From Ignavibacteriales bacterium (GTDB lineage Bacteria > Bacteroidota > Ignavibacteria > UBA10030): a DNA stretch of 64,000 nucleotides. Location: the NCBI GenBank assembly GCA_016194505.1, contig JACQBK010000016.1, positions 5,654 to 69,653 on the forward strand, written 5' to 3'. Below are positions 1 to 64,000 of this stretch, one piece after another (position 1 is the stretch's first letter; every line of letters starts with the position of its first letter). The notes below the pieces were generated by a model. That model did not search any database, had not been told where the DNA came from, and saw only the letters and a list, made by a program, of their open reading frames with translations. A program made the translations under genes and the position numbers.

Positions 1-456
1 ACCGGCGAAGAGCGTTTGATCATAGGTGTTGGGGTAGGATAAAAACTCATTATGGTTCACTTTCAGAATAAACGGAATCCTATGCGCATACTTTCGTGCG
101 ACCGCGCCGAGCACGCCGAGCGTCGAAGCAACAGCGTTGCATCCGCCTTCAAGAGCGAGCTTGACGATGTTTTCGGGAGCAAAGTACATCGGGTTGGGAG
201 CAAACGAAGCGCCCGCCGAATGCTCGATACCCTGGTCAACCGGCAAAATGGAAACGTACCCTGTTCCCGCTAATCGTCCATGGCCAAGTAACTGTTGAAG
301 GCTTTTTAGCACCGGCGTGGGACGATCCGATAATGCATACGCTCTATCAACATAATCGGGACCCGGAAGGTGCAGCGATTCTTTGGGAATCGTTTTGCAT
401 TGATGCTCTAAAAGATTTTTCGCTTCACTGCCTAATAACTGTTCAATGTTTATCAT
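1..456 (-). CDS. fbaB: Class I fructose-bisphosphate aldolase (FbaB/DhnA type), 3' end truncated by window edge
   Basis: Reverse-strand translation from ATG at 454-456 reads [24 protein letters not shown]...[10 protein letters not shown]...[20 protein letters not shown]...[18 protein letters not shown]. It is near-colinear with E. coli FbaB as recalled from memory. Confidence 0.85.
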
Positions 457-726
457 GGGATATTATTCTCCTTTGGACAAAAAAACTCACTCGCTGAATA
501 AAAATATCATCAAACAAGACTGATACAAAAATATATCAAACGTTTGATTCTGTTGCAAGGAAGATTATCGGCTTTCAATTCTCAACTTTAAGAGCACTTT
601 TTTATGGGTGAGGTGACCTCGCCCATATTGGAAATTGGAAAAGTAGAAATAGTTAGTCATTTACGTGCGACGCACATGCAAAGTAGGGCGAATTTTAATT
701 CGCCTATTTGGGTAGGTAGGCTTGGC

Positions 727-752
727 GGACTGTCCCGAAGGGATTCCTTTGG
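727..752 (+). other. Conserved 26-nt motif GGACnGTCCCnAnGGGATTCCTTnGG inside a structured 5' leader; second copy at 9438-9464
   Basis: Seen directly. ggactgtcccgaagggattcctttgg here versus ggacagtcccaaggggattccttcgg at 9439-9464. The motif is embedded in nested inverted repeats: gtagggcgaa/ttcgccctac, ggcgaatt/aattcgcc and gggtaggtagg/cctacc. Confidence 0.35.
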
Positions 753-821
753 AAAAGTTCGCCCTACGTGGCGTTTACCACCTACCTTGATTCTCACTGC
801 AAATCTCTCTACTTTGTTTTA

Positions 822-1991
822 ATGAAAAAACAAATTGTACTGAAGAAAAACGAAGAGCACCGCATTCTCGCGGGACATCAGTGGGTGTTCAGCAATGAGA
901 TAAAAACGGTTCACGGTAGCCCGGAAAGCGGAGACGTCATTGAACTACTGCGCCATGATGAAAAATTCCTGGGGATCGGCTTTTATAATCCCCATTCGCT
1001 TATCGCCTTTCGTCTGCTGAGCAGGGAGCAGGAAGAAGTGAGTTTCGAGTTCTTTGAGAAACGAATCTCGAGAGCGTTACAGCTTCGCAAGCGCATGTAT
1101 TCCGATTCAGAAACGTTTCGCGTCGTTCATGGGGAAGGGGATTTCCTGCCCGGGTTGGTGATAGACAAATATAACGAGTACATCTCACTGCAAACCCTTT
1201 CTGTGGGAATGGATCGAAGGCTTACGCTGATTTGTGATGTTCTGGAATCCATATTTCACCCCAAAGCAATCGTTGAGAGGAATGAATCTTCATTGAGAAG
1301 CCTCGAACAGCTTCCCATAGAAAAAGGCGTTCTCCGCGGCACTATCGGACAGACCATCATTACGGAGAACGCTATAAAGTATAAGGTGGATTTGCTGGAG
1401 GGGCAAAAAACGGGCTTCTTTTTGGATCAGCGGGAAAACAGGAAATCTATCCGTCAGTATGTGAAGGATGCAACAGTGCTCGATTGTTTTTGCAACGAGG
1501 GCGGATTTTCACTCAACGCCGCATTAGCCCATGCGAAATCAGTCCACGCGATTGATATATCGCAATCAGCAATTGCAAACGCCAAAGTGAATACTACCAT
1601 CAACGATGTAACAAATGCAAGATTTGAAACGGCAGATGTATTCGAACGTTTGAAGGAGTTGGAAACTACGGGCGAAAAGTTTGATGTCGTCATACTCGAC
1701 CCCCCTTCGTTCAGCCGAAACAAGAAAACGGTCGCAACCGCACTCAAGGGCTATAAAGAAATCAACACACGGGCGCTTCACTTACTCCATGCGGGCGGAA
1801 TTCTCGTTTCAGCATCCTGCTCCCATCACATCACGGAAGAATCATTTATCGAAACCATTGAAGCTGGCGCTCGCGCCAGCCACCGCTCGATTCAATTATT
1901 GGAATTCTCCGGCGCCAGCCCGGATCACCCCTCATTGCCTACCATGCCGGAAACGAAGTATCTGAAATTTACAATCTTTGCAGTTCAATAA
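822..1991 (+). CDS. rlmI: Class I SAM-dependent rRNA methyltransferase, RlmI/YccW-like (PUA-like N-domain plus Rossmann MTase)
   Basis: ORF 768..1991. The likely ATG is at 822 (MKKQIVLKK...). The Rossmann region VLDCFCNEGGFSLNAA and the motif DVVILDPPSF are typical of RlmI/YccW-family 23S rRNA m5C methyltransferases. Confidence 0.7.
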   Translation: MKKQIVLKKNEEHRILAGHQWVFSNEIKTVHGSPESGDVIELLRHDEKFLGIGFYNPHSLIAFRLLSREQEEVSFEFFEKRISRALQLRKRMYSDSETFRVVHGEGDFLPGLVIDKYNEYISLQTLSVGMDRRLTLICDVLESIFHPKAIVERNESSLRSLEQLPIEKGVLRGTIGQTIITENAIKYKVDLLEGQKTGFFLDQRENRKSIRQYVKDATVLDCFCNEGGFSLNAALAHAKSVHAIDISQSAIANAKVNTTINDVTNARFETADVFERLKELETTGEKFDVVILDPPSFSRNKKTVATALKGYKEINTRALHLLHAGGILVSASCSHHITEESFIETIEAGARASHRSIQLLEFSGASPDHPSLPTMPETKYLKFTIFAVQ

Positions 1992-2074
1992 AAATTTAGT
2001 TTGCTTCTCATTCCAAGGGGAATTATATTTCATGAGGTGATGTTGGATGAATATACAATATGGAGGGTTTGGTC

Positions 2075-2818
2075 ATGAAACGGCGTTTACTTTCTCTCGT
2101 TGCAATTGCGATCCTGTTTATTCCTTTCTCGGTGTTCAGCCAAGAACACGAAGGAAGGGATTCGACAATTATTTTTACTCCTTCAAACCCGGATATTATC
2201 CAAAAAAGCACTTACCAGCCGTTACGGAATGCGTGGGGGGTTGACATTCTCATCTCAAACAACGGATTCGGCGGCGGGGCGTTTTATCGTCACGAATATA
2301 CGGATGAGCTTTCCGGATTCATCTCGTTTGCCATTTCGGATGTGAAAGACGATAACGAAGTTGAGTTTTTCAACCAATTTACCGGTCAAAATTTTGTCCC
2401 TGGTAAGGTAAACCGGATGATACTGTTTCCACTAACCATCGGCGCACAATATCGCCTGTTTAAAGACGACATCGTTGACAATTTCCGGCCGTACCTTAGC
2501 ATTGGATTAGGACCTTCAATGGTCTTCGTATCACCCTACTCGACTACAAAGCAATACCAAGGACCTGATGGAGCGATTCTATCTCAACCGGAACAAGTGG
2601 AATTTTTCAACAGCCTAAAATACGGAAAAGCACATTACACCTTGGGCGGATATATTGGTGCAGGAGCATACTTCGGATTGGATAAAGGCACTCTTTCGGG
2701 AATAAGCATCCGTTACTATCTTGTCCCTTTCAGTAGCGGCATTGAAAGCATGAATAACGTCTTTATTAAAACATTCGGCGGTTTTTACATTACGCTGAAC
2801 TTCGGCTCGCTGTATTAG
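2075..2818 (+). CDS. Hypothetical outer-membrane beta-barrel protein with signal peptide
   Basis: GGAGGG RBS lies 6 nt before the ATG at 2075. The signal peptide is MKRRLLSLVAIAILFIPFSVFSQ. The sequence is Gly/aromatic-rich with alternating-hydrophobicity strands and an aromatic C-terminus (..NFGSLY). Confidence 0.5.
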   Translation: MKRRLLSLVAIAILFIPFSVFSQEHEGRDSTIIFTPSNPDIIQKSTYQPLRNAWGVDILISNNGFGGGAFYRHEYTDELSGFISFAISDVKDDNEVEFFNQFTGQNFVPGKVNRMILFPLTIGAQYRLFKDDIVDNFRPYLSIGLGPSMVFVSPYSTTKQYQGPDGAILSQPEQVEFFNSLKYGKAHYTLGGYIGAGAYFGLDKGTLSGISIRYYLVPFSSGIESMNNVFIKTFGGFYITLNFGSLY

Positions 2819-2846
2819 AAAAATTCAAGACTTCAATTGAACCACA

Positions 2847-2881
2847 ACGGCGTCCCGATGTATTGGGACGCCGTTTTTATT
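2847..2881 (+). terminator. Rho-independent terminator (GC hairpin plus T-run)
   Basis: acGGCGTCCCgatgtattGGGACGCCgtttttat lies immediately after the stop of the 2075..2818 gene. Confidence 0.55.
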
Positions 2882-3129
2882 TCAGTCTCACAATGCCCTA
2901 AAATGCCGAAGCGCTCTGAGAACCATAGAGCCTCCCCTTGGCTCTAGGGTCACACAAAGCGCTTCAGAACTACAATGCCAATATAATGGAATCGCCGGTG
3001 CCGCACTGTGATTGCAGTCACCAAGCAGCCTTTCCCTTTTTCACCAAGTCCATAAGATTGAAACTCTTCTCAACTTTTTTTACCATCGAATAGTATTGTA
3101 GCGTTTTGGCTTCCCCAAGCATCATACCT

Positions 3130-3690
3130 ATGAGCCGGCAAACCGAACCTATGCAAGAAGAAACCCAGTGGGTCAATAAAGCGCGACAAGGTGATCATAA
3201 GGCCTTTAAAATCCTTTATGATATACATATCGCGTCGTTATATCGGTTTATGAGGCAATTTTCACCTGATACGCATGAAGTGGAAGAATGGGTTCAGCGG
3301 GCATTCATCAAAGCATTTAACCACCTCGGCTCGTTCGATGGGAAAGCCCGGTTCTCAAGCTGGCTTTTTAGAATAGCAATGAATGAAATGCGGATGGATC
3401 GGCGGAGAGCAGCCATCATCCCTTTTACTCACCCGGAAGATGATGAAATTTCTTCCTCTCCTTCCAATGAAAAAGAAAGCGATGCTTGGGAATGGAATGA
3501 AACCATGAGAACGTGGATGCAAGAACTTGATGAGACAAAACGAATGGTTTTTTTACTCTATGAAGTAGAAGGATATTCGCACGCGGAGATTGCTTCGATG
3601 TTAGGAATAAGCGAGAGCACATCGAGAACGATTCTTTCCCGCACAAAACGGTACCTGAAAACACGATGGCAACAGGAGATGACGCAATGA
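3130..3690 (+). CDS. ECF (sigma-70 region 2/4) RNA polymerase sigma factor
   Basis: Region-2-like LYRFMRQF....AFIKAF and region-4 HTH LYEVEGYSHAEIASMLGISESTSRTILSRTKRYL. The ORF opens at TTG 3106; the first ATG at 3130 is taken as the start. Confidence 0.8.
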   Translation: MSRQTEPMQEETQWVNKARQGDHKAFKILYDIHIASLYRFMRQFSPDTHEVEEWVQRAFIKAFNHLGSFDGKARFSSWLFRIAMNEMRMDRRRAAIIPFTHPEDDEISSSPSNEKESDAWEWNETMRTWMQELDETKRMVFLLYEVEGYSHAEIASMLGISESTSRTILSRTKRYLKTRWQQEMTQ

Positions 3691-4190
3691 AACCCGAAGA
3701 ATATTATCAACCGAATGATTTGCCCGACAACACTACAAAGAGCATACTGTGGCATGCAATCGAAAAAGAAATTGCCCCGCATCGGTTTTCACTTTTTGCC
3801 ATAAACGATAAACGAAGTTTTGCGTACGGTATCGCGGCGGCTCTTGTGCTGTACCTTTCCACGGTAGGAGCTTTTACGCTCATCAAACAATTGATTGAAA
3901 ATGGCCAACCTTCCGTGGTGCAGGTAGATAAGGCATATCAATCCGCCATTTATGAATTTGAAAAAGTGATGCCAAGAGTTACAACCATATCGGGGTCGCC
4001 TCAAAACTCCGATGTCCTCTTGGCAAGAAAAGACCAGCTTAAGTTGCTCGATACAGCAATCAACGAGTTTAAGAGTGAAACACAAAATACCGACCTCTCT
4101 CCTCTGAAGCGGACAAAGCTCCGTCAGTTGTATAGTTTAAAATTGCAAATACTTCAACAAATGATCGAGAATGGAGAAATTGAATTATGA
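3687..4190 (+). CDS. Putative membrane-anchored anti-sigma factor
   Basis: The ATGA start/stop overlaps the sigma gene. There is a single predicted TM helix (YGIAAALVLYLSTVGAFTLI) and a coiled C-terminal region. The position directly downstream of the ECF sigma is typical. Confidence 0.55.
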   Translation: MKPEEYYQPNDLPDNTTKSILWHAIEKEIAPHRFSLFAINDKRSFAYGIAAALVLYLSTVGAFTLIKQLIENGQPSVVQVDKAYQSAIYEFEKVMPRVTTISGSPQNSDVLLARKDQLKLLDTAINEFKSETQNTDLSPLKRTKLRQLYSLKLQILQQMIENGEIEL

Positions 4191-5584
4191 AAACCCTTCT
4201 TGCAACATTAGCGATCTCATTGTTGCTTACAATGCCGGAATCCGATAAATCGCGCGATATTGAAAAAAGGATTCAAACACAGCCATCACAACGAATTGAA
4301 ATTAACGGCTTTAATGGGTCCGACATAACATTCAAATCATGGGATAAAAATGAAGTGTATCTCAAACTTAACGTCAGCATTTCTTCATCGGATGAAAGCT
4401 ATGAACGAGATTATATTGAATCGGTCAATGTTATAGACTCTCAGACGGCAAACGCGGTCATATTGACTTTTCGGGAACCAACAAAGGAATTTAACGGGAA
4501 GACGTTTTGGGGAACCGTAAAGTCTCTTTTTGTTTCCTACATTCGAAAAAAAATTTCCGGCGAGATTTATGTACCGCAGTCAAACCCGCTTTCGACGGAT
4601 ATGAAATATGGTTCTCTTTCGCTTGAAAATATGAGGGGGAGCGTCCGTTTGCTGGGGCGCAGCAATACCGTAACGCTAAAAAATTGCTCTACAATTGAGG
4701 AAGTCCAAAACGACTATGGCAAAACGACAATCGAGAATTCCGGCGGCAACCTCCAAATTGAAGGAAGAAGTGGCACGATTACTATAGATACATTCAACGG
4801 GCCCATCAGCGCGGATGCTGAATATTCGACTATTACCATAGGCAAGATTAAAGAGAAGCTTTCCATCAAGTCCCGGAGCGCAAAGTTGAAGCTTGAAGAT
4901 ATTCAGGGCGACTTATCTGTTAACTCCGACTACTCGAACATTACCATCAATAACGTCTCCGGCTTTGTCGATGTGGGGACAAAAAGCGGCACCGTCAAAG
5001 TAAAACAGGTCGAAGGAATCAATATCGACGCGGACTATACGAAGGTGGAGGTTATTTCTGTCAGTGGAAAATCAAAAAAGGAAATCATCATCAATGGACG
5101 TTCGGGGAGTCTTATCCTTGAAGACGCTGTCGGCGATCTGAAAATTGATAACCCGTATTCGAAAATGGATTTAAAGAAAATTCGCGGCAATGTTGAGCTT
5201 CGGACAACAAGCGCTACCGTGCGAGCAGAAGATATCATTGGAGATTGGACATCCTATACAGAATATGCAACGGTTACGCTCGATAATTTAACCGCGCAGA
5301 CAATTTCAATGACAAATAAAAGCAATCCGATCGAAGTTCAGCTTAAGAATGCCCCGAACAAAATCAGCATTAAAAACCAGTACGGCAGAGTTGATGTAGA
5401 AATGCCGCAGGGATTCAGCGGCGAAGTAAATCTTGAGTCAGAGTACGGAAAAATTGACACAAACTTGCCTATCAAATCAAAAAATCTCGGCAGCGGCGCT
5501 TATGGAATGGGAAAAATAGGCACTGGCAATGGCTCTATCAACATCGAAACTAAATCCGCAAACATTAAGTTGATTCAGCGATAA
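4187..5584 (+). CDS. DUF4097-like 'putative adhesin' beta-helical repeat protein, secreted
   Basis: ATGA overlap with the upstream gene. There is a signal peptide. Degenerate ~20-aa repeats (..SGTITIDTFNGPISADAEYSTITIG.., ..SGTVKVKQVEGINIDADYTKVEV.., ..YGRVDVEMPQGFSGEVNLESEYGKIDT..) are typical of the DUF4097/YvlB family that is co-operonic with sigma/anti-sigma pairs. Confidence 0.6.
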   Translation: MKTLLATLAISLLLTMPESDKSRDIEKRIQTQPSQRIEINGFNGSDITFKSWDKNEVYLKLNVSISSSDESYERDYIESVNVIDSQTANAVILTFREPTKEFNGKTFWGTVKSLFVSYIRKKISGEIYVPQSNPLSTDMKYGSLSLENMRGSVRLLGRSNTVTLKNCSTIEEVQNDYGKTTIENSGGNLQIEGRSGTITIDTFNGPISADAEYSTITIGKIKEKLSIKSRSAKLKLEDIQGDLSVNSDYSNITINNVSGFVDVGTKSGTVKVKQVEGINIDADYTKVEVISVSGKSKKEIIINGRSGSLILEDAVGDLKIDNPYSKMDLKKIRGNVELRTTSATVRAEDIIGDWTSYTEYATVTLDNLTAQTISMTNKSNPIEVQLKNAPNKISIKNQYGRVDVEMPQGFSGEVNLESEYGKIDTNLPIKSKNLGSGAYGMGKIGTGNGSINIETKSANIKLIQR

Positions 5585-5598
5585 CGTTGGACGATTGC

Positions 5599-5626
5599 AG
5601 AGCGTCCCGATACATCGGGACGCTCT
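5599..5626. terminator. Perfect 12-bp stem hairpin between convergent genes (bidirectional terminator candidate; no clear U-tract)
   Basis: agAGCGTCCCGATacatATCGGGACGCTct. It is nearly the same hairpin as at 2849-2874. Confidence 0.35.
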
Positions 5627-5634
5627 ACAACATT

Positions 5635-6105
5635 TTACGGGTAAAACCTCAACGCAATCCCTATTTCAAGACCCATTGCTACTGTGGGAGTCAATAGCAA
5701 CGATGGACCAAGCTCAAAAGCAATGTCAAAGGGAAATTCACGAGGAAGATAATCTACTCCGAACACTCCCCGAACGCCAAATGCAAACGAATTGCGTGCG
5801 AATGACCGCCCGGAAAGACCCGCATCGCCAATATATGCACCCGCTCCATAATAGAATGGGAGCTCGGCATTATGAAACGTATCATAATGACCCAAGTAAT
5901 CTACTCCAACCGTCAAACCTCCGCCGAACGAAGCGCCAATAGAACCCTGGTATGCAATGGTCGAGTTCTGCCAATACTTGATGGAAAATCCTGTCGGCGC
6001 ACCAAGGACCACTCCGACTCCCATCTTTTTTCTTGAATTGGCTCCATAACTCACCGAGGTTAATACCAAACCAAACAAGAAAGCAAACATCATTAGTTTC
6101 TTCAT
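5635..6105 (-). CDS. Small glycine-rich outer-membrane beta-barrel protein
   Basis: Signal peptide MKKLMMFAFLFGLVLTSVSYG, then Gly/Tyr/Phe-rich amphipathic strands. Confidence 0.5.
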   Translation of the reverse strand: MKKLMMFAFLFGLVLTSVSYGANSRKKMGVGVVLGAPTGFSIKYWQNSTIAYQGSIGASFGGGLTVGVDYLGHYDTFHNAELPFYYGAGAYIGDAGLSGRSFARNSFAFGVRGVFGVDYLPREFPFDIAFELGPSLLLTPTVAMGLEIGIALRFYP

Positions 6106-6250
6106 AAATCCTCCGGTTGAATTATAACTTGTTCCCAGAACTCTTTTCGTTTGCTGGAAGGGCTAAAGCCCTTCTCCGTTTTGGACGCTATTCTACCGTT
6201 AATTACTGTAAGGATTTTAACTCTCAAAAAACATTTAGAAAGAATCATCT

Positions 6251-9153
6251 TTAAAATGACTTGTAGAGATATTCCTTCAAAAACTTTCCCGTGTATGAGT
6301 TGGGAGATTGAGCTATGGTCTCCGGTGTTCCGGTGGCAACGATGCGACCTCCGGCGTCTCCCCCTTCGGGACCCAAGTCAATCACAAAATCGGCACATTT
6401 TACAACATCCATATTGTGCTCGATCACAACAAGTGAATGCCCTGCTTCTACAAGCGCATCGAAACATGTAAGCAGTTTTGCGATATCATCAAAATGCAAG
6501 CCGGTGGTAGGCTCATCGAAGATAAAGAGAATTTTCCCTTCTGTGTGCGATGCCGTAAGGTGGTGGGCAAGTTTTATCCGTTGCGCCTCTCCACCTGAAA
6601 GCGATGTCGCCGGTTGTCCCAGATGAAGGTATCCTAACCCGACATCATCCAATACCTGCAAGCGTTTTGCAACGCGTTTGCCATCGGCAAATTGGGAAAA
6701 GAACCCAATCGCTTCCATCACCGTCATTGCAAGAATCTCGTCAACATTTTTTCCATGATAACGGATTTCCAACACTTCCTGCTTAAAACGTTTTCCCTTG
6801 CATCCCTCGCAGATCAGATACAAATCGGCAAGGAACTGCATCTCGATTTTTTGGAACCCATCCCCCTCGCACACATCGCAACGACCTCCGGGAACGTTAA
6901 ACGAGAAATGCCCGGACTTAAACCCTCGAATCTTCGCCGCTTGCGTGTTTGCAAGCAAATCGCGAATGAGATCAAAGGCTTTAATATAGGTAATTGGATT
7001 CGACCTCGGCGTACGGCCAATCGGCGATTGGTCAACAAGCTCGACAAGATTAATGTGATGATCGCCTTTGATGGAAGAAAATTTCCCTACGCTCCCTTCA
7101 AACCCACCTTTGATTTTTTGGATGCCGGCATAGAGAATTTCATGTACCAGTGTGCTCTTGCCTGAGCCGCTTACCCCCGTAACGCATACAAACAAACCAA
7201 GCGGGATGCGGACGTCAATTTCTTTCAGGTTGTGTTCCGAAGCGCCCTTGACAAAAATAGATTGCTCGGAATCTTTCCGTCGTTTTTTCGGTACGGGAAT
7301 AGAGTTTTTGCCGTTAAGATACCGCGCCGTCAAAGATGTCGGATGCTTCAGCAATTCATCAATCGTTCCGTTGAAAACAACTTCGCCGCCGTGTTCCCCC
7401 GCCTTTGGTCCCATATCCACAACAACATCCGCAGAGCGCATCATTTCTTCATCGTGCTCAACGACCATGACCGTGTTGCCGACATCCCGAAGGGATTTTA
7501 AAATATTGATAAGCTTGTTGTTATCCCGCGGATGGAGACCGATGCTTGGTTCATCCAAAACGTATAACGAGCCGACAAGCGATGAGCCAAGCGACGTTGC
7601 AAGATTGATGCGCTGGGATTCTCCGCCCGAAAGCGTCATCGTCAGCCGGTCGAGCGTTATGTAGCCGATACCGACATCGTTCAGAAATTTTAGCCGCTTG
7701 CGGATTTCTTCCAAAATCCGTTTGGCAATGTCTATCTCGGCTTTCGTCAGCCTGATTTCTTGAAAGAACGCATGCGCTTCCTCAATCGTCATACGAACGA
7801 CATCATAAATTGTTTTCCCGCCGACACGAATGTTGCTTCGTTCCGCAATCGCGCCCCACCGCATTCATCGCACGTCGTATAACCCCGAAAGCGGCTTAAA
7901 AAAACGCGGTAGTGGATTTTGTAGGACTTGCGCTCAATGAATTTGAAGAACTTGTTAATGCCGTCAAATCCCTTGTAACCGTTCATGACTACATCGTGTT
8001 GTTGTTCGGTAAGGCGTTTGTAAGGAACATCCAACGGCACACCCGCTTCGCCCGCAATGCGTTGTAAGTCCAGAAGATTTTCTTTCCAGCGAGGAAATGT
8101 CCACGGGAACACCGCTCCCTCCCTGAGCGTTTTGGTGGGATCGGGTATGACTAAATCCATATCAATCCCCATCGAGCGGCCGAAGCCCTGGCATTTTGGG
8201 CACGCGCCGACTGGATTGTTGAATGAAAACATGCGCGGGTCGGGGTCCTCATAACGAATTCCATCATCAGGGCACTCATAATGCTGGGAGAAGCGGAGCA
8301 TTTTGGCGGAATCAAGCAACTGCACGAGAGCATAGCCTTCGCCTTCCACAAACGCCGCTTCGATGGAATCGGCTAAGCGCGTGTCGTTATCCTTATCATC
8401 CTTGCGGATAATCAAACGGTCAACGAGAACGAAAATTCCCTTTTTGCTTTTCGCTTTGTAATCGGTTTCGTTCAGGTCAATAAGTTCACCCGCCATCTTT
8501 TCGGCGGGTTCCGTAACGACAATCCTAAAGAATCCGCGTTGCTTGAGGACATCAAATTCTTCTTTGAGCGAGCGACCCGGATGGTCGTGCATAGGGAAAA
8601 GGATATAGAGCTTTGTCCCGTCCGATTCTTGTTTCAGACGATCAACAACATTCGAAACCGTATCGCGCTTAACGAGCTTGCCGCACACGCGGCAATACGT
8701 TTGCCCGATGCGCCCGAAGAGCAAGCGGAGATAATCGTACACTTCGGTCGTTGTTCCAACGGTCGAGCGGGGATTGCGGGTAGATGTTTTTTGCTCGATA
8801 GCAATGGAGGGGCTGATGCCCGAAATCAAATCTACATCGGGCTTATCCATTCGCTCGAGAAATTGGCGGGCGTATGAGGAGAGGCTTTCTACATACCGTC
8901 GTTGACCCTCGGCATAGATGGTGTCAAATGCGAGGCTCGATTTTCCTGAGCCGCTGACACCGGTAACAACGATAAGCTTGTTACGCGGAAGCTCCAGGCT
9001 GATGTTCTTGAGATTGTGAACCCTCGCCCCTTTGACAACGATTTTGGTAAGTTTTTTGCCTGCTCCCCCGTTTGTCGGGAACGGTGCGGTTACGGCAGGA
9101 TTCTCGCCTGCAAGAACTGCGGTTTTTTTCCTTTTTCTTTTTTCATTTTTCAT
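6251..9153 (-). CDS. uvrA: Excinuclease ABC subunit A (UvrA), reading frame broken by an apparent 1-nt frameshift near 7850-7865
   Basis: Two abutting ORFs (7789..9153 and 6251..7864) carry the UvrA N-half (..VTGVSGSGKSSLAFDTIYAEGQRRYVESLSSYARQFL.., zinc fingers) and C-half (second Walker A VTGVSGSGKSTL, two LSGGE signatures). The junction ..CDECGGARLRNEAT / NIRVGGKTIYDV.. is colinear with E. coli UvrA in a different frame. Confidence 0.85.
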
Positions 9154-9437
9154 TGAATAAGTAACTTACTTCATCAAAGCCGCAAAATCAAGAGGGATAT
9201 GGGATATGTCACGCGAAGCGGGATCTCCGCCGTAGGCGGATGCGCCTTCGGTGCAAGCCTCTGGCTGAGGATACGGGATGTGAGACGTGAGCTAAAGAAT
9301 GTGAGGCGGAAGACGGGAGATGAAACACACATCTCACATCTTGCTACCACTTTTTCCCCCGCCTCCCCTTGACTTTTAAGAGAGCCTTCCACAGATTAGT
9401 CGCAAATGAATCTCCAGTTGTCCGAGAGTTAAACTCT

Positions 9438-9464
9438 CGGACAGTCCCAAGGGGATTCCTTCGG
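9438..9464 (+). other. Second copy of the conserved GGACnGTCCC..GGGATTCCTT motif, flanked by perfect hairpins
   Basis: ccgagagtt-aaactctcgg hairpin, then the motif, then cttcgattccg-ttca-cggaatcgaag (11-bp perfect stem). Lies in the 366-nt divergent intergenic region upstream of uvrA. Confidence 0.35.
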
Positions 9465-9573
9465 AAGAATTTCTTCGATTCCGTTCACGGAATCGAAGAA
9501 CAATACAGATTAGTCTCAGATGAATCGTGTGAAATTGCCTTTCGATGGGCAGATAAAAAAGGAATCAAACTTC

Positions 9574-9978
9574 ATGGACAAAAAGAGAATTTCATCTATT
9601 ATAATATTCATCGGGGGTGCATTAATCTTTTTTATGGGGATTGCCCATGCATTGGGCATTTCCAGCATCAAGGAGTCATTGTCTCAACATTCTACGCTGA
9701 CTCAAAGCCGTCAGAACCAAATCTTGATTAATTGGGTTTTCTCCGGAGCGGCGATCAGCGCGTTGGGTCTCATTGCTTTCTTGCTTGCACCTCAAGTAAG
9801 AAGGGGAAAAAAGTTCGCACGAGACATTACCGCACTCATTGGAGTGTTCTTTCTTTTGATTTCTTTAATAGCGTACCTCATTGAGCCTGACCCAAGGCTT
9901 CTTCTCGTATTTACTTTTCCGGCGCTGTTGCTCCTGATGCCTATGATATTCTTCAGGAAAGAATTTACCTCGGACTAA
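9574..9978 (+). CDS. Hypothetical small integral membrane protein (4 TM)
   Basis: ORF 9520..9978. The start is uncertain; MDKKRISSIIIFIGGALIFF at 9574 was chosen. Four hydrophobic helices. Confidence 0.45.
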   Translation: MDKKRISSIIIFIGGALIFFMGIAHALGISSIKESLSQHSTLTQSRQNQILINWVFSGAAISALGLIAFLLAPQVRRGKKFARDITALIGVFFLLISLIAYLIEPDPRLLLVFTFPALLLLMPMIFFRKEFTSD

Positions 9979-10012
9979 CATCGTAGTCTGAGCCAATGAA
10001 ACCTCGACTCCC

Positions 10013-10387
10013 ATGCTCAAAACCGCCTCAAACCTTTATCTATTAAACGCCACCCTTCTTATCACGCACGAGATAGACTCCGCATACTGGAAGGAGTGGG
10101 AGCTGTTCGGGATCCCCGGCGGCATACAACTCTTTCTGATACTGAATTTTTTGCTCCTGCTCGCGTTTCTCTTCGGATACAAACAGTTGCTGCTGGGGAC
10201 AAAAAGTGGTTATATATTTTCTCTTGCATTGGCTTTTGGGGGTATCTTTGCCTTTGTTATTCACACGTATTTTATACTCGCGGGACATGCCGAGTTCACA
10301 CCGCCCATTTCGCTGGTGATCCTTATCGCTACGCTGATCGTATCGCTTGCGCAGGGATTGGTTGCGCTTAAATCGTTACGAACTTAA
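10013..10387 (+). CDS. Hypothetical small integral membrane protein
   Basis: 124 aa with 4 predicted TM helices. Confidence 0.45.
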   Translation: MLKTASNLYLLNATLLITHEIDSAYWKEWELFGIPGGIQLFLILNFLLLLAFLFGYKQLLLGTKSGYIFSLALAFGGIFAFVIHTYFILAGHAEFTPPISLVILIATLIVSLAQGLVALKSLRT

Positions 10388-10404
10388 AAAAAATAGAATG
10401 ATAT

Positions 10405-10608
10405 GTCATTGCGAGGAGTCCCGACCTGTCCCGATGTTTTTTATCGGGGAGGGACGACGAAGCAATCCCACCTGCCCCGTGTAGCGGGGTAAATCACTAA
10501 AAAAGGGATTGCCCGCCTGTCCCGCCATGCCTGCGGCAGGCAGGTTGTACGGGATCCCGAAAAACGGGATCGGCGGACAGGCTTCAGCAAAAAACGCTTC
10601 GCAATGAC
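10405..10608. repeat. ~200-bp multi-hairpin repeat element with 12-bp terminal inverted repeats (MITE/BIME-like). Shares its core with the elements at 14931-15147 and 55109-55155
   Basis: TIRs GTCATTGCGAGG...CTTCGCAATGAC. Internal hairpins are gtcccgat/atcgggga, ccccg-tgtag-cgggg, gcctgtcccgcc..ggcggacaggc and gatcccg-aaaaa-cgggatc. The 22-nt core ccatgcctgcggcaggcaggtt is identical to 14992-15013. Confidence 0.5.
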
Positions 10609-10700
10609 GCAAAAATTTTATTTTTCAGATGTCTCTACTTATTACGTTCTACAGTTAAATATGCGGCAAGTTTATGTATCAAGTAGTCCGAGGAGGATAA

Positions 10701-11156
10701 ATGAAATTCATTAGTCTGCTCTTTTCCGCATGGGTTTTTTCTCACAACATTATTGTAGCGCAAATAACTGAAGATGCAGCTATAAAGTATGCTCAGAAGA
10801 TTTCCGTAGCCAAACTTGATTCAACGTTGACCGGAAAGCCGCTTGCCGATTGGCTGCGAGGAATTGTGGGAAAGAACGCAACCATACATTGGGAACTGAA
10901 CGACTGCGGCGAGCAAACAGGCAATCCGGAAGTTGATGAGAAGCGTGATATACCAGCCTGTGTAGGTCTCGATGTGGATTTAATGGATGGGCGTAAGGTG
11001 AGCATGGCAATTCTTATCGGTACCTATAAGAAGGGCATTTTCGGCTCCCCTGAAATTTATGACATCTTCATAGATTCTAACGATGGATATCATTCGATAA
11101 AGCGACTGAGCGAGTTTGAAAAAATTCTACGGCACAAAATGAAAATAAAAGAATAA
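10701..11156 (+). CDS. Hypothetical secreted protein
   Basis: N-terminal signal peptide MKFISLLFSAWVFSHNIIVAQ. No recognisable domain. Confidence 0.45.
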   Translation: MKFISLLFSAWVFSHNIIVAQITEDAAIKYAQKISVAKLDSTLTGKPLADWLRGIVGKNATIHWELNDCGEQTGNPEVDEKRDIPACVGLDVDLMDGRKVSMAILIGTYKKGIFGSPEIYDIFIDSNDGYHSIKRLSEFEKILRHKMKIKE

Positions 11157-11209
11157 TCAATAACTTTAAAAGATTTTAGAATGACTTTTTTCTTTTATCG
11201 TTTTAGCTC

Positions 11210-12145
11210 ATGCCCGAACTCCCCGACGTAACAATTTATATCGAAAGCCTGCAAGCGCGACTTTTTAACCAACCGCTGCAAAACATACGCATCTCCAGTC
11301 CGTTTCTTGTGCGGAGTGTTGAGCCGCCTATTGAATCGGCAAAGGGAAAGAAAGTGATTGGATTTCATAGAATTGGCAAACGGATTGTTTGGAAACTCGA
11401 AGGCGATTTGTATTTGATCTTCCATTTGATGATTGCAGGAAGATTTCACTGGAAAAAATCGGGGGCAAAGCCTGCTGGAAAAATCGGGCTTGCAGCATTT
11501 GACTTTCCCAACGGAACGTTACTCCTCACCGAGGCAAGCACAAAAAAGCGGGCATCGCTCCATCTCGTACGAGGCAAAACAGCATTAGCGGTGTTTAACC
11601 GCGGCGGATTGGAAGTGTTCACTGCAACGTTGGGTGATTTCCGCTCCGCTCTTCTCAGAGAAAACCATACGCTCAAGCGCTCGCTCACCGACCCGCGCCT
11701 GTTCAGTGCAATCGGTAACGCCTACTCGGATGAAATTCTCCATCGCGCCCGCCTCTCCCCTTTGCGGCAAACCAAACAGCTAACAGACGAGGAAATCTCG
11801 CGATTGCATCAAGCAACTCAAGAGACACTCAGGGAATGGATCGAGAGACTTCGGCAGGAAAATGGGAACAGTTTTCCTGAAAAAGTTACCGCCTTCCACA
11901 AAGAAATGGCTGTGCATGGAAAATTTGGGAAACCATGTCCGGTGTGCGGCTCTAAAATCCAGCGGATCGTCTATGCGGAAAACGAATGCAATTACTGTCC
12001 ACGCTGCCAAACGGGGGGAAAGCTTTTGGCGGACAGGTCTCTTTCCCGGCTTTTGAAAGACGACTGGCCCAAAACGATTGAGGAGTTGGAAAACCTAAAA
12101 AAATTTAACCACCAAGGCACAGAGAACACCAAGAAAAATTTTTAA
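11210..12145 (+). CDS. mutM: Formamidopyrimidine-DNA glycosylase / Nei family (Fpg/MutM)
   Basis: Starts MPELPDV (catalytic Pro2, Glu3), H2TH region, C-terminal [13 protein letters not shown] zinc finger, with an extra C-terminal tail. Confidence 0.8.
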
Positions 12146-12256
12146 AAAAATAGAACACGGGAGATCGGGAGTTTCTTTCAACCCCTTAGTGTCTTGACGG
12201 TTCACCATTTCTTTATTCTTGCATTTTATTGAACATTCTCTATCTTTCTTCACATT

Positions 12257-12727
12257 ATGCTTAACTTCGCTCAAGCGACTTCGCAAGAACAAATTAACCT
12301 CGCACGGGAACTGTTCCTCGAGTATGCCGCTTCACTCAAGATAGATTTGTGCTTTCAAGGCTTCGATGAAGAACTGAAAGAGCTACCGGGCGAGTATGCG
12401 CCCCCACACGGCAGACTCTTTCTTTTCTCCTACGATAGCCAATTGGCAGGATGCGGGGCTCTCAGGAAACAGGACGAGGGCATCGGCGAGATGAAACGAT
12501 TATACTTGAAACCCGCATTCCGTGGCAAAGGACTCGGGAGAGCGATGACAATGCACCTTATCAACGAAGCGCGCGCTATCGGCTACAAAAGCGTCAGGTT
12601 AGATACGCTCCCGATGATGAGAGAAGCAATTTCGTTGTACCGTTCGCTTGGGTTCCGGGAAATCGAGCCATATCGCCTCAACCCCATTGTCGGAGCGTTG
12701 TATATGGAACTTGAACTTACTCAATAA
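12257..12727 (+). CDS. GNAT family N-acetyltransferase
   Basis: Motif A region [25 protein letters not shown] (Q/RxxGxG/A). 156 aa. Confidence 0.75.
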
Positions 12728-12744
12728 CGTTTTCCCAAAGAAGA

Positions 12745-14307
12745 ATGACATCAAAAACAATCGGGCTGATTCTTGGCGCATTGTGTTTTATTCTCATACT
12801 CGTGTTGCCGACGTTTGAGACATTCCTTTCTTCCTCAGAACAATTTATTCTTCAGCACCAATTAAACATTTCCGCTTCCCAACTTGCAGGCTCTATGCAG
12901 GCTGTTTTCGCGTTGCTTGCGTTAATGGTCATCTGGTGGATTACGGAAGCCATTCCTTTACCCGCCACCGCCTTGCTTCCCGCTGTTCTGCTGCCGCTGT
13001 TTCATATTATAGGAGTGCAAGGAACGACTATCACCGAGTTTACGTTTAAAAATGTTCTCCTCAATTATTCCAATCCCGTCATTTTCCTTTTCCTTGGAGG
13101 ATTTCTCATTGCGGCGGCAATGCAAAAGTGGAAACTCGATCAACGCTTGACGCTCTGGATGTTGACACGTGGCTCTTTGGCAAATAATTCCCATTTGATA
13201 GTATTGGGCATGATGGCGGTAACGGCGTTCCTTTCGATGTGGATTTCCAACACCGCAACCGCGGCAATGATGCTGCCGCTTGGGCTTGGAATACTTTCTT
13301 TGATGGGGTTAAGGCCGGGAGAATCCCGTTTCGGAACCGCGCTGATGCTTGGCATTGCATGGGCGGCTTCAATCGGTGGCGTAGGAACAATCATCGGAAC
13401 GCCGCCAAATGGCATTGCACTCGGGATATTAAACACCACATTCGCAACCGATCCTTCGTATCATCGCATTACATTCCTCGATTGGATGGCGTTCGGTATA
13501 CCGTATGTTATAATCTTTATTCCGGTAGCGTGGTTTATTTTGCTCAAACTACACCCGCCGGAAATTACCACAGTGAGCGGCGGCAAGGAGAAGTTGTTGT
13601 CCGAGCGTGCAGCTCTCGGTCCGATGAATATTGGTGAGCAATTGACAATCGTGATGTTCCTATTTGCTGTCGTGCTGTGGATATCCAACCCCTTTTGGGA
13701 TTTTTTGCTCCCCTCATCACTTGCAATACGATTATCATGGATTGATGAATACGCCATAGGCCTTTTGGTTGGAACGCTGTTGTTTATCATTCCGGTTGAT
13801 ATTAAAAAAGGAGTTTTTGTCCTTGACTGGCGGGACACAAAATTCGTGGACTGGGGGACGCTCATTCTCTTTGGGGGCGGGATCGCGCTTTCGGACGCGA
13901 TGTTCAAAACAGGGCTTGCCTCGTGGATTGCAACTTCGTTCGTGGCGTTGCTCGGCACGCCCTCCACGCTCGCAATGATGTTCGCGGTGGTTTTCCTGAT
14001 TGATTTTTTGACAGAAGTAACATCCAATACCGCTGTTACATCAATGATCGTTCCCGTCGTTATCTCTATAGCCGTCCGAACGGGCGAAAATCCAATAACG
14101 CTTTCCATAGCAGCAGCCATTGCCGCTTCGATGGCATTTATGTTGCCGGTGGCAACTCCTCCGAACGCTCTTGTCTATGCGACCGGCTATATCCGGCTTA
14201 AGGATATGGTAAAAGCGGGATTTGTTCTTGACATCGTCGGCTGGTTATTAACGGTAGGAATACTTATTGTCTTCGGCAGTTGGATATTCGGTGTGATAAA
14301 GTTTTAA
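12745..14307 (+). CDS. DASS/SLC13 family Na+-coupled anion (di/tricarboxylate or sulfate) symporter
   Basis: Two hallmark re-entrant loop motifs, IGTPPNGIALG and VATPPNALVYATG. Many TM helices; 520 aa. Confidence 0.8.
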   Translation: MTSKTIGLILGALCFILILVLPTFETFLSSSEQFILQHQLNISASQLAGSMQAVFALLALMVIWWITEAIPLPATALLPAVLLPLFHIIGVQGTTITEFTFKNVLLNYSNPVIFLFLGGFLIAAAMQKWKLDQRLTLWMLTRGSLANNSHLIVLGMMAVTAFLSMWISNTATAAMMLPLGLGILSLMGLRPGESRFGTALMLGIAWAASIGGVGTIIGTPPNGIALGILNTTFATDPSYHRITFLDWMAFGIPYVIIFIPVAWFILLKLHPPEITTVSGGKEKLLSERAALGPMNIGEQLTIVMFLFAVVLWISNPFWDFLLPSSLAIRLSWIDEYAIGLLVGTLLFIIPVDIKKGVFVLDWRDTKFVDWGTLILFGGGIALSDAMFKTGLASWIATSFVALLGTPSTLAMMFAVVFLIDFLTEVTSNTAVTSMIVPVVISIAVRTGENPITLSIAAAIAASMAFMLPVATPPNALVYATGYIRLKDMVKAGFVLDIVGWLLTVGILIVFGSWIFGVIKF

Positions 14308-14342
14308 GGGAATAACCGAAATTATATTCCGCGTGCGAAAAT

Positions 14343-14888
14343 TTATTTATCAGGATTCTCTTCATCGTACTCCCATTGTACCACATTGTTGATGATGTAT
14401 TCATTGATACGCCTCAAATCATCTTCATTGCGAATGACATGTTCCCAGTAATTACGTTGCCAAACAGGTATGCGAGGCGTGTTGCGCAACTGATTGACAC
14501 GTTTTGTGACTGCGGATTTAAACAATCGAACGATGGTAGGAATGGAATTTGATGTTGGTTTTCCAAATTGTTCGTTTGTAGGGGCACGTTGCAACGTGCC
14601 CCTACTATTATTTATTAAGATTATTACGCCGTGAAAATGGTTTGGCATAATAACAAACTCACCTAGCTCTATATCGGGACGAATGATCGGTGTTTTTAGC
14701 CATTCATCTTTTACAATGTTACCGACATCACTCAATATCATTTTCCCACCAACAATTTCTCCAAACACACATTGTTTATTAAATGTGCAAATCGTTATGT
14801 AATATCCACCTTCTTGAGAATAATCATATTTTCTTAATCGAATAGAGCGGCGTTGACGGGCGATTGAATATTTATTCATCAAACACAA
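14343..14888 (-). CDS. IS200/IS605-family HuH Y1 transposase of the REP-associated tyrosine transposase (RAYT) type
   Basis: HuH motif MPNHFHGVI and catalytic-Tyr motif WQRNYWEHVIRNEDD, compare E. coli RAYT ..PEHMHCIW.. and ..QPRFWEHAIRN.. as recalled from memory. A REP/BIME-like element lies 43 nt upstream. Confidence 0.75.
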   Translation of the reverse strand: MCLMNKYSIARQRRSIRLRKYDYSQEGGYYITICTFNKQCVFGEIVGGKMILSDVGNIVKDEWLKTPIIRPDIELGEFVIMPNHFHGVIILINNSRGTLQRAPTNEQFGKPTSNSIPTIVRLFKSAVTKRVNQLRNTPRIPVWQRNYWEHVIRNEDDLRRINEYIINNVVQWEYDEENPDK

Positions 14889-14930
14889 GGAAATTTTATC
14901 TCTTGTTGAATTGTTTTAATTAGAAGCCAT

Positions 14931-15147
14931 CTCAAAAACTATAGTCAAGGCTAAAGCCCTGTTTGTTTTTGAGCTTCCCCCGACCTATCCCGCCATGCCT
15001 GCGGCAGGCAGGTTTTACGGTTCCGTTCTTTGGAATCCCGCACTAAGAACGGAATCCAAAAAGCGGGAGATGCTGAAAAGCGCAAAGGTCGGGGTTATTA
15101 AGATACCTCTCTAGCCAAAGTTATAACTACGTCCTTTAGGACGTAGA
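14931..15147. repeat. REP/BIME-like multi-hairpin repeat (copy A), immediately upstream of the RAYT gene. Paralogous to 48958-49147
   Basis: Starts ctcaaaaactat.. like copy B. It contains a gggctaaagccc hairpin, the gcctgcggcaggc hairpin and ccccgacct...aggtcgggg inverted repeats. The ~95-nt core (..ggttccgttctttggaatcccgc..gaacggaatccaaa.agcgggagatgctgaaaagcgcaaaggtcggggtt) is near-identical to copy B. The terminal hairpin is ctacgtcc-ttta-ggacgtag. Confidence 0.55.
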
Positions 15148-15247
15148 CACAATCCAGAACAATTCGAGGGTTTCAACCCTGAAAAAAAACATAAATCATT
15201 TTTGAGATAGCTTCTACGTAAATTCTTTCACTCCGGTAAGCGTTTAT

Positions 15248-16171
15248 CTAAAACGTCAATGTTGCGGTTGCGGTAGGGACAAATTCAACGAAGCCGTACG
15301 GTCGCAGTGTAGGTTTGAGATGCGCTTCAAGTTTCAATTGCTGGTTGAATTGCGTGGCGCTCCACGCGGCATCAAGCGCGCTTAAGATGTGGTTCGCCAC
15401 AAGCACGGAAGCGGATGTGCTCGCTATGTTAAAGAAATCATTCGCTTTGCCGCGCATAGCCGAATACTCAAGAAAGCGCGGAGAAACATTGCTCGTAATA
15501 ATATCTGAAGGCGTGATGTTTCCATCATCCCATCCGCCCGCGAATTGCGGATATTTTCCAATCAGCTCGTAATATTGTTGTTCCGGTCGCCGCGGCAAGC
15601 GGTGAGTAAAACCATTGCCGCTTTTTTTTGCAATTTGATCTTCGGCAGCATTTAACTTTGCCCAGTCAACACGCTCCCATGGCGGCTGGCTGCCACTGCC
15701 TGTTACAAGTCCCGAGAAGCCGCCAGCGTCAGGGTTCAACTGCCCGCCGTACTTCTCAATCCATTGAGCATAGAGAACAACCGACCAGTGCTCGTCGGCA
15801 TAGTTTTGGAAAAAATCCGTCTGGTTATTTCCTTTTGACGTGTAGGCGGCGTACACGATCCACAAAGCGACCTCAGCCGCCAAAAATCCTCCCGCCCTCC
15901 AATAGTTTTGAGTATACAATTCGCCCGTACCGGGAATAGCGGCGGAAAACAACCCTGCCAGCAACGGCGATTTTTTTTGTTCGTCATACTGAGAAAGCGT
16001 GCCCTTAAGAGAATCAAGAGATCCCCATTCAAACCCCGCCATCAAATCAGCTCGTAGGTTACCCGTAAGCTGAAAAGCTTTTATCCCCTCGCTTTGAGCA
16101 AATCTCATCTGCCCGATTGCCGCGGCAGGCAACAGCATAACCATCATCACTACAACACGTGAAGCGCGCAT
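15248..16171 (-). CDS. DUF5683-like hypothetical outer-membrane/secreted protein
   Basis: Signal peptide from M17 (MRASRVVVMMVMLLPAAAIGQ). The segment SPLLAGLFSAAIPGTGELYTQNYWRAGGFLAAEVALW resembles the DUF5683 core. The C-terminal ..ATATLTF is beta-barrel-like. Confidence 0.45.
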   Translation of the reverse strand: MRASRVVVMMVMLLPAAAIGQMRFAQSEGIKAFQLTGNLRADLMAGFEWGSLDSLKGTLSQYDEQKKSPLLAGLFSAAIPGTGELYTQNYWRAGGFLAAEVALWIVYAAYTSKGNNQTDFFQNYADEHWSVVLYAQWIEKYGGQLNPDAGGFSGLVTGSGSQPPWERVDWAKLNAAEDQIAKKSGNGFTHRLPRRPEQQYYELIGKYPQFAGGWDDGNITPSDIITSNVSPRFLEYSAMRGKANDFFNIASTSASVLVANHILSALDAAWSATQFNQQLKLEAHLKPTLRPYGFVEFVPTATATLTF

Positions 16172-16184
16172 GATCGCTCTCTTT

Positions 16185-19100
16185 CTATTCTCCTGTATGC
16201 ACCGCGTTTCTAAAAACATTACTCACCTGATTCAATTCAAACCCAAAGAGCACTCCTAAATAAAATCGCCATTCTTTTCCGTACGATACATCCACGTTGT
16301 TGAATGTTTTGTTGAACCGGTCGAAGCCGTACGCTCCGCTGAAAAAAATACGCGTAGGATATTGATAAAACGAAAATGCTTCGAGGCGAAGCTCGAACCC
16401 CGCATCGCTTTTCCAAGTGCTGAAAGATGGCGTTGCGCCCGTCCACGCTTCTCCGTAATCGCCGAAGACGGAGCCGTATAGTTTCGTGAAATAAAATTGG
16501 AACAGCCGAACATTGATGGAAGTCCAAATCGGAAAACGATACGTGGCATTGAACGTCGCCGCATTATTGCCGCCCAAGGCATAGAATGGATAGCCCCGCA
16601 TCCCGATAAATCCGCCGGCATAAAAATCGAAAAATCTATCCACTTCTTTCCCCAGAGTGCTATGCGCTTGCGCCGATAACGTAAGGGTATGTTTCGATAT
16701 GGGCAAGCCTATGTGCTCATTCCATTGAAGCTCGAGGCGATGAAAGCTGGGCTTGCTGTAACGAGGAACAAGGACACCACTTTGAATATCAAACTCACCT
16801 TCGGCGTTGAACTTATTTGTTTCATATGAATACTTCAATGAAAATGTCCGACCGATAGGGTTAATATCCTTATCAACGGATGGCTGAATACCTTCGTGAG
16901 TAAATTGGGCGGAAAAAACATTGCCTATGAGATATAAATTATCGAACGCGGGAGAAACTCCCACGGTGGGAATGAAAAAACCCCCGATGGCGGCGCTGTA
17001 ACGGCTGAGCGCGTACCCGATTCTTAGTTGGTTATGTTCACTAAAAATCTTTTGCCGCATCGTGACATCGAATTCAAGAAGGTTATAGGTTACGTCGGTT
17101 GGGATGCTATAATTTCGATCCGTATACACAGAGAGAGAGACATCCGTTTTGCGGGAAATGTTGTATAATTCCAACGAGACAACCGGCTCTAACCCAAGTT
17201 GATAGAGCAACGGAACTGCGTCCTTGTATTCAAACACAAAAAATAAATCCCGCTCTAAGCGCCGATTGATCGCCGCGCCACCGAACAGCGAAAACTTATC
17301 GAGCATATCGCTCGATGAAAAATAAAAGCCGGGACGAATAATATCTAAGCCAGTATTGTGAGGATTATAATTATCTACGCGCAAAAAGGGAATAACAGTA
17401 AGGCTGGTGAATACGTTCTTGTAGGGTTTCGAGTGTGATGAGACCGAATCTGGCAACGAGCGGACGATTGTAACCATTCTCGTCCCGTCCAATGCAGGCA
17501 CTTTGACCGAATTGTTCTCATTGAGGTTTTGACCGGCAGAAAAATAAGGTGTAGCTTCAACTTCCTTCGGGTTTTGTAAATAGGCAATCTTATAACCGCT
17601 GGATATATAGGAAGCGAACGCAAGCGCTCCATCAGAGTTGATGACGGGCAACAACGCTCCGCCTAGAACATTGGTAATTTGTTGTTTTGTTTTTGTCCCG
17701 ATTTCATAACGATAAATGTTAAATATCCCGCTCGCATCGGAAGCGTAGTAAATATATCTGCCATCGGGTGAAAAACCTGGGTTCCGCGAATCGCCATCGC
17801 GCACGAGTATTTCAAAGCGAGACCCATCTTCTGCAATTATCGCCACAGATTGATTATGTCCGACCGAATAACCGAACGCAATGAGTTTCCCGTCCGGCGA
17901 CCACGCAGGTGTGTACGATTGCTCGCCCTCCGTAAACTTTGTCACCTGTTTGACATTTTTTCCCTCCGCGTCCGCAATACCAATATTGACTGTGCCGTCA
18001 TGGCCGTATGCAAAGACGAGTTTCGTTCCATCGCGAGAAATGCCGGGGTTCCATGCGCGCAATCCATACGTCAGACGCTGTTCTTTTTTGGCGATAAGAT
18101 CGTATCGGTAAATATCGGAAAGCTTCGACCAATGGGGATTATCCCTGCTCAGTTTGGAATAATACACATAGCGCCCATCCGGTGAAAACGACAACGATGA
18201 CCTTGTGGTAATATCTAACTCCTGAGATTTTTTTGATTCAAGATCATAGAGATACACAGAGCTTAGACTGAAATAATCTTTGCCCTTGTTGGAGATGTAA
18301 GCAAGTTTTTTTCCATCCGGAGAAAATGCCGGATAAAAATTGCCAAAACCCTCCGGCTCGATTATTGCTCCTTCAACTCTTGCAGATGACATTGAGCTAA
18401 GCAGTTGTCGGTAGTGCTCCGTCTTGGCTTTTTTCCACTCTTGGTATAATTCTTCACCCGATTTTTCGAGAACGGCGGCGATCGCGCCATCCACCGTTGC
18501 TCGCGGCAATACGCTTAGTGCCTTAGAAATTTCACGAAGCTTATCCACGCCGTACGTTTCCGCAATATACTGCACGATAGAAAAGCCCGCATTGTACGAT
18601 GATTCGTTGCCGAGACTTGTCTTCCCGAACACCGACATTTCTTCCCACGTCAGCGGGTTACCATCGAGCATATACATCCTTAAAATCATATCACGGTGCG
18701 AATCCCAGTAATCATAATTGATGTCCGGATGATTATACTGGGCAACGCCTTCCGCAAGCCACGTCGGCACGACAAACGCTGAAAATGGGTACGAGGCAAT
18801 GACATTCGGATAGCCATACAGGACATCGGGGCGACGCTCGGCTTCATACCCCAACCATTGGAAATACACGGCGGGAAATTTTCTTCCCAGCTTCATCGCC
18901 GTTTGAATCTGGACAATATGAGTAAACTCGTGCGTTACCACATCTTTGAGCCACGGGTGGGTTCCGCGAAGCTCAAAATCAAGCGCAGGAGCCCAAATCT
19001 CGATTTTGTTATCATAAAAATATGCCGCCCCGTTTGAATAATCATCGTGGTCGCGAATAACGAAGCTGACTTTTTGATCCGGCTGATGCTGATACATTTC

Positions 19101-19301
19101 AGTAATAGGACCGTAGATTTCTTCGGCGATGACGGCTACTTCACGAGCCGTCCGTTCAGCGCCGTTGTGGAAATGCACGAGGAAGCGTGGGGTCTCAATT
19201 GTTTGCCAATTCAATTCGGGATGGGTGTATTCATCATCCTGAGCAACCGCATGACAAACGAAAAAGAATAAATAAAGAAAAAGTAGGGAGAGTGTTTTCA
19301 A
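16185..19301 (-). CDS. Large secreted multidomain protein: N-terminal HEXXH zinc-metallopeptidase-like domain, central TolB/PD40-like beta-propeller repeats, C-terminal Omp85/BamA-like beta-barrel
   Basis: Signal peptide, HEFTHIV motif, PD40-like repeats (..SPDGKKLAYISNKGKDYFS.., ..SPDGRYVYYS.., ..SRDGTKLVFAYGHDG.., ..SPDGKLIAFGYS.., ..SPDGRYIYYASDASGIFNIY..). The C-terminal 400 aa have alternating aromatic strands (..FELRLEAFSFYQYPTRIFFSGAYGFDRF..). Confidence 0.6.
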   Translation of the reverse strand: MKTLSLLFLYLFFFVCHAVAQDDEYTHPELNWQTIETPRFLVHFHNGAERTAREVAVIAEEIYGPITEMYQHQPDQKVSFVIRDHDDYSNGAAYFYDNKIEIWAPALDFELRGTHPWLKDVVTHEFTHIVQIQTAMKLGRKFPAVYFQWLGYEAERRPDVLYGYPNVIASYPFSAFVVPTWLAEGVAQYNHPDINYDYWDSHRDMILRMYMLDGNPLTWEEMSVFGKTSLGNESSYNAGFSIVQYIAETYGVDKLREISKALSVLPRATVDGAIAAVLEKSGEELYQEWKKAKTEHYRQLLSSMSSARVEGAIIEPEGFGNFYPAFSPDGKKLAYISNKGKDYFSLSSVYLYDLESKKSQELDITTRSSLSFSPDGRYVYYSKLSRDNPHWSKLSDIYRYDLIAKKEQRLTYGLRAWNPGISRDGTKLVFAYGHDGTVNIGIADAEGKNVKQVTKFTEGEQSYTPAWSPDGKLIAFGYSVGHNQSVAIIAEDGSRFEILVRDGDSRNPGFSPDGRYIYYASDASGIFNIYRYEIGTKTKQQITNVLGGALLPVINSDGALAFASYISSGYKIAYLQNPKEVEATPYFSAGQNLNENNSVKVPALDGTRMVTIVRSLPDSVSSHSKPYKNVFTSLTVIPFLRVDNYNPHNTGLDIIRPGFYFSSSDMLDKFSLFGGAAINRRLERDLFFVFEYKDAVPLLYQLGLEPVVSLELYNISRKTDVSLSVYTDRNYSIPTDVTYNLLEFDVTMRQKIFSEHNQLRIGYALSRYSAAIGGFFIPTVGVSPAFDNLYLIGNVFSAQFTHEGIQPSVDKDINPIGRTFSLKYSYETNKFNAEGEFDIQSGVLVPRYSKPSFHRLELQWNEHIGLPISKHTLTLSAQAHSTLGKEVDRFFDFYAGGFIGMRGYPFYALGGNNAATFNATYRFPIWTSINVRLFQFYFTKLYGSVFGDYGEAWTGATPSFSTWKSDAGFELRLEAFSFYQYPTRIFFSGAYGFDRFNKTFNNVDVSYGKEWRFYLGVLFGFELNQVSNVFRNAVHTGE

Positions 19302-19309
19302 GTAAATTT

Positions 19310-20056
19310 TTAAAATTTAATGTCTATACGGGTTATATGGTTCTTCTCGATGTGCAGATAAATTGATCTGCTGTTGTTTTCCGCCAATGCAAACTGAAGA
19401 ACCACATAAGGAATGATGCGGTGATTACCATAGTACACTGAACTATCAGAATTGTATAACGGAACAGGGTAAAAATCTATCGGTAGATTATCGTCGGGAA
19501 TCAAAAATTTCCCGAGCGAATCCGTCCGTGCCGTCACATTGCCGCTTACCGTAACAGGATATGATTTCTTCGTTTGCTCATCAACTATATACCGGACAGT
19601 ATAGACGCCGCTTGGCGCAGGCACACCGTTGGATTCTTTTTGATCCCATACAATGACAAAGGGTCCCCTCTCAGCGCGACCATTAAACAAAATTCGCTTT
19701 AAATGTTCTTTACGGTCATAGACTCCAACGAGAATAATCTTAACAGGGTCGTTCACCTGGAACTCTTTGGAAGGAGGGTCGTTGCTATCAACAGACCCGT
19801 AATCATAAAAAAGCTGCACGGGAATATCACGATAGGGATTCCCTAACCGGTCCGTCAATGTCCCCTCGATGCGGTACCCTGAGATCTCCGGTTCACTCGA
19901 TAAGGCAAGCGGAATTTCTCTCTCACAGCCGGACACAACGACAATCATGAAAGCATAGAACACAAAAAAACCTCTAACACTGAGGTGATTCTTCCTTGCA
20001 CTATCTTGTCCTGCTAACGTTTTCATATCCTCGACAGCACCCGGCGATCCATTCAC
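19310..20056 (-). CDS. Hypothetical lipoprotein
   Basis: Lipobox ..MIVVVSGC. The GTG at 20056 overlaps the upstream stop as GTGA; the alternative ATG start (MKTLAGQ) is at 20026. Confidence 0.45.
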   Translation of the reverse strand: MNGSPGAVEDMKTLAGQDSARKNHLSVRGFFVFYAFMIVVVSGCEREIPLALSSEPEISGYRIEGTLTDRLGNPYRDIPVQLFYDYGSVDSNDPPSKEFQVNDPVKIILVGVYDRKEHLKRILFNGRAERGPFVIVWDQKESNGVPAPSGVYTVRYIVDEQTKKSYPVTVSGNVTARTDSLGKFLIPDDNLPIDFYPVPLYNSDSSVYYGNHRIIPYVVLQFALAENNSRSIYLHIEKNHITRIDIKF

Positions 20057-23000
20057 TTCACCACTGCAATTTTGATGATCGCCACTTCATTGCGACTGCC
20101 ATCCGTTGCTTCGATTCGAGCAAGATACACGCCGCTTTGAACGTTTGAAACATTCCAAGCGACTTCGCCGTCAATACCTGCAAGGGAGCGAGCTTTTAAC
20201 TCTGTTATTTTCGTGCCCGCCAGGTCAAAAATTTTGATTGAAATATCCGCATCTTCGGGCGTGTAGTACCGAATGTGCGTTGTCGAGCCATACACGGGGT
20301 TGGGCCAATTGTAGGTTCGAGCTTTCGGCAGAAATTCTGATGGAGTTGGATTGGTAATAGCTATCACGGACCCATCCCTGTTCTGATGCAGAGCATCGCC
20401 AAGATACTGCGACCACATCATCGTCTCTGCTTTGTATGACCGATTCAACTCAACTGCTTGGAGGGAGCCTGATGCCGTGACTCTGAGAGCTCCAATTTTC
20501 CCGTTGGAGGTTTGAAACAAACTTGGGAACGCTTCACCCGCACCGCTGAGTTGGATCGGAAAGCCAGAAATTATTTGACCATTCCTATCGCACGCCGTCA
20601 CCTCACCCGTTGATTGAAGCGCAATAATGTCGGGGAACGAATCTCCGTTCACATCTCCGATGAGAGGGAAACCGACAAACGAGCCATCGCCGGAGGCACG
20701 AAGAGGGAATCCTGCCAAGAAACTACCCGCTTGGTTCATCGCATAGAGATTTTTCCCAGCCAGTAAAACTATGTCCTTCTTGCCATCGCCATCTACATCG
20801 GCAACCGAGACCGAAGAAATGCTTCCATCCGCAATAGTGTTATCAAAAACCTTGTCGGTGAGGTTTCTATTATAAACAACAACCCTTCTCCCTCCGCGTT
20901 GAGCCGCTACTATAAAATTACCCAACGACGATGTACCCCCGGCAAGAATCCACGGAAACGACGAATCACCCAAGGATACGGAAGCCAGCTCACTGTAAAT
21001 TTTGCCACCGCACGCGAAGAAATACTCGTTAGGCTTGGAAAGCGCCACTGTAGGCAATTGTGCTATTGAAGAAACAGGGCTTGTGGAGACGCTTGTTTTT
21101 TTGCTTACGGCACCGTTAAGGTTCACTTGCCAAATCGTTCCGCTTTCTCCTCCAATAATAACAGAGCGGGCAATGGAAAGGTCAGCAAAAGCAGGCGGCG
21201 TCGTTACGCGTGCGCCAAGGGGAGTAATCACTGTTTGCAGGCTGTCATACACTCCATCGTTATTTCGGTCGTACGCCGTCCAGAAATATAACGAGCTATC
21301 TTGTGCCCCAGCTAACATGTGTCCGTTGTTGATCGTCTCAAATCCGGCTATTGGAAATTGTCCTCCTGCGGATGCAAACAACCCAGTCGGATCATTTGTT
21401 TTGCTCGTCCCCTTTTGTTGGAACGCATAAACTTTTCTTCCTGCGGGGACAATGGATGCAGTAGGAAAAATTGTCGGCGGCAGCGTCGAGTTGTTTACTG
21501 AAAGTGATCGGGAAAAATTATCCAGCCGTTGAAATTGGTCATCCCCGATTTGCACCGTTGCGGTCATGCGCGGCAACCGCTTGCTGAAATTTTTAATCGT
21601 TATTAAACTTTGCGCCCCGCTGTTACTCTTGCTATTGGGACTGGAATTTTTATCGAAGAGATTTTTATACACAATGGTCGTATTGCCGTCAAACCAGCAA
21701 TCGAGGGGCCAGCCAAACTCGGTGCCGGAGCCGGCTTCTTGGAAGGTGTACGTTCTTCCCACATCTTGAGAGCCGTCGGCTTCTTCGAGATCAACGCCGC
21801 GCAGATTCTGGTTTGCATTGACCGTGTTATCCTGCAACCCTCGTGCGATCACATCCTCATCAATATGCCAGATGAGAATTCCCCCGCCTTTGAATTCCTC
21901 CGATTCAGCCAACAAACCGGGAAGCGCCCAATCGAAATCTTCCACGTCAATAACTGATCCCGTAATTGCGCTGACATCTGCAAATGCGCTATGCAAAAAA
22001 CCCACTGTATCAACAGGAAAATATTTTGTGATAATGGAATTTCCCTGACGAATCGTCAATCGCTGGCCATTCTGTTGCGGGTCGCGGCTGCGATTTTCGA
22101 TAAGGAAATATTCCCGCTCGTTAATCGGGACCTTGTAAATCGTATCCTGCCCCACATTGGTGAGGCTCACTGCCGGAAGCGAAAGAGTCGTTGTGCCCGA
22201 TGAAACAGTAATCGGCGTAACCCATCCAAGATAGACCTTTTCCCACGCCGAAGGTTCAGGCGGAAACAATCCGTTAAATGCGCTGATGCCGCCTCTATCC
22301 ATCAATCCAAATCTGCCAATACCAGAGGCACCTGTTTTCGTATTGAAGAGATCCGGCAAACCGAGATAACTTCCAAATGAATTAGCAAGCAACCCATTGA
22401 AACTTAATCGTATTGTATCAAGTACCCCACCCACAACAAGAACGCGGGATTCGGTTTCGGGGAGCACCATTGTATTGGTGATACGAAATGCGCCTTTGCT
22501 CACAGGAATTCCCGCATACGATGGGTCTTTGAGATATTCTTGAAATGTCTTAAGGTTAAACGTGATGGATGGTATGTCATTCGGCGTTGGGTCGAAGCCT
22601 AATATCTCTACTAAATCAATATCTCTCCCAGCACCAGCGTGAAACAATATAAACGCATTATACTGAGAGAACTGAAGAGCAGGATAGAGAGAGTCTGCCG
22701 TATGCCAGCTCTCGACAACAAGATCGGCAAGGGGCTTATTGTTGCTCTTATCTTTGGGAGGCGAATACGCGGACATTTTTTTCGAAAGCGTAATCGTCTT
22801 GCCAAATACTTCCCCCTTAATATTTACTTTACCGTTCGATACTTTGCGGAAGTAATTGGAAAGAAACATCAGCTTATATGCGAAATAAGCGGAATCGTGC
22901 GGAGGCGGATCAATGAGCCGCGCTGCAGAGGCGGCATCCATTTGAAATCTGCCGTTACCAGTCGTGAGTGTATCCGTGTCTTGCGGAAAATTTACCATCA

Positions 23001-23163
23001 AAGCGAGAATACGGATTGTATCCGACGAGGAAGAAGACGGGGAAAGCGCACGCGCAACAGGCGCACCCATACCCTCTCGTTTCAACGACACGGCATGGCG
23101 GACTTGAGCCTGAAGGCTACAACCGAGAAGAAAAAAAAAGAAGAGAACGCGACCAGCTTTCAT
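20053..23163 (-). CDS. T9SS cargo protein: signal peptide, M6-peptidase-like N-domain apparently lacking HEXXH, FG-GAP/VCBS-type repeats, C-terminal Por-secretion sorting domain
   Basis: The C-terminus ..YNWPNPVYGSTTHIRYY...GVYLARIEA...IKIAVVK matches the T9SS type-A C-terminal domain pattern. VADVDGDGKKDIVLLAG is FG-GAP-like. SYLGLPDLFNT resembles the M6 GLPDEY region, but no HExxH was found. Confidence 0.6.
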   Translation of the reverse strand: MKAGRVLFFFFLLGCSLQAQVRHAVSLKREGMGAPVARALSPSSSSSDTIRILALMVNFPQDTDTLTTGNGRFQMDAASAARLIDPPPHDSAYFAYKLMFLSNYFRKVSNGKVNIKGEVFGKTITLSKKMSAYSPPKDKSNNKPLADLVVESWHTADSLYPALQFSQYNAFILFHAGAGRDIDLVEILGFDPTPNDIPSITFNLKTFQEYLKDPSYAGIPVSKGAFRITNTMVLPETESRVLVVGGVLDTIRLSFNGLLANSFGSYLGLPDLFNTKTGASGIGRFGLMDRGGISAFNGLFPPEPSAWEKVYLGWVTPITVSSGTTTLSLPAVSLTNVGQDTIYKVPINEREYFLIENRSRDPQQNGQRLTIRQGNSIITKYFPVDTVGFLHSAFADVSAITGSVIDVEDFDWALPGLLAESEEFKGGGILIWHIDEDVIARGLQDNTVNANQNLRGVDLEEADGSQDVGRTYTFQEAGSGTEFGWPLDCWFDGNTTIVYKNLFDKNSSPNSKSNSGAQSLITIKNFSKRLPRMTATVQIGDDQFQRLDNFSRSLSVNNSTLPPTIFPTASIVPAGRKVYAFQQKGTSKTNDPTGLFASAGGQFPIAGFETINNGHMLAGAQDSSLYFWTAYDRNNDGVYDSLQTVITPLGARVTTPPAFADLSIARSVIIGGESGTIWQVNLNGAVSKKTSVSTSPVSSIAQLPTVALSKPNEYFFACGGKIYSELASVSLGDSSFPWILAGGTSSLGNFIVAAQRGGRRVVVYNRNLTDKVFDNTIADGSISSVSVADVDGDGKKDIVLLAGKNLYAMNQAGSFLAGFPLRASGDGSFVGFPLIGDVNGDSFPDIIALQSTGEVTACDRNGQIISGFPIQLSGAGEAFPSLFQTSNGKIGALRVTASGSLQAVELNRSYKAETMMWSQYLGDALHQNRDGSVIAITNPTPSEFLPKARTYNWPNPVYGSTTHIRYYTPEDADISIKIFDLAGTKITELKARSLAGIDGEVAWNVSNVQSGVYLARIEATDGSRNEVAIIKIAVVK

Positions 23164-23235
23164 AAAGCTCCCGGGGTTGCTCACAAGAAATACCCTTCTG
23201 CATTTTCCCAACAAAGGTTCCTTCGGAACACCCTC

Positions 23236-24348
23236 TTATTCGGGTGCTCCTCCCCAAGAGATTAAAAGAGTAAAGCGTAATGTTTCTCCGAGTGGATGCT
23301 GTTCTTCAAATGCACTAATGTAACTAAAATCAAAACCGTAAATGTCATACCGAACGCCAGCGCCGAACGTCGCAAACTTACGATTACCCGCCTGAGGGTC
23401 TTCATAGAAGTACCCTACACGCAAGGCAACCCATTTTTTATACCAATATTCGAGACCGGCTCCGGTGACAAACTCACGCATAATTTGATTGAAAGACTTG
23501 CCCGTCCACGTGGTGAAGATCGCCTTATAGAAAGGATCGTATGTTGAACCATCACCAGTCTTCTTCACAAGCAATTTATTAACGTCGAGGATACCGGTAA
23601 GGTTATTAAAGTCGCTTTCGATAATTTTATATGCAATTCCTAAACGCAGATAGGTGGGGAGCGCATCGGCTTGAGCCTTATCAATGTACGTCAATGCGGG
23701 ACCTAAATTCGAAATGTTCATCCCGGCGCTGAAGCGATCTCCCAAATCAATTCCCGTAAAGGGTATTGATGACGAACGGGGCCTATACAACAATCCGACA
23801 TCGAAACTAAAACCGGAGGCAATACCTTTCCCTTTTTCCTCAGCCGTTCCAAACGGCGCAAGATAACTGTAGATGAAACGCGCGTTAATGCCCAGAGCAA
23901 AACTTTCGGAAATTTTCGTAGCGTATCCCGCGGTAACCGCAAACTCGTACGCCTTAAAAGTCTCAATGACAGTGGGGTCAATTTCAGTTCTGTTGAATGA
24001 GCCGAGATTCAGATAGGTAATACTCGCGGCAACGGTGCCGTCCAGCTCGGGTACTTCTCTTCTATACACCAAATAATCAATGAAGAGATCGTCCAAGCGA
24101 AATGCCGGCAGCCAATTTGCATGAGAGACGCTGATTTCCTGCCCGTGTTGATACGCGAGACCGGCGGGATTCCAAAACAACGCGGAAGCATCATCTGCCA
24201 GAGCAACGCCCGCTTCTCCCATACCGCTCGCCCTTGAGTTCGGGGAAATTAACAGAAATGGCACTGCCGATGTGGTAACTTGAGCATTCAGCATTTCACT
24301 GGACGCCACGATCATAACCATCAGCGCAAACCCAACAAGATTCTTCAT
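23236..24348 (-). CDS. porV: Type IX secretion system outer-membrane channel protein PorV (LptO) family
   Basis: Signal peptide, then the PorV/PorQ signature ..ASGMGEAGVALADDASALFWNPAGL... About 370 aa with a FadL-like barrel. Sits downstream of PorU in the same orientation. Confidence 0.7.
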   Translation of the reverse strand: MKNLVGFALMVMIVASSEMLNAQVTTSAVPFLLISPNSRASGMGEAGVALADDASALFWNPAGLAYQHGQEISVSHANWLPAFRLDDLFIDYLVYRREVPELDGTVAASITYLNLGSFNRTEIDPTVIETFKAYEFAVTAGYATKISESFALGINARFIYSYLAPFGTAEEKGKGIASGFSFDVGLLYRPRSSSIPFTGIDLGDRFSAGMNISNLGPALTYIDKAQADALPTYLRLGIAYKIIESDFNNLTGILDVNKLLVKKTGDGSTYDPFYKAIFTTWTGKSFNQIMREFVTGAGLEYWYKKWVALRVGYFYEDPQAGNRKFATFGAGVRYDIYGFDFSYISAFEEQHPLGETLRFTLLISWGGAPE

Positions 24349-24454
24349 AACGCACATCCTCCAAATAAGAAATAGTTTCCGGCATCATCCCCTGCCAGAG
24401 TGAGTAAAATAGTCGTTTTTATAGTGATATTCAACAGTCGCCATTGAAGATTTA

Positions 24455-25129
24455 TTAATCAAGCACGTACTTCACACCAAATGAAGCCCCAAACGTATTG
24501 ATGCTGTTTATTGCGCTGTGGCCATAATACTTACCAACAAAATTGAATTTATACTGAAACTCCGTTCCAATAACGACCCCGCCTGGCATCGGCCAAGACA
24601 TTGTAGTCATAAAATACAGTGAGGGACATATAATACTTTCATCACGGCTAACCTGCCTACCTAAATTTAGCATACCTTCGTTCGAACTTGCATTATTTTG
24701 AGTAAAACTCGTTCCAACAATCCTCACATCGTGAACGGTTATCCATTCTAACCCAACTCCCGCCCCTACCGCGCTTATAGAACTCAAGCGTTCTAACAAA
24801 CCAACACCCAATGTAACATTGCTCCAGGAAAATGGACCTTGAACAACATTAATCCCTTGTGGATCTTGAAAAGTAACAGTCCAAAATTGATTTTGAGTTC
24901 GAAAATATTCGCCTCGTATGTTCAGCAAAAATTCTTTTCCCAGAGCAATATCCGTGAAAGCTGACAAAACAATATGATCGTTTATCTTTGAAGAATTATA
25001 TGTATTAGCATACCCAATGCGAAAACCTACTCCCGAGACGCTGACTGATAATTCATTTTCGCCTTGCTGGGCTTTTAAAACCGACGACACAAACAGCAAT
25101 GCTACGATAAAACCACGATGAGGGTTCAT
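24455..25129 (-). CDS. Small outer-membrane beta-barrel protein (PorT/OmpA-like family candidate)
   Basis: Signal peptide MNPHRGFIVALLFVSSVLKAQQ. 224 aa with alternating hydrophobic strands. Lies between porU and porV. Confidence 0.45.
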   Translation of the reverse strand: MNPHRGFIVALLFVSSVLKAQQGENELSVSVSGVGFRIGYANTYNSSKINDHIVLSAFTDIALGKEFLLNIRGEYFRTQNQFWTVTFQDPQGINVVQGPFSWSNVTLGVGLLERLSSISAVGAGVGLEWITVHDVRIVGTSFTQNNASSNEGMLNLGRQVSRDESIICPSLYFMTTMSWPMPGGVVIGTEFQYKFNFVGKYYGHSAINSINTFGASFGVKYVLD

Positions 25130-25199
25130 GATATCCTCCCTTAGTTAAGTGGCAGCGATGATGCAACATCGTGAATTAGAGTCGTATCAACTGAACCAT

Positions 25200-28100
25200 T
25201 TACCTTAGCACCGTAAGTTTTCCCAACACTTCGCTCGTAGAGCTTCGGTCGAGCGACTTTGCTATCACCTTATAAAAATAAACGCCGTTAGCGATTTCAT
25301 TACCATCCCGGTCCCGACCATCCCACGGAACTTGCACAAACCGATCTATTATAGATGGCGTGCTCAACGACTGAATCAACCTTCCTGCGATAGTATATAC
25401 TTTTATCTCTACATCTATAGGGTCTATGGAGGTTCGCTGGAATGTGAAGGTCGTTGTCCGGTTAAACGGATTCGGAAAATTGAAAACATTATGAATCGAA
25501 AACACGGACGAATCCCGAACTTCAAAATACGTGTCAGCGAAAGCTGGATTATTATACGTATCCCATGCCTTGACGGAGAGCGTATGCCGCCCTTCCGGCA
25601 AACTCGTAAGCGGATAGCGAACCTGGCCGCTTTGATAGGTATCCAATTTGCCCCGGTAAAAATCCGTCAGATCAAATGAGCGGGAATTATCCATCAACGC
25701 CTCAAGCCGGTGCCCTATGCCGGCAGTGGAGGTATTTATCCCGCTGCTATCCGTCAAGTCAACTACGAGCATCGCATTCGGTTTAACGACATCCCCTGCC
25801 CGGAATGACGGGTCATCGAGATGGATTGAGATTTTTGGACCCACAGTATCCACGCCGGCGTTAGCATTTCCGAAGATGGTAATGCTTTCCGTGTACCCGC
25901 TCGCATCGGTAGAATCGCTATACGCATACACCGCAATGCGCGAACGGCTATCGCCATAGGAAACATCTTTGGGCACAGGGAACGTTGATTTGAACAAGCC
26001 GTTCTTTACGGAAACCTCACCGCGATAAATGAGACTGCCATCTACTTCGAAATAATAATCATTGCCCCACTCCGGCACGAACACTTTTCGTTTTGCATCG
26101 AACACTTCAAGCAACGCGCGACCGTTAAACGTATCCCAGATGGTTCCATTGTTTTTTTTGAGCGCACCGTTCGCTGCAACACGTCCCAATGATGGGACGG
26201 TAATCAGTCTTGCCGTGCTCTGCCCGTTGATGCTATCCACTGTTGCCGTTGCGCGCGGCATAGCAAGCCGCATCGTTGGATCGGCGAGGAGATGGTGTTT
26301 TTGGTCATTGAGACGATTATAAATTTGCTTCGTCGCCCACATCGCATCTCCAAGGCGCACTACTTGCCCTTGAGTATTCTTCGGGAAAAAATAGCTATAC
26401 AAAGCGGCGTTCAATTGAAAATTGTCGTATGAATACACAACCCGAGCCGCCGTTACAACGCCAATGGCTCCGGTTTGCGGCATTGCCAACAACACCTCGC
26501 CGGCGCTTACTTCAAATGGATAATCATAGCGCGCGTAGTCGCACGTAGCGGCAACGACGAGGAATGGCTTACCTGTGTTTCTGATCTGGGAAAAACTCTC
26601 ATCCTTTGAAAATATTTTCTCGTGCGCCCACTGGTCGGGATTACCGTGTCCTGTATAATTGAGAATCAACGTTCCGCGATTGATTGCATCAATGATTGCT
26701 TGATTTGCAGTCGGCTTCCGGCGACCGGTTGATGTAATAACAGTGGGATATTCGACGATATAAATCTTATCTCTTTCAAAGCTTGCCGGCGTATAATCTC
26801 GTGCTATTTGCTCAGCCTGATCGGTATGGATAATCCCATCATCCCCACTGTTGGTTAACCCATCATCGGCAACAAAAGTGATTCTGTTGCGCCAAGGATC
26901 GAACGGCATGGCAGTCTCGTACGCGATAATCTTATCAACAACATCCTTTGCTTCTTTAGTCGAATGAACGGGCAATCGCCCGATAGGCAGAGAAATACGA
27001 TCCACATTAGGTGTCAGGAACACAAAAAAATCGTCGCTTGCAAGCGTAAGAATTTGATGGATAGAATTGAGCGATTCATACGGGAGGACCCAGTTCTTCA
27101 TCGAGCTTTTAATATTTTTATAGTCAAAATTGCCGGCGCCAAACAACAAAACATATTTTGGTCTGATTGTCCAGTTCGTCTGGGCATATTTTAGAAAATC
27201 CCTTATCGCCATCGGATCAATCATGCCGCAGGAAAATTCGTTGAAGATTTGCTCGGTATTAACGACAACAGTTTTTAACTGATCGTTTTTCTCGCGATGT
27301 GCTTTAAGCCGCTCGGCTTCGGAAAGAAAATCCGATGGGGCAATAATAATAAAATCCGCACCATCGGCAATGCCATGCAAATTTGAATTTGTAAGGCGTT
27401 TGGCATTTGTCGGCGTTTTATAGCCATTGGGCCCTACCACTGCAAACTCACGCACAGAACCAGCTACCTGCGGAACTTGAAATTTGACTATGGAAGTGTT
27501 CGCAGGATCAAAAACCAAATTCGTTATTTGCTTGACATTATTGTGCTGTGCAACATCGAAAGCATACACATCCGTACGCGACGAAAGATTTTTCAAATTG
27601 TATTCGATGGTTGCCGTCGTATCGGGCGAGGAGAATAATAAAAAATCGTTTACAGCTTCAAATCGCTGGCGATAGAGTATTTCAAACCAATCTACCCATC
27701 CTTTTGCGGACGAGCTACCTCTCCCAAACAGCACGCGCAATATACTCCTGTCGTTTGGGATTGCACCAAAACGATCATACGTCATAACACCGGTTTGATA
27801 TGCTTTCTCATTTTCGATGGAGTTTACATCAATGGGATATGTGAGAGCCAGAAATCCAAACGGTTGGTTGTTTTCCTGAACACGAAACGTATCAATTGAT
27901 GTTGACTGGCTTAAAAAAGTAAAACGATACGTCATTGTTTTCGTCGCATCCACACCCGGAAGAAGCGTCGTATACACAGCTGAGGTTGTCACGTCGTCAA
28001 ATTTTCTACCAATCCACTGGCGACCGGAGTTCACGAGATTTTCCGCCTCTTCTTCCACAAATACTTTGCCCTGAAAATCCGTTGGATTATAGACACCCGG

Positions 28101-29180
28101 AAGATTCGTCGAGGAGATTGTAGCCATATTTTTCCCGCGCCCTGCTCCACCGTAAGTCAGGAAATAATAATTCGTCTCCGTGTAGTGGTTAATATAGTGG
28201 AAATACGTTTTTGCGCTTGGATCGTATTTCCACCCGCGGGTTGATTTGCCGTAAAAAAGAACAAAGTCGTCTGAATCGAACACGCCATTGCCATTCCTAT
28301 CTACAACGAGGCGCGGAATTTCGTCAATCCCATCAGGTCTTGCCGCGGTAAGGTCTTCCGGAAGCTCCTCTCCCCCGTTACCAAATATTCTTATAGAATT
28401 AATATTCCCGATAGCGCTCAAAGGAATATTTGCCGCCGCAAAAAACGCTTGGTCAATCTTATAGATGCCGTTCTCCTTGACTTCCATTCTGTACCACTCC
28501 CCCTGCGCAAGCGGTGAATCTGAAACTACTTTGCTCGACTTCGCCAAACTTCGCTCCGAAGAGAACGACGGTAACTGATTCTTCAAAAACATGGAAGCCG
28601 AAAAATCTGGGCTTGCCGCTCCCAAAAATTCTATCCTCACGACGATACGAGTATACACGCGCACAGCGTTGCGCCCAAGAGCAACCTGGACGGGATAAAA
28701 CTTCAACGTGCCAAGAGTAAACCCTCGCGATTCCCCCACATCAGAAAGCTCGACAACATCTTTTGGCAAGAAATCCATAGTCTTGAATTTTTCGTCCGGA
28801 GCCGTATAACGAGGCACCACTCCAAACTCTTTGTCTTTTATGAACTGAGGGCGGGTTGCCGGTCGGACTCCAGTAACATCATGGTAATCCACTGCAAGAA
28901 CTTGGATTATATATTTATCGGAAGGGAGATTGACCAAGCCGGCGCGGAACGGCAACATGGGCGACCCTTGTTCACCATAAACAGTCACTGCTCCTTGGAA
29001 ATTAAAGCGCGTGTATTCTACTCCATCGTTGCCGGAAACAGCTGCATTGGTGAACACAGGCACGAATTCCACCACCAACGAGCGGGAGTCTTCGCTGAGG
29101 ACGCGCATGTCCGTACCCGACTGACCATACGAAGTCGCGCAGAAACCTATAAGAAGCACTAAAAAATTAATTTTCCTCAT
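25200..29180 (-). CDS. porU: Type IX secretion system C-terminal signal peptidase/sortase PorU (peptidase C25, gingipain-like) with its own T9SS C-terminal domain
   Basis: About 1330 aa. The signal peptide starts MRKINFLVLLIGFCATSYGQ (M35 of the ORF). Contains a C25-like caspase-fold region. The C-terminal ..FNFPNPFNRTTTFTF...KVYTIAGRL..GKLTVLR matches the T9SS C-terminal domain. porV is adjacent. Confidence 0.7.
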   Translation of the reverse strand: MRKINFLVLLIGFCATSYGQSGTDMRVLSEDSRSLVVEFVPVFTNAAVSGNDGVEYTRFNFQGAVTVYGEQGSPMLPFRAGLVNLPSDKYIIQVLAVDYHDVTGVRPATRPQFIKDKEFGVVPRYTAPDEKFKTMDFLPKDVVELSDVGESRGFTLGTLKFYPVQVALGRNAVRVYTRIVVRIEFLGAASPDFSASMFLKNQLPSFSSERSLAKSSKVVSDSPLAQGEWYRMEVKENGIYKIDQAFFAAANIPLSAIGNINSIRIFGNGGEELPEDLTAARPDGIDEIPRLVVDRNGNGVFDSDDFVLFYGKSTRGWKYDPSAKTYFHYINHYTETNYYFLTYGGAGRGKNMATISSTNLPGVYNPTDFQGKVFVEEEAENLVNSGRQWIGRKFDDVTTSAVYTTLLPGVDATKTMTYRFTFLSQSTSIDTFRVQENNQPFGFLALTYPIDVNSIENEKAYQTGVMTYDRFGAIPNDRSILRVLFGRGSSSAKGWVDWFEILYRQRFEAVNDFLLFSSPDTTATIEYNLKNLSSRTDVYAFDVAQHNNVKQITNLVFDPANTSIVKFQVPQVAGSVREFAVVGPNGYKTPTNAKRLTNSNLHGIADGADFIIIAPSDFLSEAERLKAHREKNDQLKTVVVNTEQIFNEFSCGMIDPMAIRDFLKYAQTNWTIRPKYVLLFGAGNFDYKNIKSSMKNWVLPYESLNSIHQILTLASDDFFVFLTPNVDRISLPIGRLPVHSTKEAKDVVDKIIAYETAMPFDPWRNRITFVADDGLTNSGDDGIIHTDQAEQIARDYTPASFERDKIYIVEYPTVITSTGRRKPTANQAIIDAINRGTLILNYTGHGNPDQWAHEKIFSKDESFSQIRNTGKPFLVVAATCDYARYDYPFEVSAGEVLLAMPQTGAIGVVTAARVVYSYDNFQLNAALYSYFFPKNTQGQVVRLGDAMWATKQIYNRLNDQKHHLLADPTMRLAMPRATATVDSINGQSTARLITVPSLGRVAANGALKKNNGTIWDTFNGRALLEVFDAKRKVFVPEWGNDYYFEVDGSLIYRGEVSVKNGLFKSTFPVPKDVSYGDSRSRIAVYAYSDSTDASGYTESITIFGNANAGVDTVGPKISIHLDDPSFRAGDVVKPNAMLVVDLTDSSGINTSTAGIGHRLEALMDNSRSFDLTDFYRGKLDTYQSGQVRYPLTSLPEGRHTLSVKAWDTYNNPAFADTYFEVRDSSVFSIHNVFNFPNPFNRTTTFTFQRTSIDPIDVEIKVYTIAGRLIQSLSTPSIIDRFVQVPWDGRDRDGNEIANGVYFYKVIAKSLDRSSTSEVLGKLTVLR

Positions 29181-29796
29181 AAAAAATAAAAAAGCCGAAC
29201 GAGGTGAAACAAACGCCCTCATTCGGCTAAACTTTTTATACCGGAGCAAAACCGAATTTGTAAAAGGCGTGTGTTGTAACATCTACTAATCCTGAACGAA
29301 ACTCCTTACACATTAGTTCAGGTACTAACCTTTAACAAATACGTTATTCTTTTACTCCGTTTGGTAATAAATGTTGGGATAAAGATACGCATTCGCTCTA
29401 AAATTGTCAAGGGAATTTTTCTTTTGTAGAACTCCAACGCAACCCCAGAAGCCGCCATCGGAAAAAACCAAATTCTGCCCTCTCCTGTCGAACGACTGTT
29501 TGATGAAGAGCACACAGTATCCGCGTAGTGTCCTCCGCGCTCCTTCGTTATTCATCATGTGTGTCGGAGAATCAATAATCATCGTGGATTTTCTGGGGCG
29601 CTTTTGAGGAGCGGGCAGACTTCAAATTCATCGCGGCAAAATAAACTCCAGAAATACTGCCATATCATATTTTGGAATACAAACCCTGTAAGCTTTGTAT
29701 AATAGCACATAAGGCGGCTTATGCGATTTCAATTGCTTATGAGCTAAAAAAATGGTATATTTCTTCGATTTTTTATGAATTTTACGTTTGGAGCCT

Positions 29797-31275
29797 ATGT
29801 CAAAACCGCTTAATATTTTGTTCCTTTCAAGTGAAGTAGAGCCATTTGCAAAAACTGGTGGCTTAGCCGATGTTTCCAGCGCCCTTCCGCAAGCGATAAA
29901 AGAGCTTGGTCATGAAATTCGCATTATGATGCCGCGGTACCGCTTCATCAGCGAACGAAAATTTAAGCTTCATGACATCATTCGCTTGAAAGAAATACCC
30001 ATTCCAATCGGAAAGAACTCCGAAATAGGAAACGTCAAATCTTCCTTCATCAGCAATTTGAAGGAAAAGGTCCAAGTCTATTTTCTCGACAACGCTAATT
30101 ATTTCGGCAGAGACGGCATCTACCAAAGCCCCGTAGGGAAAAAAGATTACAAGGATAATGACGAACGATATATTTTCTTCTGCCGCGGCGTGCTGGAAAC
30201 ATTGAAGCGGCTTGGCTGGCAACCGGATATTATCCACTGCAACGATTGGCAAACGGGGATCGTCCCTGCGTATATCAAAACTCTCTACGCTTCGGATGAC
30301 TTCTTCAAGTCAATCAAAACGGTTTTTACGGTTCATAACATGGCATATCAAGGGGCGTTTACGTCGGAGTCATTTGAAAAATCCGGGTTGCCCAAGAGCA
30401 TGTTTCATCCGGAAGGAGTAGAAGCGTACGGAAAATTTAACTTCCTCAAGACCGGACTCCATTATGCCGATGCAATCACGACCGTGAGCGAACGCTATGC
30501 GGAAGAAATTTGCAACTCCGATGAATACGGCGCCGGGTTAAACGGACTTCTTGCAAAACGTAAAAAAGACTTGAAGGGCATACTCAATGGCATAGATTAT
30601 GAAATCTGGAATCCTCTAACCGACGAATATACGTATCGAAAATTTGACGTTAAATCCATGGATGCGAAACTCGATAACAAAAAGGCGCTCCTGAAACGCT
30701 TCAACATACCGTATAAAGAAGGGGTCGCGCTCATTGGGGGTATTTCACGACTTGTTGAGCAAAAAGGATTTGACCTTGTTCTTGAAATTCTCGACGAGAT
30801 GATGAAGCTCAACGTGCAGTTCATTTTGCTGGGATCGGGCGAAAAAACGGTCGAAAAGAAATTTGAAACAATGCAGAAAAAATATCCTCACCAGATGGGG
30901 GTGCTTTTCGGATTTGATAACGAGTTAGCACATTTGATTGAGGCTGGAAGCGATCTCTTTTTAATGCCCTCCCGGTACGAGCCGTGCGGTCTCAACCAAA
31001 TGTACAGTATGCGGTACGGCACAATTCCTGTCGTTCGTGCTACCGGAGGTTTAGATGATACCGTGGAGGATTACGCGGGCGGCGGAAAAGGGACCGGTTT
31101 CAAGTTTGAGAAATACGATGCGAAAGAATTGCTGAAAGCTATCCAGCGGGCTATCAAAGTCTATCAACAGCCCGAGGAATGGAAGAAGCTGATGCGGAAC
31201 GGGATGCTGAAAGATTTCTCGTGGGAACATTCCGCCAAGAAATACGTCAACTTGTATAAAGAACTTTTGAGATAA
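29797..31275 (+). CDS. glgA: Glycogen (starch) synthase, GT5
   Basis: N-terminal ..ILFLSSEVEPFAKTGGLADV (KTGGL motif) and the C-terminal GT-B domain ..SRYEPCGLNQMYSMRYGTIPVVRATGGLDDTV.. Confidence 0.85.
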   Translation: MSKPLNILFLSSEVEPFAKTGGLADVSSALPQAIKELGHEIRIMMPRYRFISERKFKLHDIIRLKEIPIPIGKNSEIGNVKSSFISNLKEKVQVYFLDNANYFGRDGIYQSPVGKKDYKDNDERYIFFCRGVLETLKRLGWQPDIIHCNDWQTGIVPAYIKTLYASDDFFKSIKTVFTVHNMAYQGAFTSESFEKSGLPKSMFHPEGVEAYGKFNFLKTGLHYADAITTVSERYAEEICNSDEYGAGLNGLLAKRKKDLKGILNGIDYEIWNPLTDEYTYRKFDVKSMDAKLDNKKALLKRFNIPYKEGVALIGGISRLVEQKGFDLVLEILDEMMKLNVQFILLGSGEKTVEKKFETMQKKYPHQMGVLFGFDNELAHLIEAGSDLFLMPSRYEPCGLNQMYSMRYGTIPVVRATGGLDDTVEDYAGGGKGTGFKFEKYDAKELLKAIQRAIKVYQQPEEWKKLMRNGMLKDFSWEHSAKKYVNLYKELLR

Positions 31276-31282
31276 TAAGCGC

Positions 31283-31873
31283 GTGAAGGTTGAAGAAGTC
31301 GGCATTTTTTTTGACCGTGACGGTACCCTCAATACCGAAATAGATTTTCTCTCCCGTCCTGAGGAGCTTCAACTCATTCCCCATGCAGCCCGGGCAATAC
31401 GAGAGGCGAACGAATTCGGGGTTAAAGTGTTTGTCATTACGAATCAATCGGGGATTGCCCGGGGGTTATTCACCGAACACGATCTGGAAGCTATCCATAA
31501 ACGGTTAAAGGCATTGCTGGCGAAAGAACACGCTTATCTCGACGGCATATATTTTTGCCCGCATCATCTTGAGTATGGAACTAACGAATACAAAAAAGCA
31601 TGTGACTGCCGAAAACCAAAATCGGGGATGCTGACAAGAGCCGCGCACGAGCATACTATAAAGCTCAATCAATCGTTTGTCATCGGTGACCGATGTATTG
31701 ATATGGAGGCAGGCAAAGCAGCAGGATGCACGACAGCACTCGTGTTGACCGGCTATGGAACCGTAGATCGCAATGAATGCTCCCATGCCGATTTCATTGC
31801 ACAAGATGCATACGAGGCATGGCTTCACATTAAAAAAATTCTTGTCACGCATCATCGCAAACCTAACAATTAA
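31283..31873 (+). CDS. gmhB: HAD-IIIA phosphatase, D,D-heptose-1,7-bisphosphate phosphatase (GmhB)-like
   Basis: GTG start. Motif I FFDRDGTLN. Zn-binding CPHH..x..CDCRKP. GDRCIDMEAG is motif IV. Confidence 0.6.
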   Translation: MKVEEVGIFFDRDGTLNTEIDFLSRPEELQLIPHAARAIREANEFGVKVFVITNQSGIARGLFTEHDLEAIHKRLKALLAKEHAYLDGIYFCPHHLEYGTNEYKKACDCRKPKSGMLTRAAHEHTIKLNQSFVIGDRCIDMEAGKAAGCTTALVLTGYGTVDRNECSHADFIAQDAYEAWLHIKKILVTHHRKPNN

Positions 31874-31893
31874 ACGTTAAAAAGGCATTACTC

Positions 31894-33033
31894 TTGAGAC
31901 ATTTACAGATTGTTCTGATTCTCATCATCGTGTTGTTCCTTTCGAGTTGCAGTGAGGACCCGAACCCCGTCGGATTAGGGCTTCTTCCAAGATCAGATTA
32001 TATTAAAATTGATACGACGACATTTTTCGCAACGCAAAGTTACAGCCAAAGCTCGCATCCGGTTGCATCAAACCGACTGCTCATTGGTAACTATAAAGAC
32101 CTCGAGTCATGGGCAATCTTCCGTTTTGTCGCTATACCCGATACTCTGCAAGGCAAGACATTGGTGAGCGCACACCTGAAGCTCCGAGCCAACTACCATT
32201 TCGGTGATTCGCTTGCATCGTTTTCCGTTGCCGCTCATCAAGTGTACAGTACGTGGGGTGACTCGCTTTCTCTCGATTCGATAAAAGCCCCAAACTTTTA
32301 CAACACCTCTCCCATGTCACAATCTTCTGTCACTGCCATTGGGGATACCGACTTCTTCAACATAGCAATAGATACGAACCTTGTGAGAAAGTGGATAACC
32401 ACGGGTGCGGATTCTGCGGGCGTCGTTCTTCGACCGACAAATTCCAACGTCATAAAAGGATTTGGGTCGGGAAATAATGCGGATCCAGTTCAGTGGCCCA
32501 AACTTGTGCTTCGCGTTCTGCGCAGCGGCTCAACCGCTGTGGATACGGTTATCCTAACGGGTTCAATCACGCGATTTGCCGCCGGAATAGCAAACACATC
32601 GTGGGCAAAAGATAGTGCACAAATCTATGCACGCAACGGAATTTCCTACCGCGGCACCGTCAAGTTCGATGTTTCTTCTCTTCCGCGGCACGCGGCTATC
32701 CACAAAGCTATGCTCGAAGTCACACTGAATAGATCGCTTTCGCAATGGAATAGTTTCACTGCAGATTCGCTCTATGCTTATTTCATCGCCAAAGGTGTTA
32801 CCCTCAACGCCAGCTATATTCTCAGTGAGCGTTCAGACATAAATGGTTTTCATCGTTATAATTTTCAGGTTGGACCATTTGTCCAGCAATGGGTGCGGTC
32901 AACAGAGGATCAGAGCATCGCAATCGGCGGATATGGCGAGATAAACACTATAGATGTATTTGCACTCTACGGATCAGCGGCGGCAGCCGGTTTAAAACCA
33001 AAATTGACAGTTATTTACTCTATCGTGAGATGA
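31894..33033 (+). CDS. Hypothetical lipoprotein
   Basis: Lipobox LFLSSC. 379 aa. No catalytic motif recognised. Confidence 0.5.
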   Translation: MRHLQIVLILIIVLFLSSCSEDPNPVGLGLLPRSDYIKIDTTTFFATQSYSQSSHPVASNRLLIGNYKDLESWAIFRFVAIPDTLQGKTLVSAHLKLRANYHFGDSLASFSVAAHQVYSTWGDSLSLDSIKAPNFYNTSPMSQSSVTAIGDTDFFNIAIDTNLVRKWITTGADSAGVVLRPTNSNVIKGFGSGNNADPVQWPKLVLRVLRSGSTAVDTVILTGSITRFAAGIANTSWAKDSAQIYARNGISYRGTVKFDVSSLPRHAAIHKAMLEVTLNRSLSQWNSFTADSLYAYFIAKGVTLNASYILSERSDINGFHRYNFQVGPFVQQWVRSTEDQSIAIGGYGEINTIDVFALYGSAAAAGLKPKLTVIYSIVR

Positions 33034-33036
33034 TAT

Positions 33037-34284
33037 ATGAAGAATGGACGCAGGTGGTGGGCTAAACGCCATGTCGGAATAGTACTCGCCGGAATCTTAG
33101 GCGTTTCCCAAGCCTTTGCCGGAGGGTCAATCTATTCGCGGTTTGGAGTCGGTGATCTCCTTTACTACGGCAGCAGCCGAATTGATGCAATGGGCGGCGC
33201 GGGTATTGCTCTTATCGGTGATGGATTTATCAATAGATTGAATCCCGCGGGCATTGCACGAATTTCGCACACGCGCATTTCAGGCGGATTTGAATATTCC
33301 AATTTTTCCTCAACCGATAAATTCGGAACGTCAACCTTCGGCTACGGCTCCTATAAGGGATTAGCGTTCGGCATTCCCATCGCCAAAGACTACGGGATCG
33401 TCATGTTGTTAGAATCCTCCCCTTATAGCTCCATCAACTATGTAGTGGAGCAAGCCGATAGCCAGTTATCGCAAAAATTTTATGGAAAAGGTGGACTATC
33501 CCTGCTGAGCTTCGGCGGCTCGTATTCTCCATCAAGCACCTTGACATTTGGCGCAAAACTGAATTATGTGTTCGGGCGGGTCCGCCAATTTATTAAATTC
33601 GATTTTGCTGACGGAACATATAGTGATAGCGAGCTTGACCGTTCGGATTTTTATTCGGGTTTCAACTTTACCGTAGGAACTATTTATGAGGGGATGGGGG
33701 ATCTCTTTCATTCTCCTTCACTTAAGCCCCTCGCAGTCGGTCTGGTGCTTTCCACGCCAACGGTGTTATCTGTACAACAGGAGAGATATTTTATCACGAC
33801 TCAGACAACGGATACGACGTATACCAACTCCGGACATGTAGACCTTCCTCTTGCCGTTGGATTCGGGGCATCCTACCTCATATCAAGCAGATATTATCTT
33901 ACGGGGGATGTTTATTATCAAAACTGGCAGAGCGCTAATTTCTTTGGGCAGCACCCTGCTGAGATTAGAAACAACACACGCATTGCCGTCGGTTTTGAGT
34001 CGCTTCCTCAACGCGAAACCGAATCATACGGAAAGCGCATTGCGTATCGGGCTGGAATCTATTATAATTCCACCTACTACAACCTTAACAATACACCGAT
34101 CAACGAGTTGTTCTTAACAACCGGCATGGGGCTTCCTATCGGACCTGATGCGCGCCTGAACATCGGACTCCATATCGGAACACGCGGCACAACAACCAAT
34201 AATCTGCAGCGCGATACAATTTTCCGGCTTACGCTCTCCATCAGCGCAAGCGAAGTGTGGTTCATGAAGTTTGAGGACGAATAA
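33037..34284 (+). CDS. PorV/PorQ-like (FadL-fold) outer-membrane beta-barrel protein
   Basis: N-terminal motif RIDAMGGAGIALIGDGFINRLNPAGIA is analogous to the PorV/PorQ ..MGGA..A..D....NPAG.. signature. Gly/Tyr-rich barrel with a C-terminal ..WFMKF. Confidence 0.5.
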   Translation: MKNGRRWWAKRHVGIVLAGILGVSQAFAGGSIYSRFGVGDLLYYGSSRIDAMGGAGIALIGDGFINRLNPAGIARISHTRISGGFEYSNFSSTDKFGTSTFGYGSYKGLAFGIPIAKDYGIVMLLESSPYSSINYVVEQADSQLSQKFYGKGGLSLLSFGGSYSPSSTLTFGAKLNYVFGRVRQFIKFDFADGTYSDSELDRSDFYSGFNFTVGTIYEGMGDLFHSPSLKPLAVGLVLSTPTVLSVQQERYFITTQTTDTTYTNSGHVDLPLAVGFGASYLISSRYYLTGDVYYQNWQSANFFGQHPAEIRNNTRIAVGFESLPQRETESYGKRIAYRAGIYYNSTYYNLNNTPINELFLTTGMGLPIGPDARLNIGLHIGTRGTTTNNLQRDTIFRLTLSISASEVWFMKFEDE

Positions 34285-34298
34285 ACAAGACTAATTCT

Positions 34299-34736
34299 AT
34301 GATTGCTCTCGCAAGCGACCATGCCGGCTACGACTACAAGGAAAAAATCAAGACTCTTCTTGATGAGTTAAAGCTTCCCTACCGCGATTTTGGAACTTCC
34401 TCCAAAGATTCTACTGATTATCCTGATTGGGCGCATAAGGCAGCGCAAGCCGTTTCATCCGGCGAATGCGAGCAGGGGATTCTCGTCTGCGGCACAGGGA
34501 TAGGAATGTCCATCGTCGCAAACAAACATAAAGGCGTGCGCGCCGCCGTGTGTGAATCCGTTACCGCCGCACGATTAGCTCGACAACATAACAACGCAAA
34601 CGTTTTAACTGTTGGCGAACGGATTATCGGGTGGGAATCAGTCGTTGATATTGTGAAAGTATTTTTCTCTACTTCTTTCGAAGGCGGACGCCATGCACGG
34701 CGGGTAGAGAAAATCCATTCGACCACGGGATTGTAA
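34299..34736 (+). CDS. rpiB: Ribose-5-phosphate isomerase B (RpiB/LacAB family)
   Basis: MIALASDHAGYDYKEKI....GILVCGTGIGMSIVANKHKGVRAA. Confidence 0.8.
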   Translation: MIALASDHAGYDYKEKIKTLLDELKLPYRDFGTSSKDSTDYPDWAHKAAQAVSSGECEQGILVCGTGIGMSIVANKHKGVRAAVCESVTAARLARQHNNANVLTVGERIIGWESVVDIVKVFFSTSFEGGRHARRVEKIHSTTGL

Positions 34737-34739
34737 ATC

Positions 34740-34970
34740 ATGTCCCCAAACGACGCCGAGAAAAAGTATCGGGAGATTCTTAACAATTTGACTGCTGAAC
34801 AAAGAGTACGAATTGTTTTCGAACTCTACGACATGGGGAAAGAATTGGTAAGAGCAGGCATACGGAATGCTCATCCAATATGGGACGAACAACAAATAGA
34901 AACGGCAGTACGAGAGCGATTGAACCATGAAACAAGAAGAAATTCTTCTGTACACTCTCGAACGGCTTGA
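34740..34970 (+). CDS. Small hypothetical helical protein overlapping the downstream nucleotidyltransferase gene
   Basis: 76-aa ORF with a 44-nt overlap onto 34927..35475. No homolog recognised. Confidence 0.3.
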   Translation: MSPNDAEKKYREILNNLTAEQRVRIVFELYDMGKELVRAGIRNAHPIWDEQQIETAVRERLNHETRRNSSVHSRTA

Positions 34971-35475
34971 TAAACTCCGCATCCCGTACTTTATTACCGG
35001 TTCGGTGGCTGTGAGTATTTATGGAAAGCCTCGTTTTACTCATGATATAGATATTGTCGCCTCCTTATTCCCCACCAACATTTCCCAATTGGTTCAGGAA
35101 TTTAACCCTCAATTCTATATAAGTCCTGAAGGAATTCAGGATGCTCTTGCACACCACTCGATGTTCAACTTGATTCATCATGCTACAGGACTTAAGATTG
35201 ATTGTTGGATTCACAATCCTCAGAATGAGTTCTCACGTTCACAATTTGAGCGGCGGCGAGAACAAACGCTTTTCGGTTTGTCAATGTATTTTATTTCTCC
35301 CGAGGATCTCTTACTTCAAAAATTGATGTGGTTTAAAGATAGCGAGGCAACTCGGCACTGGGACGATGCGGTAGGCATCTGGGAATTACAACATTCATCG
35401 CTTGACCATTCATACCTCGAGCAATGGTCGAACATTTTATCACTCACCACGTTGTGGTATAAACTTTCATTATAA
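34927..35475 (+). CDS. Pol-beta superfamily nucleotidyltransferase-fold protein
   Basis: hG[GS]-x12-DhD motif: ITGSVAVSIYGKPRFTHDIDIV. 182 aa. Confidence 0.5.
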   Translation: MKQEEILLYTLERLDKLRIPYFITGSVAVSIYGKPRFTHDIDIVASLFPTNISQLVQEFNPQFYISPEGIQDALAHHSMFNLIHHATGLKIDCWIHNPQNEFSRSQFERRREQTLFGLSMYFISPEDLLLQKLMWFKDSEATRHWDDAVGIWELQHSSLDHSYLEQWSNILSLTTLWYKLSL

Positions 35476-35490
35476 AAATAATAATATCCT

Positions 35491-36792
35491 ATGCAACACT
35501 TGAATAATACCGACCATGAGATTTATTCCGTCATACAAAGCGAAATAAACCGTCAAAACACGAAGCTTGAGCTTATCGCTTCAGAAAATTTCGTCAGCCG
35601 CGCCGTGCTCGAGGCACTCGGCACAGTGCTTACCAACAAATATGCCGAAGGTTACCCCGGCAAACGTTACTACGGCGGCTGTGAGTTCGTTGATATGGCA
35701 GAAAATTTAGCGCGTGACCGCGTGAAAAAATTATTCGGCGCGGAGTATGCGAATGTCCAGCCCCACTCCGGCTCACAAGCGAACATGGCTGTTTATTTCA
35801 CGTTCCTTAAGCCCGGAGATAAGGTATTGGGGATGAATCTTTCACATGGAGGACATCTGACGCATGGCTCGCCGGTCAATTTTTCGGGACAGTTGTATAA
35901 TTTCACTGCATACGGCGTTGCAAAGGAAACTGGGTACATTGACTATAATGAAGTAGAAGCACTTGCGAAAAAAGAGCGCCCTAAGATGATTACCGTCGGG
36001 GCAAGCGCTTATTCACGCAATATTGATTATAAGGCATTCCGAGAAATTGCAGACCAAGTCGGCGCGTTTTTATTCGCCGATATTGCCCACCCTGCGGGCT
36101 TGATAGCAAGCAAGTTGCTCAACGACCCGCTTCCTCATTGCCATGTTGTAACCTCAACAACGCATAAAACATTGCGTGGTCCACGCGGCGGCTTAATGTT
36201 GATGGGCAAGGATTTTGAAAACCCCTTCGGTCAGGTCGCACCCAAATCCGGCAGAAAGAAAATGATGTCGGAACTATTGGACTCGATGGTTATTCCCGGC
36301 ATTCAAGGCGGACCTCTTATGCATGTTATCGCTGCGAAAGCAGTAGGATTTTATGAAAATCTCCAGCCGGGTTTCATTCAATATTCGGAACAGATCATCA
36401 AGAACGCAAAAGCGCTTGCCAATGCGCTGACGAAGAGAGGTTATCAAATCATTTCCGGCGGAACGGATAATCACTTGATGCTCATAGACCTGCGAAACAA
36501 AAACGTTACGGGCAAAGACACGCAGGAAGCGTTGGACCAAGCCGGCATCACGCTCAATAAAAACGCCGTGCCGTTCGATGATAAGTCTCCGTTCATTACT
36601 AGCGGCGTGAGAATTGGAACGCCTGCCATGACTACCCGCGGGATGAAGGAAGCAGAGATGGAAATCATAGCAGGATTGATTGACAAAGTCGTGATGAATA
36701 TCGGGAACGAGAACATCTATACTCAAGTTCGGAACGAAGTACACACCCTGTGCTTTTCATTCCCCCTCTACCCGGATCTAATCAAGAGCTAA
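35491..36792 (+). CDS. glyA: Serine hydroxymethyltransferase
   Basis: ..[36 protein letters not shown].. and the PLP-Lys region [16 protein letters not shown]. Confidence 0.9.
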
Positions 36793-36929
36793 ATAGGGCA
36801 CGTGATTTTATCCATCCTGAATAGATACGCTAAAACGTAGGAATAAGAATTTTGTTTAAACAATTGTTACTAAAATTTCTTCAGCGCAGCGCCTCGGCTT
36901 CAAAGGAAAGCGACAATACCCAAGAGGAA

Positions 36930-37694
36930 ATGTCTTTTCTCGACCATCTCGAGGAATTGCGGTGGCATATCTTGAAAATTGTCGCCGGGCTGTTGATAGC
37001 GACAATCGCTTGCGCTTTTTTTGTTGATTTCATCATTCAAAAAATTCTGTTAGGTCCCCTCATCGCAGTTGGTTTAAAAGCGCAAGTGCTCACACCGTAC
37101 GGGATCGTGATGCTGTATTTTCAAGCTGTGCTGATTTGCGGCTTGATCATCAGTATGCCCAATACGTTGTACTGGCTCTGGAAGTTCGTTTCGCCGGGAC
37201 TTATGCCGAAAGAACGCCGATACGTTTCAGGGATCGTTGGGTTTACCTCGTTTTGTTTTTTTTCGGGAGTAGCATTCGGCTATTTTATCCTTCTCCCTGC
37301 CGCGCTGGATTTCTTTGCTCATTTCGGCACGGAAAATATCACTCTCAATGTCGCTATTGACCGATATGTGAGCTTCGTCCTTGCGTTGATTCTCGGCGCA
37401 GGGTTAGTATTCGAGCTTCCGATGATTTCATACTTCTTATCGAAGATGGGCATTCTCACACCGGCATTTATGCGTCATTATAGGCGCCATGCGTATGTTG
37501 TCATACTACTTATTTCAGCAATCGTCACACCGACACCCGATATCGTTACCCAGTTATTGCTTGCCGCTCCGATGTTTGTCTTGTATGAGGTTAGCATTTT
37601 CATTTCAAAAATTGTTCTGAGGAAAAAAGAGCGCGCGAGCAAAGAAGAAAACACCATCGGCAGCGAGGAGCACCATGACTCTGACCAAACGTAA
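36930..37694 (+). CDS. tatC: Twin-arginine translocase subunit TatC
   Basis: MSFLDHLEELRWHILK start, with an AAGAGGA RBS upstream. Six TM helices. The ORF is open from TTG 36852, which is an alternative start. Confidence 0.8.
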   Translation: MSFLDHLEELRWHILKIVAGLLIATIACAFFVDFIIQKILLGPLIAVGLKAQVLTPYGIVMLYFQAVLICGLIISMPNTLYWLWKFVSPGLMPKERRYVSGIVGFTSFCFFSGVAFGYFILLPAALDFFAHFGTENITLNVAIDRYVSFVLALILGAGLVFELPMISYFLSKMGILTPAFMRHYRRHAYVVILLISAIVTPTPDIVTQLLLAAPMFVLYEVSIFISKIVLRKKERASKEENTIGSEEHHDSDQT

Positions 37695-38670
37695 GCCCGC
37701 CTCGCTCGATACGATTAAAGCCCCCATTGAATCAGAGCTTAAGAAATTCAGCGGGTTCTTTAAGGACTCCATGCGCTCCAAAGTCGGGCTTGTTGATATT
37801 ATTGCCCGCTACCTTGTTCGCCAAAAAGGGAAACGTGTCCGACCGATTTTAGTATTCTTAAGCGCAAAGGCGTGCGGTGAGATCAATGAAAGCACCTATC
37901 GCGCCGCGACGTTGGTAGAGATTTTGCATACCGCAACGCTCATTCACGACGACGTTGTTGATGATGCGGATACGCGCCGGGGACTTGCCTCTATTAACGC
38001 GGTGTGGAAAAATAAAATCGCGGTCCTTATGGGTGATTATCTCCTCTCCCGCGGTTTGCTTCTCTCGTTAGAAAGCAATGATTATTTTTTCCTCCTCTCC
38101 ACTTCCAATGCCGTAAAACGGATGAGCGAAGGCGAGTTACTGCAAATTCAAAAAAGCAGGCAGCTTAATATTGACGAAAAAACTTATCTTAAGATCATAG
38201 GTGATAAGACCGCATCGCTGCTTTCCACATGTACGGAAATTGGCGCGGCAAGCGCAACGCAGGACCAGCATAAACGAACGCTGTTGCAGGAGTTTGGCGA
38301 GCATGTGGGGATGGCATTCCAAATTCGGGATGACCTTTTGGATTACCTCGGACGAAAAAGCATTATAGGAAAACCCACGGGCATTGATTTAAAAGAAAAA
38401 AAACTCACATTGCCGTTGATTTATGCATTGAACCATGCCCCTCGTAAAGATGCAAAGCAAGCGTTAAAAATGGTAAAAAATGGAGCGAAACAAAAAGAGA
38501 TCGAGTGGGTCGTTCAGTTTGTTGAAGCGAATGGGGGGATTGAGTATGCAATATCGCGGGCGGAATATTATTCCGAGCTTGCGCGAACAAATCTCGCTCC
38601 CCTGCCGGAATCGCCTGCTAAAGAATCGTTGCTTCAGTTCGTGGATTTTGTGATGGAAAGGAACAGTTAG
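37675..38670 (+). CDS. ispB: Long-chain polyprenyl diphosphate synthase (IspB-like hepta/octaprenyl)
   Basis: First DDxxD motif LIHDDVVDDADTRRG and second IRDDLLD. 331 aa. Has a 20-nt overlap with tatC. Confidence 0.85.
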   Translation: MTLTKRKPASLDTIKAPIESELKKFSGFFKDSMRSKVGLVDIIARYLVRQKGKRVRPILVFLSAKACGEINESTYRAATLVEILHTATLIHDDVVDDADTRRGLASINAVWKNKIAVLMGDYLLSRGLLLSLESNDYFFLLSTSNAVKRMSEGELLQIQKSRQLNIDEKTYLKIIGDKTASLLSTCTEIGAASATQDQHKRTLLQEFGEHVGMAFQIRDDLLDYLGRKSIIGKPTGIDLKEKKLTLPLIYALNHAPRKDAKQALKMVKNGAKQKEIEWVVQFVEANGGIEYAISRAEYYSELARTNLAPLPESPAKESLLQFVDFVMERNS

Positions 38671-38688
38671 CAGATTGCTGATAACAAC

Positions 38689-38722
38689 AAAAAACCCGCT
38701 TCAAATAAAGCGGGTTTTTTGT
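38689..38722. terminator. Bidirectional rho-independent terminator
   Basis: aaaaAACCCGCTtcaaataaAGCGGGTTtttt, between the convergent ispB and the TlpA-like gene. Confidence 0.6.
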
Positions 38723-38735
38723 TGCAACTCAACAT

Positions 38736-40649
38736 TCAATGTGGAGAATAAAAACTATCGTCCAACAATAGTTCTATTTGGAGGTTCAATGTCTTCTCCA
38801 TCATTTCCTCTCCTTCAAACCCCAAACTTTTGAACTGAATTTTCCCGTTCTTATCAATAATAAATTTTGTCGGTATGCCCTGCACGCCGTATTTATCCGC
38901 ATATCCTTCATCGAATAACACGGGGAAAGTATATTTCTTATCAGCGATAAACTTCTTTACAAGGCTGGCTCTTGTGGTCCCCTTTTCATATTCCCAAGTA
39001 TTAAGAGTGAGGATAACGACGTTCGGGTTACCTTTGTATTTATCGTATACTTTTTGAAGATAAGGGAATGAGGATATACACGGACCGCACCATGTTGCCC
39101 AAAAATCAATCACAACCACCTTACCTTTCAAGCCCGACAACTTCACCGTTTTTCCATCAAGCCCCTTGAGCGCAAAATTAATTGCCGGTTTATTGAGACG
39201 GGTTTTCAAGAATTCTTTTTTCAAATTTTCCATTCCCCGGTTTTTTAACTCAGCCAGTTTTTCATCAAACCCTTTTTCGGAACCGATTACTTTTATATAG
39301 GCAGTCTTGAACCGTTCCACCAGCTTCGCATCGAACTTATTTTCCTTTATACATTGTTCTGCAACAGTGAGCGCTTGAGTATAATTGCCAGTTTGCACAT
39401 AACAATCTATAAGCCGCTCGTTCGTCGTCACTTGCTCACCCTTAGTCAGGTTATACGCTTCCTGATAGACATCCCCCGCTTCGCGCAGCTTTCCCCATTT
39501 ATATAACCCCTCCCCGTACGTATTGAGGGCCTTTCCTAAATTATCGTTTTTATTTTTTTTCCACTCACTTGTACTGTAATGTGGCGGTTTCAAAGCAGAG
39601 TCGTTGCTCCTGAAAAATTCGACTCCTTTTTTTGCCCATCTTACTGCATCGTCCATATTTTTTCCATCGTTAATCATTGCCGTTGCTAAAATGGTATATC
39701 CATTGTCCAAAATCTTCGGCAGCGAGTCTAAAAGGGCTGCCGCTTTACTGTAATGCTTGGCTTGTATGAAAAAGTGCACAAGCATTCCTTGGTAGCGACC
39801 TCTGATCTCCTCTTTCGGCGGGAAGTTCTTCAAGAATGCTTCAAGCATTTCAGCTTTCTTCACTCCATCTTTTTCCCGAAAAATTTCTATCCATCGACTT
39901 CGTTCGGCAATTTTTCCCTTTGGGTTTGCAGCCATTGCAGCTGTGATGATCTCGTTTTTCTTCTCTTGTTGCCCTGCTTGGTCAAGCCAAGCCAGTAAAT
40001 CCGCAACCGCTTCTTCATTGCCCTTGTTAGTTTCGTATAAACTCAATATCTCTTCCTTAATTTTTTGTTTAGTCGAATCTCCTGGGGTTTCCATTGTCCA
40101 AAAGTGCCAAAGCGTTGCAAAAGCTAATATGTTAGCAGGGTACAATTTTTTCTCTCGAGCAATCTCGGCTTTGCCTTCGTTGACATTTCTTAGAAGAGAC
40201 CAGGATCCAGCAGCGGGGTAGAATAACAATTCCGCATATTGGAGGTGAGCACCTCGTACGGGTTTACCGTCCTTTCCGTACACCAAGTAACGCCAAACAT
40301 TCTCACCGTTATCGTCCTTAAGGTCGCCGGAAGTAAATCGTAAAAGTATCAGGTTCGCTTTTTCATCAGAAAGCTTCGTTGAACCGAACCATTTTTTCCC
40401 TTTTTTTTTCATCGGCACTTCGACCAGGAAGGGCTGAGCCCCTAGTCCTCTCATTAAAAGCACTTCGGCCGTTATCTCTTTTACTGACTGCAAATTAGCC
40501 GATTTTGCCCCGGCATTATAAGAAATGGAAATCTCGTCGCCAATTTTTGGCATCTTAGGAGAAATGGAAGCAACCTGCTCTTGACCTGCACATACTGACA
40601 AGAGCAACAATATCATAAGCAACGGTGCAGTGAAAATATTTCGCATCAT
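38736..40649 (-). CDS. Secreted TlpA-like thiol:disulfide oxidoreductase with a large N-terminal TPR/helical domain
   Basis: The C-terminal thioredoxin fold has a WATWCGPC active site. The upstream ~450 aa are helical-repeat rich. Signal peptide present. Confidence 0.65.
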   Translation of the reverse strand: MMRNIFTAPLLMILLLLSVCAGQEQVASISPKMPKIGDEISISYNAGAKSANLQSVKEITAEVLLMRGLGAQPFLVEVPMKKKGKKWFGSTKLSDEKANLILLRFTSGDLKDDNGENVWRYLVYGKDGKPVRGAHLQYAELLFYPAAGSWSLLRNVNEGKAEIAREKKLYPANILAFATLWHFWTMETPGDSTKQKIKEEILSLYETNKGNEEAVADLLAWLDQAGQQEKKNEIITAAMAANPKGKIAERSRWIEIFREKDGVKKAEMLEAFLKNFPPKEEIRGRYQGMLVHFFIQAKHYSKAAALLDSLPKILDNGYTILATAMINDGKNMDDAVRWAKKGVEFFRSNDSALKPPHYSTSEWKKNKNDNLGKALNTYGEGLYKWGKLREAGDVYQEAYNLTKGEQVTTNERLIDCYVQTGNYTQALTVAEQCIKENKFDAKLVERFKTAYIKVIGSEKGFDEKLAELKNRGMENLKKEFLKTRLNKPAINFALKGLDGKTVKLSGLKGKVVVIDFWATWCGPCISSFPYLQKVYDKYKGNPNVVILTLNTWEYEKGTTRASLVKKFIADKKYTFPVLFDEGYADKYGVQGIPTKFIIDKNGKIQFKSLGFEGEEMMEKTLNLQIELLLDDSFYSPH

Positions 40650-40795
40650 AATAGTTTCCTCTCTTCGGTGAACTACTATTGGTTAAGGTGCTTATATGAG
40701 AGATGCAGAAAGGTGAAAAAAGTTGCTTTTCAACAAAAAAAATGAAGCCACCTTAAAAGTCCGGCTTTAAGATGGCTTAAAAAAAAGATAAAAAT

Positions 40796-41353
40796 CTACA
40801 CCTTTACAAATTCATGTTCGTCGTAGCGTACGACCAATACCGGACAAGGAGCATAGCGAACAACCTTTTCTGCGGTACTGCCGAATAAAATATGTTCCAC
40901 ACCCGTATGTCCGTGTGTTGCAATGATAATCAGGTCGAACGATGCTTCACGGGCAAAGCGATCAATTTCATAGAAAGCTTTACCGGTACGAATAACATAA
41001 TCAGCCTTGACCTTCTTACCTATTTCCTTTTTAATTAAGCCCTCTAATTCCTCCGCTCCTTTTTTACGCAGTTCGTCTTCAACGCTTGGGAATCCCACTT
41101 GACCGAAGCTGAAATCAGCGGGATAGACGGCTGGCTCGACAACATAGATGAGATTGATAGAAGCGTTGAATTGCCGTGCAAAGGGGATGGCGTACTTTAA
41201 CGCATTTTTGGAATGCTCCGAAAAATCTATCGGAACCAGAATGCGTTTGAGTTCGATGGGGCGCGCTTTAGCGGGACTTACCGGCTTTTTGCGCTGAAGG
41301 TCTCTTTTTTTCGCTGTTGATTTTCCGCGAAGGATCTGTTTTCTCTTTGCCAT
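40796..41353 (-). CDS. Universal stress protein (UspA family)
   Basis: ..ILVPIDFSEHSKNALKYA....IIIATHGHTGVEHILFGSTAEKVVRYAPCPVLVV (ATP-binding G-x2-G-x9-G-S/T). The start overlaps the upstream gene. Confidence 0.65.
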   Translation of the reverse strand: MAKRKQILRGKSTAKKRDLQRKKPVSPAKARPIELKRILVPIDFSEHSKNALKYAIPFARQFNASINLIYVVEPAVYPADFSFGQVGFPSVEDELRKKGAEELEGLIKKEIGKKVKADYVIRTGKAFYEIDRFAREASFDLIIIATHGHTGVEHILFGSTAEKVVRYAPCPVLVVRYDEHEFVKV

Positions 41354-41903
41354 CGTTTTCCCTTTCATGGTGAGGTTGTAGATGGTCGAGTTGATTCTTC
41401 AATTTCGAAAGCTCTCGGTCCGTTTTACGAAGCCGTTCCGCAACGATTTCTGCAAGTTTTAAAACGATTTTGATGCCAAGGTCGCGTTTCTTTTCAATCA
41501 ATTCAAAGAGATCGGGGCGGAAAAAACCGATGAGGGAACATTTCGTTCGGCATATCGCGGTTGCAGAACGGGGCGATTCGTCCAGTAACGCTAACTCTCC
41601 GAAGAAATCTCCTTCGGAAAGAACCGCAAGCTCTTTTTCACCGCCGTCTTTTCCTGCAATCGTAATGGAAATCTCCCCCTCTTGAACGATGTACATTCCC
41701 AACCCGGGATCACCCTGGAAGAACACAGGCTCCGCAGGTTGGTATTCTCGTTTATGGACGATTGCGGCAACTTCTTTCAGCTCACGCGCCGAAAGGTTCG
41801 CAAATGCAGGGACTTTACTGAGCAGAGACTCGGTTGAACCTTCGCTCACGCCCCGTCCCGAAAAAATATTCTTCCAGATTGCGCTCTCAACAACCTTGGT
41901 CAC
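41268..41903 (-). CDS. Cyclic-nucleotide-binding (cNMP) domain protein with a Lys/Arg-rich C-terminal tail
   Basis: CAP-family cNMP-binding motifs ..FFQGDPGLGMYIVQEGEISI....GDFFGELALLDESPRSATAI. There is no HTH domain. The 3' ~90 nt overlap the Usp gene in another frame. Confidence 0.65.
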   Translation of the reverse strand: MTKVVESAIWKNIFSGRGVSEGSTESLLSKVPAFANLSARELKEVAAIVHKREYQPAEPVFFQGDPGLGMYIVQEGEISITIAGKDGGEKELAVLSEGDFFGELALLDESPRSATAICRTKCSLIGFFRPDLFELIEKKRDLGIKIVLKLAEIVAERLRKTDRELSKLKNQLDHLQPHHERENDGKEKTDPSRKINSEKKRPSAQKAGKSR

Positions 41904-41915
41904 GATATTCCTCTG

Positions 41916-42839
41916 TTAATCGTAAACGAAATTCAGCCAATTGTATTTATCGTTCGCATCATTCACAACATTAAAGAAGGCTTTTTGCAACGAACGCGTG
42001 ACGGGACCCGGCTTTCCTTCCCCTACAACAATTTTATCAATAGCGTGAATGGGCGTAATTTCTGCCGCGGTTCCCGTAAAGAACACCTCATCGGCAGTAT
42101 ACAACATTTCCTTCGGAATATTCATTTCGCGGACTTCATAACCGGCATCTGTTGCCAACGTCATCACACTGACGCGCGTAATACCGGGCAATAACGCCGC
42201 AACAAGAGGGGGTGTATAGATAGTTTTATCTCTCACGAGGAAAATATTTTCCCCGCTTCCCTCACTGATGTTGCCAGAAGCATCGAGCGCTATTCCTTCG
42301 GTAAAGCCTCGCGCAATCGCTTCCATTTTGATCAATTGAGAGCTTAAATAGTTTCCACCGGATTTTGCCATGGTGGGTATCGTGTTCGGAGCGGGTCTTT
42401 GCCATGAAGAAACACACACCTCAATTCCTTTTTCGAGCGCTTCTTTGCCAAGGTACGCGCCCCACTCCCACACTGCAATCATGACATCAACGGGGCAACC
42501 CAGTGGATTAACTCCAACATCACCGTACCCGCGATAGGCTACCGGCCGGATGTAACATGCTTTTAATTTATTTGCGCGGATCGTTTCTTTTACCGCTTCT
42601 TCCAGTTGTTTCATCGTATAGGGAATTGGTGCGCGATAAATTTTTGTCGAATCATATAATCGTCTCAGATGTTCTTCAAGGCGGAAAATGGCGGAGCCGC
42701 GTTTCGTTTCGTAGCAGCGGATACCTTCGAACCAGCCTGATCCGTAATGAATAACATGCGAAAGCACATGAATCTTCGCATCGTCCCAATTGACGAGTTT
42801 CCCGTTCATCCAGATTTTGTCAACTTTATTGATTGGCAT
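41916..42839 (-). CDS. ilvE: Branched-chain amino acid aminotransferase (class IV PLP)
   Basis: ..[35 protein letters not shown].., ..[14 protein letters not shown]... It abuts the GNAT gene stop. Confidence 0.8.
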
Positions 42840-42878
42840 GATAATTCTTTCTCCAATGTTAAATGTTAAAGAGAACAA

Positions 42879-43997
42879 CTAAATCTCACGTTCGTACAAC
42901 CGATAACGTTTCGAAATTTTCCCGTTCATCATGTCCGCCGCCTTCACCATCCGCACGTTATCTTCGAGTACCCAGCTCGCTTCACCATACCGGTAACCGA
43001 GCCGTTTAGCTTTGACTGCAGTTTCATAAAACAACACCCCTGCTGCGCCTGTGGCGGCATATTCCGGAAGCACTCCGAGAGCAATAATGCGTACGATGTT
43101 AATCTCTTTTTTGTGCAAAAACAACCGCGCAAGTCCGGGAAGCAATCGCCCCTTCGTATTATATTTAAGGGGAATATTAATATCCGGCACCGAAAGCGCA
43201 AAACCGATTGGTTTACCTTTTACTTCGGCAAATATTATCAGATCTGGCACAACAACCGGTTTCAGGTCCGCCGCCATAGCATCAATTTCTGCGCCAGTCA
43301 TGGGAACGGCTCCCCAATTTTTTTCCCACGCCCTATTGTATAATTCTTTGATCAATCCAACATCGCTATCGAAGTTTTTCATGTTTAAGGAACGAAAGGT
43401 CAGCTTATTCCTTTCTTTGACAAGATTGTTGACCCGTTCCAATTTTTCGGAATAGACCGTATCTTGACTAAGCAGATACGCATATAAATCTTTGGACTTT
43501 TTAAAGCCGTATGCTTCGATAAGCTTAGGATAATATTCGGGATTATACGGCATTAACAACGTAGGTGTAACGTTGAATCCTTCAACTAAAAGACCATACT
43601 CGTCATTCACGGAAGGGTTAGCCGGACCGCGCATTGCGGTTGCCCCTTTTTGCTTCAGGTATGATTTTGCCGTATCGAACAATGCATTCGCTACATGCTG
43701 GTCATTGACACACTCAAAGAACCCAAAAAAACCCATGTTTTCATTGTGCTCTTTGTTATGGTTGTGATTAACAATAGCCGCAATACGCCCTACCATCGCG
43801 CCATCGCGCTCGGCAATAAAAAACTCCGCATCGGCATGCTGATAAAACGGATTTTTCTTTTTGTCCATCAGCTTACGCCGATCCATCCACAAAGGAGGCA
43901 CCCAATAGGGATTGCCTTCGTAGATAGTCCAAAGAAATCTGATAAACTGATCCCGGTCCTTTGTTGTTGTAACAGGTCGTATTCGGATTTCACTCAT
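42879..43997 (-). CDS. Large (372 aa) GNAT/FemAB-like N-acyltransferase. Candidate bacterial ceramide synthase (bCerS-like) or N-acyl-sphingoid/capnoid acyltransferase
   Basis: No classical GNAT motif was called from sequence. Its size fits FemAB-like N-acyltransferases. Its position is between a serine-palmitoyltransferase-like gene and ilvE, opposite an epimerase-family reductase. The functional call is inference from context. Confidence 0.5.
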   Translation of the reverse strand: MSEIRIRPVTTTKDRDQFIRFLWTIYEGNPYWVPPLWMDRRKLMDKKKNPFYQHADAEFFIAERDGAMVGRIAAIVNHNHNKEHNENMGFFGFFECVNDQHVANALFDTAKSYLKQKGATAMRGPANPSVNDEYGLLVEGFNVTPTLLMPYNPEYYPKLIEAYGFKKSKDLYAYLLSQDTVYSEKLERVNNLVKERNKLTFRSLNMKNFDSDVGLIKELYNRAWEKNWGAVPMTGAEIDAMAADLKPVVVPDLIIFAEVKGKPIGFALSVPDINIPLKYNTKGRLLPGLARLFLHKKEINIVRIIALGVLPEYAATGAAGVLFYETAVKAKRLGYRYGEASWVLEDNVRMVKAADMMNGKISKRYRLYEREI

Positions 43998-44095
43998 AGT
44001 ATCTATAGTGTTAAAAAATTAGTAGAAGTAAAAAAGCCGCAGCGACTTTGCACAGCGGCTTTCGAACTTTAAGAACATACGAATAAACACCGTCA

Positions 44096-45310
44096 TCAGT
44101 TAATAACGCCAAGTCTCTTTCCGACAACAGAAAAAACATCGAGGATTTTATCAAGATGTTTATCCTCATGGGTGGACATGTAGCTTGTGCGGAGCATTTC
44201 CATGCCCGGAGGCACACCGGGACGAATAAACGCATTGACAAACACTCCGGCATCAAACAAATGCTTCCACATAAGGAGAACTTTGTCTGTATCACCAATG
44301 ATAACCGGAACAACCGCTGAGTCATGCTCTCCCACGCGGAAGCCCAGGCTCTTAAGCCCCTCCCTCATTTTCCGAGCGTTGCGCATAAGTTTATCAATAA
44401 ACTCCGGGTGAGTTTCCAATACATCAAGAGCGGCAAGCGCCGATGCTACGGAAGCCGGCGTCGGGCTTGCGCTGAACATCAATGCCGAGGCTTGATGCTT
44501 TAGAAAATTGATGACCACCTTATCACCGACGACGAAGCCTCCTAACGAAGCGAACGTTTTACTGAACGTTCCCATCGTGAGATCCGTTTCGGCTTCGAGA
44601 TTATAATGGCTTGCGGTGCCGCGCCCACCTTTTCCGATGACACCTACGGCGTGGGCATCATCAACCAGTACTCGGGCATTATATTTTTTCGCAATCTTCA
44701 CCATGTCGGGAAGATTAACAATTTCACCGGACGTGCTGAAGACGCCGTCCGAGACAATCAGTTTTCCGCTCTCCAACGGCAACTTAGAAATGACTGTTTC
44801 GAGATGTTGCATATCGTTATGTTTATAGCGCACAATGGTTTGCGAATTTTGGTCTATCAACGCATTTGCTCCATTTGCCATAAGGTTGCCAACGACGATG
44901 CAGGCGTGGTTGTCCTTATCAGAAACGACAAAGTCACCATGTTGAACAAGCGTTGGGATAATTCCCTGCGCTGTCTGATACCCCGTGCTGAAGAGAAGGC
45001 AATCCTCCTTGCCGAAAAATTTGGCGAGGCGCGCTTCTAATTCGACGTGAAGATCGAGAGTGCCGGTCAGGTAACGGGAACCGGAACAGCCGCTGCCATA
45101 TTTTTTCACAGCGTTAATGGCTGCTTCTTTAACCTTCGGGTGGGTTGTAAGTCCAAGGTAATTGTTCGATCCGGCCATAATAATTTTTCTGCCTTCGATC
45201 TGAACAACCGGTCCTTCGCTCTCTTCAATGGCATGGAAATAAGGATAGTTTCCGCTGGCTTTTGCTTCATCTGCCCGCGTAAAGTTACGGCATTTGTCAA
45301 AGAGGTCCAA
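44096..45310 (-). CDS. PLP-dependent alpha-oxoamine synthase of the SPT/KBL/BioF family. Candidate serine palmitoyltransferase or cysteate-C-fatty-acyltransferase
   Basis: ..[15 protein letters not shown]..; PLP-Lys motif [14 protein letters not shown]; ..[16 protein letters not shown]... 404 aa. Confidence 0.75.
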
Positions 45311-45410
45311 TTCGTGCTCCGCTCGTTAGTGAATTTCATACTCCCCCGCTACTTTGCTAATCAAAACTTTTTTGAATATACTTCAATAAGCCAAGAAAGT
45401 CAACGAACAG

Positions 45411-46418
45411 TTTGAGAAGATTTATGGAGGTCGCATCGCGAACGCACTTGTAACAGGCGGCACAGGTTTTATAGGAAGCCACACGGTCGAATTGCTCCTA
45501 AAACACGGATTGAATGTCCAATGCCTCATCCGCCCCGGTCGAAAAAATCTCGGCTGGCTTGAAGGATTGCCGGTGGAAGTGTTGGAAACAAATCTGCTCG
45601 ATCCTCACTCCCTCAAGCCAATTGCTCAAGGGGCGGATTATATCTTTCACATCGCAGGCGTCACAAAAGCCAAGCATCAGAAGGATTTTTTTGAAGGAAA
45701 TGTTGCCGCCACAAAAAGCCTGTTAGAAGCGGCTAAAAACAATACCCGGTTGAAGAAATTTTGTCTTGTGAGCAGTCTCACTGCCGCAGGTCCAAGTAAG
45801 GATGGCTCGCCGCTCCACGAGGAATCACCTTGCAATCCTATTACCGCCTATGGAAGGTCAAAATTAGAAGCCGAGAACATTTGCCGGTCGTACTCTCACA
45901 ACATCCCGATAGTTATTATTCGCCCGCCGGCGGTCTATGGTCCCCGCGACCAAGACATCTTAGAGATTTTTCGATGGGTGGTAAAAGGATTTATGCCCAT
46001 TATCGGCGGAAGACAAAAAACCCTCAGCTTCGTTTACGCGAGCGATTTAGCCCGCGCAATTATGGAGGCGACTCTCTCGGAAAAGACAAAAGGAGAAACA
46101 TACTTCGTTGCCGACCAGCCGATGTATCTTTTTACTGATTTAGTCAAGCGGCTTGCGGCGATTGCCGGCAAAAGAACAACTCCCCTGCCCATTCCCTCGC
46201 CCGCTCTTTATTCTGCGGCGGCTGTTGCGCAATTTTTCTCTCACTTTTCCTCCAAGCCATCCGTACTTAATATCGAAAAGGCACGCGATTTATTACAGCT
46301 TCACTGGGTGTGCAGTTCAAAAAAAATAGAACAGCATATCGGCTTTACATGTACCACATCAATTGACGATGGCTTGCGCAATACGTATCATTGGTATAAA
46401 GAACAAGGATGGCTGTGA
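45411..46418 (+). CDS. NAD(P)-dependent epimerase/dehydratase-family (extended SDR) reductase. Candidate ceramide/3-ketosphinganine reductase (CerR/CapC-like)
   Basis: The Rossmann motif ALVTGGTGFIGSHTVELLL lies upstream of the track ORF start (TTG 45492) in the same frame. The likely start is TTG 45411, as no in-frame ATG exists. The catalytic motif YGRSK is YxxxK. Confidence 0.6.
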   Translation, partial: FEKIYGGRIANALVTGGTGFIGSHTVELLLKHGLNVQCLIRPGRKNLGWLEGLPVEVLETNLLDPHSLKPIAQGADYIFHIAGVTKAKHQKDFFEGNVAATKSLLEAAKNNTRLKKFCLVSSLTAAGPSKDGSPLHEESPCNPITAYGRSKLEAENICRSYSHNIPIVIIRPPAVYGPRDQDILEIFRWVVKGFMPIIGGRQKTLSFVYASDLARAIMEATLSEKTKGETYFVADQPMYLFTDLVKRLAAIAGKRTTPLPIPSPALYSAAAVAQFFSHFSSKPSVLNIEKARDLLQLHWVCSSKKIEQHIGFTCTTSIDDGLRNTYHWYKEQGWL

Positions 46419-46449
46419 CGGTGTCTCTTAAACCAAAGGAGAATGGTTC

Positions 46450-46824
46450 GTGGTGAATATTATACTTGTGTTTTTAGGAGGCGGCATTGGCGCAGCAGCG
46501 CGCTATTGGCTTTCCGGGGTTGTGTACCAAAAAGTGAGCACGGATTTTCCGTACGGCACGCTGACAGTCAATGCAATAGGATGCCTCCTCATCGGTATTT
46601 TGATGGCAGCTATGGAAGAACGATTTCTCGTCCAGCCTTCTCTTCGTGTATTTCTCACCATCGGGATTCTCGGCGGCTTTACGACGTTCTCGACGTTCAG
46701 TTTCGAAACCATTGCACTTCTCAGAGACGGCGAAATTCTTTACGCGCTGGTGAATATCTTCACAAGCATATTTGTGTGTTTATTCGGGACGTGGGTTGGA
46801 ATGCAAATAGGAAAATTATTGTAA
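46450..46824 (+). CDS. crcB: Fluoride ion channel CrcB/Fluc
   Basis: GTG start. ..GIGAAARYWLS..TLTVNAIGCLLIG..GILGGFTTFSTFSFE.. are canonical CrcB motifs. Confidence 0.8.
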   Translation: MVNIILVFLGGGIGAAARYWLSGVVYQKVSTDFPYGTLTVNAIGCLLIGILMAAMEERFLVQPSLRVFLTIGILGGFTTFSTFSFETIALLRDGEILYALVNIFTSIFVCLFGTWVGMQIGKLL

Positions 46825-46844
46825 TTAAGAAAGGTATTCTATCT

Positions 46845-47198
46845 ATGAAACTTTCGGGCGAAGGCAAGTTACTGAGGATTTTCCTCGGAGAATCCGATAA
46901 GGTTGACCACAAACCGCTTTACGAAGCAATCGTTCGGGCAGCGAAAACCAACGGGCTTGCCGGGGCAACAGTGCTCAGAGGCGTGGAGGGTTTTGGAGCG
47001 GATAGCCGAGTCATTCACACGGCAAAAATCTTGCGCCTCTCTGAAGACTTACCCATCGTTGTGGAAATAGTTGATAAAGAAGAGACGATTAAAGCGTTCT
47101 TGCCGGAAGTGGATAAACTCTTTGAAGCCGCAGGCTGCGGCGGCATGATGACGCTTGAAAAAGCGGAAGTGATTCGGTACTCGACGGGGAAAAAATAA
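46845..47198 (+). CDS. DUF190 (PII-like) protein commonly paired with crcB
   Basis: MKLSGEGKLLRIFLGESDKVDHKPLYEAIVRAAKTNGLAGATVLRGVEGFG.. matches DUF190. The track ORF 46443..47198 is a chimera; its 5' part overlaps crcB out of frame. Confidence 0.7.
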   Translation: MKLSGEGKLLRIFLGESDKVDHKPLYEAIVRAAKTNGLAGATVLRGVEGFGADSRVIHTAKILRLSEDLPIVVEIVDKEETIKAFLPEVDKLFEAAGCGGMMTLEKAEVIRYSTGKK

Positions 47199-47230
47199 TT
47201 CGGATGATTATCTCCACCTCGAACTATGCC

Positions 47231-48229
47231 TTATGCAAACAACTGCCTCAAAAAAGAAACCAACCAATAAGAAACCGCGGCAACAACCGCCGAGCAGGGA
47301 ATCGTCAATACCCACGCGGTGACAATCCTTCCCGCTAACCCCCATCGGACTGCTGAGACCCGCTTCGTTGCACCCACACCCATAATCGCGCCCGTAATGG
47401 TGTGCGTGGTGCTTACTGCTATGCCAAAAAATGCTGTGAGAAGCAGCGTAATACCGCCGGCAGTCTCCGCGCAAAATCCGCCTGATGCCTTCAGCTTCGT
47501 AATCTTCTGACCCATGGTTTTGACGATTCTCCACCCGCCGAACAACGTGCCAAGCGCAATTGCAAAATGGGAGCTAATAATCACCCACCAAGGCACTTCA
47601 AATGTTTTAAGATAGCCTGAGGTCACAAGCAGGCTTGTGATAATACCCATGGTCTTTTGGGCATCATTTGTTCCATGCCCCAAGCTATAAAGAGCCGCAG
47701 AGCCGAGCTGCAGTTTCCGGAACAAGCCATTAATTTTGGATGAAGAGCGTTCATGAAACATCCACATTAAAATTACCATGAGCGTAAAGCCGATTGCCAT
47801 GCCCATTAATGGAGCAATTGCAATAAAGATTATCGTATTCGTCCAACCGCCAAGAAGAATAACGCCAAAGCCAGCCTTAGCAATTGCGGCGCCCCCGTAC
47901 CCCCCTATAAGAGCATGCGAAGAGCTTGTGGGGATGCCAAAATACCATGTAATGATATTCCAGGCGATTGCACCGGTCAGTCCGCTAAGAATAACATATT
48001 CATTTACTGCGGAAAGCTCAACGAGACCTTTTCCAATCGTTTTGGCAACGTGAACGTCGAAGAGAAAGGCGGCGATAAGGTTGAATGCCGCCGCCCACAT
48101 CACCGCCTTGCGGGGCGTGAGAACGCGGGTCGAAACAATTGTCGCTATTGAATTTGCTGAATCGTGGAAACCATTAAGAAAATCAAAAACGAACGCGACG
48201 AGGATGATAACAATGACAAGGGTTAGCAT
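47231..48229 (-). CDS. pit: Inorganic phosphate transporter, PiT family
   Basis: GFHDSANSIATIVSTR.. N-terminal PiT signature and the repeated GTNDAQKTMGII motif. Confidence 0.8.
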   Translation of the reverse strand: MLTLVIVIILVAFVFDFLNGFHDSANSIATIVSTRVLTPRKAVMWAAAFNLIAAFLFDVHVAKTIGKGLVELSAVNEYVILSGLTGAIAWNIITWYFGIPTSSSHALIGGYGGAAIAKAGFGVILLGGWTNTIIFIAIAPLMGMAIGFTLMVILMWMFHERSSSKINGLFRKLQLGSAALYSLGHGTNDAQKTMGIITSLLVTSGYLKTFEVPWWVIISSHFAIALGTLFGGWRIVKTMGQKITKLKASGGFCAETAGGITLLLTAFFGIAVSTTHTITGAIMGVGATKRVSAVRWGLAGRIVTAWVLTIPCSAVVAAVSYWLVSFLRQLFA

Positions 48230-48247
48230 GGAAGCTCGAATTCGATA

Positions 48248-48895
48248 TTAAGCGTGTTTGATATAAATGCCTTCAAGCACATTTGCCGCATCCTCGCATT
48301 TATCGGTTGCGGTCTCTAACCCTACGTAAATTTCTTTCAGTTTGATGATTTGGATGGGGTCTTTTTCATTCTCGAAGAGATCGGCAATCGCATGTTCGAA
48401 GACGGCGTCTGCTTGATTCTCATATTCATTCACCTTTTGGAACACTCGCTGCAGTTCTTCAGCTTTGTGAAGAGTGCGTAACAACGTAACGCCTTTGTAC
48501 AATTCGGTAATCGAAAGATGAAGAATATCCACAAGCTTAATCATCTGTTCAGGAAAACCCTTTAATTTGTACAAGGAAGTCCGGCTGGAACTGCCGTCAA
48601 TGTGGTCCATAATGTCATCAAGTGCGGATGTCAGCGAGTGAATATCTTCGCGGTCAAACGGCGTAACGAATGTGGCATTCAATTCCGAAAAAATATTATG
48701 AGTAACCGTATCGCCGTGATGCTCTAATTCCTGAATTTGCGCCACAATTTTGTCCCGATCTGCCGCTGTTTGAGTAAGGCAGAGTTCCTTAAAAAGTGTT
48801 GCCGCATCAATAAGATTCTGCGATGATTGTTCAAAAAACGAATAGAACTTCTCATCGTGCGGAATCAATTTTTGAATCAGTTGATCAAGTTTCAT
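48248..48895 (-). CDS. DUF47 (PhoU-like, YkaA/TIGR00153) phosphate-transport regulator paired with PiT
   Basis: Helical protein ..FYSFFEQSSQNLIDAATLFKEL.. immediately upstream of pit. This is the typical pit-ykaA pair. Confidence 0.75.
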   Translation of the reverse strand: MKLDQLIQKLIPHDEKFYSFFEQSSQNLIDAATLFKELCLTQTAADRDKIVAQIQELEHHGDTVTHNIFSELNATFVTPFDREDIHSLTSALDDIMDHIDGSSSRTSLYKLKGFPEQMIKLVDILHLSITELYKGVTLLRTLHKAEELQRVFQKVNEYENQADAVFEHAIADLFENEKDPIQIIKLKEIYVGLETATDKCEDAANVLEGIYIKHA

Positions 48896-48957
48896 ATTGT
48901 ATGCCTTTTAAGATAAGTTGAACGAAAGTGCAACCTATTATTTTAATTACAAATTGT

Positions 48958-49147
48958 CTCAAAAACTATCTTCGTTGCTGGAAGCGGGCTGAATCCCTTA
49001 TTTATTTTGTGTGCTGTCCCACCCCGACCTATCCCGTTGTACGGTTCCGTTCTTTGGAATCCCGCTCACTGAACGGAATCCAAAGAGCGGGAGATGCTGA
49101 AAAGCGCAAAGGTCGGGGTTATAGCCACGTCCTTTAGGACGTGGCTA
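48958..49147. repeat. REP/BIME-like multi-hairpin repeat (copy B), paralog of 14931-15147
   Basis: Same ctcaaaaactat 5' end. Near-identical ~95-nt core (ccccgacctatcccg..ggttccgttctttggaatcccgc..gaacggaatccaaagagcgggagatgctgaaaagcgcaaaggtcggggtt). It lacks the gcctgcggcaggc insert. The terminal hairpin gccacgtcc-ttta-ggacgtggc has compensatory changes relative to copy A. Confidence 0.55.
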
Positions 49148-49272
49148 CAATAACATTTGACACTTTATGGATTTTAACCCTCACAAAAAGTCTATAGAAA
49201 TCATTTTGGGGAAACTTATACTTTCCACGGCATCTCAGAGATGGCGGGAAAATGGTCAATTAAAGATTTCCG

Positions 49273-51027
49273 TCAGGGCAACCTCTCGAGCCTCTGCTTT
49301 AATTGGTTATATTCATCCCACATTTCGCTCGGCATCCGATTGCCGAATGAACCATAAAATGTATGTATCTCATTCATGGTATTCAGCCAGCCTGCTTTGT
49401 CAACAGATGTCAGTTCTTCCATCGTCCCCGGTTTCAATGTTAAACCTTCGACATCAATCTCGTCGGCAGTCGGTAAATACCCGATGGCAGTTTCCTGCGC
49501 TTTGCCCCCGCCGTGAACTCGCGCCAAAATCCATTTAAGCACGCGGATGTTATCCCCATAGCCGGGCCAATAGAATTTTCCTTCTTTATCTTTACGGAAC
49601 CAATTCACGCGGAAAATGAGCGGAGGTTTTTTCAGCTTTTTGCCTATATCCAGCCAATGGCAAAAATAATCTCCCATATTGTATCCGCAGAACGGCAGCA
49701 TCGCCATAGGGTCGCGGCGAACAACACCAACTGCACCAGTTGCAGCAGCGGTCGTCTCTGCACCCATACTGGAACCTAAAAACACCCCATGCTGCCAGTT
49801 GAATGCCTGCATCACCAGTGGCACAACTGTGGAGCGTCGGCTTCCCCAAATAATTGCTGAAATTGGAACGCCTTTCGGGTCTTCCCAATGCTTTGAAATT
49901 GTCGGGCATTGTTTGGCAGGCGCAGTAAAACGAGAATTAGGATGCGCGGCATTTCCTCGTGCACTCTCCCACTTGCCGCCTTGCCAATCTATAAGTCCAT
50001 GCGGTGGCTCCGTTCCCATTCCTTCCCACCACGGTTCTTTCGAAGGAGTCATTGCCACGTTCGTAAAGATGGTATTTCGATTGATGGTATCAATAGCAAT
50101 GGGATTGGTGGAATTGCTTGTTCCGGGCGCCACACCAAAGAATCCGGCTTCGGGATTGATAGCGTGCAATTGCCCTTCCTCGTCAATGTGCATCCAAGCG
50201 ATATCATCACCCACTGTCCAGACTTTGTATCCTTGTTCCGCCATCGTGGAAACCATCATGGCAAGATTGGTTTTGCCGGATGCGCTTGGGAACGCCGCCG
50301 CCATATACGTTACTTTGCCCGATGGATCCTCCAACCCGATAATCAGCATGTGCTCTGCCATCCATCCTTCTTGCCGAGCCATGTAACTGGCAAGGCGAAG
50401 TGCGAAGCATTTCTTTCCAAGCAGCGCATTGCCACCGTAACCTGAGCCGATGCTCCAAACGAGCTTCTCTTCCGGGAAGTGCATAATGAAGCGCCTCTCT
50501 GGAGAAAGATCACCAAGAGAATGCAAACCGGGGACAAAATTTTCGGAACTGCCTAAGTGCTCCAATGCAACATTCCCCATCCGTGTCATGATCCGCATGT
50601 TTGCCGCAACATACGCGCTATCTGTTATCTCAACACCGACTTTACTGTATGGCGAGCCGACAGGACCCATCAAATAAGGAACTACATACATCGTGCGCCC
50701 CTTCATGGAACCATCAAACAATTTGCTTACTCGTTCTTTGGCTTCTTTGGGGTGCATCCAGTTATTGGTGGGACCGACATCGTCTTTCTTTTCGGTGCAA
50801 ATAAAAGTAAGGTTTTCTGTTCGGGCAACGTCGCTGGGGTGACTTCGATGGAGGTAGCAGTTGGGATAGGTTTTTTGATTTAACTCTATCAACGTGCCAT
50901 CGCCTACCATGATCTGGATAAACTTATTGTATTCCTCTTCCGAGCCATCGCACCAATGCACGCGGTCGGGTTTCGTAAGCCGGCTACATTCATCAACCCA
51001 TTGTTGCAAAGCAGAATTTCTCACCAT
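49273..51027 (-). CDS. pckG: Phosphoenolpyruvate carboxykinase (GTP)
   Basis: 584 aa. ..VVPYLMGPVGSPYSKVGVEITDSAYVAANMRIMTRMG.. and the kinase-1a region ..AAAFPSASGKTNLAMM.. are typical of GTP-PEPCK. Confidence 0.9.
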   Translation of the reverse strand: MVRNSALQQWVDECSRLTKPDRVHWCDGSEEEYNKFIQIMVGDGTLIELNQKTYPNCYLHRSHPSDVARTENLTFICTEKKDDVGPTNNWMHPKEAKERVSKLFDGSMKGRTMYVVPYLMGPVGSPYSKVGVEITDSAYVAANMRIMTRMGNVALEHLGSSENFVPGLHSLGDLSPERRFIMHFPEEKLVWSIGSGYGGNALLGKKCFALRLASYMARQEGWMAEHMLIIGLEDPSGKVTYMAAAFPSASGKTNLAMMVSTMAEQGYKVWTVGDDIAWMHIDEEGQLHAINPEAGFFGVAPGTSNSTNPIAIDTINRNTIFTNVAMTPSKEPWWEGMGTEPPHGLIDWQGGKWESARGNAAHPNSRFTAPAKQCPTISKHWEDPKGVPISAIIWGSRRSTVVPLVMQAFNWQHGVFLGSSMGAETTAAATGAVGVVRRDPMAMLPFCGYNMGDYFCHWLDIGKKLKKPPLIFRVNWFRKDKEGKFYWPGYGDNIRVLKWILARVHGGGKAQETAIGYLPTADEIDVEGLTLKPGTMEELTSVDKAGWLNTMNEIHTFYGSFGNRMPSEMWDEYNQLKQRLERLP

Positions 51028-51063
51028 GGATATTCCTTATACATGATTTGTTTCGTGGGGCTG

Positions 51064-51714
51064 TTAAATTCTTGATTTCCAGCCTCGCACAAGCTTGGCG
51101 TCAATCTTAATCTCATTATTCGCCACCGAACTGGAAATCGGATCGGGATAAAATTTTTGACAACAAGCATATGCTTCCATGCTCGACATGTTCCAATACG
51201 ACGGACATGCGGCGCAATGAATATCATGACCTTCCAAATAGAAATCCGTTGAGCGGCAATTTTCACTGATGCTCATCGCCGTAACGATTTTCCCTTCGGG
51301 GGTAACGTAAGCGATCATCGGAACAGACTGGATATGCTCCGGATCGAAGAAACGGACAAGCTTGTTTTCAAGAACAGCATTGAGTGGCACAACTATCGAA
51401 CCTTGATTAATCTGAACCTCAATAAGTTTACTCGGAATTTTCTGAGCCGCACCGTAATCTATGGATACGACAACGGAAGGCTGGTTCTCGATCACAGGAT
51501 GAAATTGGCGAAGTAAAACTTTGAAATAGGCGGAAAGTCCACCCACCAACACGACAGCCAAAATTCCCGCGATAACCCACTTCTTTTTCGAAACAGGTGT
51601 TTGAGTGTTCGAAACCGATTCGGTCTCAGCGACAGAGACACTCACGCCGCATTGAGGGCAGAACTTTGCTCCCTCGTTTATCGGCGCACCACATTGTTGG
51701 CATTGGGAAGGCAT
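51064..51714 (-). CDS. Zinc-ribbon plus single-TM hypothetical protein
   Basis: N-terminal CQQCGAPINEGAKFCPQCG zinc ribbon, one TM helix, and a C-terminal Cys-rich region (HCAACP...CC). Confidence 0.4.
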   Translation of the reverse strand: MPSQCQQCGAPINEGAKFCPQCGVSVSVAETESVSNTQTPVSKKKWVIAGILAVVLVGGLSAYFKVLLRQFHPVIENQPSVVVSIDYGAAQKIPSKLIEVQINQGSIVVPLNAVLENKLVRFFDPEHIQSVPMIAYVTPEGKIVTAMSISENCRSTDFYLEGHDIHCAACPSYWNMSSMEAYACCQKFYPDPISSSVANNEIKIDAKLVRGWKSRI

Positions 51715-51754
51715 AAGGTATACCAGATTTAATGATAGTTTGACAATGTGCTGC

Positions 51755-52945
51755 TCAGGAACTTGTTAAGGTAGCAGCATACCGAATTTTTTGCCAGGAT
51801 GATTGCTCTGCTTCGCCAATGAGATCTTTGACAAACGCAACGGACTTTTCCACGTCTGCTATTCTATCCCCAAGCATAGTAACATGACCCATCTTTCGCT
51901 TCGGCTCAAGCCGTTTCTTACCGTAGAGATGAAGCTTTATTCCCGTCACCATCATAAGCTTATTCACATCCAGTACCGAAAGATGCTTACCCAAAAGATT
52001 CACCATGGCGCAAGGTTTCAACAAACGTGGTTGGTGCAATGGCAAGCCGCAGATCGCCCGGACAACCGCTTCAAATTGTGAATAATCGCACGCATCGAGT
52101 GAAAAATGCCCCGAGTTGTGGGGACGCGGAGCTAACTCGTTCACTAACACCTTACCTTCTTTTGTAACGAACATTTCTACACAAAGCACTCCCACGATGT
52201 TGAACGCCTTCATTACAGAACGCGCGAGGGAGACAGCCTCTTTTTGGATATTCTCAGAAACGCGAGCAGGAACGATCGTCGTGTGCAAAATATTATCCCG
52301 ATGGGTATTTTCACAAACAGGAAAAGTCGTTACAAATCCATCTTTGCCGCGGACGGCGACAACGGATAATTCATATTCCAAATCAATAAATTTTTCGATA
52401 ACGCACTCCCCGGCAAGCTCTTTGGATTGGTCCAGAAACTCCCGAACTTCCTCCTTTGTCCGCAATATCGTTTGACCTTTTCCATCATAACCGGCAGTGG
52501 ATGTTTTCAAAACAACCGGCAGACCGATAAGCTCGATACAGGGCCAGAGTCCTTCTTTACCAAGAACCGGCTGATATTCGACGACAGGAAATCCTTTTCG
52601 CTTCAGTTCTTCCTTCTCCAAACGGCGATGTTGCGTACTGCGAAGGATCGCGCTCCCGGGGTACACCTGCTTCGATTGCTCAAGCCATTCAACGATTTCC
52701 GGACTAATATGCTCAAACTCGTAAGTAATAACATCCGCTTGCTCGGCTAATCGTTTGGCAGCTGCGTAATCGTTGAATGGAGCTGTAATAGTTTCATCGG
52801 CAAGCCGGGATGCGGGACACTCGGCATCAGGATCCCACACAATACTCCGATATCCCATGCGCTGTGCTTCTCGGATAATCATCATACCGAGTTGACCGCC
52901 GCCTATGATTCCTATCACTGCCGGAGGGAGAATGGGATTGTTCAT
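51755..52945 (-). CDS. purK: N5-carboxyaminoimidazole ribonucleotide synthase
   Basis: ATP-grasp ..[13 protein letters not shown].. N-terminus. 396 aa. Overlaps purE by 4 nt. Confidence 0.85.
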
Positions 52946-53448
52946 ACTTTCATCGTTAAAACTTTTTTCTCTAACTCTTCGCGATAGCGTTCGAGTTTTT
53001 TTCGAATATCAGGATACTTCACGCCAAGAATACGTAATGCTAACAATGCCGCATTCACCGCGCCATCAATTGCTACGGTTGCTACAGGCACGCCGGCAGG
53101 CATTTGGACAATAGAGAGAAGCGAATCAAGTCCCTTTAATGCTTTTGATTTTACCGGCACTCCAATAACCGGAAGCACCGTCTTGGATGCTATCATACCG
53201 GGAAGATGAGCCGCTCCGCCTGCGGCGGCAATAATGACTTCGATGCCGCGGGCATGGGCTTGCTCGGCATAACGGAACATGTGGTCGGGAGTTCTGTGCG
53301 CCGACACAACTTTAAACTCGAATGGAACATCAAATTCTTTCAGTGTCATTCGCGCAGGTTCCAAATGCTCGGCATCGGAAGCGCTGCCCATGATGATACC
53401 GATAAGGGGCTTTGAAACTTTAGGGGATTTAGATGATTTGTTTTTCAT
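52942..53448 (-). CDS. purE: N5-CAIR mutase
   Basis: ..[17 protein letters not shown]....[28 protein letters not shown].. are canonical PurE motifs. Confidence 0.85.
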
Positions 53449-53622
53449 ATCGTGTCCAATTATGACCTCACCCCGACCCTCTCCTGAAGGAGAGGGGGCA
53501 ATTCAAATTCTTTTTGTCTAAGTAAAAGCTCATCTCTTGATGAATTAACAGTTCAAGTCCCTTCCCCTCCAGGGGAAGGATAGGATGGGGTCAGTTATTG
53601 CCTCTGGCTCTTTCTATCCTGC

Positions 53623-54249
53623 TCAAATATTGCCGACATTTATAATTAAGTATTTAAAAAGCCCATTTTTTGTGTGTGCCTGACTCGAATATTTTTTCCA
53701 ATCTAAAGTGTAACTCCCTTGGATATTTATAGATCCTTCCCTCCCCCTTTTGGACCCATCTGCTCCTCCTGTCCAATTCAAATTGCCATGTATTCTTTTC
53801 CCTTGCCAAATGCGAAATTGAGCACCAATGGTGTTGTCGTTTTCTCGGCTCTTCCAACACGTATAATCATTGGTTAGAAAAATCGCAGCAGCTTTCGAGC
53901 ATTTGTCCTCTTTAACCCATCTCTCAAGTCTTTCAATATCGCGCAAGAAATCATACCCACCCTGGTCTCCTGCTCCTTGATTAGCAAGGGCAAATGCCTC
54001 TCTTTGAGCCTCTATCTGTAATTCTTTGGTTTTGTACTTCGTTTCAATAAAATAAACAGACTCATCATACCTGATCATAATATCCACATATTCACGCTTT
54101 TGGGATTCAGGTTTATACTCAAGGCGAATTGAGCAATTTGGATTTTGCTGTTGAATGTACCAAGCAAAAGAAAATTGAAAATCTGCCTCAGAATGAAATA
54201 TGGGACGACTTTCTGCAAGTCCTTTTAATATTTCAGGGAGATTAATCAT
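53623..54249 (-). CDS. PD-(D/E)xK nuclease-fold hypothetical protein (restriction-endonuclease-like orphan), AT-rich
   Basis: Candidate catalytic core ..EYVDIMIRYDESVYFIETKYK.. (D...E.K). The start lies 9 nt after the larB stop. The gene is visibly more AT-rich than its neighbours. Two GC hairpins follow its 3' end (ccctctcct-gaa-ggagaggg and ccttcccct-cca-ggggaagg, 53470-53580). Confidence 0.4.
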   Translation of the reverse strand: MINLPEILKGLAESRPIFHSEADFQFSFAWYIQQQNPNCSIRLEYKPESQKREYVDIMIRYDESVYFIETKYKTKELQIEAQREAFALANQGAGDQGGYDFLRDIERLERWVKEDKCSKAAAIFLTNDYTCWKSRENDNTIGAQFRIWQGKRIHGNLNWTGGADGSKRGREGSINIQGSYTLDWKKYSSQAHTKNGLFKYLIINVGNI

Positions 54250-54258
54250 TCTAACATT

Positions 54259-54993
54259 TTATAATTTATTTCTCTCAACTTTTGCGCGGGCAACTTGATT
54301 GGCAATAAGCGCTGCTGTAGCGCCTGCGCCAAATCCATTATCAATATTCACAACGGTCAAACCCGGCGCACAGGATTGCAGCATCGTCATCAACGCCGCT
54401 TCGCCTTTTCCTCCATAGCCGTACCCTGTGCTTACGGGAACGCCGATAACCGGCATCGGCACCAGTCCGCGTACAACGGAAGGAAGCGCGCCTTCCATCC
54501 CCGCAACTACTACTACCGCGGAGACTTCTTTTTCAAGAATTAGTTTCAAAGGCTCCATCAAACGATGGATGCCGGCAATGCCGACGTCATAGCAGGCGGT
54601 AACATCGCATCCCATAGTTTCGGCTGTGACTTTTGCTTCTTCCGCCACGGGAAGGTCTGCCGTGCCCGCCGCAAAGATTGCAATTTTGCCACCGGACGAT
54701 TTCGGATTATAATTGTGGTTCTTAGCGACGAACGTTCTACCCAATTGGTTATGATTGACGGTACATGCAGTACCCAAAGAATCGGATAGGGCTTTGGCGC
54801 ATTCATCACTCACACGTGTAACGAGAGCAATCCCCGCTTTTTCAACCATCGAACGTACAAGCGAAATAACCTGCTCATTTGTCTTGCCTTCGGCAAATAT
54901 CGCTTCGGGAACACCCGTCCGCTCCGCCCGGTGAATATCTAAGCGGGCAAATTCTTCTACCATTTCAACTTGGCTGGAATGACGATGGGGCAT
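54259..54993 (-). CDS. larB: LarB-like (PurE-related) pyridinium-3,5-biscarboxylic acid mononucleotide synthase family protein
   Basis: PurE-like fold ..KIAIFAAGTADLPVAEEAKVTAETMG....VVVAGMEGALPSVVRGLVPMPVIGVP... 244 aa. Confidence 0.6.
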   Translation of the reverse strand: MPHRHSSQVEMVEEFARLDIHRAERTGVPEAIFAEGKTNEQVISLVRSMVEKAGIALVTRVSDECAKALSDSLGTACTVNHNQLGRTFVAKNHNYNPKSSGGKIAIFAAGTADLPVAEEAKVTAETMGCDVTACYDVGIAGIHRLMEPLKLILEKEVSAVVVVAGMEGALPSVVRGLVPMPVIGVPVSTGYGYGGKGEAALMTMLQSCAPGLTVVNIDNGFGAGATAALIANQVARAKVERNKL

Positions 54994-55108
54994 TTCGTTG
55001 TGTTGGTTAACTTTCGCCTGCTCCCTCTTTGGGATGGGTTTAAATATAAAGCAAAATCTTCAAAAGAACAGGGAGAAAATGAACTAGGATAATATTCTAA
55101 AAATAATA

Positions 55109-55155
55109 GGACGCCCGCCTGCCGTGCCTGCGGCAGGCAGGCGTCGGGCAGGCTG
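55109..55155. repeat. GC-rich hairpin sharing the gcctgcggcaggcagg core of the dispersed repeat family. Probable minus-strand terminator for tsaC
   Basis: ggacgcccgcctgccgtgcctgcggcaggcaggcgtcgggcaggc. On the minus strand it is followed by cctattattttt. Confidence 0.4.
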
Positions 55156-55275
55156 AAACAGCAGAAAAAACTGAAAAATCGCCGATAAAAAACTTCCAAT
55201 ATTTTAATCGGCTGATGTTGAGGCAAAAACTAAAATACTACCAAAAGAAATTGAAAAAGACGAAAAGAATATGTG

Positions 55276-56280
55276 CTATCCTGCCGCGCGTCTGAGACGA
55301 TCCATAACTGTAGCGCCAAGCCCTTGCTCCTCCACCCCTTCGATGATGAGAACATCCACTCCCAGAGCATCCAATTCGCGGATAGTGCTAAACAAGTAAC
55401 GGGCGAGAATATCAATGGATGAAGGCAAGACACGAAAAAAAACGCCCGTTTCAACTTTTGCGAGAAGCGGGGAATTAACAATACAACCAACGTTTTTTCC
55501 TTGCTGTCTGTAGTGCTGAAGCGCTGCTGTAAATCCTTCCACATCTTGATGGTTCACCAATACAGCTTTTGCGCGCGGCGCATAATGGCGATGCCTCGTT
55601 CCCGGCGAGCGATGGGAGAGTGGCTCGCTTCCGCCGACTTGGACGCTCCCGATCACTTCTTCTATCCGCTCTTGTGTCAATCCACCTAAACGCAAGATGA
55701 CGGGCGGCTCGACCGTTACATCAACAACCGTTGATTCCACGCCAATCTGCGTCGGACCTCCATCGAGAATAAGATCAACGCTTCCGCGCAGGTCATCGTA
55801 CACATGCTGTGCTGTCGTCGGGCTTGGACGACCCGAAAGATTTGCACTAGGTCCGACAATTCCTTCGCCAAATGCTTTAATCAGCGCGAGCGCAACAGGG
55901 TGGTTCGGCATCCTCACGGCGACTGTATCCAAATCAGCGGTGACGAGGTCTGAAATCAAAATAGTCCGTTTCAGAACAAGCGTGAGCGGCCCGGGCCAAA
56001 AGGTCTCAGCCAAAATTTTACCCTTCTCCGGCACCTCGTCCGCAATGTCTTCAAGCTGCCTGTACGTCGCAATGTGTACAATAAAAGGATTATCCGAAGG
56101 CCTGCCTTTTGCCTCAAACACTTTTTTTACAGCTTCCAAGTTGAGAACATCCGCACCTAACCCATAGACGGTTTCAGTCGGGAAGGCGACAAGCCCGCCC
56201 CGCTTAAGAACCTGAACAGCGGTTTCAATAGCGGCATCGGCATCAACTGAAGCGATCTGAAGAATTTTAGTCTCAATCAC
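55276..56280 (-). CDS. tsaC: L-threonylcarbamoyladenylate synthase (Sua5/YrdC with Sua5 C-domain)
   Basis: ..GGLVAFPTETVYGLGAD....KGRPSDNPFIVHI.. YrdC motifs plus a C-terminal Sua5 domain. Confidence 0.8.
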   Translation of the reverse strand: MIETKILQIASVDADAAIETAVQVLKRGGLVAFPTETVYGLGADVLNLEAVKKVFEAKGRPSDNPFIVHIATYRQLEDIADEVPEKGKILAETFWPGPLTLVLKRTILISDLVTADLDTVAVRMPNHPVALALIKAFGEGIVGPSANLSGRPSPTTAQHVYDDLRGSVDLILDGGPTQIGVESTVVDVTVEPPVILRLGGLTQERIEEVIGSVQVGGSEPLSHRSPGTRHRHYAPRAKAVLVNHQDVEGFTAALQHYRQQGKNVGCIVNSPLLAKVETGVFFRVLPSSIDILARYLFSTIRELDALGVDVLIIEGVEEQGLGATVMDRLRRAAG

Positions 56281-56358
56281 AAGAAAAGTCTTTTCGAAAT
56301 TGAATGAAATGTTTCAAATAACTGCGGAGCACAGGCGGGTCTCAATGGCAAAAAACAC

Positions 56359-56901
56359 TCACAGCGGTTTAAAGCGTTCAAATGATTGACTGCACTGTTC
56401 ACAATAAAAAATTTGCCTGCAGAGCGTCGGTCCGAAAAAACTTTCAAGTCGCGTTCGTTCAGAGTGACAAAAAGGACACTGGACCGGCTGCCGGAGGCTT
56501 TCTGAAAGTCGGTCTTGATACGCCTGGCGTTTTTCCAAGGATTGCAACCGTGCAGGCGGGGCAATACCGAATACCGTAAGTTTCTCCCGCACCGTATCAT
56601 CAAGCAATTCGGTTGACCAAGCTTCGGAAAATGAAATTTCCACATTCACTTGCTTAAATCCCAAACCCAAAAGACGTTCTCTTACTTCTTCTTTCATCAA
56701 CTGTAATGCGGGGCAACCGGCAAACGTCGGGGTCATGAGCACAGTCACGGTTGTATCATTCACTTCAACCCGCCGGATGATTTTCATCTCAACAAGAGAA
56801 AGTACCGGAATTTCCGGGTCTTTCACTTTCGATAGTTCTTCCCACACATGTTGAGAAAGAGTATCTTTCTCTATCACCGAGAAGGTTGGATTTTGCTCCA
56901 T
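56359..56901 (-). CDS. paaD: Phenylacetate-CoA oxygenase subunit PaaD-like (MIP18/DUF59 plus zinc ribbon)
   Basis: DUF59-like N-terminus ..VKDPEIPVLSLVEMKIIRRVEV.. and C-terminal CPFCHS...CEQC. Confidence 0.7.
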   Translation of the reverse strand: MEQNPTFSVIEKDTLSQHVWEELSKVKDPEIPVLSLVEMKIIRRVEVNDTTVTVLMTPTFAGCPALQLMKEEVRERLLGLGFKQVNVEISFSEAWSTELLDDTVREKLTVFGIAPPARLQSLEKRQAYQDRLSESLRQPVQCPFCHSERTRLESFFGPTLCRQIFYCEQCSQSFERFKPL

Positions 56902-56904
56902 GCT

Positions 56905-57291
56905 TTATCTTTTCGTGATGACCATAATAATGCCCGCGACATGCCCCGTCCCATATGCCAATGTGGCATCCTTCGGGTCTATGTAACGAATCTCTTTTAT
57001 GTCTATCACAGAAATATTGTTCAACGTCTCCAACTCGCCATAGAATATATCATTCACATAGACAAGGGGGTTGATGGTCGAGCGGGTGCCCCTGACAATC
57101 GATTTAGGTCCTCTTGAAGTAAGAAACGCGGGCCTGCGTAAGCGCACTGCGTCAAAGGCGGTAATAGCGCTTGTCGTTGCGATTTCCTCCGCTGTCAACA
57201 CGTCCTTTGAAAGAGTGGCTTTGGAACCTTCATGGGAAGATCCGCAAGCAATAAATATTGCCGCCAACGCCAACACTATAACAATGTTCCT
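56905..57291 (-). CDS. Hypothetical lipoprotein inserted between paaC and paaD
   Basis: MRNIVIVLALAAIFIACGSS lipobox. No domain recognised. Confidence 0.4.
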   Translation of the reverse strand, partial: RNIVIVLALAAIFIACGSSHEGSKATLSKDVLTAEEIATTSAITAFDAVRLRRPAFLTSRGPKSIVRGTRSTINPLVYVNDIFYGELETLNNISVIDIKEIRYIDPKDATLAYGTGHVAGIIMVITKR

Positions 57292-57337
57292 CATACCGCA
57301 CCCTCCTTTTGAGTGAGTGATACCAACTCTCCTCCTT

Positions 57338-58138
57338 CTACCACTTTGACTGCGGAGCAAGGTCATATACTTGTCGTAGATCGCTGACCAATTGTTGAAG
57401 ATGCTCCGTTTGCGCTCCGCGACGTCCGCCGTCGTCGCTTGAACAAAGAATTCTATATATATCGTGTTCGCTTTTCACTGGTAGGGTAAGTGTTGCAGCT
57501 TTTAACATAGGAACAATACTGTGTAACCATTGATTCCGGAGAACATCATTTCCCGGAAATACGCCCGCTTGAATCAGTCCTTCTTCATCTTGCAAGGTTT
57601 CAAACATGCCAAGCGATTGAGAAAAAGCTTCATCCAATGCGGCTTGCATCCGGCGGTGGCTTTCTTCCGTTGCATCGCCCAATCGTTCCACTAAACTTTG
57701 ACTGTGAAGGAGATGGTAGGATTCTTCGCGTATTAATTTTTCGGCAATTTCTTTCAAAGGCTTGAAGGAACTTTGCGCTAACGATTGAAGGCGCACTTGT
57801 TCCGCCGCATCAAATAAATACTGCCGAACGACCGTATAAGCAAAATCTCCCTTGGGATACGAAACAAATCGGCAGCAGGTAAATTCTTTCCAAGAACGCT
57901 CGAACGCCATCGCATCGGGACTGCGACCGCCCAGTTGTTCACACAATGTCAACCAAACTAATGAGTGGCCAATTTCATCCTGAGCGATGTTGGAAAAAGC
58001 AATATCCTCTTCAAGGATGGGTCCGTAGCCCGTCCACTCAGAGTCGCGATGTCCCAAGATGAACTCATCATCTGCAAGCGAGAGAACAAACCGGCTGAGC
58101 GCCTTAGAAGAAATATTTGAGGGGACTTCAATGCTCAT
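57338..58138 (-). CDS. paaC: Phenylacetate-CoA oxygenase subunit PaaC (PaaI)
   Basis: Ferritin-like helical protein ..LADDEFILGHRDSEWTGYGPILEEDIAFSNIAQDEIGH.. in the paaA-B-C order. Confidence 0.7.
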   Translation of the reverse strand: MSIEVPSNISSKALSRFVLSLADDEFILGHRDSEWTGYGPILEEDIAFSNIAQDEIGHSLVWLTLCEQLGGRSPDAMAFERSWKEFTCCRFVSYPKGDFAYTVVRQYLFDAAEQVRLQSLAQSSFKPLKEIAEKLIREESYHLLHSQSLVERLGDATEESHRRMQAALDEAFSQSLGMFETLQDEEGLIQAGVFPGNDVLRNQWLHSIVPMLKAATLTLPVKSEHDIYRILCSSDDGGRRGAQTEHLQQLVSDLRQVYDLAPQSKW

Positions 58139-58415
58139 CGTCTACCGCTTTTTCAGGTGATTCAAAGGCTTTCGGATCGCGATAACTTTTATCGGTACTC
58201 TGTGCGAAGAAACCATCATCTTGATAATCTGTCGCTGTAACATCTTTTGTTCGAACAACCCACAAGCTTACGCACTTCAGGCGGCGAGCGAATTGATCCT
58301 TCGCAAGCTGTAACGCCATCTGAGGGTCAGGGGCATGAACCGAGCCAACGTGAACGTGTGCATCGCCCCGTTTCGTTTGATGAAACACTTCGTATGTTTC
58401 CCACTGGGTATCCAC
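58128..58415 (-). CDS. paaB: Phenylacetate-CoA oxygenase subunit PaaB
   Basis: 95 aa, MDTQWETYEVFHQTKRGDAHVHVGSVHAPD.. typical of PaaB. Confidence 0.8.
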   Translation of the reverse strand: MDTQWETYEVFHQTKRGDAHVHVGSVHAPDPQMALQLAKDQFARRLKCVSLWVVRTKDVTATDYQDDGFFAQSTDKSYRDPKAFESPEKAVDDEH

Positions 58416-58423
58416 TTACGCTT

Positions 58424-59365
58424 TTACGCCGCTTTAGGAGTTTTCGATTGTTTTGCTGCCAATGCTTCGCGCACCCATGTGCCTTCCTCGTGTACTTTTC
58501 GTCGAACAGCTAAACGTTCGGCGTTACAGGGACCGTCGCCGTTCACTACGCGCCTTAATTCCTCCCAGTCCGGTTGGGTATAATGATAATGCCCTGTTGC
58601 TTCATCGAGATAACAATTCGTGTCGGGGACATCAAACCCCAGCGCACGAATTTGCGGAACAATAAGATCAACGAACTCCTGCCGCACTTGCTCATTCGTT
58701 TTCGTTTTAATCTTCCATCGCATCGCCTGGTCTGTATGCACGGAAATTTTATCCGGCGGGCCCGACATCATCAGCGTCGGATACCACCACCGATTGATGG
58801 CATCTTGAGCCATAGCGCGCTGTGCGGGTATTCCTCTTGCAAGGGTGGCAACAGCATCGTACCCTTGCTTAATGTGAAACGATTCCTCGTAGCAGATGCG
58901 CTTCATCGCCCGTGCGTAAGGACCGTAAGAAGTTTGCGCCAACATAGTTTGGTTAATGACAGCAGAAGTGTCCACAAGCCAACCGATGACACCCACATCC
59001 GCCCATGTTGGGGTCGGGTAATTGAAGACGTTGGCATATTTCGCTTTTCCGGTCAGCAGCTCTTCCATCATTTCTTCGCGGGATTTGCCCAGCGTTTCCG
59101 CCGCACGATAGAGAAGCTGGCCATGGCCTGCTTCATCCTGCACTTTCGCGATGAGAGTCAATTTGCGCCGAAAGCCCGGTGCATAGGGAATCCATTTCCC
59201 CTCAGGCAATTGCCCCACGATTTCGCTGTGAGCATGCTGGCTTATTATGCGAATCAAATTTTTCTTGTACTCATCGGGCATCCAATCGCCCGGCTCAATT
59301 TTTTCGCCGCGCGCGATGCGAGCTTCAAATTCGGCTAATTTTTGCTCGTGGGTCTTTTCTTGCAT
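58424..59365 (-). CDS. paaA: 1,2-phenylacetyl-CoA epoxidase catalytic subunit PaaA
   Basis: Di-iron ligand regions ..[12 protein letters not shown].. and ..[12 protein letters not shown]... Confidence 0.8.
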
Positions 59366-59496
59366 TCGTTAATCAAAAATTTGAGTTTGTCTATTCTTGT
59401 ACAGAATATAGAGATTTTTGTGTTTGAAGTAAACCTCAATGCGATGAACCGTCATTCAAAACGAAGATGGTTCCTAAGCTTGTTGCGGTACGGGAT

Positions 59497-60246
59497 TTAG
59501 AACGAAGTAATAATGAGCTTGATTGCAGCCAAAACAAGAACAACAGCAAGAAGCCGTCTCAAAACCATGCCGGAAAGCTTATTTGCGCCGTAATAAGAGC
59601 CTACTATTCCTCCAAGAAATGCGGCAAGAATTAACGGAGCAACACCGCCGAACTGGAATCCACCCCGAAGAAATCTTCCCCCTAATCCCGCCAGTGAATT
59701 TACAACGATAAAAAGTGCCGAAACAGCGGATGTTCGCTTCGGATCAGCCCAACGCATAAGCAACAGCATGGGGCTGAGGAAAATCCCTCCGCCGACACCA
59801 ACTACTCCTGAAAGCAAGCCTATTGCTCCCCCTATGGCAAGGGAAACAACGAAGTTGACATCCTTGTTTGAATCTTCGGCAGAGGAAGGTGACAATGAAA
59901 TTCCTAAACGAAAAGCCGCCGCTAATAATACTAACGCCAAAATCAAAAAGTACGTTCGGTCAGAAATATCCAGTACACCACCGACGAACGCTGCCGGAAT
60001 GGATAAGAGCATAAAGGGTCCTGCAAGCTTCAAGGATAAATGCCCTGCCCGATAATAAGCGATGAGCGAAATCGTAGCAACAAGAACATTCAGTATCAGT
60101 GCAGTTGAAGACATAATTGCCGGAGCTACCGCAAACAGCGAGAGCACGGCAAGGTACCCCGATGCTCCGCCATGACCGACCGAGGAATACAAGACGGCAA
60201 CGATAAAAATGAGAAGCGAGACAACGAGAAGCGTTACCGGCTCCAT
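59497..60246 (-). CDS. TauE/SafE (DUF81) family membrane anion exporter
   Basis: Two-fold repeated TM topology with GxGGG motifs (..VGHGGASGY.., ..VGVGGGIFLSP..). Confidence 0.75.
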   Translation of the reverse strand: MEPVTLLVVSLLIFIVAVLYSSVGHGGASGYLAVLSLFAVAPAIMSSTALILNVLVATISLIAYYRAGHLSLKLAGPFMLLSIPAAFVGGVLDISDRTYFLILALVLLAAAFRLGISLSPSSAEDSNKDVNFVVSLAIGGAIGLLSGVVGVGGGIFLSPMLLLMRWADPKRTSAVSALFIVVNSLAGLGGRFLRGGFQFGGVAPLILAAFLGGIVGSYYGANKLSGMVLRRLLAVVLVLAAIKLIITSF

Positions 60247-60249
60247 AGA

Positions 60250-61938
60250 TTATTTATTTCCTTGTTTCCATCCCGGACCACGGACAACCATTCCGGGTTT
60301 TACTCCTGTGTGCTCGCCATCCTTCAGCACTTGCTTGCCGTTGACAAAGACATGAACCATACCTGTTGCATATTGATGCGGCTTATCGAACGTTGCATGG
60401 TCACTAATGTTCGCGGGATCAAAGACAACGACATCCGCATAATAATCTTTGAGAAGTGCGCCGCGGTCTTTGATTTTTAGATTCTTAGCGGGCAACGAGG
60501 TCAATCGCCGGATTGCTTCTTCTAACGGAATAACCTTCTCTTCGCGAACGTACTTCCCCAGCAACCGCGCAACATTGCCATACGCCCGCGGATGCGGATT
60601 GGATTTCAAGAATGCTCCTTCTGGGGCAAGAGATTCGGCGTCGGAACAAAAGCTCACCCACGGAAGCGCGATTTGTTTTTTTACATTGTCTTCATCCATG
60701 AGAAAGTACACTGTGCCCACGCGCGTATCATCATCAATAACCAAATCCATCGCAGTTTCTTCGGGGGATTTGTGGCGAAGAGCAGCGATCTCCGCCAGCG
60801 TTTTACCTGTTAAATATTTAAGGCTATCTTGTTTGAAGCCGACTAACAATACATTCTTAGCCGAGCCTGCCGCTAAATACAGATTCTCCCACGTATCGGT
60901 CGGCGTGCTCATTTCCTGTTTTACGCGTTTTCGTATCGCAGGGTCTTTGAGCCGCTTCTGCCACTCTTTAAGCCCGCCTTCTTGAACCCACGGCGGCATG
61001 GATGCATCCAAACCGGTCGCACCTGCAATGTAGGTGTACATATCAGCCGTTATAACAAGACCCTCTTTGCGCGCCGCTTCCACTTTTTTTATCACATCAT
61101 CTATTTTACTCCAATTGGATTTGCCGGCGGCTTTCAAGTGATAAATCTCCGCGGGAATATCTGCCTCACTCGAAATTTTTATTAATTCATCAACTGCTTG
61201 AAGCAATTGATTCCCCTCACTGCGGATATGCGAGATATACATTCCGCCATAGCGAGAGGCAACCTTGCAAAGCTCGATAAGTTCGTCCGTCTTCGCATAG
61301 AACGCCGGCGCATAGATGAGCGAAGAACCGACACCAAGCGCCCCTTCCTCCATTGCCCGACGGACAAGACTCCGCATGTGCTCTAGTTCTTGAGGGTTCG
61401 GAGCGCGGTCGGCATAGCCAATAACATATTCACGCACGGTCGTTGCACCGATAAACGATGCAACATTGGTAGAGATACCCCGCTTAACGAGGTATTCGAG
61501 ATATTCATTCAAGCTCGTCCATTCTATTTTGTATTTTATATCTCCCTGCGTTCGCTGGATTTCCGCTTTCATGGTATCGTTCCACGGTCCGAAAGACTCC
61601 CCCTCGCCGAAAATCTCAAGCGTTACACCTTGACGAATATCGCCTTGCGATTTTCCATCTTCAATCAACGATTCGGTTGCCCAACTGAGCATATTGATAA
61701 AGCCGGGAGCGACGGCAAGACCTTGAGCATCAATCTCCCTTCGTCCTCGGACATTCTCCCATTTTCCAACGCCGGCAATTTTTCCATTATTCATGAGAAC
61801 ATCCGCAACGACGGGTGGCGAGCCGCTGCCATCGTAGACTGTCCCATTGCGGATAACGACATCATATTCTGTAACGCGCGAACAGGAAGAGAATAAGCAT
61901 ATAAAGAAAACAACAATTATTCCTTTAAAAAATTTCAT
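60250..61938 (-). CDS. Lipoprotein amidohydrolase, N-acyl-D-amino-acid deacylase (D-aminoacylase) family
   Basis: Lipobox LFSSC. ..DVVIRNGTVYDGSG..ADVLMNNGKIAGVG.. and the metal-binding region ..GFINMLSWATESL... 560 aa. Confidence 0.65.
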   Translation of the reverse strand: MKFFKGIIVVFFICLFSSCSRVTEYDVVIRNGTVYDGSGSPPVVADVLMNNGKIAGVGKWENVRGRREIDAQGLAVAPGFINMLSWATESLIEDGKSQGDIRQGVTLEIFGEGESFGPWNDTMKAEIQRTQGDIKYKIEWTSLNEYLEYLVKRGISTNVASFIGATTVREYVIGYADRAPNPQELEHMRSLVRRAMEEGALGVGSSLIYAPAFYAKTDELIELCKVASRYGGMYISHIRSEGNQLLQAVDELIKISSEADIPAEIYHLKAAGKSNWSKIDDVIKKVEAARKEGLVITADMYTYIAGATGLDASMPPWVQEGGLKEWQKRLKDPAIRKRVKQEMSTPTDTWENLYLAAGSAKNVLLVGFKQDSLKYLTGKTLAEIAALRHKSPEETAMDLVIDDDTRVGTVYFLMDEDNVKKQIALPWVSFCSDAESLAPEGAFLKSNPHPRAYGNVARLLGKYVREEKVIPLEEAIRRLTSLPAKNLKIKDRGALLKDYYADVVVFDPANISDHATFDKPHQYATGMVHVFVNGKQVLKDGEHTGVKPGMVVRGPGWKQGNK

Positions 61939-62000
61939 AAGGAGATCCTTATTGCGTGAGAAAATACAGCACACATTCAATGTTTCGATTTGTTGTGAAA

Positions 62001-63692
62001 TTAACGCAGTCGATCTTGCAGTTTTTTCAGCTCTCGTTGAGCTTCTTCATCCATTGGATTCATCCTCACAACTACTTCGAATTCATGCAGTGCATTATGA
62101 ACTTTTCCCTGTTCAGCAAGAAGTAATCCCATATTAAAATGTGCCGCCGCAAGGTTAGAATCGGCATGAATGGCTTTAGCGTATTGCTCAATGGCTTCAA
62201 CTTGCTTTCCCTGCTTTGTCAGTGATACTCCCCAATCGATGTAGGCGTTCGTAAGACTCGAGTCAAGGCGCAATGTCTCGCGATATTGGTCAATAGCTTC
62301 TTCGTACTTCGTTTCATCTTTCAAGACATTTCCGAGATTGTAATGAGCAACCGCAAATGATGGATATAGTTCGAGAGTTTTTAAGAAATGAGCGCGAGCG
62401 TCTTCAAGATGTCCTTCTTTCATCAATGCCCAGGCCAGATTATGATGGGCAAGCCAGTTATTTTCTGTTACTGCGATCGTATGCTCAAAAAGAGTTCTGC
62501 CATTTTCCCAGTACCGGGTTTGCTTCCACGTAAGAAACGAAAGAGTAGCAACTATAACCATTGCCGAAAACGCCAAAATAGTCTTTGAGTGAGAAACATG
62601 TCGAAAGCCTTCTGCAATTCCCCATGTAATCACGATAAAAAGACCAATGTGCGGAAGATACATATAACGATCCGCCATCGCCTGAGCGCCAACCTGTACC
62701 AACCCAATGACAGGAACGAGCGTTCCCACAAACCACAGCCATCCGACTACGCCATAGGGATGATTTTTTGCTTTCGCTATAGCCAATCCTGTGATCAGCA
62801 ATAAGAGGATACCCGAGCCAATCACTTGCCACAATGGAAGTGTTTCCCCAACGTGGGGATAAAACACCGCAAGATTGATCGGAACAAATGTTTTCACAAT
62901 ATATGTCACATATGACACAAGCGCATTAGCAATACGAACGGCAAGCGATGTACTATCAAGAGTGGAAACGGCTTTCCCTGCTTTCTGCACAAGATACGTG
63001 ATGTTGCTGGAAAGGAGAGCAAGTACGAAGAGCCAAAATTTTTCCCATGACAAATCCGAGATACGGCTGGAAAAGCCAGCCGCTCCCATATTCAATCTCT
63101 TTAATGGCCAATAATCAAGCAGAAGAAGAATAAAGGGCACCGTAACAAGCATTGGCTTGGACATCAAGCCTAACGCATAGACAATCCATACAACAATAAA
63201 TCGCCAGCTTGACGGCGTTTGGACATACACTGTATACGCGTAAACTGTCAGGAGAAAAAACATCATACTCAATACGTCTTTGCGCTCTGCAATCCATGCG
63301 ACGGATTCAACATGCAACGGGTGAAGCGCAAAGAGCGCGGCAACAACAAGGCTGTGCCATTCGTTCCCCGTTAAGCGAAACAACACAAAAAAAAGGAGAA
63401 CGATATTGACGCAATGAAAAACAAGATTGACGAGGTGATGCTTGCCGGGATCAAGCCCAAAGATTTGTACATCTGCGGTATGACTCAGCCATGTCAGCGG
63501 GTGCCAGTTTGATGCGTGCCCTGATGTAAACGCCCACGAGATGTTCTCCCGCGTAAAACCGCTTTGAACATGTTCATTGTTTTGAACATACTTGTCGTCA
63601 TCATAAGGAATAAAATCATGATGGCTCACCTGCCAATAAATGCCAATAGTCAGAAGAACTATTAGAAAAAGAATAACGCGAGGATTCTTCAT
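62001..63692 (-). CDS. GT-C-fold membrane glycosyltransferase-like domain (DUF1736/PMT-like) fused to C-terminal TPR repeats (TMTC-like)
   Basis: About 11 TM helices, then TPR repeats (..AHYNLGNVLKDETKYEEAIDQY.., ..AHFNMGLLLAEQGKVHNALHEF..). Confidence 0.55.
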   Translation of the reverse strand: MKNPRVILFLIVLLTIGIYWQVSHHDFIPYDDDKYVQNNEHVQSGFTRENISWAFTSGHASNWHPLTWLSHTADVQIFGLDPGKHHLVNLVFHCVNIVLLFFVLFRLTGNEWHSLVVAALFALHPLHVESVAWIAERKDVLSMMFFLLTVYAYTVYVQTPSSWRFIVVWIVYALGLMSKPMLVTVPFILLLLDYWPLKRLNMGAAGFSSRISDLSWEKFWLFVLALLSSNITYLVQKAGKAVSTLDSTSLAVRIANALVSYVTYIVKTFVPINLAVFYPHVGETLPLWQVIGSGILLLLITGLAIAKAKNHPYGVVGWLWFVGTLVPVIGLVQVGAQAMADRYMYLPHIGLFIVITWGIAEGFRHVSHSKTILAFSAMVIVATLSFLTWKQTRYWENGRTLFEHTIAVTENNWLAHHNLAWALMKEGHLEDARAHFLKTLELYPSFAVAHYNLGNVLKDETKYEEAIDQYRETLRLDSSLTNAYIDWGVSLTKQGKQVEAIEQYAKAIHADSNLAAAHFNMGLLLAEQGKVHNALHEFEVVVRMNPMDEEAQRELKKLQDRLR

Positions 63693-63752
63693 ACTTACGG
63701 AATTGACGTCAATGAATACGAACAATTATGCTACTTCAGGGTGAGAAAAAAT

Positions 63753-64000
63753 TTAAATCCGGTTAACCGCTCCTCTCACAATTGGTCTTCGTAAATAAAT
63801 AATCATTCCGATGCACGGAATTATCCACAAGAAAAATCCTATCACAATCGAATAGTACCCGATGGAATTGAGAGAAGAATACTGCCCCCCTCCAATCCCG
63901 CTGAATACCGCCGAAATCAAAGATTGCATGCCTTTCCAAATATAATAACTGATAGCGGTATCAACGAACGCATTAAAAAGACCGACCCAGCATGCGATCT
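63753..64000 (-). CDS. Hypothetical membrane protein, 5' end outside the window
   Basis: Reverse-strand ORF open to the window edge (..IACWVGLFNAFVDTAISYYIWKGMQSLISAVFSGIGGGQYSSLNSIGYYSIVIGFFLWIIPCIGMIIYLRRPIVRGAVNRI*). The stop is at 63753-63755. Confidence 0.35.
   Translation of the reverse strand, partial: IACWVGLFNAFVDTAISYYIWKGMQSLISAVFSGIGGGQYSSLNSIGYYSIVIGFFLWIIPCIGMIIYLRRPIVRGAVNRI

Follow-up and report, generated by a model that had tools for sequence, protein, structure and literature searches.

What does a protein that joins a peptidase-like domain, a propeller and an outer-membrane barrel do beside T9SS genes? The question was raised by a 64,000-nucleotide window, the whole stretch of Ignavibacteriales DNA analysed here. 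In an earlier reading of the letters alone (the original prediction), positions 16185–19301 were described as such a fusion, possibly an outer-membrane protease or processing machine.

Gene and export signal

The strand of that description had to be corrected. The plus-strand reading of 16185–19301 is full of stops and was rejected; the gene lies on the minus strand.

16185..19301, minus strand: complete coding sequence, 1038 aa plus stop codon, TTG start (ORF list and translation)
19242..19301, minus strand: Sec signal peptide, residues 1–20 (…FVCHAVA/QDDE, cut after A), read from the sequence

Full-length homologs of the 1038-aa protein reach an identity of 89%. Residues 1–20 are its sole strongly hydrophobic segment, and the end of the signal peptide (…LxAQ) is kept in the homolog consensus. 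A lipoprotein signal was rejected for these residues. Scans for promoters and terminators gave chance-level results only.

A gluzincin-type peptidase domain

18381..19241, minus strand: gluzincin-type (clan MA) metallopeptidase domain, residues ~21–307 (Pfam Peptidase_MA_2, NCBIfam, AF2)
18918..18932, minus strand: HEFTH motif with H124, E125 and H128, predicted to bind zinc and to catalyze; invariant in alignments A1 and A2
18750..18752, minus strand: E184 in W-L-A-E-G, candidate third zinc ligand; W181, E184 and G185 invariant in A1 and A2
18771..18890, minus strand: insert between the HExxH helix and the Glu helix, residues 138–177 (alignments and AF2)

Conservation was assessed in two alignments, A1 with 40 close homologs (57–71% identity) and A2 with 61 distant sequences (31–49% identity). 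The zincin-like domain of the original prediction was supported. Pfam Peptidase_MA_2 matched the protein itself with E = 1.4e-7 and 32.0 bits, 0.4 bits under the cutoff of 32.4, and it matched 40 of 40 homologs (best E = 8.9e-10). The NCBIfam flagellinolysin HExxH model yielded a weak match over residues 118–293, and a profile search against PDB sequences returned no peptidase among its matches. Within the full-length AF2 model, the N-terminal domain has a pLDDT of ~60–90 with one disordered insert. Its secondary-structure elements follow the order sheet, backing helix (49–70), active-site helix (117–139) and Glu helix (180–190), which is consistent with a zincin. The original prediction was to fall if modelling gave no membrane barrel or no zincin fold; a barrel and this zincin-like order were both obtained.

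H124, E125 and H128 sit on the active-site helix of the model, and E184 on the Glu helix. All four are invariant across the close and the distant homologs, together with ~20 other residues of the N-terminal domain. E184 probably acts as the third ligand of an HExxH…E site, as judged from its likeness to the WLNEGFA segment of M1 peptidases. The features of clan MA(E) gluzincins, an HExxH on a helix and a downstream Glu, are present, and zinc-dependent activity is predicted from the sequence. The insert at residues 138–177 is strongly conserved, yet its pLDDT is below 50; a lid is one possible role, a contact for a substrate or partner another.

Propeller and linker

17562..18380, minus strand: TolB/PD40-type beta-propeller, residues ~308–580, with about six blades (Pfam PD40, NCBIfam TolB propeller model)
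17433..17561, minus strand: variable disordered linker, residues ~581–623, at the position of the POTRA domains in BamA and TamA

At least five PD40/TolB-like blades had been claimed, and the propeller indeed has about six. Sequence and profile searches related it to TolB sequences in the PDB with E ~1e-16. Foldseek with the full-length model matched TolB at 1e-12 and 2ojh with a target TM-score of 0.73, and all 50 matches listed were propellers. The AF2 confidence is high in this region (pLDDT 85–95), and homologs bear the Pfam families Tricorn_N and Tricorn_2nd. The linker has a pLDDT below 50 over residues 586–620 and carries no consensus residues in either alignment; the ~59-residue segment that parts propeller and barrel is variable and mostly disordered. 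The absence of POTRA domains, noticed at the outset, was confirmed, as no POTRA model of Pfam matched anywhere in the protein.

Outer-membrane barrel and C-terminus

16239..17432, minus strand: 16-strand Omp85-type outer-membrane barrel, residues ~624–1021
16581..16622, minus strand: L6-loop motif FYAGGFIGMRGYPF, residues 894–907, the Omp85 '(V/I)RG(F/Y)' signature, between strands 11 and 12
16452..16466, minus strand: FGDYG, residues 946–950, the Omp85 'FxDxG' motif ((F/G)xDxG), in strand 13
16239..16262, minus strand: final barrel strand with the aromatic beta-signal …YLGVLFGF, residues 1014–1021
16188..16238, minus strand: 17-residue C-terminal tail, modelled as a low-confidence helix

When PDB sequences were searched by sequence and by profile, only TolB and other propellers came up, with neither BamA nor a peptidase among them, and therefore the barrel needed a structure-based test. 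The C-terminal 424 residues were modelled separately, with a more diverse alignment, because propellers had filled all the matches listed for the full-length model. The prediction yielded 16 strands, in agreement with the BamA/TamA/FhaC fold of the Omp85/TpsB superfamily. The core of the L6 loop, MRGY at residues 901–904, and FGDYG occupy the expected positions in this model. Y904 is invariant in distant homologs, and G896, G897 and G903 are nearly so. F946, D948 and G950 do not vary among close homologs; in distant ones, G950 is almost always kept. The structure prediction and the two motifs thus substantiate the 16-strand barrel that had been proposed for the last ~400 residues. The C-terminus had been called non-aromatic, which is not the case: a normal aromatic beta-signal is followed by a short tail. 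This tail is found in all close relatives and is absent from most distant ones.

Pfam PF01103 (Omp85 domain) gave no match at E ≤ 1 for the protein itself; it matched 7 of the 40 close homologs (best E = 6.2e-8), and precomputed matches are recorded on several homologs. The barrel was matched by just 344 clusters at 50% identity. The complete ones were all ~950–1185 aa long with the barrel at the C-terminus, and therefore this barrel type is bound to this architecture.

Operon and T9SS genes

25200..29282, minus strand: PorU, T9SS sortase, first gene of the operon (NCBIfam T9SS_sortase, 994 bits; Pfam Peptidase_C25)
23236..24357, minus strand: PorV, T9SS outer-membrane shuttle (NCBIfam T9SS_OM_PorV, 279 bits, cutoff 250; Pfam PorV)
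20053..23214, minus strand: M6-like inactivated metalloprotease, T9SS-dependent, with FG-GAP repeats and a type A C-terminal sorting domain (NCBIfam NF052323, 854 bits; Pfam Por_Secre_tail)
19310..20056, minus strand: small lipoprotein with a FlgD-Ig-like domain, restricted to closer relatives
15248..16219, minus strand: DUF5683-like partner gene directly downstream (weak Pfam DUF5683 match; signal peptide)

These genes lie close together or overlap, in the manner of an operon. Among related loci with enough flank, the M6-like cargo gene is directly upstream in 72 of 72, PorV is upstream in 70 of 70 and PorU likewise in 61 of 65; downstream, 68 of 71 have the DUF5683-like gene. The core order of PorV, M6-like cargo, peptidase-barrel gene and DUF5683-like gene is kept in loci of KSB1/Zhuqueibacterota, Marinimicrobia and Calditrichia at 29–41% identity. 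This conserved gene order strongly supports the proposed link to the adjacent T9SS genes. Synteny speaks for an association and not for a mechanism; any functional role in T9SS is putative.

The protein itself was rejected as T9SS cargo, since it has no Por_Secre_tail or type A or B sorting domain and ends in a barrel strand and a short tail. It was also rejected as a known T9SS component (PorE, PorZ, PorQ and others); the sole match was a 16-bit PD40-repeat hit to PorE, whose cutoff is 600.

In lineages such as Ignavibacteria, KSB1, Calditrichia and Marinimicrobia, T9SS has received virtually no study. That a four-gene order has survived in all of them provides a definite hypothesis, one that is genetically testable in cultured species such as Melioribacter roseus and Ignavibacterium album, where related loci show about 47–48% identity. 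Judging from accession prefixes, proteins of both organisms are presumably on the list of Heinz and Lithgow discussed below. Cluster look-ups for one ortholog from a Melioribacter roseus MAG and one from Ignavibacterium sp. yielded no UniProt accessions that would connect them with that list.

Relation to known families

The architecture had not been recognised as a named family. It corresponds to the 'WD40-Omp85' or 'WD40-like' group, of which ~95 Omp85 proteins were catalogued by Heinz and Lithgow (2014, Front Microbiol 5:370, PMC4104836) as one of ten Omp85 subfamilies. Their Phyre2 matches (Table S3) comprise a BamA/TamA barrel, a TolB propeller and an M1 or M9 peptidase N-terminus, and nearly all entries of the table have an N-terminal aminopeptidase- or collagenase-like domain (PMC4104836). 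We assign our protein to this subfamily on shared architecture, by comparison with Tables S2 and S3: a PD40/WD40 propeller that precedes an Omp85 barrel, no POTRA, and a gluzincin N-domain. The subfamily was defined computationally only, the main text does not discuss the peptidase domain, and neither gene context nor a T9SS link is brought up; the wider subfamily also occurs in Vibrio, myxobacteria and Geobacter (PMC4104836). Apart from the 2014 catalogue, our literature search on WD40-Omp85, DUF5683, the Pfam domain combination and T9SS in the phyla concerned brought up nothing, and no experimental work on any family member.

In BamA and TamA, a POTRA arm stands where this protein has its peptidase and propeller, and their sequence similarity to this barrel is below the reach of a profile search of PDB sequences. 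Identity with BamA or a TpsB protein was rejected, as at least one POTRA N-terminal to the barrel is required and none was found. The propeller resembles those of TolB and of the propeller-gated peptidases (S9 family, tricorn), but the latter have a serine hydrolase as the catalytic domain, whereas a zinc gluzincin is predicted here.

Vibrio, myxobacteria and Geobacter are not known to have a T9SS, and therefore a T9SS role could hold at most for the present orthologous group.

Proposed function and alternatives

With the above results in hand, we propose, at a probability of about 0.5 for the whole reading, that the protein is a Sec-exported, outer-membrane-tethered, BepA-like peptidase for the processing or quality control of T9SS-related polypeptides. 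The barrel would be the anchor in the outer membrane. The propeller and peptidase would most likely hang in the periplasm on the flexible ~40-residue linker, since the first strand of Omp85 barrels begins on the periplasmic side. By analogy with S9 peptidases and the tricorn protease, the propeller could capture or filter unfolded polypeptide segments and hand them to the zinc site, whose predicted residues H124, E125, H128 and E184 are intact. In that case, unfolded chains or peptides, and not folded proteins, would be the substrates of the enzyme. Those that it trims or clears at the outer membrane might include cargo that has stalled, sorting domains after their release, or intermediates in the assembly of PorV and the downstream protein.

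BepA of E. coli is an M48 zinc peptidase with a TPR domain, a separate soluble protein that docks on BAM. The likeness would lie in the mode of action only: an HExxH peptidase is kept next to an Omp85 machine on its periplasmic side, and a repeat domain contacts substrates or partners. BepA belongs to another peptidase family, has another repeat domain and is not fused to a barrel, and we claim no homology.

A more specific role, in which the peptidase-barrel protein takes part in a complex, alternative or ancestral, for attachment or processing, is advanced tentatively and is less likely than not. If true, the Omp85 superfamily would for the first time be connected with T9SS in function, and a WD40-Omp85 protein would for the first time have a function assigned to it. 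If the link is positional only, the protein is one more well-described member of a known, uncharacterised family.

The protein could instead be a dedicated Omp85 insertase or assembly platform, with the propeller and peptidase-like domain as mere substrate-binding scaffolds and the barrel inserting or holding one particular partner in the outer membrane, for which PorV and the downstream DUF5683-like protein are candidates. Heinz and Lithgow read the subfamily in this way and likened it to a BamA–BamB fusion (PMC4104836), and the functional Omp85 signatures (the L6 RGY, FxDxG and a glycine-containing last strand) are kept. The C-terminus of the DUF5683-like protein resembles the beta-signal of outer-membrane proteins, with 57 of 69 orthologs ending in F, and its gene often overlaps the stop codon of the peptidase-barrel gene across loci. 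Nevertheless, POTRA domains are absent, and the putative zinc ligands and catalytic Glu are invariant down to 31% identity, although a pure scaffold would not need them. The M6-like neighbor shows how an inactivated peptidase looks: HExxH was searched for there and is gone. We consider a platform without proteolytic activity unlikely.

The location of the operon partners counts against the periplasmic placement that we prefer. PorU, the PorV loops and CTD cargo act on the cell surface and would suit a surface-exposed enzyme better. In a self-exporting arrangement like that of the type Vd protein PlpD, the peptidase and propeller would cross the outer membrane with the help of the protein's own barrel and work beside PorU, PorV and cargo, where they might trim that cargo or digest proteins from outside. 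An enzyme domain N-terminal to an Omp85-type barrel is indeed the layout of PlpD, and the ~40-residue disordered linker could span the barrel. However, PlpD has a patatin passenger that reaches the surface and one POTRA, none of which is seen here, and we know of no demonstrated passage of a beta-propeller through an Omp85 barrel. Moreover, BamA and TamA barrels are kept plugged by the lock that L6 RGY and FxDxG form, and this lock is conserved here. Self-export is thus distinctly unlikely.

We give little credence to a general periplasmic or nutritional oligopeptidase, with the barrel a mere anchor and the position in the PorU/PorV operon meaningless. Pairs of propeller and peptidase are common in housekeeping oligopeptidases, as the S9 and tricorn matches recall, but the gene order is kept in at least four deep FCB-group lineages at 29–41% identity while the flanking genes are wholly different.

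That the protein is the TolB of this organism, as the database names 'biopolymer transporter Tol' and 'Tol biopolymer transport system component' and the propeller matches to TolB models and structures imply, is extremely improbable and is refuted by the domain structure: the equivalog model TIGR02800 gave 104 bits, far short of its cutoff of 343, and in the propeller region only, the N-terminal domain of TolB is absent while a peptidase domain and an outer-membrane barrel are present, and the neighbors are T9SS and not tol-pal genes. TolB is a component of Tol-Pal, to which this protein does not belong, and the domain reading corrects a widespread misannotation.

Gene and Domain Architecture

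The gene encodes an outer-membrane Omp85 barrel that is fused with a propeller and with a peptidase of strictly conserved catalytic residues, and it lies in a PorV-centred module. Database searches returned 5480 proteins matching the product at E ≤ 1e-5. The best 120 of these are all full-length (~1000–1050 aa, 57–89% identity) and come from Ignavibacteria-type metagenome genomes; thus, the gene is clearly real. The plus-strand frame over the same interval has many stops. The protein starts with a typical Sec signal peptide, predicted to be cleaved between …FVCHAVA and QDDE, which is its sole strongly hydrophobic segment. The following features were assigned.

16185–19301, minus strand: target gene, uninterrupted ORF of 1038 codons with a TTG start
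Residues ~21–307: zinc-peptidase domain (Pfam Peptidase_MA_2, conserved residues, AF2 secondary structure)
Residues ~308–580: TolB-like propeller (PD40 and TolB models, Foldseek, AF2)
Residues ~581–623: linker, variable in sequence among homologs and disordered in the model
Residues ~624–1021: Omp85-type barrel (separate model of the C-terminal part, motifs)
Residues 894–907: L6 '(V/I)RG(F/Y)' signature FYAGGFIGMRGYPF, between strands 11 and 12
Residues 946–950: 'FxDxG' motif FGDYG on strand 13, as in BamA

The HExxH motif (HEFTHIV) occupies residues 124–130. Peptidase_MA_2 matched the target with E = 1.4e-7 and 32.0 bits, 0.4 bits short of the curated Pfam cutoff, and it matched 40/40 close homologs (best E = 8.9e-10). 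The flagellinolysin HExxH model of NCBIfam gave a weak match at residues 118–293. His124, Glu125, and His128 are invariant in the 40 close homologs (57–71% identity) and in 60 full-length distant ones (31–49%), as is Glu184 within a W-x-A-E-G motif. Asp84, Asp87, Arg112, Trp117, Asp200, Arg203, Arg208, Glu233, and Tyr236 are further invariant residues of the domain. The AF2 model places a small sheet, a backing helix (49–70), the HExxH helix (117–139), and the helix carrying Glu184 (180–190) in the order expected of a zincin. On the basis of the Peptidase_MA_2 matches, the invariant residues, and this predicted order, we conclude that the N-terminal domain is most probably a gluzincin whose active-site residues are intact. 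Glu184 is the putative third zinc ligand, and the domain is predicted to be catalytic.

A 40-residue insert (138–177; 18771–18890, minus strand) separates the HExxH helix from the Glu helix. Its sequence is highly conserved, yet its AlphaFold2 pLDDT is below 50; possible roles are those of a lid or of a loop that binds a partner.

The PD40 repeats scored 80 bits in Pfam, and the NCBIfam TolB propeller model covered residues 322–544. TolB structures matched with E values of about 1e-16 in the profile search and 1e-12 in Foldseek. The AF2 confidence of the propeller was 85–95, and its approximately 22–24 strands suggest six blades, as in TolB. Identity with TolB itself was rejected: the equivalog model, with a cutoff of 343 bits, reached just 104 and covered the propeller alone, so that names such as 'biopolymer transporter Tol' are misleading.

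For the barrel region of the target, neither Pfam nor PDB sequence searches returned a match; Pfam Omp85 matched 7/40 homologs (best E = 6.2e-8). The last 424 residues were modeled from a 91-sequence alignment that included homologs at 33–41% identity, resulting in a pLDDT of 90.0 and a pTM of 0.85, with 16 membrane strands counted in the DSSP string. Tyr904 does not vary even in homologs of 31% identity; Phe946, Asp948, and Gly950 are invariant among the close homologs. A barrel-only search of 1.84 billion cluster representatives (E ≤ 1e-3) matched only 344 clusters. Every complete match was ~950–1185 aa long with a C-terminal barrel, which ties this barrel type to the architecture of the target.

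The original prediction of a zincin-like HExxH domain, a PD40/TolB propeller, and an Omp85/BamA-type barrel was thus correct: the models contain a barrel of membrane strands and an N-terminal order of sheet and helices compatible with a zincin. The POTRA domains that it reported absent were not found by Pfam search either. The supposed non-aromatic C-terminus is no real anomaly: the last strand ends in a normal aromatic beta-signal (GVLFGF), followed by a tail of variable length (17 residues in the target, 9–20 in 40/40 close homologs, and 0–3 in 40/60 of the aligned distant homologs).

Relation to the WD40-Omp85 Subfamily

The architecture had not been recognised as a named family, and the claim of novelty was wrong. 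Within the Omp85/TpsB superfamily, Heinz and Lithgow (2014, PMC4104836) distinguished ten subfamilies. The one called 'WD40-Omp85' or 'WD40-like' combines PF07676 repeats with PF01103 and lacks POTRA. Table S3 of that study names about 95 members. In nearly every one, Phyre2 assigned the barrel to BamA or TamA and the propeller to TolB, and the 'best aminopeptidase hit' had ~99% confidence (1z5h, 4kxd, or 3qnf of M1, or 4ar1/4ar9 of M9 collagenase). The three-domain layout was therefore already catalogued, and the target, judged by its architecture, adds a member to this known but functionally uncharacterised subfamily. The sole speculation of those authors was a resemblance to a BamA–BamB fusion (PMC4104836). 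Our literature search found no work on WD40-Omp85 after 2014, and no NCBIfam model specific to the architecture was found.

Family naming is inconsistent across databases. In the cluster of the homolog at L065:9986–13090 (L065 is one of the related loci), full-length copies are named 'Tol biopolymer transport system component'. C-terminal ortholog fragments of 209 aa carry the JGI names 'outer membrane protein assembly factor BamA' or 'hemolysin activation/secretion protein'.

The Conserved PorV Module

The target sits in an operon-like gene cluster with small or negative intergenic gaps.

25200–29282, minus strand: PorU
24455–25129, minus strand: orphan protein of 224 aa with a signal peptide, between PorU and PorV
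23236–24357, minus strand: PorV
20053–23214, minus strand: 'T9SS-dependent M6-like inactivated metalloprotease', 1053 aa (NF052323, 854 bits, full-length match)
19310–20056, minus strand: small lipoprotein with a FlgD-Ig-like domain and lipobox VSGC, upstream of the target and downstream of the M6-like gene
15248–16219, minus strand: DUF5683-like protein, downstream of the target

Neighbours were compared by tblastn at 86 related loci (80 of at least 566 matching species genomes, and six contigs); a locus entered the counts below only where its flanking sequence was long enough. The proposed T9SS association is well supported by gene order, as the M6-like cargo gene is directly upstream at 72/72 loci and PorV is upstream at 70/70. 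PorU is upstream at 61/65 loci, and the DUF5683-like gene is downstream at 68/71. PorU is missing at exactly the four loci from outside Ignavibacteria (KSB1/Zhuqueibacterota-type, Marinimicrobia, and Calditrichia). There, target identity is only 29–41%, and PorV is still followed by the CTD protein, the target, and the DUF5683-like gene in that order, while every other neighbour differs. No mention of this module was found in the literature, and it is the part worth pursuing.

The M6-like protein carries FG-GAP repeats, its sorting domain is of type A, and no HExxH was found in it; an inactivated and an intact peptidase thus remain neighbours across the whole family. The FlgD-Ig lipoprotein was detectable in closer relatives only. 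DUF5683-like orthologs have an alternating hydrophobic C-terminus with a final Phe in 57/69 cases, like the beta-signal of outer-membrane proteins. Their gene frequently overlaps the target stop codon; in the window, the gene probably starts at its second ATG (MRASRVV…, about 16171), just past that stop. The 224-aa orphan had no Pfam or NCBIfam match, and tblastn did not detect it at any of the 82 related loci that were searched; different small genes occupy its position in other genomes.

Proposed Function

In the Omp85 topology, a 16-strand barrel begins and ends on the periplasmic side, so the N-terminal domains most likely hang in the periplasm on a flexible tether. The S9 and tricorn peptidases suggest, by analogy, that the propeller could pick unfolded chains for the zinc site. 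From the synteny, and with BepA acting at the BAM complex taken as the working model, the enzyme would process or clear polypeptides related to T9SS at the outer membrane. Against this periplasmic placement, a surface-exposed, PlpD-like protease deserves respect, because the partners of known location act on the outer face. The other rivals to a T9SS-linked periplasmic peptidase are a general oligopeptidase and a non-catalytic assembly platform.

Other Features of the Window

UvrA appears to be split into two overlapping ORFs (6251–7864 and 7789–9153, both minus strand), with ABC_tran on one and UvrA_inter and UvrA_DNA-bind on the other. This pattern points to a frameshift, which may be genuine or may stem from a sequencing error. 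A 181-aa ORF (14343–14888, minus strand) partially matches a REP-associated tyrosine transposase (residues 113–172) and contains a perfect palindrome with a 12-bp stem, GTAGGGGCACGT…ACGTGCCCCTAC, at 14578–14605. It may be a transposase remnant of this type adjoining a REP-like element.

Follow-up and report, generated by a model that had tools for sequence, protein, structure and literature searches.

What does this locus of an uncultured Ignavibacteriales bacterium make: a sphingolipid, a sulfonolipid, or neither? In the 64-kb stretch of DNA analysed here (64,000 nucleotides, referred to as the window), a preliminary description had singled out a PLP-dependent alpha-oxoamine synthase, a GNAT-type N-acyltransferase and a divergently transcribed reductase as the Spt, bCerS and CerR of a bacterial ceramide pathway, and equally as the enzymes of capnine/sulfonolipid synthesis. 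The ceramide reading is supported by the sequence comparisons: the three genes appear to be an spt, bcerS and cerR trio for the ceramide backbone of sphingolipids, and it is highly probable that the products of the locus form the core of the bacterial route to (dihydro)ceramide. The features of the locus, in window coordinates, are as follows.

41916..42839, minus strand: ilvE, branched-chain amino acid aminotransferase of 307 aa, counted from an ATG at 42839 (ORF as listed, 41916-42878)
42879..43997, minus strand: bcerS, N-acyltransferase of the ceramide synthase type (YghO / CC_1154 family), 372 aa with a tandem GNAT fold
44096..45310, minus strand: spt, alpha-oxoamine synthase resembling serine palmitoyltransferases, 404 aa, translated from a TTG that has a GGAG 6 nt upstream
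45311..45434, no strand: spt/cerR divergent control region, two putative back-to-back sigma-70-like promoters with overlapping -10 hexamers
45435..46418, plus strand: cerR, ceramide reductase-type extended SDR, 327 aa from the ATC at 45435 (332 aa from the ATT at 45420)
46450-46824, plus strand: crcB, Pfam CRCB and NCBIfam crcB, 31 nt past the SDR gene
46848-47198, plus strand: DUF190 gene, Pfam DUF190, next after crcB

The Pfam profile matched by the 404-aa synthase was Aminotran_1_2. Among the NCBIfam models, SerpalmtaseCFB ranked first with 471.6 bits (bioF 354.8, KBL 344.4). The top PDB match was the SPT of Sphingobacterium multivorum (3a2b) with 372 bits, as against 268 for the Sphingomonas SPT, 234-259 for KBL, 234 and 214 for the cysteate acyltransferases, 169 for BioF, 158-168 for ALAS and 120 for CqsA. 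The identity to the Sphingomonas Spt was 38% (E 1e-90). In a neighbor-joining tree, which was distance-based, without bootstrap and with few outgroups, the synthase and the synthases found beside GNAT homologues fell among the Spts of S. multivorum, Sphingomonas and E. coli, while KBL and BioF of E. coli lay apart from them. Neither the NCBIfam and PDB scores nor the tree placed the enzyme with KBL/BioF, the grouping that had been named in advance as counting against the proposal, and its assignment to the SPT type is upheld by all three together with the residues described below. The score nevertheless fell under every NCBIfam Spt equivalog cut-off (SerpalmtaseCFB 471.6 vs 640, BetaP 360 vs 500, AlphaP 308.9 vs 670), so that serine specificity is not guaranteed, and the alignment with S. 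multivorum SPT revealed a 10-residue insertion in the synthase. Judged by these scores, the enzyme is a divergent Spt member, beyond the trusted range of the NCBIfam models.

The PLP lysine, Lys251, lies in the motif GTFSK. When the synthase was aligned with the Spts of S. multivorum, Sphingomonas and E. coli, Asn49, His135, Asp218, His220, Lys251 and Arg374 all proved to be conserved; in this family a His stacks on PLP, and Asn/Tyr together with Arg binds the substrate carboxylate. Residue 281 of the synthase is Ala (motif FSAS), as in the SPTs of S. multivorum and Sphingomonas and in the E. coli Spt; the position was set by the numbering from the PLP lysine (251+30) that is shared with A. 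finegoldii SulA, the alignment itself being made without SulA. Ala occupied this column in 62 of the 65 aligned sequences, including all Spts; of the other three, E. coli BioF has Thr, E. coli KBL has Asn and a single locus synthase has Val. In SulA enzymes the residue is Lys281 and the K281A variant is inactive, and Ala is found there in Spt (PMC9304779).

Downstream of the synthase gene and separated from it by 98 nt is the gene for the 372-aa GNAT-type protein, present as an ORF at the place where an N-acyltransferase had been proposed. Weak Acetyltransf_1 was its sole Pfam match and none of the curated NCBIfam models matched it. The protein nevertheless models as a tandem GNAT, the fold of the GNAT superfamily, and has full-length homologues in known sphingolipid clusters: E. 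coli YghO (33% identity, E 5e-71, residues 4-372 against 8-380) and the N-acetyltransferase of the Sphingomonas sphingolipid cluster (34% identity, E 1e-75). YghO (ECD_02850) is given as the counterpart of Caulobacter CC_1154, that is CerS (PMC9386255).

The gene, the family and the divergent orientation of the proposed epimerase-family reductase were all borne out, while its listed start coordinate was not. The SDR matched Pfam Epimerase, and the listed ORF (45492-46418, TTG start) is without the Rossmann GxxGxxG motif. The motif, ALVTGGTGFIGSH, was found in frame upstream of this ORF; no ATG, GTG or TTG precedes it, and it is included in the protein only if translation begins at a non-canonical ATC or ATT. 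The ATC at 45435 sits 4 nt past a GGAGG (45426-45430). The arrangement GGAGG-N4-ATC is also present in three relatives (L093, L095 and L004), and a further one (L005) has GGAG-N5-ATT. Translation of cerR probably starts at this conserved ATC. A pseudogene, as a gene without a canonical start codon might suggest, is possible in principle, but the pattern conserved in five genomes speaks against it. Translation and alignments of the extended protein gave TGGTGFIGS (G8, G11, G14), Ser113/114 and Tyr139-x3-Lys143. Full-length homology was found to E. coli epi of the yghO cluster (30% identity, E 1e-45) and to the protein at the CerR position in Sphingomonas (29% identity, E 9e-39). In two complete E. 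coli chromosomes the sole SDR match at E<=1e-20 was epi, 2 kb from yghO, which may be regarded as a reciprocal-style best hit.

Since the cerR start is moved upstream to the ATC at 45435, the spt-cerR intergenic region is about 124 bp long, and not 100 bp as in the preliminary description. A consensus scan picked out a candidate cerR promoter (TTGCTA at 45354-45359, TATACT at 45377-45382) and a candidate spt promoter on the opposite strand (TTGACT at 45403-45398, TATATT at 45380-45375). The hexamer positions match invariant blocks of a five-genome alignment (TTTGCT, AATATA and AAAGTCAA), consistent with a promoter function of this region.

Linkage of the three genes was assessed in the genomes of 80 species that span many phyla. 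In 64 of these the synthase gene lay within 3 kb of the GNAT gene, and 55 had an SDR homologue no more than 3.5 kb from the GNAT gene. The trio was observed in at least four arrangements across Ignavibacteria, Gemmatimonadota, Acidobacteriota, Calditrichota, Zixibacteria and Desulfuromonadaceae. Most Ignavibacteria, and Aureispira as well, have it as one divergent cluster, as in the window; cultured relatives with the cluster include Ignavibacterium, Melioribacter and Aureispira. The stop of the GNAT gene overlaps the start of the SDR gene in Gemmatimonadota. Natural Rosetta-stone fusions join the synthase to the GNAT and the GNAT to a fatty acyl-AMP ligase. In 20 loci the gene after cerR encodes a PAP2_3 membrane protein (17 Gemmatimonadota, 2 Acidobacteriota and the unclassified L070), and a homologous PAP2 gene comes after the CerR-like gene in Bacteroides. 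The Roseomonas GNAT homologue adjoins LptF/G paralogues, a nucleotidyltransferase, and genes of the acylglycerol-kinase and CDP-alcohol phosphatidyltransferase families. The three-enzyme logic of Spt, bCerS and CerR thus holds, given the full-length homologues in the Sphingomonas and E. coli clusters, the grouping with Spt and this linkage across phyla; the three family identities, the conserved catalytic residues and the linkage are direct observations.

The best characterised system of this kind is that of Caulobacter crescentus, with Spt CC_1162, CerS/bCerS CC_1154 (CCNA_01212) and CerR CC_1164 (CCNA_01222), a pathway originally from Olea-Ozuna 2021 and Stankeviciute 2022 as cited in the articles used here (PMC11087976, PMC11324152, PMC9386255). 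The window encodes the same three protein families with the same predicted chemistry, and its GNAT and SDR are homologous over their full length to the proteins of E. coli and Sphingomonas that the literature matches with CC_1154 and CC_1164; the tie to the characterised Caulobacter CerS and CerR is made by way of orthologies given in the literature and of synteny in the Sphingomonas and E. coli clusters. In contrast to Caulobacter, the window is without AcpR, the acyl-ACP synthetase (AasR), LptF/G paralogues and head-group genes, its trio is contiguous, CC_1154 and CC_1162 being eight locus tags from each other, and its proteins share only 29-38% identity with the proteobacterial ones. The E. 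coli BL21 yghO cluster (ECD_02850-02854: lptF/lptG paralogues, spt, acpR, epi, fatty acyl-AMP ligase, yghO) has homologues of all three window proteins, epi being the best E. coli match of the SDR, but it is of the five-gene proteobacterial type, in which an ACP and an acyl-AMP ligase take part, and its genes stand in another order. The order in Sphingomonas is CerR-ACP-Spt-lptF-lptG-desaturase-GNAT. A tblastn search of the whole window with the AcpR proteins of Sphingomonas and E. coli and with the fatty acyl-AMP ligase of E. coli gave no significant match, and such genes may lie elsewhere in the genome; within the window, the five-gene arrangement of Spt, AcpR, AasR, CerR and CerS was rejected for want of a dedicated ACP and acyl-ACP synthetase. 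Head-group, kinase and transport genes were likewise absent from the 64 kb. The closest type of synthase is that of Bacteroidota (S. multivorum SPT 3a2b, Bacteroides/Porphyromonas), with which the window Spt shares its stand-alone nature without a dedicated ACP. Bacteroides finegoldii holds GNAT and SDR homologues of 29-32% identity. In Bacteroidales, however, the three genes are scattered (PMC11334938 and the genome comparison made here), whereas in the window they form one divergent cluster.

In the proposed pathway, the PLP-dependent Spt would condense L-serine with a long-chain acyl thioester to 3-ketosphinganine. Because there is no dedicated ACP or acyl-ACP synthetase, the donor would be acyl-CoA or housekeeping acyl-ACP, as in Bacteroidota-type enzymes. 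bCerS would put the second acyl chain on the amino group and the NAD(P)H-dependent CerR would reduce the 3-keto group, with spt and bcerS lying co-directionally and cerR read divergently from the conserved back-to-back promoter region. We infer serine as the amino-acid substrate, and the acyl donor and final head group are likewise matters of inference; the order of acylation and reduction given here is presumptive and is disputed in the literature even for Caulobacter. The pathway as such is already known, so that the locus adds an uncultured Ignavibacteriales member and not a new kind of system; Ignavibacteria were previously listed among lineages with the genetic potential for ceramide synthesis.

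Three other readings were weighed. The same three enzymes could act on a substrate other than serine: alanine or glycine would lead to 1-deoxy or related bases, and with alanine the products would be 1-deoxy-ceramides, a sphingolipid-like N-acyl amino alcohol in place of a canonical dihydroceramide. The scores under all Spt equivalog cut-offs and the 10-residue insertion are in favor of this, as is a report that 1-deoxyceramides are abundant in environments where bacteria with 'Spt-like' proteins are plentiful (PMC11334938). We consider it unlikely, given that Asn49, His135, Lys251, Ala281 and Arg374 are all the same as in Spt enzymes and that the solved structure closest to the synthase belongs to a true serine palmitoyltransferase; moreover, characterised Spts give 1-deoxy bases as a side activity, which makes the distinction a matter of degree. 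More doubtful still is a sulfonolipid/capnine cluster, in which the synthase would act as a cysteate-C-fatty acyltransferase (SulA/CapB) and its product would then be reduced and N-acylated. The overall enzyme logic would be the same, the first enzyme shares the alpha-oxoamine synthase fold and PLP chemistry, and sulfonolipids occur in the FCB group, of which the lineage is part. Against it are the Ala in place of the SulA-diagnostic Lys at residue 281 (placed by numbering from Lys251), the much lower scores of the solved cysteate acyltransferases compared with SPT, the lack of a cysteate synthase gene among the annotated ORFs of the window, and the membership of the partner genes in ceramide-pathway families. 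The two pathways, proposed as equal candidates in the preliminary description, are therefore not on a par, the sulfonolipid one being disfavoured.

Least credible of all is that unrelated genes merely lie side by side here, the synthase being of the KBL/BioF type and serving threonine or biotin metabolism, the GNAT a generic acetyltransferase and the SDR an epimerase of sugar nucleotides. Pfam alone does return generic family names, and the top NCBIfam match of the SDR was HpnA with 115 bits, far under the cut-off of 367. Yet the synthase separates from KBL and BioF, linkage is kept across phyla despite the shuffled gene orders, natural fusions exist and all three proteins are specifically homologous to sphingolipid-cluster components; as far as sequence evidence reaches, this reading is already refuted.

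The adjoining genes, in contrast to the trio, keep their place only within particular lineages. The identity of ilvE as a branched-chain aminotransferase was confirmed, with 445.8 bits against the NCBIfam equivalog NF005146 (cut-off 279). It is co-directional with bcerS and was said to abut the GNAT stop, an artefact of the longest-ORF TTG start: in the close relatives L094 and L095 the product is a 307-aa protein beginning MPINK, and with the corresponding ATG at 42839 the gene lies 39 nt downstream. Its inclusion in the cluster did not stand up either, as its place beside the GNAT gene is confined to Ignavibacteriales-like genomes and a single genome of Chlorobiota; by this distribution, ilvE is a lineage-local neighbour, a housekeeping equivalog outside the conserved module, and that it supplies iso-primers would be speculation. 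Rfam models over 41000-49500 revealed no fluoride riboswitch and no other family. The gap of about 30 nt described between the reductase gene and crcB was correct, but not the membership of crcB and DUF190 in the cluster: both occur beside cerR only in the closest relatives (L001-L004 and L093) and on this evidence are lineage-local neighbours outside the module.

The window belongs to an uncultured member of the Ignavibacteriales. All genes described earlier were found in it by ORF listing and family scans, and some of their boundaries required revision:

41916-42839, minus strand: ilvE
42879-43997, minus strand: bcerS, a 372-aa GNAT-like protein, 100% identical to the NCBI MAG protein HY088_01395
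44096-45310, minus strand: spt, a 404-aa alpha-oxoamine synthase with the motif GTFSK
about 45435-46418, plus strand: cerR, an Epimerase-family extended SDR
46450-46824, plus strand: crcB
46848-47198, plus strand: DUF190

The preliminary description read the synthase as the first enzyme of either ceramide or sulfonolipid synthesis, with equal likelihood, and named a grouping with KBL and BioF as one result that would speak against both. Among the NCBIfam models the synthase scored highest with the Spt of the CFB group (471.6 bits), followed by beta-proteobacterial Spt (360), the BioF/Kbl-related model (355.9), bioF (354.8) and KBL (344.4), all of these scores lying below the equivalog cut-offs of the models. 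Searches of the PDB sequences gave 372 bits for the Sphingobacterium multivorum SPT, about 268 for the Sphingomonas SPTs, 234-259 for KBLs, 234 and 214 for two cysteate acyltransferases, about 169 for BioF and about 120 for CqsA. The window synthase was then aligned with 58 GNAT-adjacent synthases, three Spts, the N-terminal synthase domain of the metagenomic fusion protein P0210, and E. coli KBL and BioF. Lys251, His135, Arg374 and His220 were invariant; position 49 was Asn in 63 sequences, including the window, and Tyr in 2, and position 218 was Asp in 60, again including the window, and Glu in 5. In the neighbor-joining tree the window and GNAT-linked synthases joined the Spts, apart from KBL and BioF, in agreement with both sets of scores, and the enzyme is accordingly Spt-like. 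The sole active-site difference between SulA and Spt was reported to be residue 281, Lys in SulA and Ala in Spt, and the K281A mutant of SulA was inactive (Radka et al., PMC9304779). The window synthase, in which the PLP lysine is Lys251 and the numbering is identical to that of SulA, has Ala281. Given this residue and the higher scores with Spts than with cysteate acyltransferases, the sulfonolipid pathway is disfavored rather than equally likely.

The GNAT protein gave only a weak match to Pfam Acetyltransf_1 in the curated libraries, and no match among NCBIfam models or PDB sequences. Its family comprises 8839 representatives after clustering at 50%, 1643 of them at E<=1e-30, and includes natural fusions with an alpha-oxoamine synthase (P0210 and P0214, 780 aa) and with a fatty acyl-AMP ligase (P0241, 940 aa). 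For reference, annotated Sphingomonas, Roseomonas and E. coli clusters were taken from the plasmid collection by tblastn. The Sphingomonas parapaucimobilis homologue (34% identity, E 1e-75) is the last gene of a cluster in the order NAD(P)H-binding protein, acyl carrier protein (ACP), class I/II aminotransferase (Spt), ATP-binding protein, lptF, lptG, desaturase and N-acetyltransferase, and the Roseomonas homologue lies near a nucleotidyltransferase gene, LptF/G paralogues and one member each of the acylglycerol-kinase and CDP-alcohol phosphatidyltransferase families. YghO, the E. coli homologue (33% identity, E 5e-71), is encoded next to lptF/lptG paralogues and genes for an aminotransferase, an ACP, a protein of the epimerase family and a fatty acyl-AMP ligase. 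Both yghO (ECD_02850) and Swit_3908 are counterparts of Caulobacter CC_1154, the N-acyltransferase needed for dihydroceramide (PMC9386255). A complete cluster of sphingolipid type (lptF/G paralogues, spt, acpR, epi, acyl-AMP ligase, yghO) adjoins the glc operon in many E. coli strains, for example at locus L086, as the same paper had already noted.

Full-length alignments of the SDR were obtained with E. coli epi (30% identity, E 1e-45) and with the protein in the CerR position of the Sphingomonas cluster (29% identity, E 9e-39). In two complete E. coli chromosomes, present as whole-chromosome records in the plasmid collection (NZ_CP141089.1 and NZ_OL790696.1), the window SDR had a single match each at E<=1e-20, which lay about 2 kb away from the match at yghO (2,922,675 versus 2,925,693, and 757,251 versus 760,263). 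Since this single match stands beside yghO, the SDR picks the CerR counterpart among all extended SDRs of E. coli; ECD_02852 corresponds to Caulobacter CC_1164, which is CerR (PMC9386255). Neighboring GNAT and SDR genes were also seen in Rubrobacter, Streptomyces, Klebsiella, Rahnella and Pseudomonas replicons.

Species-representative genomes were scanned with a GNAT alignment of 12 sequences, a version of 48 being too diverse. The scan returned 80 loci from Ignavibacteria, Melioribacteraceae, Kapaibacteria, Chlorobiota, Gemmatimonadota, Acidobacteriota, Zixibacteria, Calditrichota, Anaerolineae, Caldisericaceae, Desulfuromonadaceae and others. By tblastn with the window proteins, a synthase lay within 3 kb of the GNAT gene in 64 of the 80 and an SDR within 3.5 kb in 55. 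The SDR was divergent from synthase-GNAT in 33 loci, as in the window; 19 loci, all from Gemmatimonadota, had the order synthase-GNAT-SDR with the stop/start overlap GTGA, two had SDR-synthase-GNAT, and one had SDR...GNAT-synthase. Linkage kept through such rearrangement indicates, at the level of gene order, that Spt, bCerS and CerR form a functional unit. The unchanged neighborhood over 17 kb in a 70%-identical relative is uninformative in this respect. Together, the specific homologies of the three proteins and their linkage across phyla bear out the assignment to Spt, bCerS and CerR made at the outset. The divergent layout was found as well in a cultured member of the Saprospiraceae, Aureispira anguillae, at 2329-6158 of the 122-kb plasmid pAUEa (L097); plasmids can therefore carry the module, and an organism for testing it is available in culture.

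By analogy with the Caulobacter system (PMC11087976, PMC11324152), Spt would produce 3-ketosphinganine, bCerS would N-acylate this product and CerR would reduce the 3-keto group; the order of N-acylation and reduction is disputed in the literature. The serine substrate, the acyl donor, the chain branching and the head group are inferred. No homologues of a dedicated ACP, an acyl-ACP synthetase or acyl-AMP ligase, an LptF/G paralogue, the PAP2_3 protein described below, a desaturase or a lipid kinase were found in the window, and its other large ORFs showed nothing lipid-related by Pfam annotation. The locus is thus a minimal core. The Bacteroidota type likewise has no dedicated ACP, but the clustering seen in the window sets it apart from Bacteroidales, where spt, bcerS and cerR lie scattered (PMC11334938).

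Other neighbors were confined to particular lineages. The aminotransferase gene ilvE had been counted as part of the cluster, but its adjacency was restricted to Ignavibacteriales-like genomes and one Chlorobiota genome, and it is not part of the conserved module. The most likely start of ilvE is ATG 42839, because the resulting 307 aa equal the length in the homologous loci L094 and L095; a gap of 39 nt then separates ilvE from the GNAT stop, which it had been thought to abut. In a Chlorobiota MAG (L051, 5830-7888) the GNAT-ilvE adjacency is kept, and spt and cerR are absent from the 17-kb locus. Adjacency of crcB and DUF190 was found only in L001-L004 and L093 and is lineage-local. The gap of about 30 nt ahead of these two genes was measured as 31 nt after cerR, and a promoter consensus match occurs at 46363-46391, ahead of crcB. 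A fluoride riboswitch was sought as an explanation for the order cerR-crcB-DUF190, but neither it nor any other Rfam family matched in 41000-49500. Both genes may be expressed by read-through from cerR or from an internal promoter. De novo clustering of neighbors revealed a PAP2_3 membrane protein downstream of cerR in 20 loci (17 labelled Gemmatimonadota, 2 Acidobacteriota and one, L070, unclassified; for example L046, 9821-10807), and in Bacteroides finegoldii (L096, 6999-7964) a homologous PAP2 gene overlaps the end of the CerR-like gene. The Gemmatimonadota protein had no match among PDB sequences. PF14378 is the family of the yeast inositol-phosphorylceramide synthase Aur1, and the PAP2_3 protein is a candidate for the transfer of a head group to ceramide.

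The start of cerR had been placed at 45492, but the longest canonical ORF (45492-46418) begins past the Rossmann motif. Upstream of 45492 the frame reads ...GGRIANALVTGGTGFIGSH, and ATG, GTG and TTG are absent back to the preceding stop. The arrangement GGAGG-N4-ATC-GCx occurs at the same site in the window, in its 91-93% relatives L093 and L095, and in L004, and L005 has GGAG-N5-ATT. Since this arrangement is conserved and no canonical codon precedes the motif, the start was set at ATC 45435. Distant orthologues use an ordinary ATG, GTG or TTG five to ten codons ahead of GxxGxxG, and the gene as annotated in L093 (332 aa) corresponds to a start at ATT 45420 in the window. The conservation suggests that the non-AUG start is real, and translation of cerR is possibly low. 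An out-of-frame ATG at 45424 opens a 9-codon ORF (45424-45453) overlapping the cerR start in the closest relatives only; it was rejected as the true start or a regulatory uORF, being missing in L004 and L005.

The region between spt and cerR, described as a shared promoter of 100 bp, spans about 124 bp. Sigma-70-like promoters, one per strand with overlapping -10 regions, were predicted at 45354-45403, and their hexamers coincide with the only invariant blocks of the intergenic alignment of five genomes. L093, which is a 91% relative, carries an insertion of about 120 nt in this region (~4460-4600), absent from the window; its duplicated flank and its perfect inverted repeat (CTGTCACGG...CCGTGACAG) give it the look of a small mobile insertion. 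It is conceivable, but improbable, that in Ignavibacteriales spt-bcerS-ilvE on one strand and cerR on the other form one regulatory unit, which would couple branched-chain amino acid transamination to iso-branched sphingoid bases and throttle cerR by its conserved AUC/AUU start. If true, a free-living bacterium would thereby have a lineage-specific means of setting the ratio of the enzymes and the type of sphingolipid chain.

The ceramide pathway was established in 2021-2022, and the understanding of it is unchanged by this locus. Co-localized Spt, bCerS and CerR genes were surveyed in 2024 in 1271 MAGs of 38 phyla (PMC11334938). 'Ignavibacter' was listed among genera with the genetic potential, citing Stankeviciute 2022, in a study that correlated monoglycosyl ceramides with Ignavibacteriales ASVs (PMC10667739). 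The additions made here are modest: a non-AUG start of cerR and predicted back-to-back promoters, both of them conserved, and the lineage-specific ilvE adjacency. Correct names are also given to three genes deposited in Ignavibacteriales MAGs as 'hypothetical protein' or generic 'GNAT' and 'epimerase'. The occurrence of the module in Ignavibacteria, Gemmatimonadota, Acidobacteriota, Calditrichota, Zixibacteria and others, and on the Aureispira plasmid, is further evidence of its wide distribution and frequent rearrangement, and supports the attribution of environmental ceramides to these groups.

Two further regions of the window were noted. The uvrA gene (6251-9153, minus strand) is apparently in two ORFs, an N-terminal one at 7789-9153 and a C-terminal ABC part at 6251-7864, which overlap by 76 nt in different frames, reflecting either a frameshift or an assembly error. 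A type IX secretion neighborhood occupies 20053-29282 of the minus strand:

20053-23214, minus strand: FG-GAP protein with a Por_Secre_tail sorting domain, 1053 aa
23236-24357, minus strand: PorV homologue
25200-29282, minus strand: C25 (gingipain-family) peptidase, 1360 aa
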